Below, in pieces: positions 1-64,000 of a stretch of 64,000 nt of DNA (positions within the stretch are counted from its first letter, which is position 1; each line of letters opens with the position of its first letter). This DNA is from Glycera tridactyla (Eukaryota): contig OZ286471.1 in NCBI GenBank assembly GCA_965644265.1, positions 50,406,001-50,470,000 on the forward strand, written 5' to 3'. The position numbers were made by a program, and so were the translations under genes. Under the pieces are notes generated by a model. It ran no database searches, was not told the DNA's origin, and was given only the letters and a program-made list of their open reading frames with translations.

Positions 1-3000
1 GCAAGATTCAGCACAGAGTTCTTTATTAAGACTCTCTCTTTAAACAATATATATCAGTCTGTAAACTATGATTTTTTGCCAGTTAGCTACGGCTAATCGC
101 GCAAGTTATGCATGTTTTTTCACCCTGTCTTCCCGACACACATATAAGGCACCTGCTCGTTCGAAACACAAAAGTCTATTATGCATACAGATTACAGCAG
201 GTTCCAAATGATAAATGCAGGTCAATCCAATGATCCACATGGATGAGATGTTAACGACGATAATCCACAAAATCTCATCATGTCTAAGACAGTCTATTGA
301 GGTGATTTGACGAACAATTAGACACAGGGAGGTCCCTTAAATTGTCAGTACTTTTAGTAATGGACTCCCTTATCGCGTCATGATGCGATTTCCCATGCAA
401 CCGGATCCACTTCCACAGGCTGATATGACTAATAGACTGATAACTATGAGGGATGGAGAGCTTGAGTGATCCTCATAGCTCATGAATCAGCTCAATTTAG
501 ACCCATGGTAAAGATTTATGAGTCATGAACAGTCAAGATGATGGACACATACCCAGGCACTTGAGCCTTCATTCATTTACAGTAAGATGTTTTGTGGTAG
601 AATACAGTGATGCTGATGTCAACATGTTAGTTCAAAAGAGATATCCATGGGTTCTAGGAGTTCAGTTTCCCTGCGAATGCCCCGCGGCGCTAGATTTGAG
701 AAGCCACATTCTGGACTGGCATTGAATAGCAATCATCTATCACACAGATAAATTCCACTCTCCAACACCTGGACACATGGATGACCTTCACAGGAATTTT
801 CATATTTATGTTTACATGCGCAGTCAGGCTTGAACTTCCATTGGCTACTAACCTGGGATTTGAATGGTTTTTACATCCTGCTTCAGTTTTGCCAGAAGAG
901 CACAGTGACTGACACACTGTGTGGTCTACCAGCGTTTTGATGATGCACTTCACTAATTGGATGAATTAGCTATATGCAGGGATCAAAAATTGGCGTTGAC
1001 ATGTTCAAGCACTTGTCAACCATATACTAGACGTATGTGTAAAGGGATTGAAGCATGAATATATGTTGACTGATTCTCAAACATTTTTCACTGTCCACTG
1101 AAGAAGTTACAGAACGAGTAGAAATACCAAATAAAGAATTAATACGCAATAATCCTCACAAATGGATCTGCCTCGATATTGTTTGAGCAAGCATCGACAA
1201 AATCCACCTGAAGTTGGAATGGCAAACACGGAGGATTATCAACAACTGAAAAAGCAGCAAAATAGATTCTGGGGAATTTTTTTTTACCAGCAAAATTCTG
1301 AGGAACTTTCAAAGACATTTTATGCTGACGGAAAAACCTGCGAAAAACACAAAGTATGGTCATTGAAATACCTACATCATCCTACAGTTTGTTACATGCC
1401 ATCAAACGTCAAATAATCAATCACATTTTCTGCCGAATTGGCTGACAGGAAATTCAGACATGATCAATCTCAACATTTGGAGAACTAAGAATTGTGGTCA
1501 TTGACCAAAACTTAATACATTTGACACCATCAACACTGGTCAAATCTGCACATCCAGGAAAACACGTATCCAATTGGTTGAACGTGGGATAGCACGCTCT
1601 GTTCGGATCCTGTAGGGTGAGATAATTTAAGGATGATATGGTCAGAAAAGAGAGACGATAGGCATGTGATATTTCTGGTTCTTCAAGTATGTAAGTCATG
1701 GATGTAAGGACCAATATCTCCCACTGGAGAGATCACTTGCTGATGTCTCTCACCAACGACCAAAACCAACCCATTTGGTCGCTATGACCTTAAAGCAACC
1801 CGACTTGTTGGATGGTAATGTTACCCAACTGGCACTACGCGTCTGGTATACATCTCTCGGTCTGATCCATCGTATCTTTCACCTGTGTAAGATAGATATG
1901 ACCAACAGCCACCAGAGCCATACGGGGCTTGGGTATGAGAAGGAAATGTGCCATTTCGTGGTGAACGTTTCTAATAATGTAGGCAATTAGGAGAGAAACC
2001 TACTTAGTAGATCTTGGAATACTTGCCAGCCATTGTGTCTAACAACTCTGTCTCATCATTAAGATGCAGTGTAATATATCGGGTCACAATAATATACACT
2101 ATTCACATAGATATTGATGACCCAGATGACCATCACATTCTGAGCATATGGGCGGTCGAATCCCTGATATAAAATGCGTGTAGGAAGCACCTACGGATCT
2201 GATTGTTGGAAGTTGATAATATTGAAGATGTGATGAGACGGATTCAGCCATTTCTCAATGGGGAGAGGTGATCATTCTCACAAAATGCCTATATCTGTCA
2301 CGTATAACATGTAAAATTTGACATTTATGGAGGAATGTACACACATCATGTACACACATTACAAAGTATCGCAGGATTTGTTCGCTCTGTTTGCTGGTTG
2401 AGGTTCAGTATCATCAAACTGATGATCTATATATGGTGTTTGTTCCTTGGGTACCACATCTGCAGGCATCACAACTCCTGATGAAGAACTGAAGACGTAA
2501 GAGGGTACAAGTATTTGATAGTTTGAACAACTCCTCATACTTCCAAGATCAGTTTCATTTCTATATGACTGTCTTGAGGTTCGGATTTGGGAGTGATTCT
2601 ATCATTTCTCCATAGTGACTAGAATAAAACTCAAACCCTCAAACCCCTTGTGCTCAGTAGCGAATCAATGTAATCAGTGGATAGTAATCTACCGATATGA
2701 GAGAAGTCCGTATCAGTAGCTCTCTAGTGATATTGATATAATACAGCTGGTTCTAACATCACGGAAATAAAGTGCGGTGAGGCTGATGTCCGGATACATG
2801 TTCAATTCACAGCCTGCATGAGCTCATATGTTTGTAAAACAGTCATCATGGCGTTGAAGGATAGTCCTGATACAGAAAAAGGATTTGTAGAAAGACCACA
2901 CGACGAGGGCCGAATACTGGAGACATCTCTTACTCTGCAAATTTCTCTATCCCGTATATTTAAATTCACTTTCGTCGATAACACCATAGTTCAACATCCA

Positions 3001-3341
3001 AAGTTATGGTGCAAATTGCATCCGATGTCAGTTGGAAATATCGTACATGCTACACATCATTTTTATGTCGTATCTAAGGATTTGATGCAATTCAGTATCC
3101 ATGCTCGGGCAGATTGGATCTGTCTACCAAAGATTTGAGAGGTCGTTGGAGTCCGCTGGCATCATACATCATGTAGTGTTATTATGCCAGAGCTCACCAC
3201 GTCCCAGAGGTCAAATAATCTCCATATTTTTCACAAGACCAGCTATAAGAATCGTAGTTATCCTATGTTTTGGATGGTTTCAGTGCTGAATGTGAATTAA
3301 CATAGAAGACGTATGTGAATGTACACACAACTCACGTGGAA

Positions 3342-3407
3342 ATAATGTGATACGGTAACATTTGTGATGAGGTTATAATGTGATACGGTAACATTTGTGA
3401 TGAGGTT
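3342..3407. repeat. 33-bp tandem duplication
   Basis: ataatgtgatacggtaacatttgtgatgaggtt x2. Confidence 0.9.
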
Positions 3408-3822
3408 AGGCACTACTCCGGATTCGCGGGAATAAGCACACCCACTCAGGTTGGAGGTAACAAATATGAGCAATTGATTGGGTTTCTAACACAACGAGAG
3501 TGCTGGTCGAATGTCATGGGCAAAAGCAACGAATCTTGTAGGTACTAGTGAGTTCCACCTCAGCTCATCTGATATGTAGCTCTACACTTTTGAGACTATG
3601 AATCATGAATGCTTGAAATGTGACCTAATTCTACATGACCAATTTATATGGAGAGGCCAGGGAATCATACATCAAACATAGAAATTTAGTTGTGATGTTT
3701 TTAGGAAATTCTGAGAAGGTTTGCAGATGAGCATCGTGAATATCAAGATAGGACCATTTATGTACAACAGATATGTGATAATTCTACATTTAGGAGCCTA
3801 CATATGTATTTCGAGATAAGCA

Positions 3823-3825
<3 letters not shown>

Positions 3826-3887
<62 letters not shown>

Positions 3888-3901
3888 TTATATATATATA
3901 T
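3826..3901. repeat. (TA)n microsatellite
   Basis: Direct reading. Confidence 0.95.
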
Positions 3902-6223
3902 GTATCTCTCTGCCGAGTGAGGATGATAGATGACACCTGGGTATCACATGAGATCATCAATCATGGTCCAAGTTGACAATCCCTGCATTCTGATTGCATC
4001 ATATGTTGTGTACATTTTATAGCCCTCTTACCGCAGCAGCAGCGGTATATCAACATAGATCGTCTCATTAAATCACGTTCAATCTTCATATTCTGCACGA
4101 TGTGTGAGTGCATGCCACGCTGGTTGATTCCGAGTAAATGACAAATGGTGTGGTTTTCGTTTTGGGTCAGTATAATGCATACAAGCAGACAAGTACACGT
4201 TTCGAACAAAATGTATATTCACGCTTCATTTCAAGCTACATCACTCATCTCTCGTTGTTCAAAAATGATGGAGGTATCATACAATGGATGTAGATGCAAG
4301 TATGTACGAGCATACTGTTTCTTCCAGTAAATCAGAATTGAAATCAATGTATTGATTGTCGGTTAATGATCACTTTCTGACCAAAATAGGTTATCATTAC
4401 ATCACAAGGGAGTATTCAAATAGGCTGTTTGTACCGGGAATTACTCCGGTGGGAGTGGATCCTTAAAATCAGTGATCATTTTATATTGCATATGCATGAT
4501 GCTGATTCAACAGTAATTAGTAAATGATGATTTCCGGCTCCTCATCTCAGTCCTACCTATCTTGTCACGAATCTTTTATCTTCATGTCATCATAGAAACC
4601 CCCTAATTACTCGTCATCATAATTTTGCTCCATCAAAGAAGCAGAATCGGAAGATACGTCGAACAGAGCACCTGATGATGCCTTTCGACTCTGCTTTTAT
4701 AAGGTTCAATACTCATCCCACAAGACATTGGGGAATCGTTGGAATGCTATCTTTCTATTTTTTCATTATTGTTGGGGCGTGAAGAAGAAAAGAAATCCTG
4801 GATTCCTCCGTTAGTGTTCAGAATGAGTGGAGATGTAACCATCGAATTACGGATATACCTCACTTCGCCGAAAAAAAGAACGTCCCTCGAGTTCATCAGG
4901 TTAATCTGGATTTTGACGAATTTGGAATATGTGCCTATTGAAGGATCTGGTCGATTTAGGCACACTTTCATGATCAAGATCGACGAACAGGACCTAGTCA
5001 GCGTCGTCTATAATCCGTCACTCATGCCAAATGCAGCATGATAAATCATCGTCTTAACTCATTTGACGTGTTCGATTCTGTTTTCCGAATTCCAAGGAAA
5101 GAGTTCTCAGTTGGACTATTGGCAATCCCGGCTTCACAGTTTTTTGGACCAGTGCTGACATCGGTGCGTTCACTGCATGTATCCAAGGAGATCTGTGTCG
5201 ATTACTAAATAATTTCTTATGATAAAATATATTGCTTCTCTTCATCGGTACTGAGGCTATATCAATTTCTCAGCATCACATCACCAAGCGAACAGAGGGT
5301 AGATCTGAGTAATACGAAGAATACAGATATTAGTGAGAACAATGATATTCTATGTCAACAATATCAGATGAATCTAATAGTGTCTGCGGGACCAAAAGGA
5401 CCATACCTGTGATATTCGCCGCCATCTGGGCATCTGTATCCGTTTCAAGCATCTGTTACTTTGTAGAACGGCTTTTCAGCGCCTGATTGGATTGTTTACT
5501 AGCAGAAGGGCGCATACGTAATAAAACAAGGATTGTTTTCTTCCTCGTCGGGAGTTCGTGTAGAGCATATTTACACACTCTGATGAGTCGGTGTGAAAAA
5601 CCTCAGGAGCTGAAGTCTCGCCAAGTGACCGGTATTCCAATCATCAAACTATCAACAGAGGTCCGTGTGCCTTTTGGTACGGAAATGTTGTATTATATTG
5701 ACGATAGGTTGCCTAGCCGAAGATGTTAGGGCAAGAATCAACGTATTGGAACGAAGAAGGCTCAGAAAACCTCCATCTATGAGGCCTGAGATGTCTTTAA
5801 TGAATCGTCCTAGTAGGCAGAAACTTTCGGGCGGTATTTACATATCTGTAAGGCGCATACAAGACTTTTCCATCTATATGAATTGGTCTGGAACACATTG
5901 TGTAGCAAGCAAAGCCCTTCCACAAGCAACAGGATTTTGTCCATTCCTTCAGGGTATTCCATATAAATGATCCTTCCTAAGCATGAACCTGCTCTAAGCA
6001 GGAAGTTGACATCCCCTAGTTTCCCAATTAGTATTATAGTTACCACATTTATCTATACTATACTGCCATCTATACTCCCCTCCCCCACAACCCATTGCTT
6101 TCCTCGCTAAACCCTCTATGGTGCACATGATGGGATTTATTGTATCCAATGCTGAGTACTGGGAAAGTTTGTGCTAATTGATAACTGTTGGTCAATAATG
6201 GGGTTGATTGTCAATTGATAGAA

Positions 6224-7369
6224 TTAATACAGTTATGGAATCAAGTCATATTCCGATAATATATCCATATATGGTACACGTTGGGTATGACACAACAAAC
6301 CTAACAACAAACTAACCGTCTTGGTGTGAAAAACAATATCACATATGGGGGGGCACAGATGGAGCAGTATAACAGTGAACATTTCCCGTATGTATCCCCT
6401 AGCATGTCATCATCTTTCCTCCAACTCAAGTTATTTGTTCATATATCGTACTTGGACCACTTAACTTATCTGCTTATCAACCAGCTGATTGGCCGTTTGC
6501 GATACACCATCAGCTAGCATCCACATTCATTGCCACTTGAACTGTGATATCTCATCTACCTTTTCATCCTCTAGAGACTGTTGGACATTGTTCTTTGATC
6601 TATCATATTGTGTGTGAGGAATGCAATTGGTTAAAATATGACCATCTTCTTCATCGGTTGATTTGGGAAGTTCAGTCAGCTATCACCGTAGTGACATAAA
6701 GAAGCAGGTACTCTGTGGGCCAACACATTGTAGTTGACCCTGTTCTCTACCATGTACACAGTGGGACACACTCGAGTGAACGGTCTTGATGAACACTTGA
6801 CTTAATACAGTTATGGAATCAAGTCATATTCCGATAATATATCCATATCTGGTACACGTTGGGTATGACACAACAAACCTAACAACAAACTAACCTTCTT
6901 GGTGTGAAATACAATATCACATATGGGGGAGCACAGATGGAGCAGTATAACAGTGAACATTTCCCGTATGTATCCCCTAGCATGTCATCATCTTTCCTCC
7001 AACTCAAGTTATTTGTTCATATATCGTACTTGGACCACTTAACTTATCTGCTTATCAACCAGCTGATTGGCCGTTTGCGATACACCATCAGCTAGCATCC
7101 ACATTCATTGCCACTTGAACTGTGATATCTCATCTACCTTTTCATCCTCTAGAGATCTTTGATCTTTGATCTATCATATTGTGTGTGAGGAATGCAATTG
7201 GTTAAAATATGACCATCTTCTTCATCGGTTGATTTGGGAAGTTCAGTCAGTCACCGTAGTGACATAAAGAAGCAGGTACTCTGTGGGCCAACACATTGTA
7301 GTTGACCCTGTTCTCTACCATGTACACAGTGGGACACACTCGAGTGAACGGTCTTGATGAACACTTGAC
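6224..7369. repeat. Head-to-tail tandem duplication, 578-bp period
   Basis: 6224-6801 vs 6802-7369; few substitutions and small deletions; yields twin 63-aa ORFs at 6326 and 6904. Confidence 0.95.
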
Positions 7370-9129
7370 CTATCATCTCTCCATTAGACATTTGTGAGAA
7401 CGAATGATCAGGTACTCTTTTGCCTCGCGCATTGACCACTCTTCAAAAAAATGTGAAGAAACTCGTATTGTGTCACTCAGGAAGAGAATGTAGAAAAGTG
7501 ATTGGCCGAATTGGTAAAGATAGGTTACATATCTTGCAACCGGTCTGTCCTCTATCTTTATTCAGTGAAAAATATAAGCAGTGGATAATGAGACCCTCAT
7601 GCTGACGAATTACGAGATATTCTGTCACCTGTCATTTGAGAGATCATCATCTTTTTGTATTCATAGTTGAACGGAAACTTAATGAGCCACTCTAGCGAAT
7701 GTTTAATGAGGTAACCTGGGAGCAAATACTTGGCCTCTCCAACCCTCACTTGCAGATTCTGTTGAGCTAAATGACCCTTTTCAGGAGCAGGCTTGTAACA
7801 CGACATAGCGCATTAGTAAATGGTGGCCTGGCATCATTCCATGATGTGGTGAGGTATAGCTTACCAAATCGTGATCCCTGTCATCTCACTATATTTTGGA
7901 TGTAGTCTTACACTGATATGATATGATCAAGCTTTTGTATCTGGTCTAAACAACAACATGATCCGCTCTGAGCTCTTGCTCATTTTTGGTTTGTTTGTAG
8001 AATGGTCTCAAGTGTGGTTGGCCGACGGTTTGCCTGTAGCAGACGATGTGAAAAGTGGGGAACCATGCACACCATTTCCTAATTACTAGGGCTGTAACCA
8101 GGGTTAATAGCTAGAGCATGGGGTGACTATAATTGTTGAGCTGGTTCGAAGTAGACAATTCGTAATTGAGTATTCCCTCAGACCTTTTCCTGGTTTCAAG
8201 TGCTGTATTTTTCTCGAAAAGAATGCATATCCGCCAGGTTTGAGTGTCAATTTCCAGCCAGTAACATAGATAGATATGATTCCGTCAGAGGTATATCTGA
8301 ACGGCCAGGTACTTCCACTTGAGAGCCTGTCAGATTCCCATCATTTTGTGTTCAGAGTTCGTGAATAGGTGGACAGGTAGTGGGTTATTATCAGGCAGCT
8401 TCAGTCTCAGTAGCTAAAATGTGGAGCCCAGCTTCCGACAATATGACTATCCAGTTGTATACGCTCTCGGCTCAAATATTAGCCAGCAGAAAACGAACGA
8501 TACTTGACTTGACGAACAAGACTACTTTCTTGAGAGTAGGATACAATAAAAAAAGGGGTCAGCCTGAAATTTGATGATACATGGCTCAGAATCCACATCA
8601 GTGGGGCCATGACAGGCTTTTCGAGGAGCTGATGTTGTTTTGATAGATCATTTGCATGCAGAAGCAAGCATGATATATAATGCATCAGTGATCTATTTCA
8701 ACTCACCAGTACATAGGCTGTTAATGTGGACTTCATATAGTCTCTGGCCCCACTTTGAGCGGGTATCATCACAAATATATTACGTTCCTTTGCGACTACT
8801 TATTGATAAATAGTGCATATCTATCATTTCCATGTAAATGATAGATACATAAGAAACGATGATGGAAGAATATAATTGAATGACACGAGACTAAATCCCT
8901 CATGAGGCTCAATACATTCAGATGATTGAGATGTCTGTGTGAACATCACATATCTAATGCTTTTCCTTGTTTCAAGTACTGCGCTTTGCGTTAAAAAAAA
9001 GCATAGGAAACTCAGGTCTCAGAGTTAGAGTTGGTAGGGGTGTGTCTGAACCATCAGCTACTTCCACTTGACAACCTTTCGGGGAGTTCCCCATCATCTT
9101 GTGTTCAGGGTTTGTGAGAGTGATGTCTT

Positions 9130-9237
9130 CAGGGGAGAGACCATCTAGCTTTCATCAACCAGGAACACATGGCATACATAATCCTGTGGGTTGATACATG
9201 CCGTTAAGCCTCAAACAAACGAACAAACAAACAAATC
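9130..9237 (+). mobile_element. Possible SINE/LINE 3' end with (CAAA)n tail
   Basis: ...gccgttaagcctcaaacaaacgaacaaacaaacaaatc; only the tail pattern supports this. Confidence 0.25.
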
Positions 9238-11170
9238 ACATATCTATCCTTGAGCATGTTGGGTGTACATCGATCTAAATATCAATGCATTCCCTAGTTT
9301 GTAGATAAGATTTCTGGCATGGAGGAATAACCGAACTCCATATTGATCGTGATATTGACATTGGTATTGAAGCAAGAAATCGAGAGGTGTTTTCCCGATT
9401 GACTCAATTCATGTGGCGATGATCCACTCATTTCTCACCTACTTGACTCAAAAATAGCTGTCAGAACAGTGCATTAGCCGCACTAAACCTGTTCTCAGAT
9501 ATTCATTTCGCTTATATCCTTTTTGGAGAATATTCTTAGCAAATTCTTCGACGACAAGAGTATGGCCAGTGTTCATACAAATATCACTCTTAGCGATATG
9601 GTCGTCACATCTCTTATCACCATGGATGATCTTTGTGTTATATCGTTGTGTCTCACTACCTCGAGAATTGCTTATAGTCCATCAATTGAACAAGCGAAAT
9701 CACCGGCACATCATTCTTCATGTATCTCCATTACCGATTGCCCGAAGATAATGCTTGATGGGAGCGGCCATTGGTGGCTCCAACTAGTCCTGTTCTATAG
9801 GTGCTTAACTCTGTTGGTAGCCTGAGATGATTCACTCGATAACAATCGGTCTTGCTAGAATGTACCTTCTTAGACGATCTTGACTGATACGTGTAATTCA
9901 GCTATGTCACACTGTTAAACCCTTCTCGATTCTGACCTTCCTGATTGCTGCTGTTACATCAATAGATATACGAGAGAAAATATATCGGTGAGGTTCAACT
10001 CTCCACTCGTGAATGGAGCTCAAGTCATCCAGTATGGTGCTTGCATTACGTGGATGATTTTGCCGACCCAACCACTCAACAATTTTTACTGAACGATTGA
10101 ACCGCAGTGCTCCCATGTGCAGGGTATCTCGCAAATCTGTGGCCTCGTTTCATTTAGAGAGCCGTATGCAAAAATAAACTGGGACTGTCAGGAAATAATG
10201 GTTGCCATTTTGATGTGGAGAAGTAACTATGCCAGTTTTCTCCACTACAATTTCGATTTCGAAGCCCTCGGAAAAGGATAGTGCAGCCTCAAATTTCTAC
10301 ATGGCATTGGTCTATTGCAGTGATATTTTTCATCGATAAACTAGGGTAGTAGTGCATACCTTTGTTCATGTTTGAAGCTGAGCATGAAGGGTGGGATCGT
10401 GGGTGTAGACTATTCAGACAGTCCAAATCCTGGTGTGGCTATATATGACATACAAACTGGCTATCGCACTACCCTCGCATTGTGAACCATTTAGCTTCAT
10501 TGCAATTTGAAAAGGTCAGACACGAGCACAACACCCGCCATACCGTCAACCTTTCAAAATTGAAGAGGTCCACAACAATTGAATGGAAACTCGCAAATAA
10601 AACCAATGACAGTGATGGCAATCAGGAATACCTGTACATGTGCATGGTGAGATACAATCTGTCAATCTGTCAACTCAAGAACCCTACGTTTGGGTGCGCA
10701 GGAGGATACTTGAATGATCGCACCAATGCATATTGCTTCTGGAAATGACCTCCATGATGCTCATCAGCCGGAGAAGAAATAGACAGCCAAATAGTGAGAC
10801 GAACAGTCAATCACGAATCAAACTATCCTACGAAAGAGTGGAGTTGAGCTCATAGAGATAAACCAGATGGCAGGACAAGTAATATAATCCTCTCAGAGTG
10901 AGCCTGGGACATATCACAAAGATGTTCGAAACGGTGTTACACATTTCACATAGACCCACATGAATCTCCATATCAGATGAGACGCTTGCCATCTTCATTA
11001 TAGCGGATGGGCTTTCTCGAGTGAAGCTCTTTCAAAATAGATGATAGGCGACCTTCAGAAGGACTCCTATCAGTAGCGAGCTCTATCTGGGTACACAAAC
11101 ATTTGGGTTTTGGTGATCGAATTAGTATATGTGAAACCTGATATCATATGGTCCACCTCGGAAAGATCTC

Positions 11171-11400
11171 GATAAGAATAAGATAAGATAAGAAATGTTT
11201 TTAATGCATAAGTGATCAAACACATTTACAATTGACCCCGAAAGGTCATATTATACGCTCATGCAAACTTCAATCATGAATACCAATATATCAGGTCTAC
11301 CAGGGAATTTACATTATGACTGCGGTCGGCATCTATACATGTTCTTTCACACTTGCATTCACGCACACATTCCAACACATCTATCCCGTTTTGATTTTAA
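11171..11400 (-). mobile_element. Probable orphan LINE/SINE 3' end
   Basis: (TCTTA)n-like tail on the minus strand at 11171-11192, preceded by ATTAAA and a tgacc-tttc-ggggtca hairpin ~40 nt upstream. Confidence 0.4.
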
Positions 11401-12067
11401 TGGTGAATGAATATGCGTAAAACGTATATGTACATATGAAGGAAAACATTAACTAAATTCATCAGACTAAATTCATCCGAGTAGCAATAGAACGTAGAGG
11501 TCAGTCTAGGGAGACTGGCTGCATAAACAAATTGTTTCATCCATCAATGGGTATATAGTGATTTGCCAGGCCATAGAGGCGTTTTCCTTCATTGAATCGA
11601 CTATGGAAACATTAAAAGTACGAGTGTCTCCCAGGTTTTTCTATATCTATCACAATATCCATGAATGACATATTGGGAAGTAAGGAGCATATATAGGTTG
11701 GCGGTTCGGGTGGTCCGCTTTATTATTATGTATCCGCCTAGAGTATTGCGTATGCCACGTGTTGCAGGTCTAATGGATTCTGCACGCCTTCGGGAGATGG
11801 ACTCACGCAGCGCAACATATATTCGGAATAATTAATCATGAAGAGTACTAATTGGACCACACTAATTATACGTGACGCTTCTTATAGCTAGCATGATCTG
11901 AATATCTACACACACTCACCCACACACACCAACACACACCCACATACCCCCTCCCTCCATACACACGGAGATGAACATAGGTATACACGCACGCAGTGAT
12001 GTGCGGATGCCTTCATAGCTCAGATTACCCGAATAGGCCCATTGGCTCTGGTTTGATATATTGTCTC

Positions 12068-12191
12068 AGCAGGCTTTTCTGAGGTTTTGATGCATACATG
12101 CGGGGTGCGTGTGCGCGCGCGTGTGTGTGTGTGTGTGTCTGCTTAGCAGGCTTTTCTGAGGTTTTGATGCATACATGCGGGGTGCGTGTGC

Positions 12192-12222
<31 letters not shown>

Positions 12223-12232
12223 TGTGTGTGTC
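12068..12232. repeat. ~77-bp tandem duplication containing (GC)n/(GT)n
   Basis: agcaggcttttctgaggttttgatgcatacatgcggggtgcgtgtg(cg)n(tg)n at 12068 and 12145. Confidence 0.9.
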
Positions 12233-13439
12233 TGAGTCGGGGTGTGAGCCAGGGTGTGTATTTCAATTTTCAAGGGAATGAGGAGACATTATCATGACAG
12301 ATTAGTGGATCGTAGCTTGAACATTCATGGAACGTGACAAAATACGTTAAGAAACCCATCGAGATGAGCTGAGTCATAAAGAAGTTCGATTAATAACGAT
12401 ACATCAAGTAAAAACTCCCATTGTGAAATTGCAACTTCATCATTTTCATGCAACTACCTTGGTTCACTTGATATCCAGTGGTGTGAAGGGCATCGCTTCT
12501 TTTCCGTAAAATCACGTAATTGCGCAACTAATTTGAAATGCTGTGCAGGTTTTCCGAGTAATTAGAAACTAAATCTGGTTTACCTGTTGAAATTAGAAAA
12601 TTAATTAGGTGTGATATGCTTAAAAAATACGCGTGATGCTCTGCTCTGCAGTTGGCTGAAAAATAGGTAATGGTTGAGAGAGTTTGCATTTGAACCAAGC
12701 CAGAATTCCATATCTTAGATGGAGTTGCACTCCTCGTCCGTGTGATAGTTACCATAGTGGCGATAAAAGTGATTACACTTGTATATCAGTGTTTTATACC
12801 TGTATACATGTATCAGTGTCTTATACCTGTATACCTGCAAAAGGTTTTCAAATCAAATCAAAATACCTGTATGTAGATGTCAAATGATATATATTCATTG
12901 TGAACCATAGCCACATCGGGACTTTGAATGTAATTGTGAATGAAACGGAGGATCAAAATTGGTGTCAGAATCAGGAATATCAATGTAGGATGACGTATCA
13001 TGATGGGTCGCGAATTGATGAACATCGAAGTGTCAGTGTCGGAATTCGATGCAGATTGCATGAAACGAGGAACATTGTACCGCCAGCTTCTCGGATCCCA
13101 ATACAGATTGCAGATGGATATTGCTATTGTCTCAGGTGATTGTCTTCATACTCTTAGATTGAAACACAGTGGCTTCAGTGCCTGTAGGTGGATATAGAAT
13201 AGGACTAGTAAGAACCACCAATGACCACTTGCAAGGAGCATTATTTTCGGGCAATCGGCAATAGAGCTACATCGAAAAAGATACGCTGGTGATTCCTATT
13301 ATTCAGTTGATGGACAGAGCAATAGATGGCAATCGGATGTTAAGCTTTTAGATATGGGTATCAAAGTCGTGAATCATGATTTAGATGAGATGGGTACAGT
13401 GCTGGAAACAACACCTTCAGATATGAATATAGTGGTCGG

Positions 13440-13465
13440 TTGTTGGTTGGTTGGTTGGTTGGATG
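13440..13465. repeat. (GTTG)n microsatellite
   Basis: Direct reading. Confidence 0.8.
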
Positions 13466-16199
13466 GTCGTGGTTGAAAGTCACCTCAGCTCCAGTTTTGC
13501 TATATTGTGACGCACACGCGGCATTGGTTGGATCATTCAAGCCTCCTTCGTCTTGGTCCCCCACAGGAGGTGAACATTTGGTGAAAATGTTGATCATGGT
13601 ATTAGCCCGTGAACATGTGATTGATTCACGTGGCTTCAACTAGGTCAGTCATTTTCGGTTACTGTGTTACGCAGTGAATATTGGAACAGTCGACTGGGCC
13701 TCCACTTGGCCGGTTGAATATAGTGGCCGTATCAGATATATGCCACACCCATCACAGTGCTGACAATACAATAAATCTCAATTTAGATGTGCTGGATACC
13801 ATTGTGACATCAACACGTTTGTGTTCATATGAGATGGTCATATGAGATGGGTATCATGGAGCTGCGAGTGCCCTAAATACCAATTCAGATGAGATATGAA
13901 TAATGAGATGGTAATATGAGATGGGCGACATAGTGGTATCAGAGTCCGGAATCCCAATGCAGATGTGGAAGGAGGGGATAGTGAGTTGCATGCCATGGTG
14001 GCTTTAGTGCCTTATATCTCATTGAAGAGTATATGTGATTATCACATGGATGTGCCATTTTCAGTGAAGTATTTGGTGTTGAGTATTGCGTGTGATACTT
14101 CACAGCCTTCGGCCTCTTGACATCCAGTTTGGTATTGCGTTTTTACTTCACGGGCATATGGTCTTGCTACAATATTATTATAGCATGGAATTAATTCAGT
14201 AGTGGTGCTTGTAACATGAATTTCAGAGTGACGCCAGCAGTGCACATTAGAGTGTGACAATCATGTACGAGATTGAAACGGATGCATATGTTTCACTATT
14301 AGGTGAAAGTCAGTCAGTCGTAGGCTGCCCTTCTCAATTCCATCGTTTACTGCATGAAGTTGAATGCATGGAGGCAGGAAATGGACCACACATGAATCAT
14401 ATTCGGAGGTTTGTGTCAAGCAGCTAATCCATCAACGATCACAAATATCTACACATCATATATGCAAGCATCATCAATAGGAACACACGAAGTATTTCCC
14501 AACTGTTACATGATTTATCTATCCATTATTTCAAGTCTCAATAGGCAGCCCCACCTACCAACAAATCCATCATTTTGTGTTCTCTATAGTAATTATACGA
14601 TGAGCAATACACCAAGTAGGGGGCGTTGAACTCAACCGGGGGTAAGTGCATTTTTGTGTTTCTTGCACCCAAACTATTCTGATAAATCCTCCTATGATTG
14701 CCTGATTACTGCCGGATATTCTCCCGAATCTGGACACATTCATCCTGATTTGATAGACAGTGGGCAATATCTTTCGGATAATCTACAGCACTCCGAGTGT
14801 GAGATATCGATGATTTAACAATACAGTCAAGCAGGACTTGTCCTGAGCAATGTCATCTCCCAAGCAACAGAATTCTGTCCATCACACCAGGGTATTTTTC
14901 AATATATTTGACCCATGATAAGCATGACCTAGTTCCAAAGACACACACATTTCATGTCCCGTGGCCCCATGCTCAGAACAAGTTTGACTGTGTATGATGT
15001 CATAAAAGAGACATATGCGTGAATTGATACTTCCGATCGATACCCTCGCAATTAGGTGGAACACGTAAATCGACAGATACTCATTTGATATGAAGGAACG
15101 CAAGGGACATTGCAATGGGGGAGCGGGTACAAGGCTAGGATGCTGACACAAAACAACTTCATATAATCTTATAGGACAACATCCTGGAGGACGAATATTT
15201 TCAATGCATTTACAATTATCCGAAATATGCAAGAAAATCAGATATGAGTGAATAATGGGGATATTCCGACTATCTGCAGTCAAACCTGTCTACAAAGATC
15301 ACCATTGATAACAAGGGCGCACAGGTGCGCTGATAGAGATCTACGATGCGGCGTGAAAATAAACAAACCGAATCGGGCATCTGCCCTGCCCGCCGGAGCT
15401 CTCTCACTGTGACCTATCCAGCATATATTATTACGCTGCATTGCATGCTCGTACTATTTGTCCGCAGCTATACATATCCTACCCACAGAAATCTGTATAG
15501 TGCGGTGATCAGCACCACAAAAACGAGTGTAGGGAGAATCGGGTATCATCTGAGGGCTATCTTTTCTCAGATTGTCATTGATACGATCAATAAACATGTG
15601 TTGGTGACATCATATGTACTTTTCAAACAACTCTGATCAATATACATTTGATGATATCAGTCTTGAGAGTCAGGATTGGTGAAGTTAGTAGGTAGTTCGA
15701 GCAGAGAGGTGGTGGCATAGAGATCTCCAGCCGCTGGCGGAGAGCTCAAAAATGGTTTCTGTAGAGCAGTGACTTATATCGCAGACACAGCAGTTTGTTG
15801 CATTTGTATGAACGTTTCCGTATTATGGAGATGCGTCCGCGAGTTGATTTGAATGTATTCAAATATATCCGTGGCATGATTTCAAATGTGGTCGTATTCG
15901 ACCAACTCCGATTCACGGACAGCACATTTGAAGTTGAAATGTATGATAATAAGATATGGCCGCGAATATGTGATATTGGTGTGATGTCATATGTGAGAAG
16001 TATGGGATCGTTTAGTATCATATGTTATTGGGAATGTGTTTAATATATGTATCAATATTGATGAAGAAGGGGGGGGGGTCTGTTTGGAAAATCCCCTCAT
16101 CATATAGCCTATGAAGCTTCATGAAGTCTCAATGCCCAGAAAGCTATATGGTTTCCAGATCGGTCAACGCATTTGACGAATTGATTGACGGATTGGTTG

Positions 16200-17340
16200 A
16201 TTTTTAACGGCATGTATCAACCGAGACATTTGACGGGAAAACACGCTTGCAGTCACTCGAAAAATCTGATTTGCAGGCCTTCAACTTATGTGGATGCATG
16301 AAATGAGATATTCAGAATAGCTTTCTCAATATGAACTTGTAATGCAATCGATATTTGTTATATCAGCCAATAATCATCTCACGGACAATAGTCTTACAGG
16401 AAAAACATTTCGAATACACTTGCAGTTACCCGAAATACAACAAATAAAATGATTCATCTGATGTGGGTGTATAAGATAGAATATCAAGGATAGATGTCTG
16501 TATATGAATTCGGAATGCTTTTGAAATTTGACAATATCAACAAATGCTCATCCCACGGACGTCAGACTTGAAAGGGAACATTTACAACACACCAGGAGTC
16601 AACTGAAATATAAGAAGTGACGGAAGTCCATCTGATGTAGGTGTATAAAATGAAAAATTCCAAGTAGCTTTCTCGACACGAATTTGGGATGCTTTCAAAC
16701 TTTGGCAGTATCAACCAATACTAGTCCGGCGGAAATCATACTCAGAGAAAAATATTCATAATGCACTTGCGGTCATCCGAAATAAAATGAAATGAAAGAA
16801 ATTCATCTAATGCGGATGTTGAAATGAAATATGCAGAATAGCTATCCATAGGGATGCTTCCAAAATTTGGCTTTATCAACCATTGCTCGTCTCACGGGCA
16901 ACAAACTTAAAGGGAAACATTTCTCGTATATGTGTAGTCATCCGAAATACAGGAAATGACAGAAATTCACCTGATGCAGGTCAATGAAGTATAATATTCG
17001 AAATAGCGAAATCAATATGGATTTGAGATGTTTCAAAAATTCCGCCATATCTAGCCGCGCCCACCCAACGAAAAACAGACTGGAAGGCGGATATATCCAA
17101 GTGAGAGAAAACCATCGGATTTGCATGAATAAAATGAAATATCAGAACAACAATTCCAATATGGATTTTGAGTGCTTCCGAAATTTGGCTACATCCATCT
17201 ACGCACACTTCACGGGCAACACCTTTCAAGTAAGACATATCAACACACAGCAGTAAATTGAAACACAAGAAGTGACGGGAATTCTTCTGATATGGTTGAA
17301 TTCATAAAATATCCAGAGTGTAACCAATTGAATATGGCTG
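16200..17340. repeat. Highly diverged tandem array, ~165-175-bp unit, about 6 copies
   Basis: catctgatg-like anchor at 16455, 16629, 16804, 16968; recurring tgcttt..aaatttgg..tatcaacc and cacttgc.gtcatccgaaata. Confidence 0.7.
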
Positions 17341-20300
17341 TAGAATGAAAGTGTGAAAAAAAGATCTACTCACGATGTGGACGCAGAGTAGGAGAAAGAT
17401 GGAGATGAGCGTGTTCCTCCTCATGGCTTCTAGCTGATGGATGCACTGGCCTAGGCGCCGATAGTCAACACTATAAAGATGACGTCGGCGGGCTAGTGGC
17501 CTACTGCCTACTCCTCATCTTCACCACATCACCGTCCGACCCGTCGCTAGGTACCTCTCCCCACATCCACCTGATGCTACTGATGCGGAGAATGCTACCA
17601 GAGGATCAGTTTCACTAGGCTTCAGATCGTCCCAGAAAAACATATCGCTACACCGTTGTAGTCAAATATGTCATTTTGATTCACCTTCATATTTCTAAGA
17701 GGAATTGTAGAAAGTACCCGATGGCATGTTTCGATAGTTGATATGATTTGGGGATGGACTGATTGATTGAGTACTGTTTGATGCCCTCCCGACATCACGT
17801 CGGTCATTTCGGAATTGAGGATTGAAATGTTTCTAGATTATGTGCATTTTCGCCAATGGATGGCTTTTCATATTCTGATTTGAGACAGCTACAGTGTGTC
17901 CAGGTGCATTGATTGATGAAGAAAGATTTGTGCTTTTTTTGTTACTTGTTTTGAATTGGAGATTTGTGCGAGACGTCTGACCTGTCAAGCAAACAAAAAG
18001 TGGTTGTTTGGATGACAAATCATCCTGAGCAGGTGGTTTCGGACATGAAAAGAATGCCTCGTTTTGTTCTCGAACAATTTGGCCATACTAGTTCGAGCTA
18101 TAGGTTCCGCAATGGAAACATCACGTCTATAACGTTCATACTGAACAAAAATGCCGCGAATCTTATCACTTCGTATGCCAATGTCATCATACATTTTGGC
18201 ATGTGCTATTTGATGGAGAATGAAAACATTGTACAAGATGGAAAACATTTTTTATTTATTTGATGTATATATTTGGCTTTTTTCTTCTTGCAATCCGGAG
18301 TATTTTGACAAATATGAATCATACACATGCTGTGAAATTGCACATCGATGGTATCGGAAACCTGTCAGGTGTATGGCAGTTCGTCCCTCTTTGCTAGTAA
18401 AAGATCCACAGCCGTCTTTTGCCTGTGGTGGATTTTCCGTGGCTTTGATAATTCCTCTCCCCGGAGTTTTGGTCAACTATAAACAAGTGGGTTTAGCAGT
18501 CGTGGGACCCTGACAAAAATCGGACAACCAAACCAAGGGACATACAAAATCAGCGATGCTCACTTAGTTCAGTACCCATTCAAGTATATTGACTTTGTAC
18601 CATAAAACAACGCTGATATATACATCATTGAGAGGCTAATTTGATTGAGAATGTTATTCTTTTTGATATAATTTATAGAATTCCATATCAGATCTGATAG
18701 CTATCCCGATTTCGCTGAATCCAATGGATTCAAAGTGAGGTGAATCCAACCATCATCATGGAGGATATTTCGACAATCCAGGAACAAATGTACCTTCTAT
18801 CCAGATATAGGACATTGATTGTAACTTCGTTGAACTTGCGCAATGTGGGACAGGCCAATGTGAAGACGGCCCTCGATTCTATCAGGCATATCAGGACATT
18901 GTCCAAACCTAGTTTCTCTTTGATGTACTGAGATGGTTCATTGATGGTTCAGTAGCCTCCATCAATAGTAGATCTCCGTATCTCATGATTAATAGTTAGT
19001 TTGCCGCACCCAAATCGATCCCACTATGATGCACAATCTGCTTATAGTCCCCAGTGTACCCAAGAATACTTCGACTTTACCTAAATTTCATAATATGGCA
19101 GAATATGAGTGGATGAACATGAAAGGTGACCCTTTCCATCCAATATGATGTACATAACACTATGGTCCATCTTGACGGTCACATGTCTCTCAACGCCATT
19201 GGGCTGGGATGGTGTTGATTCCAGTCAAGTTTCCACCTAACATAGAGAGGAAATAAGAATAGACATATATATTTGTAAGCGGTGAAGAATTCTATATGGG
19301 CTGTCGTTGTTGACAAGTAGAGAAGATGGAATGTTTGGAATGAACTGGAGTGTGTTTCGGGCCTCACCTCTATGACAGGGGCCAAGGACCGACGATTCTG
19401 AATAATGGTGGAGCGATAGTTGGTGAAGGCATATACGTTGTTTCGGATACGGAAGCAGGAGGCATTGTCACATTTTCTCATGCCGTATGTTCTCTTTGTG
19501 GATGAGTATTCCCTCACATTTCTAAAGCGATTTCATATTCAGTGAGGAATCGTACTACAATTTTCAACCTGGCCCTCTTCTGCAAACAAGCATCGCTTTT
19601 TCTTGAGAATGCTTTGATTCCCAGAGATAATTGTGACGTGTTTTTTCGTGGCCATTGGTTCTCACGTGAGTAATCATTGCTTTGTGACGTGTTTCTCTCG
19701 AGGATTATGTGGTGAGGCGTAAGAATTACATCGAACAAAACCTTTCCAGCAGTGTGAATCGGGTGATTATTGCCTTCAAATCGTGTTATACCGAGAAGGT
19801 TCAGACAAATTCGTAACCGAACGAAGTTTTCTGTCGAACCGGAGCCAGGGTAAATAGAAAAATTTTCCTATACTGACCTGCCCCAACGGTGACTTCTTGT
19901 AGATAATCATGACCTGTATAGTGATGTACGTGGGAAATATATCAAAAGTTCCTGTCATTTATTCGTGTATGTCCTGCTCAATACTCGTCCAGAAAAACTA
20001 AAATGAATTGCAATATTTTGAATGGAAGCTGAGATTGATAGCCATTCCAAACCTATGAACTCAACGGTATCTCAACAAAGCCTCGCTTGAAAGTGATTTC
20101 GCTTCTTGTTGTTCACTGTGGTCAGGAATAATTGACATAATCTGAATCAATCCTACGTTCAAAGGATAACAATGTGGTCAACATTTTCAATAACAGAAAT
20201 GACACCTTTAATATCTCACGATATGTAAGTTCACCTTTCATTAGAGAATGATCCCACTCATGTCTATTGCTTCGGCGTCAAAATATAACACATATGACGT

Positions 20301-23300
20301 TGTCTTCAGACCAGAACCAATCAACCAACTATCTTATGTCGCAGGGATCTTGTGACACTAGCGTTGTCCGCTTGTGATATATGTCCAATCGCTATATAAC
20401 ATATACACTAGATGGTCAGCTTCGAGGGAATAGGTGCTGTATCCACATCCTCAATGAGATGCCGAATACCAGCAACGGTGTAGACTCCAGATTGGCTTAG
20501 ATTTATGCCAGTGTCTTCCAGTACTAAAGTATTCCCGATTAGAAATCAAAAGATAAGATAACATCATCTTTCACAATTGATCGTAAATTGACGACCACGG
20601 CAGCAACTCAGAAACTTTCCGAGATCCGATCGCCAAGTCTGACGATAATGCATTGCATTTTTCATCACGATATCAAGGTGTTGTCATCTCGGTCGACAGC
20701 TGATTGCTGCTTTTTTTTTCAGCCTGCATCTCATCGGAATTCACCTTTTCTACCTGATGCATCGTCAGCCTAATTCATTCTGTCTGATTTATCTGTGTTG
20801 ATGGATCATATTTGGTTTGTGATGAGAATTTTGAGAGATCTCTTTCTTGGCATTTGAACAACTCCGGAAAAAGGTTCATACGGAACTAAGGAGGTTATCG
20901 GAGGCATTGCGGATCGATCTCGCATTGCCATAATTATCTACCATTATCTCAGCCATCTGGAAATCCATTGTGTGTGAGAATGTGTTTGATGATATCTCAT
21001 GTCATGAACATTTATCTTGCAATCACCTAGGGATCACTTCAGAACCAAGCTACTCGGTTGAAAGAAGTTGCGAAAGGAATTCTGTCAAGTAAAGTAAGAA
21101 AAATGTCATTAAGATATAGTGAAGGTAATATAGCGCAGGCTTTCAACCTCAAATTGTTTTTTTCATTGAACCACGATGTTATTACTTTCCTTTCTCTCCC
21201 CGTAATTCCCTGATGCTTGACTACCCATGCTTGAACTTGCCAAAAATAGGGAAAAACAATCAAAGTAGAGGAACTCTTGAGAACGAGAAACATCACCAGC
21301 AGTAGAAACATCTGGTGGCAAGTGGGAAAATATTGACCTGTCACCATCTGCACATGCACATTTCTTCTTTCCACAACAGCCACCATGGACACATAGAAGC
21401 GATTATGTTCTGAGGATGAGAGAGGCAGGTATCATCATCTAGGTTGAAAGACAATAACTTGGGGGTGGGTAGTATTGCCCAGGTCCATTCCTCAGTCTAC
21501 ATCGAAGCACAAAACAGATGGAGCAATAATTGTGAAAATAACTATTATGAATAATTTTCAATGGTGAGATGGACAGACCACCGCTTGTCCAGCCATCACT
21601 CGGACCTAGGCATGGAGATCCAAGAATGTCGCCACATGTTTCCTAAAAAATATACGTAGAAGGTATCTCTCGATCTTCAAAATGCTTTTTGTATTTTCTA
21701 ACGATAAAATGATTCACGTCCACATGTCTTCGATGAGAGTGCCAATGCTCTGACTTCATGACCAGAGATCTTATCTCCGCAAGGATCTGCTCCCCTCCAG
21801 CTACCTGCGCTATAAGAATGAGTTATTCCATCCAGCGAGAAATATGATGCACTTTTTTTTCTGCATTTTCATTGCAGCCTGATAGAGATAACATGCCACC
21901 ACCCTCTAAATGTGACGACACTACTCACATGGGTGTCCAGAACGTCCATCAGGCACTAGATCATCCCATAACCACCCCCAAACTTGCCGTCAGGAATGGC
22001 TGGAATGAATATGAAACAGAGCTGTTGGCCCTTTTTCCGTGACACCTCTCTTGCAAGAATATCGATGATTCTGGGGTGACCACATTTTCTGGTTCTGATT
22101 CTGGGAATACCTCGTAGTAAAATTGAAGACGAATTTGAAGAGATTGCGATTGTGAAGGTGAACTTCAGGTCAGTTCTTTGGACCAGGTCCAGATACCAGA
22201 TACAGGCGTAGCGGAACTGATGATCGATGTAACAGAAGTAGTAAAATGCCAAAGCTCTTTATTGAGTTGTCGCTGGTGAGCCGATGAGAATTCCCAACAT
22301 GGAGAGCATGTCTACGTTTATATCCCTGGACTGAATAGATCATCTATCTCTTTTACAAGAGCCTCCTTTGCCTGATTCACGGCCGGTGTTGTCAATAGCT
22401 TACTGACCTTTATCCTATTGAAGCCTATATTCAGTAGAGCATCCTTTCGTCATAGCATCGGAAGTGTTCAACCTTCAAGACGTAATAGCCTATTCACAAT
22501 AAAGCATTATGTCCAATAGCATCGGATGCACTCTACCCCAATGACGTAATAGCCATAATTTACAAGGAAAATAAGTCAAAAAATCGGAAATCATGATTTA
22601 CATGGTACTGAAATAGCAATGAGCACAAGTCAGGGCCATATTGAGCCGCTCAAGCAATCGTTATGAGTAGGCTCATTCAGGTCCTTCTGTGTCCACGGAT
22701 ATGATCACTGGCGCTAGAAATAAATGATTTGATACCTGACATGGATACCTTTGAGAATCGCAAACAATCATGGATTTAAAAGTGAACGCATATATTCCAC
22801 GTCATGGAGGGAAGAAAATCGTTTTCCTGAGAATCTGAGCATTGACACGCGAGCCGCCCTGCTTCGAAGACAATCATTGGGGAAATCTATCCTGGGTTTT
22901 TCGGCCTTCGATAATACGGATTCCCTCCGTCTCGACAGCATACGCTTTTGACTACTGAGGTTTTCCGATCACAAGCACAGATGAATGGAGCATCAATGAC
23001 CTCCATCACGAAAGATACGTCTGTTTATCATCACACGACATGCGCAATTGATTCATATATCAGAGATGGCCATGCTCATCAAAACATCTTCACAGGGCAA
23101 TGCAGCTACAGCCAACCGGAATATTCAGACTTTAGAGTTTGAAAAATAGGGTAATAATGATCACGAGGATGATGTCACAGATAAGGACAAGACGAAGATG
23201 ACGACAGCTACAACGACAACGGCGATTATGATTTGACGAATATGACAGCACTGTTGATGATCGGAAAAGTGAGAATGATGCCGATAATATCATGATGGTG

Positions 23301-23319
23301 TATCCGATATTGATGCTGC

Positions 23320-23358
23320 TAATGATGATGATAATGATGACGATGATCATGGTGATAA

Positions 23359-23416
<58 letters not shown>

Positions 23417-23698
23417 CATGGTGATAATGATGATGATGCTGACGATGATCATGATGATACGATATTAATGCTGCTGATGGTGATGATGATGATGTTGCTG
23501 CTTATGATGGTGATNNNNNNNNNNNNNNNNNNNNNNNNNNNNNNNNNNNNNNNNNNNNNNNNNNNNNNNNNNNNNNNNNNNNNNNNNNNNNNNNNNNNNN
23601 NNNNNNNNNNNNNNNNNNNNNNNNNNNNNNNNNNNNNNNNNNNNNNNNNNNNNNNNNNNNNNNNNNNNNNNNNNNNNTTGCTGCTGATGCTGCTGTTG

Positions 23699-23734
<36 letters not shown>

Positions 23735-23755
23735 ATGATGACGATGATGATGGTC
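23320..23755. repeat. Compound (GAT)n/(GCT)n microsatellite spanning an assembly gap
   Basis: Direct reading; N gap 23515-23677 inside. Confidence 0.9.
23515..23677. other. Assembly gap (N)
   Basis: Run of N. Confidence 1.
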
Positions 23756-25868
23756 TAGTAGGTGACCAGTGAGGTCAATCATTGCTCCCACGAGACTGCA
23801 CCTCGCCAACCAGTGTTCACATCTGCAACAATTGAGTTACGTCCTGACTCCCCCGTGACACGTGGGCGTCAATGTTGGCAAAACACTGCACATGTCGGGT
23901 CGATGATGGGTCGGATTAACCCTCACAACACCGCAGAATCTATACCGAGAGATGCTCCTTCATATAGCAACCTATGTGTTGATAGGGGATCAAACATTAA
24001 AGAGTTGCCGCAATTTAAACCATCATCTATTTATTCCGTATGATTGTCTCAATTATCAGCACCCACTGTTTGACTATTGGGTATCCGATATACCAACCTG
24101 AATGAATTTTGTTCATCGAAAATTATCATGGAGGTCAATATACATAGTGTGATAAATACTCCCAAACAGTAATAAACGACATGCAGCATATTCCCCATGA
24201 ATCACATTATCATGCCAATTTGCTTCGTCATATAACACTGATGTGTTGGTATATATCATTTAGTGTATTCGCGTCTCTAATTGCTGCTTTTTGTGTGACT
24301 ATGGGCCATAATGCTTTCCAGGCTACTGATCGGTGCGGTGTCATACCACTCATGCATACATGGTGCGTAATAGTCAGATATCTAAGGTAATGTGCATATC
24401 TGATGTCCATTCTCCGTCTAGTTCCTACTTTGTGTTAGCATCTGCGTTTTTGTAGGGACCTCATTAGCAGAATCACACATCATTACAATTAGAGCCATTT
24501 GAAATATTCTAATCATTATCTATTTATTCAAAATTACTCGATAATCCCCAATCATCAGCACCTACTATTCAACTATAGTCTATCCGGAATAACAATCCCT
24601 AATAACCAGAGTCATTATGACCGAAAGTCTCTAACAACATAAAACATATGCCCCATTAATTTTATCATTTACCAAGTTGCTCCGTCATAAAGCGCTGATG
24701 TATCATATTTCTTTTGTGGTTTTCTCGCACCTCTATCCGGGGCATTCCGTACTGAAGGACCACGGTCGATTAGGCTCTCCAGGCTGATAAGTGAGGTGTC
24801 GTAGCAGTCATACATGAAGCCTTTCAGAGTAGTCATACATGTATGGATAGTAATGGTCAGATATCCGAGGTGATAAGTATATTTGAAGGTCATCCATTGT
24901 CTGGATCCTACATTTGTTCTTCTAGGATACCAATATAATCAGAATAACGCATACATTAAAGGCATAGCCTGATTATGATCGGGGAATCTTAGGTTTTCAG
25001 TGTATCATCATATTTTTGATTGATATATTTCATGTGGATTATTCTAGCATTGTTTTCATATGGATGATGGATTTTATACTGAAATTGATCAGATGATTGA
25101 AATTCTATGAAGCTATGAATGCCTTGTTATACCCTCTGAGTCGCCAGCTAGTTATACAATATATTCCGTACTGATTGATTGCCATTATTTCTTAAAACAT
25201 ACCCGAGTAGTTCTAGTTGAGAGATGGAAATGATTTATATTTTGTCAAATGCATGAAACTCCTGAAGGCGCATGAAACACCGTGCAGCGTATGAACATTG
25301 GTAATCAGGAGATAAATGAAGTTCCGTGAAGCCTTGTGCTGCATGGTGAAGCCTTACAGGTTGCTAGCTGGTGCATCGCAGACAGAAGCTGCCGCTTGAT
25401 CGCACTAATTGATGGAGCCATACATATGGATTCCGGATACAGACGCTAATCCATTTTGGTTTCATTTCTATCAGCCAAGGATAACGAATTGTCACTGCAA
25501 TATGCGAGCGACCGATATGACAGCAAATCTGACTCAGCAACCATATACCGTTTATCCTTTCCGTATAGGCATGGAATAGTCACAAATACACCTGTGAAGC
25601 CTTGAATAGTAGCCCCGTACAAATTAAAAATGGAAAAAAGTATCAGAATAGATCGGAATCATATTCAGCTCCATTTTTCATGCCGATGATGGGCATCATC
25701 ATCCTCGTTGTCGTCGTCATCGCCATCACCAACAGTATATAATAATACAGATCAGTTGAATAATCTTCGATAAGTTATATAAATTACTCCGTGAATTAGT
25801 ACGACACAAGGCTGTTGACTTTGGTAATTATTTTGGTTCACTTCATCTATTTCACATGCCGGAAGGAC

Positions 25869-26089
25869 NNNNNNNNNNNNNNNNNNNNNNNNNNNNNNNN
25901 NNNNNNNNNNNNNNNNNNNNNNNNNNNNNNNNNNNNNNNNNNNNNNNNNNNNNNNNNNNNNNNNNNNNNNNNNNNNNNNNNNNNNNNNNNNNNNNNNNNN
26001 NNNNNNNNNNNNNNNNNNNNNNNNNNNNNNNNNNNNNNNNNNNNNNNNNNNNNNNNNNNNNNNNNNNNNNNNNNNNNNNNNNNNNNNNN
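25869..26089. other. Assembly gap (N)
   Basis: Run of N. Confidence 1.
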
Positions 26090-26255
26090 AACAATATGTT
26101 TCTATATTCTGATCACTAATGACATAACTTACAAATTCATCTCATCATTCTTTCGAGCAAATCAGGAAAGCACTTGGTAAGTCTGCTAAGAAGTCCACTA
26201 TCATCTGATATCTCATTCACTGATACTGTCTGTGACTTGACTCACAGGACGGACA

Positions 26256-28750
26256 GATTTTTTGATTTTTCGATTTGTAACATTATTTTATTTCGCCAAT
26301 AGCAGTTAGATACAATTGTACTCTTCTTCAGTACAGCAAAAACGTATATACATACAATATAATACGATGGTATTGAGTGATGTGATGTTATATGTACATA
26401 TGTTACGAGATGGTGGTGACGGATGAGTGATGATGAACAGAATGAGATGATATGGCCATCAGAAGAAAAACAATCGCAGAAAATAAACTGTTCCCAGGTC
26501 AGGTTGGATGAAAATATTTTGGTGACTGTACTTCTCAAGACTTGATAAATCGTTGTTCTTTTAAGAACTTTTTGAAGGATGAGACTTCCATATCAATAGA
26601 TGTTCGGTATTTCAATATATGCTCGTTCCATTCTCTGGCTGCTCGATGTCTAAAATTTCGTTTAGAAATTGAGTATTTCAGACGCTCTAACTTCAGACTC
26701 TGTAGAGACATTGAGCGAGTCTGCTGTGAGTGTTCATTGCTATCAATCTGGTAGAGAGGAGTTGATGTAAATTTTCCACTCAGATACTTCTTCATATGTA
26801 TAAGATCATGCTCTTGTCTCCTGTCGACAAGTGTTTGGACTTTCAATTCATCATGGAGTTCTGAGGTATTGTACCTTTTTGGCTTCTTTAGAATACAACG
26901 TAATGCGGTATTCTGCGTCTTCTGCAGTATGAATCTATCCCTCCGACTTACACCATTGAATGTTACGTCCCCATAGTCAAAAAGTGGGAGTATCAAAGAT
27001 TGATACAACATCAATGCCGTGTCTTTGTTGATGACACTACGGATTCTGGCAAGTACCCCTATACGACTCATTGACTCTGTGCAAATGTAAGCAACATGTT
27101 CTTTGAAACTCAGGATCTGGTCAATTATGATTCCCAGGTACTTCATCTTGGTTACCCTCTCTACCTGTTCAGTTCCTGAGAAAATCGGAAAATCAATGAA
27201 CTTTTGTATTTACTCGGTATGCCAGATACCATGAACTTTGTTTTCTTGACGTTTAAGGATAGCATATTTGCTCCTAGCCAATCAGTCACATGAGGCATTA
27301 TATCAGTAACATGAGTCTTCATGAGTTCAGGAGAGCTGGTTGTAATACTTATCGCAGTGTCATCAGCATATAGATGACTAACGAGAGATGTATCAAACAT
27401 CGTACCTGTGGCGTCCCTCAGGTACATTGGTAAATCGTTAATATACAAACAAAACAGTAGAGGTCCCAAAATAGATCCCTGGGGGACGCCACAGGTGACT
27501 CGTAGTTTCTCTGCCATTATTGAATTTACAGTGGTCTCACACCAGCGATTCTCGAGATAGCTTGATATACATGATATGGATGTCTCATTCATGCCATAGC
27601 AGCTGAGTTTATTTATGAGGAGCGCATTGTCTACCGTGTCGATAGCCTTTTTCAGATCCAGGAAGAGCGTCCCAGTGGCACACCCCTGCTCGTTTCCCTG
27701 ATATATATTATCTAGGAACTCGAGCAGGCACGTGCCAGTGGATCGGCCTCGCCTGAACCCTGACTGCTCCCAAAACAGCAGACTCATGCGCTCCACATAA
27801 TCATACAGTTGGGTATGTAGTACACGTTCATGAACCTTACTGGCTGCTGCCAAAAGACTTATAGGTCTATAGTTATTAGGATTTGAATGACCTCTCTCTT
27901 TAAAAAGAGGTATAATTGTCGCAGTTTTCCACATATCTGGGAACATCCCCTGGTCAATAGATTTGTTGATAACATGTGTCAGCAGTGGAGCTATACTTGA
28001 TACACATTCCATTATGACTCTAGAAGGAAGCCCGTCATCTCCACATGCTTTGCTCGGTTTCATATCTGCTATGATTTTAGTCACCTCTGCAACACTCACC
28101 CTTGTGAAACTGAAGGTATTTTTCTGATCAGTCGGAAACGAATGAGATGGATCTAGTCCAGTTGACGGGATTTGCCTTGATAGTGATGGCCCTATTTCAG
28201 CAAAGTGACTGTTCATTATATTCGTAATTTCTTCCTGATCAGTGTTGTCATGTAATTTATTTATGACTGTTTTTTTCTTGCTGTCCTTCCAGAAATATTG
28301 AATGGATTTCCAGAGATTTTTTGGATCGTCTTTAAAGGAGAATAGTTTCTCATCTAGAAATCCACGTTGAAGACTCGTTTTCAATTCAGACACCCTTTTG
28401 ACGAGATCCATTTTCCTTCTACAGATAAGTGTGACGCCAGGAGATAAAGGTTGTCTAGTCATAGCAGGATACTGCCAACAATTGGTTGTTGCGTCATATT
28501 GCCGGCAGATACCAGCATTGCCTGAGAAGAAGGGATTGCTCTACATGGCAAACGTCGACTGTCAGTGGCACTCCGCCCAATCTGCTCGCCAATCCATCAA
28601 AACAGCGATCCTGGCCTGAGCACGCGTGGAACTCATCATAAGCCAGTGCATCTAAAAATGCCCAAGCATGATCCGGTATTTTCCCTTGTCAAGTCCAAAC
28701 AGCCAATGAAAACCACTGGCTTACAGCAAGCGATTTTGCGTGAATAGGTG
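26256..28750 (-). pseudogene. 5'-truncated CR1/L2-group LINE (RT domain, C-terminus, 3' UTR)
   Basis: ORF 28462-27161 has NYRPISLL, FLDLKKAIDTV, GVPQGSILGPLLF, LYADDTA. Frameshift near 27150 into ORF 27146-26535 (KYLG...FDYGD...WN). AATAAA ~26290 and (AAATC)-like tail 26256-26277. 5' boundary approximate. Confidence 0.9.
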
Positions 28751-31700
28751 CAAATCCGGAACAGATTGATTGGATATTGACTGCATCGAGAACCGCTGTC
28801 ACAGATTGCTTTGAGCTAGGCAAATAGCCAAACTAGACCCATCACTCGATGCATTGAATTAACTTTCCCAACTTACAGGATCTAGTCAATGTCCTAATCA
28901 TTGGAAAATGGGCAATATCCCTTCGTCACATTCCAATATTTTTTCCGCAGTGTATTCAAAAGTTCATGATACAGAATAGGACACCTATCAATTCTCATGT
29001 TGATTACAATACATCTTTGTTCGATAATATCTTGTCCGGTTCTGTTCTGTTTCATTTTCAATAAAGATGAAGGTAAAGAATTTGTTTATTGCTTAAGACA
29101 TTCGAACAAGTATGACAGGAGTACAGCAAAACAATCAATCAATCGATCAAGTATGTACATTCATGACACATGTCATATAGGTGAAGTACGTGTGCTTTGT
29201 TTGTTCGAGGTTTTACGGCATGTATCAACCCATAGGATTATGTATGTCGTGTGTTCCTGAAGTACGTGTGAATGCGGGTACGCATGCCTGGGGGAAATCT
29301 GGTCACAGAAATACTCGCCAATCTATACCCCGATGTTATACGAGTATGATTGCAAATTGACCCCGGAGGGTCATGTTAATTGCTTACGCAGTCCGTTGGA
29401 TATAGTGCCATGTAATCATAGACATATTTTGGAAGATATGGTATTTGTATTGATCGTAAATATGCGAGAGAGCGATAAATCATATGCAAGAAGAGGATAA
29501 CACTAGTAACACAATATACATTCATACTCACATTCATATCCAAAACAATAAACATCTGTTCGCACATTCATGCACGCAATCACGCTAATGGAGGTCTAGG
29601 ACTACATAGTATCACTTTTTGTGATGGTGATGTCTTTTCATCGAAACTAATGGCATGGGATGAGGCTGACATTGCAACCAGTCAGAACACAGAACTTGTC
29701 AGCAGGGTGAAAACGACATCGATTCACACTGATTCATTCTCGAAATGTGGTATGGTAAGGCATGAGATGGGTTGCATTGTGAGACATGCTCTGAAACCCC
29801 TTCATGGTCCTCTGCACCTGGCAGGGGACACACTCTCTCTCTCAAACATATTATACCTCCATTGAGAGTGATCAAGAATGAGTCTTCGAAGTCCACTCAA
29901 ATGCAAGTAATGGGTACTCCATTGGTGATCGGTTTTCTAGCATGGAAGCCCATTTGGCATTACTTAGTGAATCACCTAACATTTGGGGCCTACTATCATG
30001 ATGGACCATGGGCATATCGTATGAATAAAACATTAGCATGTAGACGGATGGATGGACATTCAAATTCTCAGTGTATTACATCAAACTCGGCGCCAGCATG
30101 AATTGTCATACACTTCATTCAACTGATACATCCTTTCACATGCTACCAATTGGCCATTTGAACGCAATATAAATTTGCCTATACAATATGGATGATTGAC
30201 TTCGAGTCTCGAAATCCACCAAGTGGCCAAATCATACACAATTTGCTATCGACTGAAGTCACATTTCGCTGAATGTTGAGATTTTCTTTTCATTTCTTAA
30301 TCAACCAAAGCATAAGATGTTTAATTATGCTCTGCAATGAGATAGGACCGGTATGTGTAAATTGTATGTGATTATCCTCTTGTGGAAAAAAGCATTCCAT
30401 GGAATAAATAGGAAACGTGTGAAGAGATTTGGTAGAAACTCCATAGAAAAAATACTTAGACATACCAATCGGGAGAAAATTCTTAACCATGACTTCAGCA
30501 TATTGCAGTATCGAAGTCGAAGTCAAATTTCATGATATGAAAATAATCTATCAGAGCGATGATATGCCCTGGCTCCACACGTATCCCAGGATGTGTTCCA
30601 CTTCACCCTCTCATTCTACCCGTCTGTGAAGAGACCTCACGGTAATTTACACAACATCTATTCCAGATGTTTGCTCAGTGTGGCTGTCGAGATGGGTGAC
30701 ACATTGAATGATGATAAGATGGCATCAGGTTGGAGGTGAGCAGTTTAGGCAGATTATGGGGGATGTCAGAGCTGGGATGGCCAGCCATCTTACTTCTTAT
30801 GGGATGTTTCAGCAGGCACTAATGAGGACCAGCAAGCCTCACTGGCATCATCAGGTGACTCATCATGAAATATTCACACCTTCTTAACGATGACATTATT
30901 CAAGGATATCACATTCGCCCCATTAAGCTTTCCGCTGTAGATTGACGCTCGTACATCAGAATATCGGTAGTGTCCCTGACTATCCTTGATCCATACTTGT
31001 TTCGAAATATGTGATGAAATGTCATACTCGAACGAGATTCAAGAATGATAAGAAATGCAAGACACATCAAGAATTCGTTCTATGCTTTTCCCAACAGATC
31101 ATTTCTCACATTGCACTTCTCATGCCCATCCTTTACTCACATCATTGATTTGTTTCCATGAACGTGAGTTGTGTCTGATTCAGAAATCACCTTCTTGAAA
31201 ATTCCCGACCTATTCACCAAAGTGAGATTGTCACTTTTCACAGAATATGGTATTCAATCCATAACTCACCGACATGTGAACGGTTCAATCCCCATGGGTG
31301 AGTCCTGACGTTTGCACCACGACCAACCATTTATTTGACCAACCCAATCAATTGACTGACCAAGTGAGTTCTGTGATGAATGAAACTCCCTCCAGTTATT
31401 GCCATCGGAGAAAGGAGCAGGTTAATTTTCAAGGATATACGATGAAACCATGTGTTGCGTAATTTCTTTATCAGAAATCCACTATGAGCATCAGAAACTG
31501 ATGGCTATATGGTGCGTAGTCACCAAGTGATGCATACGAGAATAGGTTATTAATACCTCGCCATAACTTTCTCATATTCAAGAAATGTTTTTGAATACGG
31601 AATATGGATCCACCTGAAAGATTACAAATGGAGTTATTTCCATCCCAGCGGTAGGAGCCGACAAGCAAGAGCAAATTCAGTATCCAACATATGGCAGTAT

Positions 31701-32449
31701 ATATTACCGCATACGATTTATATTTCCGTGTGAGATATGACCTTTAGCATTCCGACGTTCAGTTTGAAATAATCATCAATTTTACGCCAGTGCATATTCT
31801 GTGGCAGTATTGCAGAAGTCGCATCATCGACGCCGAGCAGCGCTGGAAGCACAAGATCGGTTCTGGCACATAAACAAAATGAATTGCCATCCTCGCGGAC
31901 CTCCGAGAGTCGATTATTCCCCTGGGAACAACCAGGTGGCTAATGATGAACGGAAATGAGTTTTGAGCACTTTCACCAGTCCACCTCAAATGCGCTGAAG
32001 ATCAGCAATATTGTATGAGGTGGGAAAGGTCACACCAAGTAGATTCAAGTTTAGTTCAATCCCCCGTCCTAATATGAGAGTTGCTCCATGTCAAACATGT
32101 TTTTGTTTACTCCGCAACCGAATTATCATTACGTTTGCAAAAGTCTAACGTGGTCAATGACATAGATCATATAAGAGATTTGGGTATCGGATCGGTTAAC
32201 CTCAAATGCCAGAGGAAGAAATTGAGACAGAGTTTGCGGGCGGATGGACGGATCGATCAATGGGTAGATGGAAGGATTGATGAATGCAAGGCTGCATGGA
32301 AAGTGCATGTTTCGAAGATATAGTACTGGGAGTAAGCAAAGAAGAAGCATCGATACGAATCGGTAGAAAGATCGGTAGATGAATACGAGGGTATGGGTGA
32401 TAGATATATGGACAGTCAGACATGCAGATGGACAGACAAACTCGGAGAC

Positions 32450-32615
32450 NNNNNNNNNNNNNNNNNNNNNNNNNNNNNNNNNNNNNNNNNNNNNNNNNNN
32501 NNNNNNNNNNNNNNNNNNNNNNNNNNNNNNNNNNNNNNNNNNNNNNNNNNNNNNNNNNNNNNNNNNNNNNNNNNNNNNNNNNNNNNNNNNNNNNNNNNNN
32601 NNNNNNNNNNNNNNN
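32450..32615. other. Assembly gap (N) within a decayed GATG/GATA repeat
   Basis: Run of N. Confidence 1.
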
Positions 32616-34139
32616 TTGGTGGCTGGATAGATGGATAGATGGATAGATAGCTTGATATATGGAACATAAGCGATGAGAGTGATGCTTTCAAATGGCAATG
32701 CATCATCCATTCATAGATATGAGACTATTAGAAACAAACTGAAAATCATCCAACCAACATTGAGCGAGGGGAACATCACCCTCATGAAGCCATTTGTCGG
32801 AAAACTCTATTCTCGTTTCTCAGTATGATGTCCTAAAGATGTTTTTCCCACATTGTGGATCTCTCAATAAGGCTAAACGAGATGATATCGGCCGAAGTAC
32901 ATCAGATCCAGAATAACGCTTTTCGTATTTCCATCTTGTTCAATTTATCAGATCATCAGGTTTAATGATTTGGAACCCACTCATATCAGGTAAACTCGAA
33001 GCATCTTGATATTCAGTTGTTATTATGACATGAGTCAGATGATGATGTGGCAGAAAAAGTTGCAGAATATGTAATAAGGCATGACAGTGTCAAGCCAAGT
33101 GCCTTCAGGAAATTGGTTGTCCGCGACTATGTGTAAATATTATACTGAAGATGATAGTCTTTATCAGTGAGAGAACGTACCAGATTATGGCTCACATCTC
33201 ACAGAAAACCATCAATCTGTCATGAATGCTTTCAAGCTATCTCGCCATTTTGAATATTCTAGTTAAATTTGATGGTTGTCATATCTGGGATGATATTGCA
33301 TCCAGTAATCTCATGAGATGCATGAACTCTCTCACCGGTTTCAAGACTGAAATGGTGTGCGTATCGATATTAGAGGTGGTACTCTTATTCCTGGGAGGCA
33401 CAAAGTACTACGACCCGCCGTAGTAGAGTCTGCTACCTGAGTAGTAAACTTCAGGAAATGAGAACAGGTCCATCCTTCATCAACCTTGTTTTATCGCCCC
33501 AAATCCCTCAATTTGAAAACACATCATATAATGTCCTACGTCAATTTATTCTATATACGACTAAATATGTGAATTTTCATCCCTACTCATCAACGACAGC
33601 TCCAAGGCGAGAGGATCGCCTGTATATCAATATTCCATCTCAGTGAGATGAGGAATTGCGGAACGAATGGCGAAATTTATCAAGACATATGTGTCAAGGC
33701 CTCTTGAGATGCAATAAGTTCCATTCTTCAATTTTTGCAGAAACACCTGGAGCTGATATATAATATTCAACACGAAAGAATACAGCATACAAACTTTCAC
33801 AATATGTGATGAATCCACATGAGGGAAAATTTGCATTTAGGTCAGTTCGTATGATCTCCAATTATTCAGATACAATTTCAGGCATGGGGCAATGTAGACG
33901 GGCTCGATAATAAATGGCATAAATTCCACATGATATTGTCGTTCATAGTCACTCTAGCATTATGTGCAGTTATGAAAGAAGGTAATACAATGATTCCACC
34001 GCATAGGATAATGCATTTATCTCAAACTACAAGCTGTGAGTTCATTTTCGACTAGAGCTATCTCTGTCACAAGTTTCTCTCGCTGTGGGATACTAACAGA
34101 TGAATCATTCTTTATATAATTTATTCAAGTATGCTGTCC

Positions 34140-35090
34140 ACACGAGAGCCCTGTCCTAACAGTTAGCCTACATTGACAAAAAAAGTAACAGTACCACCCT
34201 GATTATGTCATCCGGCCCTGTGTCTGTGGTACGTTGCATGCCTAGATGGCACAAGTCATTGGCACTGCATGATACCTGGCACAGGTGTACTGCTGATATA
34301 TCAGGTGTTTCCTACATGAGATCCCTGTCCTCCGTGTCTACTGACAATTACATGATGTTGATAAAAAGTAAACAGTACTGAATTTGTCAGCCGACCCTGT
34401 GCCTGTGGTAAATCGCAAGCCTAGATGGCACAAGTCATTGGCACTGCGAGATGATGGCACTGGTGTTTTTGTTGATCTATCTGGTATTGCCTACACGAGA
34501 GCCCTGCCCTCCTGGTTAATGACGGCTAGACCAAAAAGATAAAATTCATCAGTAATACTCTGATCTGGTCAATCGACCTGATGTCTGATGAATGAAGCAT
34601 ATCTAGATGACACAAGTCATTGACATTGCATTGACGCCTGAATCCAGTGTACTATTAAGACAGACGGTGTGGTCTACACAAGAGCCTTGTGTCCGCGGTA
34701 CGTCGCATGACTAGATGGCACAATCCATTGGCACTGTCCTCCGGATCTACTGACGACTAGACGAAGCTGATAAAACCTAACAGTGCCACCCCGAATGTGT
34801 GATCCGACCCTGTGCCTGTGGTACGTCGCATGTCTAGATGGCATAGGTCATTGGCACTGCGTGATGCTTGGCACTGGTGTACTGCTGATATGTCCGGTGT
34901 TATCTACCAAAGAGCCCTGTCCACACGGTCTACTGACAACTATAAGAAGTTGACGAAATTAAACAGTACGACACTCATGCCTGTGGCATGTCACAAGCCT
35001 TAGATGGCACAAGTCATTGGTGCTGTGTGATGCCTGACACTGGTGTACTGCTGATGTATTCAGTGTCGCCTATACGAGAGCCCTGTCTTC
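34140..35090. repeat. Diverged tandem array, ~180-bp unit, about 5-6 copies
   Basis: Core ctagatggcacaagtcattggcactgc at 34242, 34421, 34603, 34711, 34834, ~35000. Confidence 0.85.
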
Positions 35091-36555
35091 CGGGTCCACA
35101 GGGAGTCACCTATGAGTCAGCGACTTGAAACTAAAATCCCATGACCCGAACCAGAGCCCGATGTATGTCACGAATCATCTCAAGAGCAAATGGCGGCAAA
35201 CCTTGGACAGATGGCGGCAAACCTTGGATAAACCTGGCCACCACAACAAGCACAGAAAAGCGGCCTAGGTGACACAAGTCACTGGCAGCTTCCCCCTGCC
35301 ATGGACCTAACCTAAACTCTACCATCAGAACGAAATCACATTACAGACATCATATTGACGACACATGCAGTGGTTGGTGGACATTCCCTACAACATGTGT
35401 GTCTAAAAAACGTATAGACTGCCTAATCCTCTGTCTGAATGTAAATGAAGTATCTGGTGTCTGTATTATATCCGAAAGTATGAAATATTTGTGTGACATG
35501 TAGGTGAAATGCATCGATCAATCTGCACTTCTATGAATATGTTCATACCAGTTGGTACCCACAAAATCACATTGAAAGCGTACGTATGTAAGCTTGTCGG
35601 TGGTGGAATTTAACAGTACCATCCCAAATGTGTCATCCTGCCCTATATTGTAGCAGTACTACATCTCTGTGAAATATTATCCTGTTCCATCTCTGTGAAA
35701 TACCATAATGTCCACGTTGTCCTGATCATCCTCTACCTTTCCTTCTCAGCATTGTAGAGTACCAGAATACAATCGCCTGTAATCACTAATTGATCATTCT
35801 ATTTTGTCAGCTTTTCTGGTGCCCATTCCTCATGTATGGACTGTGTCGACACGGATATCCTACCCTAAGCCAAATGACACTGCTGACATCTCTGAACACT
35901 TGAAACTCACAATTGCTACCTCAAAGAATAAATTTTCTTACTTTCTTTTCTTGGAAAAATGCATACACACACATATATATATCCTGTACTACTATTGTGA
36001 TAGATAATATCTGTGATTGCATATACTATATCGTTGCTGCCTCCGCCGTCCCCACATGCAATATTTTGACATCCCATGGTTGTAAACTTACTGCAGTCTG
36101 AAGAAATGTGTAATGGCACTTTTGTGGCATCAGGGTGTGCAACACGGCAATCGAAAAAGTGTGGATAGGCTGAGCCTCCACCAAATTCAAAAGAAGATAG
36201 CTCAAACCTACATCCGTACCTACTTTCTGCATAATGCTTGAATAATCTTGAACTGGTACAACCTTCTAATATCCCTCATATTGACTAAAATTCACAGAAA
36301 TTCTAGAACAGACAATCTAAATGGATTCACAAAAACATAACGGCCCGGTCGGAAACTATATATACACTTACATCCAGGCACAATCCAAAACACCATCAAC
36401 CCAACAACCAGGGGCCAGACCCTCGCGCGCGTTTGTCCTGTTATATACCACGCTGACAGGCAGCCTAATTTTTGCCTGCCCCTATCACCGGTGTGCTGTA
36501 CATATGTTACCCAGTTATTTGTTTCTTTTTTTTTTGTTTGCTTGCTCATTGTTAG

Positions 36556-39500
36556 AAACTGTGATTGTTTTCCCCACTCCCTCCCCAAACACTGACTTAG
36601 ACTACTCCATCCAAGCACTAGCAAATATGAAAAACTTGGTTTCGGATTTCTCAATATCCGAAGCTTAATCAGAAAATTGGATGATGTAATTAATGCACCT
36701 TCTGACCAATAGTAAGTTAAATTTCCCAGCCCTTTCAGAAACTTTCTTGAACTATAGTATCCCAGACAGTGAACTAATGATCCCTGGCTATATGATGTGC
36801 CAAGCAGACCGAACAATGACTAGTGGCAAGTGCGGTTGTGGTGGACTTATTGTTTATACTGACACAAAATATGAATTTACCCAAATTGAAAATAGTCACT
36901 ATGTATCGCCACATCTGGAGATATTCTGGATGGAACTCAAGCTACCACACACACGAATCACCTATATAGCCAGTGTGTATCGCCCACCAGATGGCAGTAA
37001 TAACATTGCAGTAAATGAGCTTGAGGAAAGTATCCGACGTCTTGAACCCGAGTACTACTCAGATTTATTTATTCTTGGAGATCTGAATATTGACTTGAAT
37101 AAAAGAAACTTAGCTAGTGAACGTCTTCGAAATTTTGAAAATCGCCATCAACTTACTCAGACGGTAAAAAACCCAACGCAGGTAACAGATTCCACAGCAA
37201 CCCTTATTGACCATATCTGGTGCAACAATAGAACAAAATTTTTCCATACGGGCACTGTCAACCCCGGTCTCAGTGACCACTTCCTAATCTATACATTCAG
37301 ACAGAGAACAAGGCTCAGCAAGGAGAGGCATTTGTTAACCTTTAGATCAACAAAAAATTTCGAAAAGGCTGCTTTCAACAAGGACGTCGAAATCTGGTGT
37401 AACGGAGCAGATGAAGAAGGTCTAGATGAAACACTAAAGAATCTCAATATAATGTTTGAATCGGTCTTGGATAGACACATACCTATAACACATAAATCCA
37501 GGCAACAATGCACCCTGGGCAACAAGGACCTTTCAAGACTGGGTCGACCGGAGAACCCACTGGTCAAACCATTTTCAGCAGTCACAAGATCGAGCTCACC
37601 CAGAACGCAAGCATCACTGCATACTTGAATGCTAAGAACTGCGTGAGAAACTTAAGAGGGGGTACCTAGACAAGAAAATTCAGGAAGCGGATGGGGACAG
37701 CCAAAAGTTATGGAACGTATTCCGCTCATTTTGGCTTGAAGCCCAAAGCGATACCAGTGTAATCACTATGCTAGAGGGGTGTGAAACTGAACATGAAAGT
37801 GCCACAACCCTGAATGACGATTTTGTTGAAATTGGACACGAACTTGCCAAAAACATATCCCCTACTGAAATTGAAAAGCCCAGAATATTGCCTGCGTCGT
37901 TGAAATGGGACCTGAGGCAAATTGACCCCAGCACAGTAAAGAAGGCCATCATGAGACTAAAATCGTCTGGAGCGAGTGCAGAAGACCCTTTCAGTAACAA
38001 CTATCTCAAAATGGCATGCGAAGGCCTGACAAGGACCCTGACAAAAATTATCAATAGATCACTCATGTCAAACTACTTTCCCCTATCATTGAAGAGAGCA
38101 ATAGTGACACCCATCCCTAAGAAAAAGAGCGGAAAGGTACCAGTCGACTTCCGCCCTATCTTGGTCCTTCCCAGCATGGGAAAATTGGTGGAAAGGATTG
38201 TCCACGACCAATGCACAAAATTACCAGAGGAAACATACAAACTGTCGGAAGCCCAGTCGGGGTTCAGGAAGCACCACTCGACCATCACCTGTCTTGCATC
38301 TTTCAGTGAAAATCTATATACAGTTATTGACAAAGGCATGATGGTCGGGGTGGTGTCCTGGACCTCGCCAAGGCATTCGACACTGTGGACCACGAAATCC
38401 TTCAGAATGACCTAGTCAATATCGGCCTAAGTGAGAATACCAGTGACTGGTTCAACAGTTACCTCTCATCCAGGGCCTAAGCCACTCGCTTTAACAAGTC
38501 TGTGTCAAATTTTAGAAATGTGCTATGTGGGGTGCCCCAGGGGTCAATCCTGGGGCCCCTACTTTTCAGCTGGTATGTCAACAGTGTACCATTATGCCTC
38601 GATCATGCAAATGTCTCCATGTACGCGGATGATACCGCTATATATGTATGTGACAGTGACCTAGATATTATTTGCCAGAAACTAGAGCACGATCTGTCGA
38701 ACTTACAACAGTTTTTCAAATGCAAAAAAATTAGCCTCAACCTTGCGAAAACCCAATGTTTATTTGTTGGAACTCAATCACGTCTACAAGCCAATGACAG
38801 TGACTGCTCTATTTTGGGGACAACTCTCGGGATCAAACAAATGACCTGCATTAAATATCTGGGAATATTTATCGACTCCCATCTATCTTTTACTGTGCAT
38901 ATTGATCACATTATCAGGAATCTGCGGGCACATACTGCCCAATTGAGGCAAGCTAGACGATTAATGAACCTACAATCGGCGTGACAGTTGGCTCTGTCAG
39001 TTATTCTATCGGCCGTCAACTACGGAAATGTAATATACGGAGGTGCCTCAAAGACGAACCTAACCAAACAAGATAAAGCATATCACGAGCTCTTGCAGGT
39101 GATCGCAATGAAACCGGCTCGCACACAGACGAGCGACCTTCTCAAAGCTTGCAATTTGAACTCATTGGCCACAACGAGAGAAAAACAGCTCCAACCGGAA
39201 TTCTGTAAGTTGAAAATGGAGGAAACATCAAATCAGCTATACAACCAATACAGAGAATATATACCACCTATTTCCCAGAATCAGATGCGAACAAGGTCAG
39301 TTGTGCGACAAGTTTTGATTATCCCTAGGAGTCGCACTGAAAAAGGGAAACAGTCATTTCTCTCCCGTGGAATAAATACATGGAACCGAAGGCCAAAACG
39401 AGTGTTTGATGCACCATCAACCAGTGCAGATAGACACTCTTTAAAGCGGTACTATAGCAAGAATGAGATGTTGTAATGAAATTGTGAACCTCGTGTCGGC

Positions 39501-39941
39501 AAACTGAAACATACCACCTATGCTGATGAGTTCTTGTTTGAGCCTTCTTATGCATTTTTGACCCCTATCACATAGTGTGAGAACCAGAGCCTATGAGGCC
39601 TACAATACACTCATGATACAGGAGGTACTCAACTCTCCAATGCTTTCACTGCGTATCAACTGAACCGACAACGATACCCTGGTCAAAAGGTGAAAAGCAT
39701 CATCAGTAGAAATATCTACCAAAGCGTATGATTGACATACTTAGAGAAGAATTAGATAGCTGTGCTGACTATTTAACCAATATGTTTCTTTTTTTGTATT
39801 GAAATTAGTCAGTGGGTCATAATGGGAGTGATGAGTTATATATGAATGTCGAGTGTACTTCTGTTGGGGCTCTCAGCAGGATGATATAGGCCTCTTTCCT
39901 GTACTGTAAGATGGTAAAATAAAGGCTGTTATGTTTTGTTT
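36556..39941 (+). pseudogene. Decayed CR1/L2-group LINE, ORF2 (APE-RT) plus 3' UTR
   Basis: FGFLNIRSL (~36640), SETFL, VYRPPDG, LGDLNIDL, LIDHI, LSDH, DFRPI, LDLAKAFDTV, GVPQGSILGPLLF, MYADDTA, KYLG spread over ORFs 36693-37628, 37768-38415, 38502-38984 and 38988-39476 with frameshifts and in-frame stops. AATAAA at 39918 then TGTTA/TGTTT tail. Confidence 0.9.
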
Positions 39942-40079
39942 AAAAAAAAGAACATGGAATTCCCCGCATTTTTGCCCAGGATCTTATGGACCGGTAACAG
40001 GAAACTCGTTGCGACTACCACGGGTTTCTTCCTATAAGTATGCTGCAATCGATTTGGCATCGTGATGGCAGGTGAATAT

Positions 40080-40315
<236 letters not shown>

Positions 40316-41276
40316 TTTCGAGCTTCTTGATTGGATATGAGTTGGATCTGTGTTGCGATAGAAACAGCTAAGCAGTGGATGGTGAAGAGACACCATATAA
40401 AGGTAAGATTGGCAAGCGATAACGAGATCAACCCAGCATGAATTCGATAATAGCGCGATGCTTATGCTCATGTATAGAATAGACCCCACAGTGCGACACT
40501 CACTCTCAATCAGCTACCCGTTGGAGCAGTCCAGCTGAATTGGATGAAGCAGTAATAAGATGAGTCAACGCCAGATTTATGAGAAAAATCACCCAAGAAT
40601 GAATATTTCACGCGAACATTACCAAGATTGATTTTCCTATTGTCCTCGTCACCAACCTCATCTTTGATAATACTACCACCATCTCACTATCCCATGCTTT
40701 ACCTCGCCATGGGCATTGATATTGTGGCTACCCTATCCAACCTCATTAGCAATATCTCATGGAGGGTACCAACTGATATGAGTCAGATATATCATCCTCT
40801 CCGGATTCCTATCGCTATCCCTCTCTTAGGAAAGAGCTTTGGTTATATCCTATTATCTTGCGGGCAACACTTGGGGAATGTTTATTTTCACATAGATGAG
40901 CGTTACAATCTTCACATTGTGCGGAGGTGACATGAAATGCATTCGGCAGCTTCAGTGGAAAACAATCGTCCATTATCACCCACGAACATAGCACATTATT
41001 TAGGGCAATGCTTTTATTCAATTTGCAGAGTATTGTCGTCTCTGAAAAGCAGCCGCTGCCAACATTAGATATTTTTGCTTGTGAGAAAAAGTAATGCCAA
41101 GTTGGATGTTCCGGTCTTCTTCGAATACTTTCACCGTCTGATTGCACGAAAATCATGCTGTGCTTAAATACATACTGGTCAATTGACAATGAAATCTTTT
41201 GACATATTCACGTCACGAGTTGATCACAACTTATCATTTCGTCATCAATGATGAAGATGAAGATAAATCCTTCATC

Positions 41277-41409
41277 NNNNNNNNNNNNNNNNNNNNNNNN
41301 NNNNNNNNNNNNNNNNNNNNNNNNNNNNNNNNNNNNNNNNNNNNNNNNNNNNNNNNNNNNNNNNNNNNNNNNNNNNNNNNNNNNNNNNNNNNNNNNNNNN
41401 NNNNNNNNN
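41277..41409. other. Assembly gap (N)
   Basis: Run of N. Confidence 1.
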
Positions 41410-43362
41410 TGCTAAATAGATCAGGCAGAGTGAAGAGCATAGTTACAGGTGGAGAATACGAAAGCAAAAAGAAAGTTACAGTTAAAAGCAGTTATGTAAT
41501 CTTTTGCATTACATGAAGGTACAATATGTTGGTCGAACTCTACACAAGCGTTCCGGAAATCATTCCGATGACATATTAGCCAAAGACCATACAAAAGGAT
41601 GTTAGTAGACACTCCACCTCATCTGACTCTATGAGATCAAGGAATATGGCATTCAACCATCTATCGTTTTCATTCCGTTGGCGACTAGAAATGATTTTAG
41701 CTGGATATGATCCTGAATGCTCAAATGCTCACATTATAACCACGAAGATGGAGCAGAAAATATTCCTGAACATTTTGTTTGGCTTGATGACTGTCTAAGC
41801 GAAGTATTCTCAAAAAAGACTCACATCATTCAGTCTTATGAGCCAGCTTTTTATATATGCCATTCATATCCGGCGAAAGATGGTGAGAGAGTGGATCCAC
41901 TGAGAAGACAAAATAACACCATTTCGACGTCGCCAACAACAAATATTTCTTACAACAATATGACTTCGACTTCGCATATAAATGCATTTTTATCATTCCG
42001 AGGAACAGACATCATCAAAATATGATCGGGTGTGACCTGGGTGAGTCACTGACATGAAACTGATGAGTTGGGATTGATTATCTTCATTATACGCCACTCG
42101 AACGGATATCTCGCCTCGAAAAAGTCTGATTCCACTTTTTTTTTTTGATTCATTTTCGTGACATGAGAATGAAAAAAAAAGGCCCACTGTCCTTCTGACA
42201 TGGTTCGAGGACAAAGTAGGCATTTTCTGAACAGAATATTTCGATGTCAGCCCCAGCATCGGGACATTGTCAACAAACCATGACATGACTGTCGTCAGAG
42301 GTGCTGGTCCATGATATCCATGCAGTGATTCATGATAATAAGCTGAAAATCTCCTTGGAATTTCATTCTCCGTTAATTGAATTGAGTCCAGACACAAATG
42401 CCGGAAGAACGAGGTTATTCTCTAGGACATCACGACAGAGAATAATCCATTTAATTTGTTCAGGAGGAAGGGAAGAACTTCTTGCCGGTCTCAGAGGACC
42501 TACTGACATTCATATTAGCTGGGGCAAGCCCTTTTCTGCGTTATGAATGCAAACTCTCCCGTGTCGTCTAATTCCAAGAATCGAACAAACAACTTGAATT
42601 CGCTGTGGATGTGCAATGTCGCAGAAGATTGAATCCATTCTGGATATTGAATCATGAATGATTCATTCTTAGAATCCAGCAGATCATCATGCATAAATTC
42701 ATGATATGACTTGCATCAGATCGATCGAGGAGGGCCTTGAAGTGTCGAGCAATGACTCTATGCATCCCAGTTGTTCTTTCTACAGAAATAGAGTTATGGG
42801 GTCAAGAGTGGCGCAGCGGCTGATGAAGGGTTATGTTTGTGAAAAGGAATGACAATCTCCCGTTGCTCGATTGGCCGTATTATCATTCAATGATTTTACA
42901 AACAAGTCAAGAGGAACTGAGATCACTTGAATAAGAATGAGCATTATCTGATGACTGTAGTACGAGGAAGGGAGGCTATGATTGTCATGAGAGTATTACT
43001 GCTGTATTACATTGTGTTGCTGACTGATGATGCTGTGGTTTCTGCGAAGCTTGCTATACGGTCAGCTTTCTATTTCACATACACATCAGTTTGAGGAAGA
43101 CAGCCACCCGTAATATTGCGTCGGGAACACCACAGTAACCATGGTAAGACACGTGAGGTTAGCAAAAGATTGTGCCCCTACGATGGAAATTCACCCAAAT
43201 CTCTGTTCTAAAATCTCAACTGTGGTTCTGGAAGACGGCCCTTGTAGATACTTTCGGATGAAAAACTTTCCAGGTGATCCTTTTTAGTGATGAGCATGAG
43301 CATGAGCAGCGGCTAGACGTGTCTCGGGACTCGGAGAGAATATCTATGAAAAAGCAAGGATT

Positions 43363-43854
43363 ATGGCAACCAGCATAACGGCCAATGAGGCGACCATTAT
43401 GCATTCTATATCTGGATCACTTCGGAACGATGAAGATCACGACGACACCCTTACATCTAGTATTACGAGCGAAAATAGTTTTGAAGTTGGATCTACACAA
43501 GACGAACCCAAGATGGCTGACACCCCCCGTATACCAAGGCAGGTTAAGCGTGACGCCGATGATCTTACACCCACCAACGACAAAGACCGTAAACCACGTA
43601 ATAGAGTTACAGAAGCTGCCATTGCATTAGAGATGAATAACGGTAAGGCAGATGTTACATTAATAGATACTCTACTCAGTGACTGTGACTTTCTCAATGA
43701 AAGCTTCGATGATGATGATTTCCCACCTGATCCTACCCCAGCAGAAGGACCAGGCACTTCGCTATCACCTTTGCCCGAGGTCACGCATGTTACCCCCGGG
43801 GGGTTGGCAGACAATATTAATAGCGAGAGTCCACCCGATGATGATCTATTGTTT
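43363..43854 (+). pseudogene. LINE ORF1, 5' half (164 codons, acidic/disordered), broken by the Ngaro insertion
   Basis: ATG-initiated open frame running into the insertion at ...DDDLLF; continues in frame at 51115 (DSPTASST...). Confidence 0.8.
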
Positions 43855-44490
43855 TTTATCAAATTCCCAAATACCGGCTTGGTCTCAAGCCTCCTTTAAA
43901 TCACCAAGAGGCTTGAACAGTCGTCCAACCTAAGAAAAATCCCCTATTTGTTTGTGAATGTAAATAATCAGCTTTCATTTCTCAAGTATTGAAAAACCCA
44001 AACACAAGAATTTATAAACAAAATGATTGGCATTTTATTTTTCAAAATGTGTGCCTCTGGACTCATCATGAGGCAACAATTATAATCCTCGGAGAAAACA
44101 ATAGTGCCCAGAGGCACACCAACCAGACACTTCAGGTGTCGACCAAGCTTGCTTACAAGCGAAATATGCAGTATGTCATACTATGAATAACCCTCCTGGC
44201 CAATTGCTAGTGGTTCAATTGCATAATTATTTTATCCCGTTCAATTGCATAATTAGCAATTGCATTGCTAGTAACCAAAGCTAATTGCCAGGAAAGGCTA
44301 ATCGGAATTTTGTTAACAAAAGTAGGTTTGTTAAACACATAACATCATTAACATTTATTTAACTGGTGATACAATAATTGATGACGGTATACAATCGACA
44401 AAGCCCCATGATCGCAGATGGTGAAAGGATTCATACAGATGATCAAGAAATCGTATAGGATGCCATTATGACTTCTCAGCCGGATGCCCC
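43855..44490 (-). repeat. Split direct repeat B2 (636 bp), 3' terminus of the Ngaro element
   Basis: Second copy of B; contains sense-strand AATAAA at 44034-44039 and 44353-44358. Confidence 0.95.
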
Positions 44491-44527
44491 CAAAAAGGGG
44501 AGGTGAAATAGGGGGATGGTGGAGGGT

Positions 44528-44833
44528 GAAGATTTTCAGAAGTGAGGCCGACAAATGGCCGACAGCCGCTTTTATACTCAGGAATCAGCGCCCCCTTTTT
44601 ACATCAATTCCTGCAACAAAAATCTTTATATGAAAAATATTGCATATAACATAATATAAATAAGAAGGAAGCTTATTAAATAAGCAATTAAATTATATGA
44701 GACAAAAAATGAGTAAATCAAAAAGGTCACGTGTCACCATACATCTAGCGGCGACAAAAGGAACTAAGATTTAAGTGGTCTTGTTGAGTCATTTCCAAAA
44801 AATGAATTTTCCCCCCTTTGTCGGAAAATAAGA
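44528..44833 (-). repeat. Split direct repeat A2 (306 bp)
   Basis: Second copy of A, abutting B1 through the TTT core at 44834-44836. Confidence 0.95.
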
Positions 44834-44836
44834 TTT

Positions 44837-45472
44837 TTTATCAAATTCCCAAATACCGGCTTGGTCTCAAGCCTCCTTTAAATCACCAAGAGGCTTGAAC
44901 AGTCGTCCAACCTAAGAAAAATCCCCTATTTGTTTGTGAATGTAAATAATCAGCTTTCATTTCTCAAGTATTGAAAAACCCAAACACAAGAATTTATAAA
45001 CAAAATGATTGGCATTTTATTTTTCAAAATGTGTGCCTCTGGACTCATCATGAGGCAACAATTATAATCCTCGGAGAAAACAATAGTGCCCAGAGGCACA
45101 CCAACCAGACACTTCAGGTGTCGACCAAGCTTGCTTACAAGCGAAATATGCAGTATGTCATACTATGAATAACCCTCCTGGCCAATTGCTAGTGGTTCAA
45201 TTGCATAATTATTTTATCCCGTTCAATTGCATAATTAGCAATTGCATTGCTAGTAACCAAAGCTAATTGCCAGGAAAGGCTAATCGGAATTTTGTTAACA
45301 AAAGTAGGTTTGTTAAACACATAACATCATTAACATTTATTTAACTGGTGATACAATAATTGATGACGGTATACAATCGACAAAGCCCCATGATCGCAGA
45401 TGGTGAAAGGATTCATACAGATGATCAAGAAATCGTATAGGATGCCATTATGACTTCTCAGCCGGATGCCCC
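44837..45472 (-). repeat. Split direct repeat B1 (636 bp)
   Basis: tttatcaaattccc...cggatgcccc matches 43855-44490 (offset 982); begins 6 nt after the YR stop codon. Confidence 0.95.
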
Positions 45473-45478
45473 ACAAAG

Positions 45479-46471
45479 CTACTTATAGCCATCCGGCCCA
45501 TCCAAAGAAACTAACGCTGGACGGATATATGCTTTAAAAGCGTCAGAACACCATCTTCCTTTCAATCTAATGATTTCATTGGAGACACCCTCTGAAACCC
45601 AATCGGTGCACCTTCCAATACGCAATGAATGACTGGAGAACTTTTCTTTATTATCAAAGAAAGGGGAAAGCTTACGGATCCAAGCATTAACATACCTGCT
45701 GGTAACAGGTAAACCATTAATAATGAAAAGGGGGCCAGGATCTAGGCCCCTGAATTTTAGGTAGCGTTGCATATGAATGACTGGGCAAAAAGTAGAATCC
45801 GAAGAAGGTCTAATGATGAAAGATCTTGGTCCTTTAGAAAATTTGTAAGACTGGATGTTGAGCCTATAGCATAAACCTGCAGTAGAATGAACTTCCGAAA
45901 TGTCTTTGAGACAAAGAAAATGCTTGAAAAGATCACTAGATTTAGCATACTCAGAGACTCTTAAGCAAGCCGTATAGGCCCACAAAAACATAGCTTTTAG
46001 CAACGACACCTCAAAAGCTGATAAATTGAAAGCATCAAGAGCTAATATAAGCACACACAATTTATTCTTGTCCAAGGCAGATCTTTTGTCAGAAGTTAAA
46101 CCCGGGTCCTTGGCTAAACCTGCCAACATTCTATTAACAACATAACTTTTACAGTAGTCTTCTTGATGGTTCATTTTGAAACCATGAGATATAGCCGAAA
46201 GCCTGGATTTAATAGAAGTTACCTTCAGGCCTTTAGCTGACAAAAAGGCAACGTATAACGATATGGTATCACAAGATAAAGGCATGCCTACCTCGTTCAA
46301 AAAGGAACCAAAATCGCACCAAGCGTGTGAGTAATTCTTCCATGTGGAAGATGCAAATGACTTATGCACCAGATGATCTACCAAGGCCCAGAGATCATTG
46401 GGTTGAAATGATCCGTTACCAAAACTGGATGGATCGCCAATCCAGCCTCCTTGAGTTTTTCCTGTGAACAT
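45479..46471 (-). CDS. Tyrosine recombinase (integrase) of the Ngaro element, 330 aa
   Basis: Catalytic set intact: CLRVSE (R), SYKFSK (K), HSLRIG (HxxR), GRW (W), AYIR (Y); N-terminal STWKNY...SIKSRLSAI binding domain. Confidence 0.95.
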   Translation of the reverse strand: MFTGKTQGGWIGDPSSFGNGSFQPNDLWALVDHLVHKSFASSTWKNYSHAWCDFGSFLNEVGMPLSCDTISLYVAFLSAKGLKVTSIKSRLSAISHGFKMNHQEDYCKSYVVNRMLAGLAKDPGLTSDKRSALDKNKLCVLILALDAFNLSAFEVSLLKAMFLWAYTACLRVSEYAKSSDLFKHFLCLKDISEVHSTAGLCYRLNIQSYKFSKGPRSFIIRPSSDSTFCPVIHMQRYLKFRGLDPGPLFIINGLPVTSRYVNAWIRKLSPFFDNKEKFSSHSLRIGRCTDWVSEGVSNEIIRLKGRWCSDAFKAYIRPALVSLDGPDGYK

Positions 46472-48069
46472 AAGTTACGAGAAATAAGATCCGGAACAAT
46501 GTTATCAGATCCAGGAATATGGACCGCTGAAAAATCAATGTCATTATAAAGCGTGAAAAGCATGATATGGCGCATTATGCTCATAAGTTCTGAATTCTTA
46601 GCAGATCTCTTATTAATGACATCGACCACTGCATGGTTGTCACAATGAAAAATCACGTGTTTATGTTTTAAGGCAAGGCGAAAGGTCATGATAGCAACTA
46701 AAATAGGATAAAATTCCAAATATGCTATGTTCATGTTGGACCAACCTTCAGGGTATTTTAGGTAAAACCATAAATTTCTAAATACTACGCCAGCTCCCTG
46801 TTTGCATGCATCAGAGGCAATGTGTTCTGGAGATGTACGACTCATAGTGATATCTCTCAAATACGAGAAACCGTTGTAGTTTGATAAAAACTCACGCCAC
46901 ATTTCTAAATCCTTTTGTAAAGCCACAGAAAAAGTGACTTGATGAATTGGATTAGACAGACCAATGGTAGCGTTAATGAGACCTCTCATGAATGATTTAC
47001 CTGGTTTTATCAAGGAGGTAGCCCAGTTGAGCTTACCAATCAAGGATCGTAGAGTACCAAAGGAAACACAATGAGAAATCAAAATGCTATCAATTTCATC
47101 AGCATATTTTCTCAACTTGTCAACTGGGATTTTTGCGAAACCTTGTGGAACGTTGAGTTCGATACCTAGAAAGGATAGGACTTGAGACGGATACTCGGTT
47201 TTCTTTGGGCAAAGAGGGATTCCTACCTCATCACAAAAATGTTGAAAAGATTGCAAACATTTCAAACATTCATCATATCCTTTAGCTGCGAAACAGAAAT
47301 CATCAATCATATGTGAGACGAAGGGTATACCCAAGCGATTTTGACATATCCAATGCAAAGCTGACGAAAATCTTTCGAATATACGACAAGATGATCTGCA
47401 TCCCATTGCTAAACACTTATTAATGTAAAACTCATCACCAAGTCGAAGGCCTAGAAGGTGAAATTGATTTGGAGAGACAGGCAAAATTCTGAAAGCCGAC
47501 TTTATGTCTGTCTTACATAAATAGGTATCTTTTCCGATGTCTTTAATAAATTGAATTACGGAGAAAACTGTAGTATATTGTACCGACGCCTCACTATCTG
47601 GAATATTTGCATTAATGGATAAATGATAATAAGGAGCCGATAAATTGTGAATGAGTCGAAACGAACCAGGCTCTCTTTTTGGCACTATAGAGATAGGGGA
47701 AACTTGTAAATTAACGAAAGGAGGTTCAGAAAAAGGTCCAGCTATACGCCCAAGAGAAACATCCAATGATATAAGTTCTCGTGCCTCTTGAAAATATTCT
47801 TGAACGGAAAAAGAGTTACGACCTCTAAAAGCAGGAGAAGTTCCAGAAAAACCTATATCGAAACCGTTTTTGAGGCCAGAAATGACAAAATCGGCCTCAC
47901 CTTGGTTATAACCAATAAGGTATTCATTTATCCGTTGAAACTTGATGGGAGTCGTTATTTGCAAAAGGCTTTCTCTTGATATTGTCAGATTTTTCTGTAA
48001 CTCCTGATGACTCATTCCTACATAAATAAATAGGGTGTTTGCCATTACAATTCGGACAACAGTGTTCAT
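46378..48069 (-). CDS. pol: Reverse transcriptase + RNase H (DIRS/Ngaro type), 563 aa
   Basis: VSPISIVPKREPGSFRLIHNLS, KTDIKSAFRILP, LAMGCRSSCRIFE, HMIDDF, FLGIEL; RNase H acidic residues in IASDA, YLEFYP, HCDNHAVV, GSDNIVPDLISR. Confidence 0.95.
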   Translation of the reverse strand: MNTVVRIVMANTLFIYVGMSHQELQKNLTISRESLLQITTPIKFQRINEYLIGYNQGEADFVISGLKNGFDIGFSGTSPAFRGRNSFSVQEYFQEARELISLDVSLGRIAGPFSEPPFVNLQVSPISIVPKREPGSFRLIHNLSAPYYHLSINANIPDSEASVQYTTVFSVIQFIKDIGKDTYLCKTDIKSAFRILPVSPNQFHLLGLRLGDEFYINKCLAMGCRSSCRIFERFSSALHWICQNRLGIPFVSHMIDDFCFAAKGYDECLKCLQSFQHFCDEVGIPLCPKKTEYPSQVLSFLGIELNVPQGFAKIPVDKLRKYADEIDSILISHCVSFGTLRSLIGKLNWATSLIKPGKSFMRGLINATIGLSNPIHQVTFSVALQKDLEMWREFLSNYNGFSYLRDITMSRTSPEHIASDACKQGAGVVFRNLWFYLKYPEGWSNMNIAYLEFYPILVAIMTFRLALKHKHVIFHCDNHAVVDVINKRSAKNSELMSIMRHIMLFTLYNDIDFSAVHIPGSDNIVPDLISRNLCSQEKLKEAGLAIHPVLVTDHFNPMISGPW

Positions 48070-49840
48070 ATGTACATTTCTGAAACATACACTTCTTATC
48101 TTGGGCGTGATAATATTGACAGAAACCCGGTTGTATTCGTGATTTGTTAGACTTTGCTTGATTATTTTTATTGGAAGATCCTTCAGTGACTCTGGGAGAT
48201 TTCATAGCCTTTTGGTGTAATACAGCGTGAAATGTATCCCAGGGAAAAGGTGTGATCATTTGGGACCTCAAAGATCGAAAATTCTCATCATAGAATTTAA
48301 AATTACCTCCCTCAGAATCAATTTCACGAACTTCGGCAATATATGCTAGCAACTGTCTACCTTCTCTAGCTTTAACTACTTCAGACTTGAAAGGATGTTG
48401 GTTGTATATATTTTGAAATATCAAAAAGGCCTCATCCCAGTCGTGTATGTTTCTTATAAACTTTCTTTTCTTAGCAAGGACAAACTGACCCGACTTACCG
48501 TCAACAACATAATGCTGACGTGAAATCTTTTCAGCCTGTAATAAATCAGCCAGTTCAATGTATTTGTCCTGCCAGATATTAACTTTAGTATCAATATCAA
48601 TATGAAAACCGATGGGTAATCCTCCCGTAATGACATTACGGGCATTAGGATCTCTAGACATACCTATCTCCTCATCAGTATAGCCAGAACGAATGGGACT
48701 AAAAGGAGACAGTATTTTGTGTGCTGAAGGGCCAGAATCAGGTGAATCTCTGAAACCCATGGCATTGGCTGCCGAATGTAAGGAATTGCCCATGGAAGTA
48801 TCACGACCACTATTTCCTCGTTTCATACTTTCTAAAACAGCATTCATTTGTAAGTGATTATACACAGCGTTTTGCTGCTGGTCAACAGAGACATTGTTCT
48901 GGCTCGAAACCGAAGAAATAACCTGAGCATTGGGAATAGCGAAAGAGTCTCTGAATACTGAGGCCGTAGGCCGAGATGAATTATGACTGTCCGTTTGGCA
49001 GTAATTGTTCGTCGTTATATTGTCGTTAACTTTAAATTTATTATTAGAAAAAGCATTTCCCGTAATATGAGGTCTCCATAAATTGTTAACATTGTGAACT
49101 CGTTCATCCGTATCACTAGGAAAATTATTAGGTCCATGAAAAACAGAGTTCGAATGATGAAACTGCGACATACCTCCAGATGTAATATTCGAAGCAGGGT
49201 CAGACGACCTATCTGAGGAAGGAGGCTGGGGCCAGGCGGCCAGGCCATCGATTCTGGATTGCATTTGCTGTAACATGGTATTGACAGAAGACATCTGCTG
49301 CATAGCAAGTTGAATGGTAGACCGCATTTCTTGTTGAATTCCATGGAATGGTAACTGTTGAACAGAGTTATTCATATTAGGCAATGATCTGGAAGTGCTA
49401 GTGACATTTTTGACAGGAACTGAGGCAGCACTGGAAATACTGTGCCAATGAGCATTGTTGTGTGAAGCATTAGCTGCTGGACGACCAATACCACCCATCA
49501 CTGGTCGATTGGAAATGGAACAAGCTCTGTTGGCGGAACCACGAAACACATCAAGCTTAGGTCCTAAGCTGTTATTGGTATTAGGAACAGGCGTCCCTGC
49601 TGAACACTGGGACACAAGGTTCGGGTTCGAAACTTGACCACAAGGAATCTGAGACACTGGTGAACTATTAATAGCTTCAACAGGCGTTGAACCACGAGAC
49701 AAAAGTTCGATGAAAGGATCGTTCGTTACCTGGCCAGGCGGCGGTCCAAAAGCTGATATATCCGGCGGTCTACCACTCGCAGCAGGCTTCTCCCATGTTT
49801 GAGAATTAATGAAGTCATCTGGGCAAACCCTTTTCGCCAT
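47924..49840 (-). CDS. gag: gag-like ORF of the Ngaro element (~638 aa from the first ATG)
   Basis: Long N/S/Q/P-rich N-terminus; conserved-looking C-terminal half (KVNIWQDKYIELADLL...WDEAFLIF...FYDENFR); C-terminal Cys/His cluster FCQYYHAQDKKCMFQKCTYEHCCPNCNGKHPIYLC. The ORF track starts at TTG 49846; the first ATG is at 49840. Confidence 0.85.
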   Translation of the reverse strand: MAKRVCPDDFINSQTWEKPAASGRPPDISAFGPPPGQVTNDPFIELLSRGSTPVEAINSSPVSQIPCGQVSNPNLVSQCSAGTPVPNTNNSLGPKLDVFRGSANRACSISNRPVMGGIGRPAANASHNNAHWHSISSAASVPVKNVTSTSRSLPNMNNSVQQLPFHGIQQEMRSTIQLAMQQMSSVNTMLQQMQSRIDGLAAWPQPPSSDRSSDPASNITSGGMSQFHHSNSVFHGPNNFPSDTDERVHNVNNLWRPHITGNAFSNNKFKVNDNITTNNYCQTDSHNSSRPTASVFRDSFAIPNAQVISSVSSQNNVSVDQQQNAVYNHLQMNAVLESMKRGNSGRDTSMGNSLHSAANAMGFRDSPDSGPSAHKILSPFSPIRSGYTDEEIGMSRDPNARNVITGGLPIGFHIDIDTKVNIWQDKYIELADLLQAEKISRQHYVVDGKSGQFVLAKKRKFIRNIHDWDEAFLIFQNIYNQHPFKSEVVKAREGRQLLAYIAEVREIDSEGGNFKFYDENFRSLRSQMITPFPWDTFHAVLHQKAMKSPRVTEGSSNKNNQAKSNKSRIQPGFCQYYHAQDKKCMFQKCTYEHCCPNCNGKHPIYLCRNESSGVTEKSDNIKRKPFANNDSHQVSTDK

Positions 49841-50801
49841 CTGCAATCAAATTATATGAGACGAGCAAAAAATTGTTTAAAATAAAAAGAAGGCCAAAAC
49901 AAAAGACGACAGACGCCAAATATCAGTCAAAAAGTCGTAGAAAAATTGGTCATAAGGTATTGAATTTTTTGACCCTCCCCCCTCCCTTCTCCCCCCCCCC
50001 CCTCGTTTTTGCTCACTTCTGAACTACAAAGGTTTGTTAAACCCGCGGACCACTCGACCAAGCGAGGGAAGACTCGAAAGAGCTGCCTGCCTGATTTCTT
50101 TAGTGTATCTGTGGAAATGCTTAGAGTGAACTTTAGGATGAACCCAATCTGAACTCCAAGACTTGACTGTAGAAGGCACACCCTCCATGAGGGATCCGAA
50201 ACCGCGAATATGATAGTAATCTATACCCAACACACCATCACAAAGTTCCTCGGTGTATTTGTTGAAGAACATGGCACGTTCCTTAAAATTAGGATGGCCG
50301 ATAAGTCTATCAATGCAGGATAATAAAACCACTACCTGAACTTGACATGCCTTGCGAACCTTTTGAGCGAAGTCAAAATAATCCATAGCCAATTCTTGGG
50401 GGTCAACGAAATCCAAAGTCAAATCATTACCTCCCAAATTAACAATAAGCATGTCCGGCTTAAGCACTGCCAGTGCTAAAATTTCGTCAGCGACCTCCTC
50501 ATTATAATCATAATCCTTCAGATACATGCACTGACGAAAGTTAACAGTGCTGAAAGATTCGTCTAAGTCTAGGAAGTCCGCATATAATTGTCCTCTAGAA
50601 ACGTAACCATTGTCCATTTCACGATGTAAGCCTTGCTCGGTCAACCGTTCTAGAAGGAAGTCTTCTTGTTGCTTCAAAAGCGAATGCCCTAAATAACACG
50701 CGGTAGGAGGGCGGCCAAGCCATTGTTCTATAGGAATGTATGGTGTTTTGCCCGAGAACCATGCCATACTGAAATATACTATACTAGAGTGGTCCGCGTA
50801 C
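49841..50801 (-). other. Predicted 961-nt intron containing the whole SGNH ORF
   Basis: Donor GAAG|GTACGC lies just past A1. Acceptor has a long pyrimidine tract then ttgattgcag|ATGGCG, with the AG directly abutting the gag ATG. Confidence 0.6.
50024..50767 (-). CDS. SGNH/GDSL-family hydrolase (esterase-like), 247 aa, first ORF of the Ngaro element
   Basis: Block I CYLGHSLL (Ser29), block III LIVNLGGNDL, block V SSDWVHP (DxxH). ATG in strong Kozak context (agtATGG). Lies inside the element, between A1 and gag. Confidence 0.85.
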   Translation of the reverse strand: MAWFSGKTPYIPIEQWLGRPPTACYLGHSLLKQQEDFLLERLTEQGLHREMDNGYVSRGQLYADFLDLDESFSTVNFRQCMYLKDYDYNEEVADEILALAVLKPDMLIVNLGGNDLTLDFVDPQELAMDYFDFAQKVRKACQVQVVVLLSCIDRLIGHPNFKERAMFFNKYTEELCDGVLGIDYYHIRGFGSLMEGVPSTVKSWSSDWVHPKVHSKHFHRYTKEIRQAALSSLPSLGRVVRGFNKPL

Positions 50802-50805
50802 CTTC

Positions 50806-51111
50806 GAAGATTTTCAGAAGTGAGGCCGACAAATGGCCGACAGCCGCTTTTATACTCAGGAATCAGCGCCCCCTTTTTACATCAATTCCTGCAACAAAAA
50901 TCTTTATATGAAAAATATTGCATATAACATAATATAAATAAGAAGGAAGCTTATTAAATAAGCAATTAAATTATATGAGACAAAAAATGAGTAAATCAAA
51001 AAGGTCACGTGTCACCATACATCTAGCGGCGACAAAAGGAACTAAGATTTAAGTGGTCTTGTTGAGTCATTTCCAAAAAATGAATTTTCCCCCCTTTGTC
51101 GGAAAATAAGA
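50806..51111 (-). repeat. Split direct repeat A1 (306 bp), 5' terminus of the Ngaro element
   Basis: gaagattttcagaagtgagg...gtcggaaaataaga matches 44528-44833 (offset 6278); no difference seen on reading. Confidence 0.95.
50817..50854 (-). promoter_or_regulatory. Predicted Pol II core promoter in repeat A: TATAAAAG (50854-50847) and initiator TCACTTC (A+1 ~50821)
   Basis: Minus-strand TATAAAAG lies 33 nt upstream of a YYANWYY match; the same motif recurs in A2 (44569-44576). Prediction only. Confidence 0.55.
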
Positions 51112-51114
51112 TTT

Positions 51115-52665
51115 GACTCACCTACAGCTAGTAGTACACAACATGACAAGCATAACAAACATGAAACTAACTCACCCACTCGCGCACACGAAGCCACTCA
51201 CGAGAAACTGACATCCCCTCAATTTGAGGACGAACTTGATTCCCCCTTGAAGCGCACTGGTGAACCAACTTCCGAGTCAGAACCTGGCCGTGCATTTGAT
51301 GTTCCCCAACTCAAGCATGTTTATGATAAAATGTCGAGTAATTTCACTACATCTATTGGGAAGCTCAGGAAAGAACTCTTAATGCAAATGGACGAGAGCT
51401 TACGTGATTTTCAAGCTGCCATGAACAATCTCATCAAACATGAAATTGCTAGAGCTTTTCAACAAAAAGTACCTGATATGGTCCGCATAGCCACGGCAGC
51501 TGACGTCAAAAATACGATAGATCCCATCCTCCATGACCGTATTAAGCCCCTCGAAGCCTTGACTAACAATACTGCAACCACTGTGCATCAGCATGAACAG
51601 ATACTGAATGACCTACAACGGCATATTGACGAGACCATCGATAGGAAAGTCATCGAGAAAATGGCAAACCTATCTACCTCATGTAACTGTAATGAAAGAT
51701 TTGACCGAATTAGTGGCGTGGTTAATCTCCATGGAAATGAAATCTGTAGGCTTGATGGTGACATGGACCAAATCCAAAAGAATGACCGCCTATGTGTGGT
51801 AATATTTGATGGCTTGGAACATAAAAGGGGGGTCCCACTCCACCAGCAAGTCTACGACGTAATCACAAACTCCCTGAAGGTTGAACTTCGACTGAAAGAC
51901 ATAATACATGCACATAGATTTGGACCTGATGGTAAAGATGGGCTCCCAAAATCAGTGATGGTTCGTCTCTCCTGCCCCGCTATTAGAAGGGATGTAGTCA
52001 GAGCTAAGGGGCTTCTTAAGGGAGGCAGAATCTTCATTAGAGAACACCTGACTAATTACTCTAGCAGCATATACTATCAAGCACGTGCAGCCAAACAGAA
52101 ACGACTGCTGCACAGCACCTGGACCCAAGATGGCTCAGTTTATGCTCTCACGACTGCTGACAGCAGACGCACAGTCATCAATAGTTACGATGAGATCATG
52201 AAACTCAATAGAAGTAAAAATCAAGGGGACAAAAACCATGGAGACCAAAACGGCTTTGAGACTGTAGTGAAGCAACAAGATGGCCTAAATGCACCACCTA
52301 AACAGGCAAACTCCAAGGCGCCACCACCTACACAAGCTAAGCCACCACCACCACCTGAACCAATGCTTCCCGAAAATAACGAATCAGGACTACCCGCAAA
52401 CCCCCGTTCAGTTCGAGCTAACCCTCCAGGGAGGAAACAAAAGTCGCTACTCGAAATGATGAGTACACCAGGCAATAAAGCTGGCACCCTCCCACGAGCG
52501 AAGCCAAAAAACGAGACGAGCAAACTCGCCCTCCCGAAACCTACGTTCGGCAATGCCACCAGAGGTCGTGGTAGGGGTTTAACACATGCGACGATCGTCG
52601 GCGCACCTGGCGCGAATCAAGTCCATACGAATAACATGTATGGCATATTTGGTGCTTCCACCTAG
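51115..52665 (+). pseudogene. LINE ORF1, 3' half (516 aa): coiled-coil plus RRM/CTD-like RNA-binding region
   Basis: Frame is open from 51115 (no stop before the listed TTG at 51247). Heptad-like helical region, then VVIFDGLE...IIHAHRFG...KSVMVRL...LKGGRIFIREHLT...WTQDGSVY, typical of LINE ORF1 proteins. Confidence 0.85.
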
Positions 52666-54196
52666 ACAATCAACAGTCATGGCGTACATGTTGTGACCCA
52701 TCAAGACCTACCAGCGACTTATCGACATAAAATCCATGAGTACCTTTCTAAAAGTATTACACACCCCGAATGAGGTGTGGGATATTTGACTCATACCATT
52801 TATTAATAAAGTAGGAAAGTCAAATTGAGGCTGAGAAGATTGCGGCAGAACATAATGAAATCAAACATGAGCACTGTCCGATTTTCACGAGACGTCGCAT
52901 ACTAAATGCCTATGGTAACCCCAATGTCCTATTTATAGGCTCGAGTCAGGTGGAACAACTGGAGGATTTCCATATATATCTGATACACGGACACACACGC
53001 ACCGCAACATGACTGATTATATGGGAAAAACAATTCAGAACTCGAATATGAAGTTAAGGGCATGCTGAACGACATGCTGATATGATATTCGAGTGCTAAA
53101 GTATGCTATGTCCCCATTTAAAGGTAGCCAACTTGGTCCCCTCATACCAAATCATTTGCACTCAGACTTGACTTAGTTGTGACCCGTGACTTGAGACTTG
53201 CTGGCCATCACCAAGTGGAAGCTATCTACAGTAATTGAATCTTCAATAACATGTTTACTCTTGTGAGCAAGCGCAAGAGAAAGCAAAACCAGTATGGGAG
53301 TGTTATGAGAGGCATGATGGCACTTGACAACGTCCATCTGTGTGACACAAGCTATATCGGGCTGTCAAATAGCATCGTGGGGCAACTACTTGACATATGG
53401 GAAGGACTAGCTGGTAATGTGGACTACTTAGGCCCGTTGTGAACCAGACCAGACATCCCCACAAATGGACACAGGCGGACATTATCTGTCTCTGTTTCCA
53501 CCTAGCAATGACAGGAACATGTTCCCTACTTGTCACAACATCTATTGCCATCTGAAGGAATTACTAGTCACCTACTTTGCCACATAGTTGAATGTCTCAC
53601 AGTGCATATCTGAACTGACTCATAGCCAATCAGCTCTTCCATAAGTAATCAATATACTGATGCTGGCAGCATTCTGGATGGACGTTGGTTGGTCAGTAGC
53701 TTCTAGTTGCCTGATGGCTGCCTGATCTATGAAGCATCGACCTAATGTCCTGCCTGAATGTTGCCTACATCTACATCTATGCCTACATCCTCGTTTTCTC
53801 ACCTGTGCACTTCGCCCAGAATTGTAAACATATGATTCGTGGTTATTCATGTTCAATCTCCCAGCCGAACAATGATACTATGATTGTGGGACACGCCATC
53901 TTTTGACTCACGGCTCCGTGACACTAATCGCCGTATACCCCAAGAGTGGACTACAAGTTCAAGTAATCTATCTCATATCGCTCATATCGCTCATATAGTT
54001 CATATGGTGATAACTAGTCATACAATAGAACCTATCCTGCACTTGATGGCGATGAGAATATTGATGCTACTATATACTGACCAAATACCCAGTGTTGCCT
54101 GCCCCAAATTGCCCTGATGCAATAGTGACCATATCCATATAACACATAGCCAATAAGTGCAATTCTAATATTTATTCTCTCCCCGCTCTCGAATAT

Positions 54197-57160
54197 TTGC
54201 CCAAACTCATTGCAGCAAACTTCAAATATGACCCGTCGGAGTCAATTTATGAAACTACCTCTACTACAGTAGCAGCTGCCAAACTCTCTCAATATCCTGG
54301 TATAACCTTGGCATGTCTGAACATCAGAAGTTTAAGCAAGAGCCTTGCCGATGTCAAAATCTTTCTTCGCCAAAGTGACCTAGACTGCCTGGGTTTAGTA
54401 GAAACCTTCTTGAATACGAATACCATAGATAGTTCCCTACAGATAGCCAACTATATTATGCACAGACTTGACAGAAACAACCAAACCAATAAGACATCAG
54501 GGGGAGGTATTTGCCTATATTGTAAGGACCATTACAATTTTAGTTTTATTACTGATTGGGATCTTATTTGCGATGACCTTGAACTATGTTGGTGTAGACT
54601 TAAATTACCACAGACCAGACCGACGTATATTGCAATAGCATATAGGCCACCTAGTGGCAATATCACTAACGCTTTAGAACTCCTCGAACACAGACTAGTT
54701 GATATATATAGCAACCGAACAGCCGACGTGTGGATTTTGGGTGACATAAACATCAACCTACTGACGAATACCCCTTCTACCAAGAAATATCGCAACTTCC
54801 TCAAAACCCTTCACCTGGACCAATTAATTACGCAACCTACAAGAGTGACAAGAAACACACAAACTCTGATTGATCACATATTAACAAATCATAAAGAATT
54901 GAACCATTCATATGGAATCTTGGACTTGGGGCTAAGTGATCACACATTAGTCTATACAGTCAGGAAAAAACGTAAAATAAGCAAAAAGGGCAGTTTTATC
55001 CAAATAAGAAACTACAGGGATGTAAATATCAATAGTTTCAATCAAGCAGTTAGTGAACATGACTGGAGAGAACTTTTTGCCAGTGATTCAGTTGACAGAT
55101 GCTTAGAAATCTTCTACAATAATCTTATACCTATCTGCAATAGTTTCTGTCCGTGGAAAAATATACGCGCTCGCGACGAAAGGCCAGGATGGGTCAACAG
55201 TGAATACTTGAGCCATGTAGACAATAGAATCTATAGAAGTAAATGCTTCAGGCTTGATCCAACAGAAGAAAATGAAAGATTGAAAAAGGAATCACAACGA
55301 AACACAAATAGACTAAAGAAATCACTACAAAGAGAATATATCAGTAGTAAGCTTACCAATGTGTCTGATAATCCAAAACAACTATGGAGATTGATTAGGG
55401 AATTTTGGCCCAACAATAAGAGCCATACCACGATAAATAGAATCCAATCGGAAACGGACCAAAGTAAAATCGCTAACTTGTTAAATGAATTTTTCAGCAC
55501 CATTGGTCAAAAACTCAATGATGAATTCGACAATGACACATCTCACAACGGAACAATGTATAATGGAAATGTTAACATGCATACACCATTTACCTTCAAG
55601 CCTATACTTAAGAAAGAAATAACAGACATCATAAACAAAATGTTCGCATCCAAGAGCACTGGTAATGATGGGCTACCACCCACAATTATCAAATGGCTCG
55701 CCAATTCGATATCACCTATATTGGTACACATTTTCAATTTAAGTCTGTCAAATTCCACTTTCCCACAACAATGGAAGCAAGGTATCATTACTCCACTTTA
55801 CAAAGAAGGGCGTAGGGACAACCCATCAAATTACAGACCAATTACGGTCCTTGCCCCACTGAGCAAAGTACTTGAAAGACTTGCACATAATCAAATATCT
55901 GACTATCTTGACAGGCTTAATATTTTATGTGTAGAACAGGTGGGGTTCAGGAGGGGGCACTCCACTGTGACATGTCTGCTCCAGTTCTTGGACAAAATCT
56001 ACCTAGGACTGGAGCGGGGATGTCCCAGTGGAGTCCTCTTCCTGGACCTGCGCAAAGCCTTTGATACGGTTAATCATAGTATTTTATGCACGAAAATCCT
56101 CACCATGGGCATCGGACCAGTAGCCACAAATTGGATAAAATCTTATCTAGCTAATAGAACCTGTCGAACAAAGGTAAATGGTGTCTTATCAGATCCTCAA
56201 GTTGTCAATTGCGGTGTGCCCCAGGGTTCGATCCTGGGGCCACTCTTATTTACAATGTATGTGAATGATCTACCGCATCTATTTGATAATCCCAATGTAC
56301 ATCTATATGCTGATGACACTGCGCTATCCTATACATGTAATAACCCTGATGAACTTCAAAATATGTTAAATTATAATCTTGCATTAATAGGAGATTGGCT
56401 CAAGTGCAATAAATTGGAACTCAATGTGAAAAAAACTAAATACATGCTTTTTGGTACTCCAAAAATGTTGAAAACATTTGAAAATGTAGTAGTCGAGTAT
56501 GGGGGAGACAATATTGACAAAGTAGACCAGTTTAAATATCTTGGACTGATGCTGGACAATGGACTAAAATTCACTAAGCACGCTGAATATGTAAAGTCCA
56601 AAACTATTGGTAAGGTTAAATATCTCGGTAGACTGAGGCCTGTCATAAATCAGGAAACCGCTCTCATGCTCTACAAAAGCCTTGTCTCCCCCATATTCGA
56701 CTACTGCAACATAGTGTATGATAATCTCTTACAGAGAGACTCCAATATGCTCCAGAGGATTCAAAATTATGCAGCACGGATGATCCTCATGAGTGATAGA
56801 ACTACCCCTAGCTCTGTACTTCATGAGGAACTTAAACTCGACAAACTAAGCACCAGGCGGAAAAAACATGCAGGGGATTCTGTATTTAAAGCGTTAAAAA
56901 CTAACACTTTGCCCTGCAATATACGGAACATGTTGAAATATGTATCACTACGCCATAATAGAACCACAAGAACTGCCTCTAGGAATAATTTACAGATCCC
57001 ACGGCTAAGACTCACCAAATCAAAGGGAAATTTCATGTACAAGGGTCCCCACCTTTGGAATGATCTCAATTGTCAACTGAGGGAATCATGTTCGGTAGAC
57101 GTATTCAAGAAGGGAATTGGCAAAATAAGCAACCCATGGCAACTCGGCACGGTAACATAG
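54197..57160 (+). CDS. LINE ORF2: APE endonuclease + reverse transcriptase, ~987 aa, uninterrupted
   Basis: CLNIRSL, LVETFL, AYRPPSG, LGDININL, TLIDHI, LSDH; NYRPI, FLDLRKAFDTV, GVPQGSILGPLLF, LYADDTA, FKYLG. Starts at TTG; the first in-frame ATG is at codon 88. Confidence 0.93.
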   Translation: MPKLIAANFKYDPSESIYETTSTTVAAAKLSQYPGITLACLNIRSLSKSLADVKIFLRQSDLDCLGLVETFLNTNTIDSSLQIANYIMHRLDRNNQTNKTSGGGICLYCKDHYNFSFITDWDLICDDLELCWCRLKLPQTRPTYIAIAYRPPSGNITNALELLEHRLVDIYSNRTADVWILGDININLLTNTPSTKKYRNFLKTLHLDQLITQPTRVTRNTQTLIDHILTNHKELNHSYGILDLGLSDHTLVYTVRKKRKISKKGSFIQIRNYRDVNINSFNQAVSEHDWRELFASDSVDRCLEIFYNNLIPICNSFCPWKNIRARDERPGWVNSEYLSHVDNRIYRSKCFRLDPTEENERLKKESQRNTNRLKKSLQREYISSKLTNVSDNPKQLWRLIREFWPNNKSHTTINRIQSETDQSKIANLLNEFFSTIGQKLNDEFDNDTSHNGTMYNGNVNMHTPFTFKPILKKEITDIINKMFASKSTGNDGLPPTIIKWLANSISPILVHIFNLSLSNSTFPQQWKQGIITPLYKEGRRDNPSNYRPITVLAPLSKVLERLAHNQISDYLDRLNILCVEQVGFRRGHSTVTCLLQFLDKIYLGLERGCPSGVLFLDLRKAFDTVNHSILCTKILTMGIGPVATNWIKSYLANRTCRTKVNGVLSDPQVVNCGVPQGSILGPLLFTMYVNDLPHLFDNPNVHLYADDTALSYTCNNPDELQNMLNYNLALIGDWLKCNKLELNVKKTKYMLFGTPKMLKTFENVVVEYGGDNIDKVDQFKYLGLMLDNGLKFTKHAEYVKSKTIGKVKYLGRLRPVINQETALMLYKSLVSPIFDYCNIVYDNLLQRDSNMLQRIQNYAARMILMSDRTTPSSVLHEELKLDKLSTRRKKHAGDSVFKALKTNTLPCNIRNMLKYVSLRHNRTTRTASRNNLQIPRLRLTKSKGNFMYKGPHLWNDLNCQLRESCSVDVFKKGIGKISNPWQLGTVT

Positions 57161-57530
57161 TTTCTAGACCTGATATAGACTGACAATGGCTCCGACTTCT
57201 GTTTCCTAGAACGCTCGTTGAAGAGAAGTAGACCTAGTCCCAGGTCATATCAAGTCATGCCTATATAATAGGCATTATCCAACTATCCCAACCCTATCCT
57301 ATCATCAGCAATGAAACACATGCAGAGGAAATTATGATGGATGAATGTGTGAATGAATGAGTGAATGGCTGTTTATTATTTAGGTAATGAGTGAGTGAAT
57401 AAATGTGTGTATAACTGTTTATTTTTTAGGAGATGTATGTGGAGTAAATGGGTCTGATTGTAACCATAAGAATGTGTGAATGAATGAAATTAAATAATTC
57501 ATGACTTGTACATATACCTGCCACTAGTGA

Positions 57531-57668
57531 TCCAGGCACTCGTGTATGCTGGATAAAGCCCAACGGGGCTAATTGCATATTGTGAATACTTGTATGTACT
57601 TGTATATATGTTGTATTTGATTACGAGGATAAATAAAGATGATTGTATTGTATTGTATTGTATTGTAT
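57531..57668 (+). terminator. LINE 3' end: stem-loops, AATAAA and (ATTGT)n tail
   Basis: tccag...ctgga stem (57531-57553), agccc-aacg-gggct hairpin (57557-57570), AATAAA 57632, pentamer tail. Confidence 0.7.
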
Positions 57669-58800
57669 GCTTGAAAAAGTTCTTAATCAAATTTAATCAG
57701 CATGAGCAGCGAATAGCCGTCATCGGAAAATGTATTTGAAGCCAGAATATTAGGAAATTGAGAGAATTGTATCTTCCGCGGTGAAAATTTTTGAAGTTTC
57801 TTTTCATTGATGAGTCCCTCGGTACCCCACAGAATTGTGGGGATGGTTTCTCGCCGAAGGACGATGTCAGTCGCTATTCGAGACGCATTGTATTCATATG
57901 CCGGTGATTATGAAACATTCATTGGATCGCTTGAAGCGTTCAATCAAAGACAGAGTTTTGTTATATATGATGAATTCTAGTATGCAGATATGATATATCT
58001 CCAGTCTTGTACCTGACTATGTTGCATAACTGTGATCCACTTGTATATGCCGAATTATGTACAGTATGACAACGTCTGATACGAGCCATTCATTTGCGTG
58101 ACTTTAGAGCTCCGCTGTTCGAAGTGATCACACGTATTGCCAGCGCAACAGGAAGAATAACAACCACCGTGTCCACAATACCAATGTGAGTGATAATTAT
58201 GATTGGCATTGATCACAGCTATCACCATGACCACCAGGACGATTACAAAAATAGCAACCATCAGAAACACGACTATATGGACATTACCAACAACAGCAAC
58301 ACCAGGATCAACAACTGCAATACTTTCAATATGGTGTCTCTTATTCCTAGAAGAAACAGGCTGATGGGGGGAGATAGACTATGGAGTTAAGAAATAGGAA
58401 TAATGGGTGACAGTCGCTGGCAGGATGACAACAAAGCAAGTACATCTGTCTGGCTTCCCACTCCTGATGGCCATGACAAACCCAGCATCGTGCTATTCTT
58501 TCATGGCTGTTGCGTGATGCGGTCCCGTCAGGCACGTACAACGATTAGCATCACTCGTTCGAGATGACACCTGGTATGACACCTCATTCTAGCCAATTTG
58601 TGTCGTCAGTCTCAATCCTCCCACAGCCCTCGTCGCCAAAGTGTGAATGATCTTATGATGATGAAAGTGCTCATATGCAGACGCTCTCTTAATGTGATTT
58701 CTCTACCTTTATGAGACCCTGATTCACTACGGTTCCGACGGCAGAGATGAATTATTTCAGCCCGTCCCGAATCAGTGAATTGGGGAAGGATGATGAGGAC

Positions 58801-58860
58801 GATGGTGATGGTGATGGTGATGGTGATGGGGATGGTGATGGTGATGGTGATGGTGATGAT
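58801..58860. repeat. (GGTGAT)n microsatellite
   Basis: Direct reading. Confidence 0.9.
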
Positions 58861-59109
58861 GTGACAGATTGTGACAGGAGACTGCTTCACTTTTCAGAAA
58901 AAAGACGGCTACTTGTGCACCAAGGCGGAAAACATCCTGCTTGAAGGAAGCTTGCATTCCTTCCTAATTCATTTTGTTGAAATTAATCACGGTCTCGACT
59001 TGGCTGCTGATGGCTTACTCCATTTGAGTGCTTGTCACATTCCTCAAAAAGACAGCCATTTCCGGACGGCTACTTTAACATTCTTCCTCAAACTTTCCTA
59101 AAATCCGGC

Positions 59110-59375
59110 TGCCCCTACTCTAGTTTTCTTCATCTCTTTCCCTTCGCCTTCACTTCTACTTTCCAATCTTTCTTTCCTTTAACTCGAACTTCTAGCACTC
59201 CTGATGTCTTCCTTTGTTTCCCTCCATTTGCCCTTTCCTCTCGTTGCCGTCCTCCCATCTCATTTTCCACCACTCTCCCGACTCTGTCCTTTCTACATTT
59301 TTCTCTTTCTTTCTATCTTTTCTTCTTCGTCTGCATTTGTCTCTCTTTGCCTCACACTCAAGCTCTCACTCACAG
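59110..59375. repeat. Decayed pyrimidine-rich (TC-type) low-complexity tract
   Basis: Strong T/C strand bias over ~270 bp. Confidence 0.7.
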
Positions 59376-61702
59376 ATGAACACACACAAATTTGCTGTAT
59401 GACCCATCTGTCTTCCAACGAATCACATGAATTGACCCAGTATGGCTACTTCAATCTTACCATCTGCATTAGACCATTGGGTAAAATAACCAGTAAATGA
59501 CTAAACAACCAAACAACAAATCTAACGACCATTCACCTACTGGCAATGCAGCCATGGGAGCACCCAATCACCCAACTTGCCAATTCCGGACCACAGCTCC
59601 CTTCACTTAATTACTACACCTATGGTCGACAAAGAGATAATTGGCACTAGACACTGAATATGTTGAATATACAAAAGCATCTGTCTCACCAAAGTGGACA
59701 CGAGTTTCTAGTGGTATCGGAAGCGAATCGATAGCGGCTATCTCCGGCGACTGTTGACATTCTCTATTCTGTCTCATATTTCGAGATGTTCTGACATCAG
59801 CAGCATTTCAGAGTATGCGCACACGTCGTGTCAACTCATCGCTTCTTTCACCAGGCCGTTCACTGTGTCCGCTTTAGGTGTATATATGACTCAAACTATG
59901 AAACTTGTTCGTCGAACATAGAGTATTGCGTTGCTTTTAGACGTTACCGTGATTTTCATGCGTTGCATGCAAACATCTGCCTTTAGTATGACATCCACTA
60001 CACTGATGTCAGGCATTTGCCGAATTGCTTATCGTCGATATCCACGATACATGACATGGACATGAACTATTATCTAGTTTGAGTCGCTATATTGCTTTCA
60101 GGGCGTCAATGGTTTGCATGTCGTATCAGTCTCTTTTATACGTTGCTGTCAAATAGTCAATTGATCTCAGGCATCGGTCAAATAACTGATTGTCAATATT
60201 CACAGTACGGAGCGCGAACATGAACTATCCTTGCCGAAAGGAAGGTCGTTTCTTGGTGCGGAGAATCTCTCACTCCAGCGATAGATTTATTTACGGCCAG
60301 GGATATTGCATTAACTGTGAGTTTGCTAGGCTTGACATAATCTGGAGAAGACCGTCTAGGGCATGATGAACTACGAACAATGCTGTTACCCAGCGGGGGC
60401 GGGGTCACTGAAGCCTGCAGAATGGCTGATGCAACATAGCACTAATCTTACCCGAAGAAAGCCCATCTAATTCCGACGCACACTGATCCTACAGAAGAGT
60501 GGGTCGATTCATAATATATCCCATCACTGAATATAGCTGAATCTGTTCATGAATCACGATGATATTATCAGTATTTTACTCACCACCAATTTGACAACAT
60601 CTGCAATTCTCGGTTCATGGACACACCAGCATTGTGAACTCCGTTTGTTATTTTGGCCATATATTTACTTCGGCCATATATTTACTACGATTCGATTCGA
60701 TGCGAGAAATAGTTTTCATCCACTTCATATTTAGCCTACAAGTTACAGGATTTGACTTATAAGATTCATAATTATCGAGATTTCATCTCGAGTCAGGTAT
60801 CTCGTCAAGGTGTTTCCTGATAACCAACTCCAATAGGGCTGGACAATTCGCAACGAAGAAATAGATTTTGAGGTGATGGGTGCATGCAACTCACGGTAAG
60901 GAATGATGAGATATTTGCCAGATCGGCATACCTGATACAATCGAAACATGAGCATCAATGTGCACATCGAGAGAATTGCACAATTGGCCTCCCTGAAACT
61001 GCTAGAATGGATGGTTGTATGTGTCATCGTGGGGGCAGTGTTGTTGAAAACTGTTAGTTATTATATCCCTACATTGATTGAAATCCTTATTTTCACTCAT
61101 TCAGGAAACAACTTTGATAAGGGCCCACACAGGTTTTATTCATGTGATTATCAGCATGCGAGAAAGATTTGATTGACACATCAAACCTGGTACATGTACT
61201 ACAAAGTGAATTTCAGCTCGATGCAATCATTGTGACCGTGGTCAGAGGGTGGTCATCCCACTCAATCTCGACGATGATGGCATAAGTTCATTTGCAAGCA
61301 AATTCTCCAAAATAACTGTCAAGACAGGTGTCAGCCGAATTAGTGAGGATGCCAGGATGGTCGATACAGCTTACACCTTCCTCTGATCCACCCATATGCA
61401 GTCCTAATCCATCATATGATCACTCAAAGAGGCACACTAATCCAGCCTATATCTTTATTTCTGGGTATGGTTGGACCTGATCTGAGAGCAGTCTTACATC
61501 ATCGATAATCTGCTAGGAGCGGCCACTCCCTGGAATTGACTATTGTAATAGTAGTGGGGACCAGTGCGAATAAGGATCACCGGGTTCTTATCCAATTGAT
61601 GAGGTGCAAGAAGCATATGTAGTGCCATTTTTCGGCATTGCTATTGTAATCTTTCCATACGCGATATTGAATCGTATTCCTCAACAGATGAGACACAATT
61701 TG

Positions 61703-61777
61703 GTAGCAGTAGCAGTAGTAGTGCTAGTAGCAGTAGTAGTTGAAGTAGCAGCAGTAGTTGCATTAGCAGTAGTAGTA
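61703..61777. repeat. (TAG/CAG)n degenerate microsatellite
   Basis: Direct reading. Confidence 0.85.
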
Positions 61778-61963
61778 CCGAGTGGATAGGTCCTGTATTC
61801 ACGTCAAAACCCCTGATGTCAATCGCATTATCTTTAGTCGATATCTAGAATAACAATTCTAGAACCTAGAACTCATCAAGCCTGTCAACCTAACAGTGAG
61901 TGTGCGCATGTGTGTGCGTGTGTGTGTACGCGTGTGTTCATGTGTATGTTTGAGAATGATGCC

Positions 61964-62203
61964 TGGATGGATGGATGGATGGATAGATGGATAGATGGAT
62001 AGATGGATGAATGGATGGATGAATAGATAGATGGATGGATAGATGGGTGGATTGATGGTTAAGTGGATGGACGCACGGATGGATGGAGGGAGCGAGGAAG
62101 GGGTGGGTGAAGAGGGGAGCGGTGGATGGATGGATGGATGGATGGATGGGTGGATGGATGGATGGATAGATGGGAGGTTTGATGGATGGATGGATGGATG
62201 GAT
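61964..62203. repeat. (GGAT/AGAT)n microsatellite
   Basis: Direct reading; interrupted near 62085-62120. Confidence 0.9.
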
Positions 62204-62590
62204 ATGTGGACAGAGGAATAGTGCTCTTGTGCGTTATACTTGCTCATGCATCCACTTGTATTGTTTCATACTATATAGAGTGTTTTGTTGTGGTTCTCAG
62301 TGAAAATCATACTTTCCATGTTGAAGCCGACGAGACTGACTGACTATGAATGACCACACAGAGGAGGAGAAATGGATGGGTTGGTGTCGGGTCGATTTTG
62401 GAGGGATTGGTGGATGGATAGAGGAATAGTTGGATGGGTATCAGATGGATGGCGGAGAAATATGAGGGTAGCTCATGTCTACCTGTGTTGTTATTGTTGT
62501 TGTCATGTGTGTGTGTGTTTGTGTGTGTGTGTAGGGGATGAATGAAAATATAGGTGTTATACACAGCTCTCACCTTTCTTTCATGCAAGG

Positions 62591-62945
62591 GTCGATGAAG
62601 CTGTCAGTCAAACCTTGCTGAGCCTCGATCCGTTGCTCGTGGCATGGCAGATGAACTCGTACTTGTACATGACCAATTAGCACCATTGTGTCCACTCTTG
62701 GAACGTTTGGCACAAAACTGGAGTAATTTACAAGCTGGAAATACTTGCATCTGCTATATGTCAGTATATGAAGTCGATGAAGCTGTCAGTCAAACCTTGC
62801 TGAGCCTCGATCCGTTGCTCGTGGCATGGCAGATGAACTCGTACTTGTACATGACCAATTAGCACCATTGTGTCCACTCTTGGAACGTTTGGCACAAAAC
62901 TGGAGTAATTTACAAGCTGGAAATACTTGCATCTGCTATATGTCA
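62591..62945. repeat. Tandem duplication, 182-bp period
   Basis: gtcgatgaagctgtcagtc... at 62591 and 62773. Confidence 0.95.
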
Positions 62946-64000
62946 CCGGGTATTTACGGCTGTATGTGTTCCATTTACAGCAAATTCAGGAATCTGGTAA
63001 ACATATACGCGGCCCTATTGCGCCGCTGGGAGCTCTAAATAATGTTCAGGTCGTTTGTAGAATATGTCTCACTCTACAATATTTATAAAATATATGGCAA
63101 TAAAAGTCGCGAAATGGGCTGCACATTGATGTCACCCTGAGTGTGCTTAGCAACACCAACATCAGCAGTGCGATCTCCATTCATTCTGACTCTCATATTT
63201 CACTAGTAGTATTTGTGTGGTGCATCAAGCTTCGGTTCCCATGGAGAGATCCCACAAACTCTATCGACGCATTAACTTGCAATCATATACTAATAACTTG
63301 CGTTGAATAGACGTCATGGCTGGTGTTACTCACTTGATAAAGCGAACATACAGGAATACTCCGCATTGCACCAATGTATAAGGTGAAACATATCACTCAC
63401 TACCTTCCTGTCTCATCTTGGTCATTTTTCCATCTGGCATGATGAGACAATGGGATGGCATCGATAGAGACGATAGATAGCATGTCCGTATCTGAGAAAG
63501 GATAAAATTCAAACCGAATGTGAACATCACAGACACACGAACAGAACAAAATTTCGTAATTCATTAGGTGTTGCAAATTGTACGTATTTCTCAATACTTA
63601 CGCCCCATTCCAGCTAATCAGGCTGAATAAAGGTGGTAAATTGCGTAGTTTGTCGAAACATGCGATGGGAATTCTAAAGACAAACATAATCACATTTACT
63701 GGTTGTCATCCGTATACATATGTCAACATATGAATGCTATACAATCCACCTACTAACAACACAGTTTGACTCACTATGCATTCGACATCCACGCAGTGCT
63801 TCGTATTGCGGTCATGTTCTCAGTCGATTTTCTGTGAGAGGTTAACCACACTATATCGGGTCAGATTTTTTAGTCAATCGTAGCTGATAATGCGAAGGTG
63901 ATGTCATTCATACGTTTTGTTGTATTAGGGAATAATCTATTATCAAACTCCAAAGCCAAGTGTTTTGGATATCTGATGGCATTTACTTGTAGGGAATCAC

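Follow-up and report, generated by a model that had tools for sequence, protein, structure and literature searches.

We conclude with good confidence that four GT–AG introns are removed from a retrotransposon of Glycera tridactyla in public contigs that are likely RNA, and that the genes of this element are likely expressed by alternative splicing of one transcript. The core proteins are likely made only from spliced messages, and the uncut genome RNA would make just an SGNH hydrolase-like protein, whose reading frame is enclosed by intron 1. The window is the whole stretch of DNA analysed, 64,000 nucleotides of contig OZ286471.1, and its features are listed in Table 1.

The element occupies 51114–43852 on the minus strand, in the order A1, SGNH ORF, gag, RT/RNase H, tyrosine recombinase (YR), B1, A2, spacer, B2. 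Its split direct repeats (A1-ORFs-B1-A2-B2) and its overlapping gag-like, RT/RNase H and YR ORFs are as in Ngaro-like YR retrotransposons. The RT ORF matches Pfam RVT_1 (E 4e-11), and gag is assigned by position and a Cys/His knuckle only. No methyltransferase Pfam match at E ≤ 0.1 was found in any of the four ORFs, a search that a highly diverged one could escape; the lack of a Dam-like methyltransferase is the trait that sets Ngaro-like elements apart from DIRS1 and PAT. The trinucleotide AAA, present at both ends of the element as well as at the B1/A2 junction, represents a short shared integration junction, with no long target duplication. On these sequence features the element is classified as a recombinase retrotransposon of Ngaro type, in which an SGNH ORF stands ahead of gag; the tree took in copies from this genome alone. 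The A2–B2 spacer is 33–37 nt long, and in the window it consists of CCACC/CCTCC repeats followed by CCCC, a composition similar across all 19 families compared.

Table 1. Features of the element and its introns in window coordinates
Feature	Position	Strand	Description
Repeat A1	50806..51114	-	309 nt, identical to A2; carries acceptor 4, TATA and Inr-like motif
TATA box	50847..50854	-	TATAAAAG; TATA-like box in 43/43 copies
Predicted exon 1	50802..50821	-	Inr-like CCTCACTT, A at 50821; putative start
Intron 1	49841..50801	-	961 nt, GT-AG; encloses SGNH ORF; joint in X1, X3, X4, and conserved sites
SGNH hydrolase-like ORF	50024..50767	-	247 aa; within intron 1; GHS, GxND and DxxHP blocks
gag-like ORF	47924..49840	-	638 aa; N half variable, C half conserved with Cys/His knuckle
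Exon 2	49730..49840	-	111 nt, 37 codons from gag ATG
Intron 2	49355..49729	-	375 nt, in frame, CAG/GTAACG...AACAG; joint in 4/4 runs
Exon 3	49174..49354	-	181 nt; Gln/Met-rich, helical-looking Gag segment; ends in phase 1
Intron 3	46462..49173	-	2712 nt, GAG/GTATGT...TTCACAG/G; joint in X1, X2, X4
RT/RNase H ORF	46378..48201	-	607 aa between stops; +1 to gag; lacks a conserved ATG
Predicted RT acceptor	48017..48020	-	TTTATGTAG/G, phase 1 in RT frame; predicted from sequence
YR ORF	45479..46474	-	331 aa between stops; weak Pfam match to Phage_integrase (E 0.043)
Exon 4	46292..46461	-	170 nt; terminates at donor 4, GAG/GTAGGC
Intron 4	44611..46291	-	If A2 acceptor used: TTGTTGCAG/G at 44611/44610; joint in X1, X3, X4
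Repeat B1	44834..45472	-	639 nt, identical to B2; AATAAA about 136 nt into the repeat
Repeat A2	44528..44836	-	Identical to A1 over 309 nt; no donor after A2
C-rich A2/B2 spacer	44491..44527	-	Alike in all families compared
Repeat B2	43852..44490	-	639 nt, identical to B1

Conservation was assessed among copies from the same genome. A DNA search, in which 40 of 81 candidates were scored, returned 10 close copies including the window element (87–100% identity), as well as a sister family of roughly 70% identity. In a protein search, 150 of 1930 candidates were scored. Sixty loci chosen across the identity range (59 from the protein search, 1 from a search with exon 3) made up 61 elements with that of the window. 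Eighteen were left out because either the A1/A2 pair or the RT core could not be detected, and paired A repeats are present in the 43 intact copies that remain of the 61. At 80% DNA identity these form 20 families, whose counts are not independent trials because families share ancestry; RT cores of the other families are 61–76% identical in DNA to those of the window's family. The order SGNH then gag was found in 40/40 distant copies.

The first-pass annotation had proposed that the SGNH ORF lies inside an intron, citing a TATA box at 50854, a donor GAAG/GTACGC (GT at 50801–50800) just past A1, the absence of any ATG ahead of the SGNH ATG at 50767, and a U-rich tract ending in TTGATTGCAG/ATGGCG, with the AG touching the gag ATG at 49840. 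All of these motifs were located at the bases claimed, the donor 4 nt beyond the A1 end (50806), and no ATG occurs between 50882 and 50767. Conservation of the donor and acceptor in other copies, which the annotation had named as a check, was also found. A donor core stands 1–7 nt past the A1 end in 43/43 copies and 20/20 families, against 0/43 copies past A2 and a background of 10% of 10-nt windows. An AG lies 0–1 nt before the gag ATG in 41/43 copies (directly in 37, with one base between in 4); one of the two exceptions reads CGG, and in the other no gag start could be located. This measure gives 5/43 for the SGNH ATG and 11% for background ATGs, and TTTCAG, which ends one base ahead of the SGNH start, was rejected as an alternative acceptor because it is not conserved (5/43 copies).

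Intron 1 varies in length among copies from 845 to 1010 nt, with both ends fixed, and its pyrimidine fraction is 0.70 upstream of the acceptor versus 0.52 in the intron body. The donor consensus, pyrimidine tract and YAG acceptor are features of a U2-type spliceosomal intron, and, judged on conservation among copies, the sites of intron 1 are beyond chance. The TATA-like box precedes the donor GT by 53–55 nt in all 43 copies under a loosened pattern that includes CATAAA and TACTTAA, and an Inr-like A follows it by 32–33 nt in 41/43. The claim that splicing improves the context of the gag start extends to the other copies as well: position −3 relative to the gag ATG would be a purine in 42/43 copies when spliced versus 4/43 unspliced. 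In one family (L069, L070, L072), exon 1 ends in ATG at the donor, which would place two successive ATGs at the spliced gag start.

The joints come from contigs of four runs (X1–X4), all of one study, whose RNA status was guessed, none being recorded as RNA. The evidence consists of assembled contigs at depth 3–25, from which starts, strand, level and single transcripts are not readable. The exact junction that had been predicted for intron 1, 50802 to 49840 (961 nt skipped, CT..AC on the plus strand), is present in contigs of X1, X3 and X4, not in X2; the joints 49730 to 49354, 49174 to 46461 and 46292 to repeat A occur in the runs given in Table 1. Those of introns 1–3 were reported with CT..AC ends, and all four introns have consensus donors and YAG acceptors. 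An unspliced X1 contig (50011–50831, 821 nt) spans donor 1 and the SGNH ORF. Intron 1 is very probably real, and its spliced and unspliced forms both occur among X1 contigs, which are likely RNA.

The proposed transcription start at 50821 fared less evenly. The Inr-like motif is there, and the 20-nt exon 1 is putative: contigs spliced at intron 1 extend to 50831 (X1) and 50835 (X3 and X4), 10–14 nt above the predicted start, and some spliced molecules therefore begin further upstream. A host exon of 110 nt, ending in GAG/GTAAGG and present as a single copy (G000:C51:63906463-63906490, locus L101), is joined to acceptor 1 in two runs, X2 and X4, and in X2 to acceptor 4 as well, the joins falling at window positions 49842 and 50890. 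This result indicates that part of the spliced signal is host-driven read-through. No close element copy was found near the host exon in this assembly by the exon-3 search, which makes it likely that the insertion is private to the animals that were sequenced. The host exon opens a frame of 36 codons from an ATG and ends in phase 0, and would be in frame with Gag. The shared loose end of these contigs was considered as a trans-spliced leader and rejected, as it traces to a single exon in the genome that has a GTAAGG donor, and its length in X4 is 197 nt.

Of the three further introns, none of which the first-pass annotation had proposed, one supplies the recombinase with a start codon. Intron 3 takes out the C half of gag and nearly all of RT/RNase H, and joins the N-terminal part of Gag (Gag-N) in frame to YR: exons 2 and 3 sum to 292 nt, which gives phase 1, and YR is entered at 46461, the second position of one of its codons. 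The frame is the same whether or not intron 2 (375 nt) is removed. An upstream Met of its own is present in the YR ORF of only 16/42 copies (absent in 26/42), and two sisters of the window element (88–93%) do not have it. Donor 3 sits in a poorly conserved Gag stretch, and is found in phase 1 in 40/42 copies versus 3/42 in the other two phases; in the two misses the site is present with a frameshift upstream. Acceptor 3 stands at the exact base in 40/42 copies, and the RT-frame Gln that overlaps it is always CAG, a codon used for 198 of 611 Gln elsewhere in RT. For intron 2, the donor is kept in 25/42 copies and 7/19 families, and the acceptor is not recognisably conserved in distant families. 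Contig 9 of X2 runs through exons 2 and 3 into YR and reaches 46070, beyond donor 4, and the X2 contig with YR whole starts with the host exon.

Acceptor 4 is conserved in 43/43 copies and, through the repeats, has an identical A1 copy at 50889/50888. The stretch compared lay outside A2, so the joint from 46292 was reported against the A1 copy; all four runs show A running into the post-A2 spacer, and a forward splice to 44610 is thus the simplest reading. A back-spliced circle of 549 nt (donor 4 to the A1 acceptor), which the contig graph would also allow, seems rather unlikely. Donor 4 is present in 31/43 copies and 10/20 families, and all 31 read xAG GTA GGC at synonymous positions; a substitute donor at a shared position was sought in the 10 families without donor 4 and none was found. 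RNA from which all four introns are removed would meet a stop 3 codons into repeat A, after about 157 residues.

The same phase-1 donor 3 probably also joins a conserved acceptor ahead of RT, a joint that is predicted only. An in-phase YAG occurs at 48018 or the matching place in 40/43 copies, and slightly upstream of it in the remaining 3. In 16/20 families a Gag Cys-Arg overlaps the RT acceptor, and this Arg is AGR without exception, whereas AGR accounts for 680 of 1264 Arg codons across gag. An RT joint is not among the joints reported for the four runs; contig depth at that place is 0–7, too thin to speak for or against it.

The ORF within intron 1 is a predicted SGNH/GDSL hydrolase, on the strength of a sub-threshold Pfam match (Lipase_GDSL_2, E 1.2e-5, below the cut-off), conserved blocks and the fold matches of a moderate model. 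Ser29, Asn114 and His210 are each conserved in at least 90% of the rows of a 14-row alignment, and block II was not located in that alignment. The structural model has pLDDT 58, and its top fold matches are SGNH hydrolases at E 0.003 or worse, none at E ≤ 0.001. The sequence itself has no match in the PDB at E < 0.39. A profile search recovered 552 relatives; 0 of 460 candidates reached E ≤ 0.001 in a word-indexed homolog search, and a metagenome scan gave 27 pattern matches, 0 of them confirmed. In some families only, a G-run follows the SGNH stop (49971–50003 in the window). Pairing of this run with the C-rich spacer after A2 was rejected as a genome-selection signal, since own pairs ranked no higher than pairs made across families (mean rank 0.50, 19 families).

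These results suggest the following expression programme. Unspliced RNA started in A1 would be the replication template and would be translated into SGNH from its first ATG. That unspliced RNA serves as both genome and SGNH mRNA had been proposed on first pass; its unspliced form was found as a contig, and we infer its role from the SGNH ATG being the first ATG past donor 1 in 38/43 copies and from the retention of introns in 30/30 loci. Removal of intron 1 would give a Gag message with a better start context, making Gag dependent on this intron. If intron 3 is also removed, a Gag-N/recombinase protein would result, with 222 Gag codons, or 97 if intron 2 is out too, and RT would be expressed through the same donor as YR. 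Loss of intron 4 as well would yield the truncated product of about 157 residues, which is possibly regulatory. The A2 acceptor may, speculatively, define the last exon such that the polyadenylation signal of B2 is used over that of B1; terminal acceptors promote 3′ end formation according to the available part of PMC3737548. Packaging would occur in trans, as DIRS-1 RT is described to act in the accessible text of PMC7192593, and SGNH might have a role in cis. We see an even chance that the whole amounts to an inside-out retroviral programme, in which Gag, Gag-RT and Gag-recombinase come only from spliced RNAs sharing one ATG, the genome RNA is never itself a source of Gag and has to be captured in trans, and the intron-borne SGNH, as the sole cis protein, is a candidate genome-selection tag.

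Other explanations of the joints were weighed against expression by alternative splicing. It is improbable that the joints are incidental, arising from cryptic sites used in host-promoter transcription (exonisation) while the element normally uses leaky scanning or frameshifting. Exonisation draws support from the single-copy host exon joined to acceptors 1 and 4 in X2/X4, from joined contigs that extend above the Inr, and from the origin of the joints in one study only. However, the sites are kept in 17–20 of 19–20 families across RT cores of the divergence given above, donor 3 is held in one phase where Gag itself is poorly conserved, and YR and RT are without conserved ATGs; as for frameshifting, RT is +1 to gag, out of reach of a −1 frameshift. 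Somewhat less probable again is the reading that splicing mainly serves host silencing or self-limitation, with the fully spliced truncated RNA as its purpose and the in-frame joins as by-products. The four-intron product does end in a stop, and the multiply spliced path in X1 has depth 22–25 versus 1–8 in most unspliced RT/YR bins, depth being a poor measure; but donor 4 is absent in 10/20 families, whereas sites 1 and 3, donors and acceptors alike, occur almost universally and in frame. Silencing or self-limitation could hold for intron 4 alone.

That the runs are DNA, with joints from processed intron-less copies or assembly artefacts, is very improbable indeed. Their RNA status is not on record, and the DNA search scored only the 40 of 81 candidates noted above, which leaves this reading some room. 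The exon-3 search, however, scored all 34 candidates, and among the 30 loci examined (10 close and 20 sister copies) it found 0 intron-less DNA copies, introns 2 and 3 being kept in every one; intron-less DNA copies in this assembly therefore do not explain the joints. Moreover, the four joints and the host exon all fall on splice consensus, and processed copies would themselves require splicing. Expression by alternative splicing remains our preferred reading.

In retroviruses, env and accessory mRNAs are spliced and Gag is made from unspliced RNA. This logic is inverted here, where Gag itself appears to need a splice. The foamy virus Pol message, as described in the available part of PMC3705302, is alike in its 5′ major donor just past the repeat and in producing enzymes from a spliced mRNA; foamy virus Pol is made without any Gag sequence, whereas here YR retains the Gag N-terminus. 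The shGAG message of plant Ty1/Copia elements is a further parallel, in that a conserved splice yields a dedicated Gag message separate from genomic RNA; those elements are of the LTR/integrase kind, and their single intron, close to the protease, is coupled to early termination (PMC5580714, in the text accessible). Unlike there, splicing in the Glycera element cuts out a gene that lies upstream and creates Gag-enzyme fusions.

Among DIRS-order elements, the closest likeness is to Xenopus DIRS-53_XT and DIRS-54_XT, which, according to the accessible text of PMC9210276, have A1...B1-A2-B2 repeats, gag, RT/RH, YR, an extra SGNH ORF and no methyltransferase match. The hydrolase of amphibian Ngaro elements follows YR in that account, whereas here SGNH is the first ORF, intronic, and the core ORFs are splice-linked; the terms 'splic' and 'intron' do not occur in the available text of that paper. 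SGNH esterases borne by retroelements with intact catalytic residues are also described, within the sections available, as an ORF1p domain of non-LTR elements (PMC3905857) and as a 3′ ORF3 of rotifer LTR elements (PMC5408684), in contrast to the free 5′ ORF here. Natural splicing in Ngaro/DIRS elements is not mentioned in the accessible portions of PMC9210276, PMC7192593, PMC6681497, PMC8547959, PMC3783388, PMC9341512, PMC12477816, PMC5890265 and PMC9940879. A literature search, with the founding Poulter-lab texts, Repbase notes and supplements outside its scope, found no splicing in DIRS-order elements.

How the overlapping DIRS-order ORFs without start codons are expressed is left unexplained in the available text of PMC3783388, PMC6681497, PMC7192593, PMC9210276 and PMC8547959. 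The joints in public contigs and the family-wide conservation would provide a base-level answer. Fusion proteins are predicted that current annotations miss, and the unexplained Ngaro hydrolase would gain a defined place in the life cycle. These elements also bring with them strong splice acceptors, by which host exons are captured.

Several further features of the window and the genome were recorded. The Ngaro element is nested in a LINE: halves of an ORF1-like gene lie on the plus strand at 43306–43851 and 51115–52665, with a TTT/AAA junction, and the interrupted gene, both halves of which are in the same phase, lies upstream of an endonuclease-RT ORF at 54143–57160. A long GAC/GAG/GAT microsatellite at 40040–40340 gives rise to spurious homopolymer ORFs. 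In two copies (L063 and L096) the 3′ end is extended by one more B-A unit (B-A-B-A-B). SGNH-first Ngaro elements form a large radiation in this genome, with 1930 first-look candidates and at least 20 families with near-identical repeats, which points to many recently active lineages.

Follow-up and report, generated by a model that had tools for sequence, protein, structure and literature searches.

The 64,000-nt stretch of DNA analyzed here (the window) contains a 7,263-bp Ngaro-type element on the minus strand that consists, in order, of the A1 repeat, an SGNH-fold ORF, gag, a reverse transcriptase/RNase H (RT/RH) ORF, a tyrosine recombinase (YR) ORF, the B1 and A2 repeats, a spacer and the B2 repeat. 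A1 is a 309-nt split direct repeat (50806-51114) that was delimited by its identity to A2 (44528-44836). The last three nucleotides of B1 (44834-45472) are A residues shared with the start of A2, which resembles a circle junction. A C-rich spacer of 37 nt (44491-44527) separates A2 from B2 (43852-44490), the element end; A2 and B2 were defined by repeat comparison. In a self-comparison, A1 equals A2 across all 309 nt, and B1 equals B2 across all 639 nt. Because both repeat pairs are identical, the insertion is young. No second copy of the element was found within the 64-kb window.

The element interrupts ORF1 of a plus-strand LINE. The 5' part of this ORF (43363-43851, 163 codons) is stop-free and in phase with the 3' part (51115-52665, 516 codons), which carries no esterase domain, and an open endonuclease-RT ORF of 1005 codons lies farther along the same strand (54143-57160). 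The trinucleotide AAA is common to the A1 start, the B1/A2 junction and the B2 end, and no target duplication is present, as is characteristic of the DIRS order. The AAA pattern agrees with the trinucleotide rule for integration of DIRS-order elements by their recombinase, as given in the available text of PMC7192593. Given that the LINE ORF1 is split in phase and that AAA is common to the junctions, the element ends are precise, and thus the SGNH ORF belongs to the element and not to its flank. The split LINE (43363-57160, plus strand) has an ORF1 of ~680 codons in total with a weak Baculo_FP match (E 0.097) and a 1.5-kb gap between its ORFs.

The remaining element ORFs are all on the minus strand. 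The gag-like ORF (47924-49840) encodes 638 residues with a Cys/His cluster at the C-terminus, and its look-alikes in the Atlas are eukaryotic hypothetical proteins, most commonly from Basidiomycota (score 0.96). The RT/RH ORF (46378-48069, 563 residues) matches RVT_1 (E 3.9e-11) and RVT_3 (E 1.2e-4) and is devoid of a methyltransferase domain: no Dam match was obtained at E<=1, and the tail past RNase H is short, as in Ngaro and not as in PAT elements. The YR ORF (45479-46471, 330 residues) displays the motifs LRVSE, HSLR, GRW and YIR and weakly matches the Phage_integrase and integrase SAM-domain families (E 0.04-0.2); the other two frames across it are open for at most 67 codons. The catalytic motifs of RT, RNase H and YR are all present. 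Therefore, the original prediction of four undisrupted ORFs is borne out (247, 638, 563 and 330 residues, all open), as is its Ngaro-type architecture; the element combines split direct repeats, gag, RT/RH and YR and has no methyltransferase. The terminal repeats are direct, not inverted as in DIRS1-like elements. The split-repeat order is the A1-ORFs-B1-A2-B2 order of Ngaro, and gag, RT/RNase H and YR (the last recognized by motifs and weak Pfam matches) occupy one strand with the internal repeats 3' of YR. By the structural criteria in the available part of PMC4157794, the predicted gene and repeat content is that of Ngaro and not of PAT or DIRS1, although the same source notes that a PAT lineage can mimic Ngaro after methyltransferase loss.

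Several minor features accompany the ORFs and repeats. Donor-like sites at 47900 and 48498 (minus strand) are the best two of 307, and an acceptor at the YR start (46462) ranks 13 of 313. All three sites are in phase 1, each phase match having a 1-in-3 chance, and predicted splicing to 46462 could join 56 residues of the RT frame or 447 residues of Gag to YR, whose own ATG has a weak context. Two AATAAA signals on the minus strand are found in B (45341 and 45021 in B1, with equivalents in B2), and a full-length RNA would need to read through those of B1. The B repeats also contain a 12-bp inverted repeat (45101/45042 and 44119/44060) and a 14-nt palindrome (45303/44321).

Outside the element, the window contains two further frameshifted LINE remnants with RT matches, at 26535-28540 (minus strand) and at 36690-39476 (plus strand, also with an endonuclease match). 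Diverged tandem arrays with a period of ~165-182 nt occupy 16512-17301 and 34180-35099, near-identical duplications are located at 6221-7372 and 62591-62945, and none of the four N runs (23515-23677, 25869-26089, 32450-32615 and 41277-41409) falls within the element. No host gene was detected in the 62 of 152 long frames that were scanned. The window CpG o/e of 0.69 is consistent with the probable invertebrate host of the original prediction, as is the taxonomy of the SGNH look-alikes described below.

The SGNH ORF (50024-50767, minus strand) encodes 247 residues and lies, as originally claimed, between A1 (51114-50806) and gag (49840-47924). It carries GHSL (Ser29), GGND (residues 112-115) and DWVH (residues 207-210), which correspond to blocks I, III and V. 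The claim of a stand-alone SGNH-fold ORF in first position is upheld by both HMM and structure searches. The Pfam Lipase_GDSL_2 match has an E value of 1.2e-5 and is under the curated cut-off (26.3 vs 32.9 bits), and 52 of the 59 aligned proteins match this family at E<=0.01. A search of 1.84 billion representatives returned 78 matches at E<=0.001, the top four with 30-38% identity; 58 of the 78 were used for the alignment, with fragments, long-extension proteins and a few off-target matches, such as a repeat protein, omitted. With the 58 homologues as the alignment, the AlphaFold model reached a pLDDT of 93.9 and a pTM of 0.90; folding from the single sequence gave a pLDDT of only 34. The best structural match of the model is an SGNH acyltransferase (Z 16.1, rmsd 2.6 Å, 179 aligned residues), and 71 Foldseek matches were obtained at E<=0.001. 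In the modeled structure, the SGNH fold assignment exceeds chance. A phmmer search against the PDB gave nothing below E 0.8. The profile detected 4c1b, which we take to be the ZfL2-1 esterase of a LINE ORF1 protein, at E 3.3e-5 and bacterial GDSL proteins at E 3.7e-7, with PAF-AH matches of similar strength. Clusters of stand-alone SGNH look-alikes in the Atlas have 303, 65 and 55 members, mostly from Mollusca.

Other protein searches were less productive. A word-based search with the single SGNH protein as the query yielded none of 460 candidates; with the alignment, it matched two of 2673 near-length candidates and none of 8000 longer proteins, the latter being weak evidence against fusions. 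None of six window proteins looked up in the protein collection was present. The prokaryotic species-genome scan returned one weak locus (L001, an SGNH-like region of Bacillus canaveralius at 4703-5143 with 21% identity to the query), which is uninformative on origin. The four closest relatives (P0002-P0005) contain proline runs 25-40 residues past the domain, at the very end in three of them; these runs imply C-rich DNA at the position of the G-rich run that follows the stop in the present element.

Is the SGNH protein an active enzyme? S29, N114, D207 and H210 sit in conserved columns (53, 57, 56 and 55 of 59 rows, respectively), as in the canonical signature, and 53 of 57 full-length proteins retain all four residues at a mean column identity of 19%. 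Such retention despite divergence supports selection for catalysis across the predicted family. However, the original description of the protein as catalytically complete is overstated. The Ser-Asp-His triad and Asn114 are intact, but the block II Gly that contributes to the oxyanion hole in canonical enzymes is absent, residues 60-111 contain no Gly at all, and catalysis is relaxed in the clade. Tyr82 fills the alignment column in which 27 of 59 proteins have Gly, and Trp208 is found in no other of the 59 rows. The block II Gly is one of the four letters of SGNH and supplies a main-chain nitrogen (PMC10792757, available text). Judged by its residues, the protein is classed as an SGNH-fold protein and not as a canonical S-G-N-H enzyme. 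In the tree, it groups with P0002-P0005 (support 97/96) inside an 18-row clade (100/98), in which 17 of 18 rows lack the block II Gly and four have lost catalytic residues in two events, compared with none of the 39 full-length rows outside the clade. Four full-length relatives (P0005, P0014, P0031 and P0041) lack the catalytic Ser and His and are candidate pseudo-enzymes.

The clade-specific losses raise the alternative that the SGNH domain is non-catalytic or barely catalytic and works, in the manner of Oskar's OSK domain, as a scaffold that binds RNA or a ligand; it would be translated from the template RNA, on which it would then act in cis. The protein itself weakly matches OSK (E 0.036), as do two of 59 members at E<=0.01; these matches point in the same direction, and Oskar is cited as a non-catalytic SGNH protein in the available text of PMC3905857. 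We nevertheless regard such a scaffold as improbable. All four catalytic residues are retained here and in 14 of 18 clade rows, and the main-chain nitrogen of block II (PMC10792757, available text) could be provided by another residue. Moreover, the protein is acidic, with a pI of 5.6 against a median of 9.2 for the 59 aligned proteins, which does not point to nucleic-acid binding. The predicted protein is most likely an esterase that is active but slow. It would act as an accessory short-chain acyl (acetyl) esterase, with a substrate on the element's particle or among host lipids or glycans, and would not be a core replication enzyme. Esterase activity has a precedent among retroelement SGNH proteins in ZfL2-1, with a kcat of 0.32/s on pNP acetate (PMC3905857, available text). 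The original prediction also proposed lipid or membrane binding. This idea draws weak support from the analogy to the LINE esterase, whose positively charged, putatively membrane-facing surface binds negatively charged phospholipids according to the same text, but no membrane segment is predicted here, and the predicted acidic charge does not support binding of the ZfL2-1 type.

An SGNH ORF at the 5' end poses the problem of how gag is translated. A predicted TATA box (50854-50849, minus strand) and an initiator at ~50823-50821 were located in A1 by consensus and are putative promoter elements. Transcription would start near 50823, ~30 nt past the TATA box and near the A1 end. The TATA box recurs in A2, and a short spacer-B2 RNA could begin there. 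Sixteen more ATGs occur from the SGNH start to the gag start, and thus simple scanning to gag is excluded. A donor with its first intron base at 50801 (minus strand) is predicted and ranks 7 of 307 GT sites. The predicted acceptor (49841-49974, minus strand) is a 132-nt AG-free, pyrimidine-rich tract with CAG directly before the gag ATG. The AG-free run is the longest of 374 in the element; runs of at least 130 nt number only 12 of 7030 in the window on both strands, and AG is absent in ~0.7% of 20000 composition shuffles of the tract. The tract also provides the most pyrimidine-rich 40-nt windows between A1 and the YR stop. Scored with a short matrix, however, this acceptor comes only 49th of 313 sites; acceptor-like sites ahead of the ATGs of SGNH and RT come 135th and 84th, respectively, and are not claimed as splice sites. 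Two other candidate splicing signals, a donor-like site at 50016 (rank 15 of 307) and a G run considered as a splicing enhancer, were discounted, since complementarity to the start site and the spacer accounts for both.

In the model proposed here, Gag would be translated from an RNA that is spliced between 50801 and 49841 and thereby loses the SGNH ORF, with a leader of 22 nt between the cap and the gag ATG. The unspliced RNA would encode the SGNH protein first and serve as the template; it must be the template because the DNA copy retains the SGNH segment. Gag might instead be reached with no splicing, by shunting across the base of the RNA stem described below, by an IRES in the U-rich stretch between the SGNH ORF and gag, or by a second promoter. 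The stem would bring the cap to within ~170 nt of the gag ATG, a geometry suited to shunting, which is known in caulimoviruses. These routes are unlikely in our estimation, given that AG exclusion right up to the base before the ATG is the signature of a splice acceptor and that no TATA-like hexamer occurs between the SGNH ORF and gag.

The SGNH ORF lies in the loop of a 33-bp stem in which the predicted RNA 5' end pairs with the last codons of the ORF. The 5' arm (50787-50824, minus strand) covers the predicted donor and contributes to helices of 12, 2, 7 and 12 bp, and the 3' arm (50012-50055, minus strand) comprises the last SGNH codons, the stop and 12 further nt that form the complement of the predicted RNA 5' end. 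The duplex energy is -51.7 kcal/mol, compared with -34.2 kcal/mol for the next best among 1142 element windows and -38.3 kcal/mol for the best of 3818 unrelated windows. When the last 16 SGNH codons were recoded synonymously, only 8 of 3000 recodings paired as strongly with the unique leader, and one shuffle in 500 produced a 12-mer that could pair with the start region. The inner helix forms with P>=0.97 at all six folding boundaries, and the outer helices form with P 0.96-0.99 at five boundaries and P 0.39 at one. The whole region folds no better than shuffles (z -0.60), and Rfam returned no match. Because 12-nt inverted repeats are common in the element, only the position and nesting of this one count.

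The stem is directly followed by an antisense copy of the A2-B2 spacer (49972-50011, minus strand; 40 nt) that resembles DIRS-1's internal complementary region (ICR) and whose ends match the spacer at 7/7 and 6/6 positions. It includes the longest purine run of the window (32 nt, 50004-49973). Only 6 of 20000 spacer shuffles score as well, and none of the 20000 matches the ends as well; by energy alone, the duplex (33-nt version) is no better than those of shuffled spacers (1101 of 2000). A single 52-nt stretch is thus the complement of two sites, the predicted 5' end of the RNA and, near the 3' end, the spacer. The stem would conceal the donor and the cap-proximal region, and its open and closed states would favor the mRNA and template fates, respectively. 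Together with the antisense spacer copy, it would hold the RNA 5' end beside the A2-B2 region, as the DIRS-1 ICR does for the ends of that element, and may thereby act both in splicing choice and in reverse transcription. However, simple self-priming does not regenerate A2-spacer-B2, and the replication mechanism is incomplete: the spacer sequence differs from its antisense copy, and the spacer must therefore be copied from its own template. The stem, the antisense spacer copy and the splice signals go beyond the original prediction, and the predicted splice signals would explain gag translation behind a 247-codon ORF.

Where did the SGNH ORF come from? A recent, functionless secondary insertion in this copy would be compatible with the single copy examined, but we consider it very improbable. 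Neither a target duplication nor poly(A) nor a pair of unique terminal repeats flanks the ORF, and its longest flanking direct repeat is 6 nt. The flanking 12-mer also occurs in A2; for this reason, the 12-nt inverted repeat was rejected as the terminal repeat of a DNA transposon, one arm belonging to A. The base usage is element-like, with a third-position T of 0.36 compared with 0.40-0.43 for the other three element ORFs and 0.27-0.31 for three LINE ORFs, and the last codons pair with the unique leader as noted above.

A stronger contender, although we still hold it to be less than probable, is independent capture, which agrees with the data almost equally well. Here a LINE, a host gene or a bacterium would have supplied an SGNH coding sequence that has no kinship with the Xenopus hydrolase, and this sequence would have landed in the loop of a 5' hairpin that the lineage already possessed. 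In that case, the stem could predate the ORF. The capture scheme accommodates the ORF running into the hairpin 3' arm for its stop, as well as the last dozen residues, which fall outside the segment matched by most relatives. Furthermore, LTR, Penelope-like and LINE elements gained esterases separately (PMC5408684, available text). The Xenopus ORFs all overlap, as described in the accessible part of 10.1101/2021.08.05.455354, whereas none of 10 relatives with long N-extensions contains a YR C-terminus in another frame. This alternative-frame comparison relied on the 10 of 88 stored proteins with usable extensions; the best candidate overlaps scored 2.7 and 3.0 and were rejected, being equalled by 9 and 11 of 100 shuffles, and simulated true overlaps had medians of 8-17. 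Against capture, the profile is no closer to 4c1b than to the bacterial GDSL proteins, the interrupted LINE has no esterase, and the genome scan produced only the weak bacterial locus. In addition, LINE esterases carry GDS, but the nucleophile motif here is GHS, as in the amphibian Ngaro type.

Relocation is another route. The 5' layout and the 3' layout of Xenopus are equal in circular order (SGNH-gag-RT-YR), and therefore either would turn into the other if the repeats moved along a circular or tandem intermediate. In the proposed relocation, YR-SGNH-[B|A]-gag would become YR-[B|A]-SGNH-gag by repeat movement on a circle. Permuted domain orders have also arisen in Penelope-like elements (PMC8557442, available text). 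We consider relocation slightly more likely than fresh capture, which is an argument and not a result. As a whole, the best explanation is a young, intact Ngaro element with its own SGNH-first ORF, expressed and copied by the splice and stem model, encoding a slow esterase and derived by relocation; we assign this reading a probability of roughly 0.55. A bolder version, which we deem unlikely, is that the element represents an invertebrate Ngaro lineage, undescribed and probably widespread, whose genes became circularly permuted relative to the repeats. Its template RNA would encode the esterase and not Gag, and its stem, with the first 12 nt of the RNA paired immediately past the esterase stop codon, would have the geometry of a self-primer beside a splint for the A2-B2 spacer. 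If this is true, the primer and the strand-transfer signals still missing for split-repeat YR retrotransposons would thereby be identified.

As far as checked, the SGNH-first layout is new, and an SGNH ORF in Ngaro is itself already known. The RNA stem around the ORF and the adjoining antisense spacer copy are new here and constitute the more surprising part. Neither an SGNH-first Ngaro nor such a stem was found in the available texts of the literature searched, with Repbase and Dfam consensus sequences outside that search. It is conceivable, if somewhat doubtful, that SGNH-first Ngaro elements are already known, being common in molluscs, annelids or cnidarians and present in Repbase, Dfam or papers. 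The mollusc-rich look-alike clusters are in keeping with this possibility, as are the abundance of Ngaro in Nematostella and Lottia (PMC4157794) and the finding that most Repbase 'DIRS' entries of a fungal study were Ngaro (PMC3783388), both as given in the available texts. However, the accessible part of the 2021 Xenopus work (10.1101/2021.08.05.455354) restricts the Ngaro hydrolase to amphibians and to a position after YR, the texts available show three ORFs for the elements of amphioxus and Cafeteria, and Ngaro and SGNH occur together only in the Xenopus work within the literature searched.

The element bears on two wider issues. SGNH esterases recur in LINE, Penelope-like, LTR and Ngaro elements with a role that is still unproven, and a clean knock-out is possible in this element, which is intact and very young and keeps the esterase as a gene of its own in first place. 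The second issue is the priming of reverse transcription and the expression of three or four ORFs in split-repeat YR retrotransposons, whose replication model of annealing between repeats has been tested only for DIRS-1 in the available part of the literature covered; the stem, the spacer complement and the acceptor define precisely which nucleotides to mutate. Should the 5' layout prove homologous to the 3' layout, the two would show that gene order changes by the movement of ends on a circular intermediate.

Several known systems offer points of comparison. Fission-yeast Tf1 uses a self-made RNA primer, and the first 12 nt of the predicted RNA, which pair just behind the loop here, show a similar self-priming geometry. 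Among Ngaro elements, those of Xenopus are similar in their split direct repeats, gag, RT/RH, YR, absence of a methyltransferase and possession of a fourth ORF whose SGNH domain has no proven function (10.1101/2021.08.05.455354, available part; a Ngaro hydrolase ORF is also mentioned in the available texts of PMC6681497 and PMC7192593). The difference in layout that was originally claimed is real: in Xenopus, the hydrolase ORF follows YR and overlaps, whereas here it precedes gag, overlaps nothing and is enclosed in an RNA stem, the comparison being one of layout only. The amphioxus, Cafeteria and fungal Ngaro elements (PMC2632668, PMC8547959 and PMC3783388) likewise combine gag, RT/RH and YR with direct repeats, and those of Cafeteria and fungi share the A1-ORFs-B1-A2-B2 order; in contrast, the available texts describe three ORFs and no hydrolase ORF for all three.

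Outside Ngaro, the ORF1 esterases of L2, CR1 and RTEX LINEs, such as ZfL2-1 (PMC3905857, available text), share the SGNH fold with the present protein, and in both cases it is the 5' end of a retroelement RNA that encodes this fold. The ZfL2-1 esterase has a block II Gly and a putative membrane face that is basic, and it forms one domain of a multi-domain ORF1p that also contains a coiled coil, whereas the protein predicted here is separate and acidic, precedes a separate Gag and has a GHS nucleophile motif. The bdelloid Vesta LTR elements and Terminons (PMC5408684 and PMC6431247, available texts) also contain a stand-alone accessory GDSL/SGNH ORF, but they belong to other element classes, and the Vesta GDSL ORF3 is downstream of pol. 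Finally, the DIRS-1 ICR, which is required for retrotransposition, lies inside its element and is complementary to two terminal sequences far away from it, as is the stretch described here (PMC7192593, available text). DIRS-1 differs in that its repeats are inverted and its ICR is located near the right end, whereas the corresponding stretch of the present element lies 5' of gag and has a putative function.
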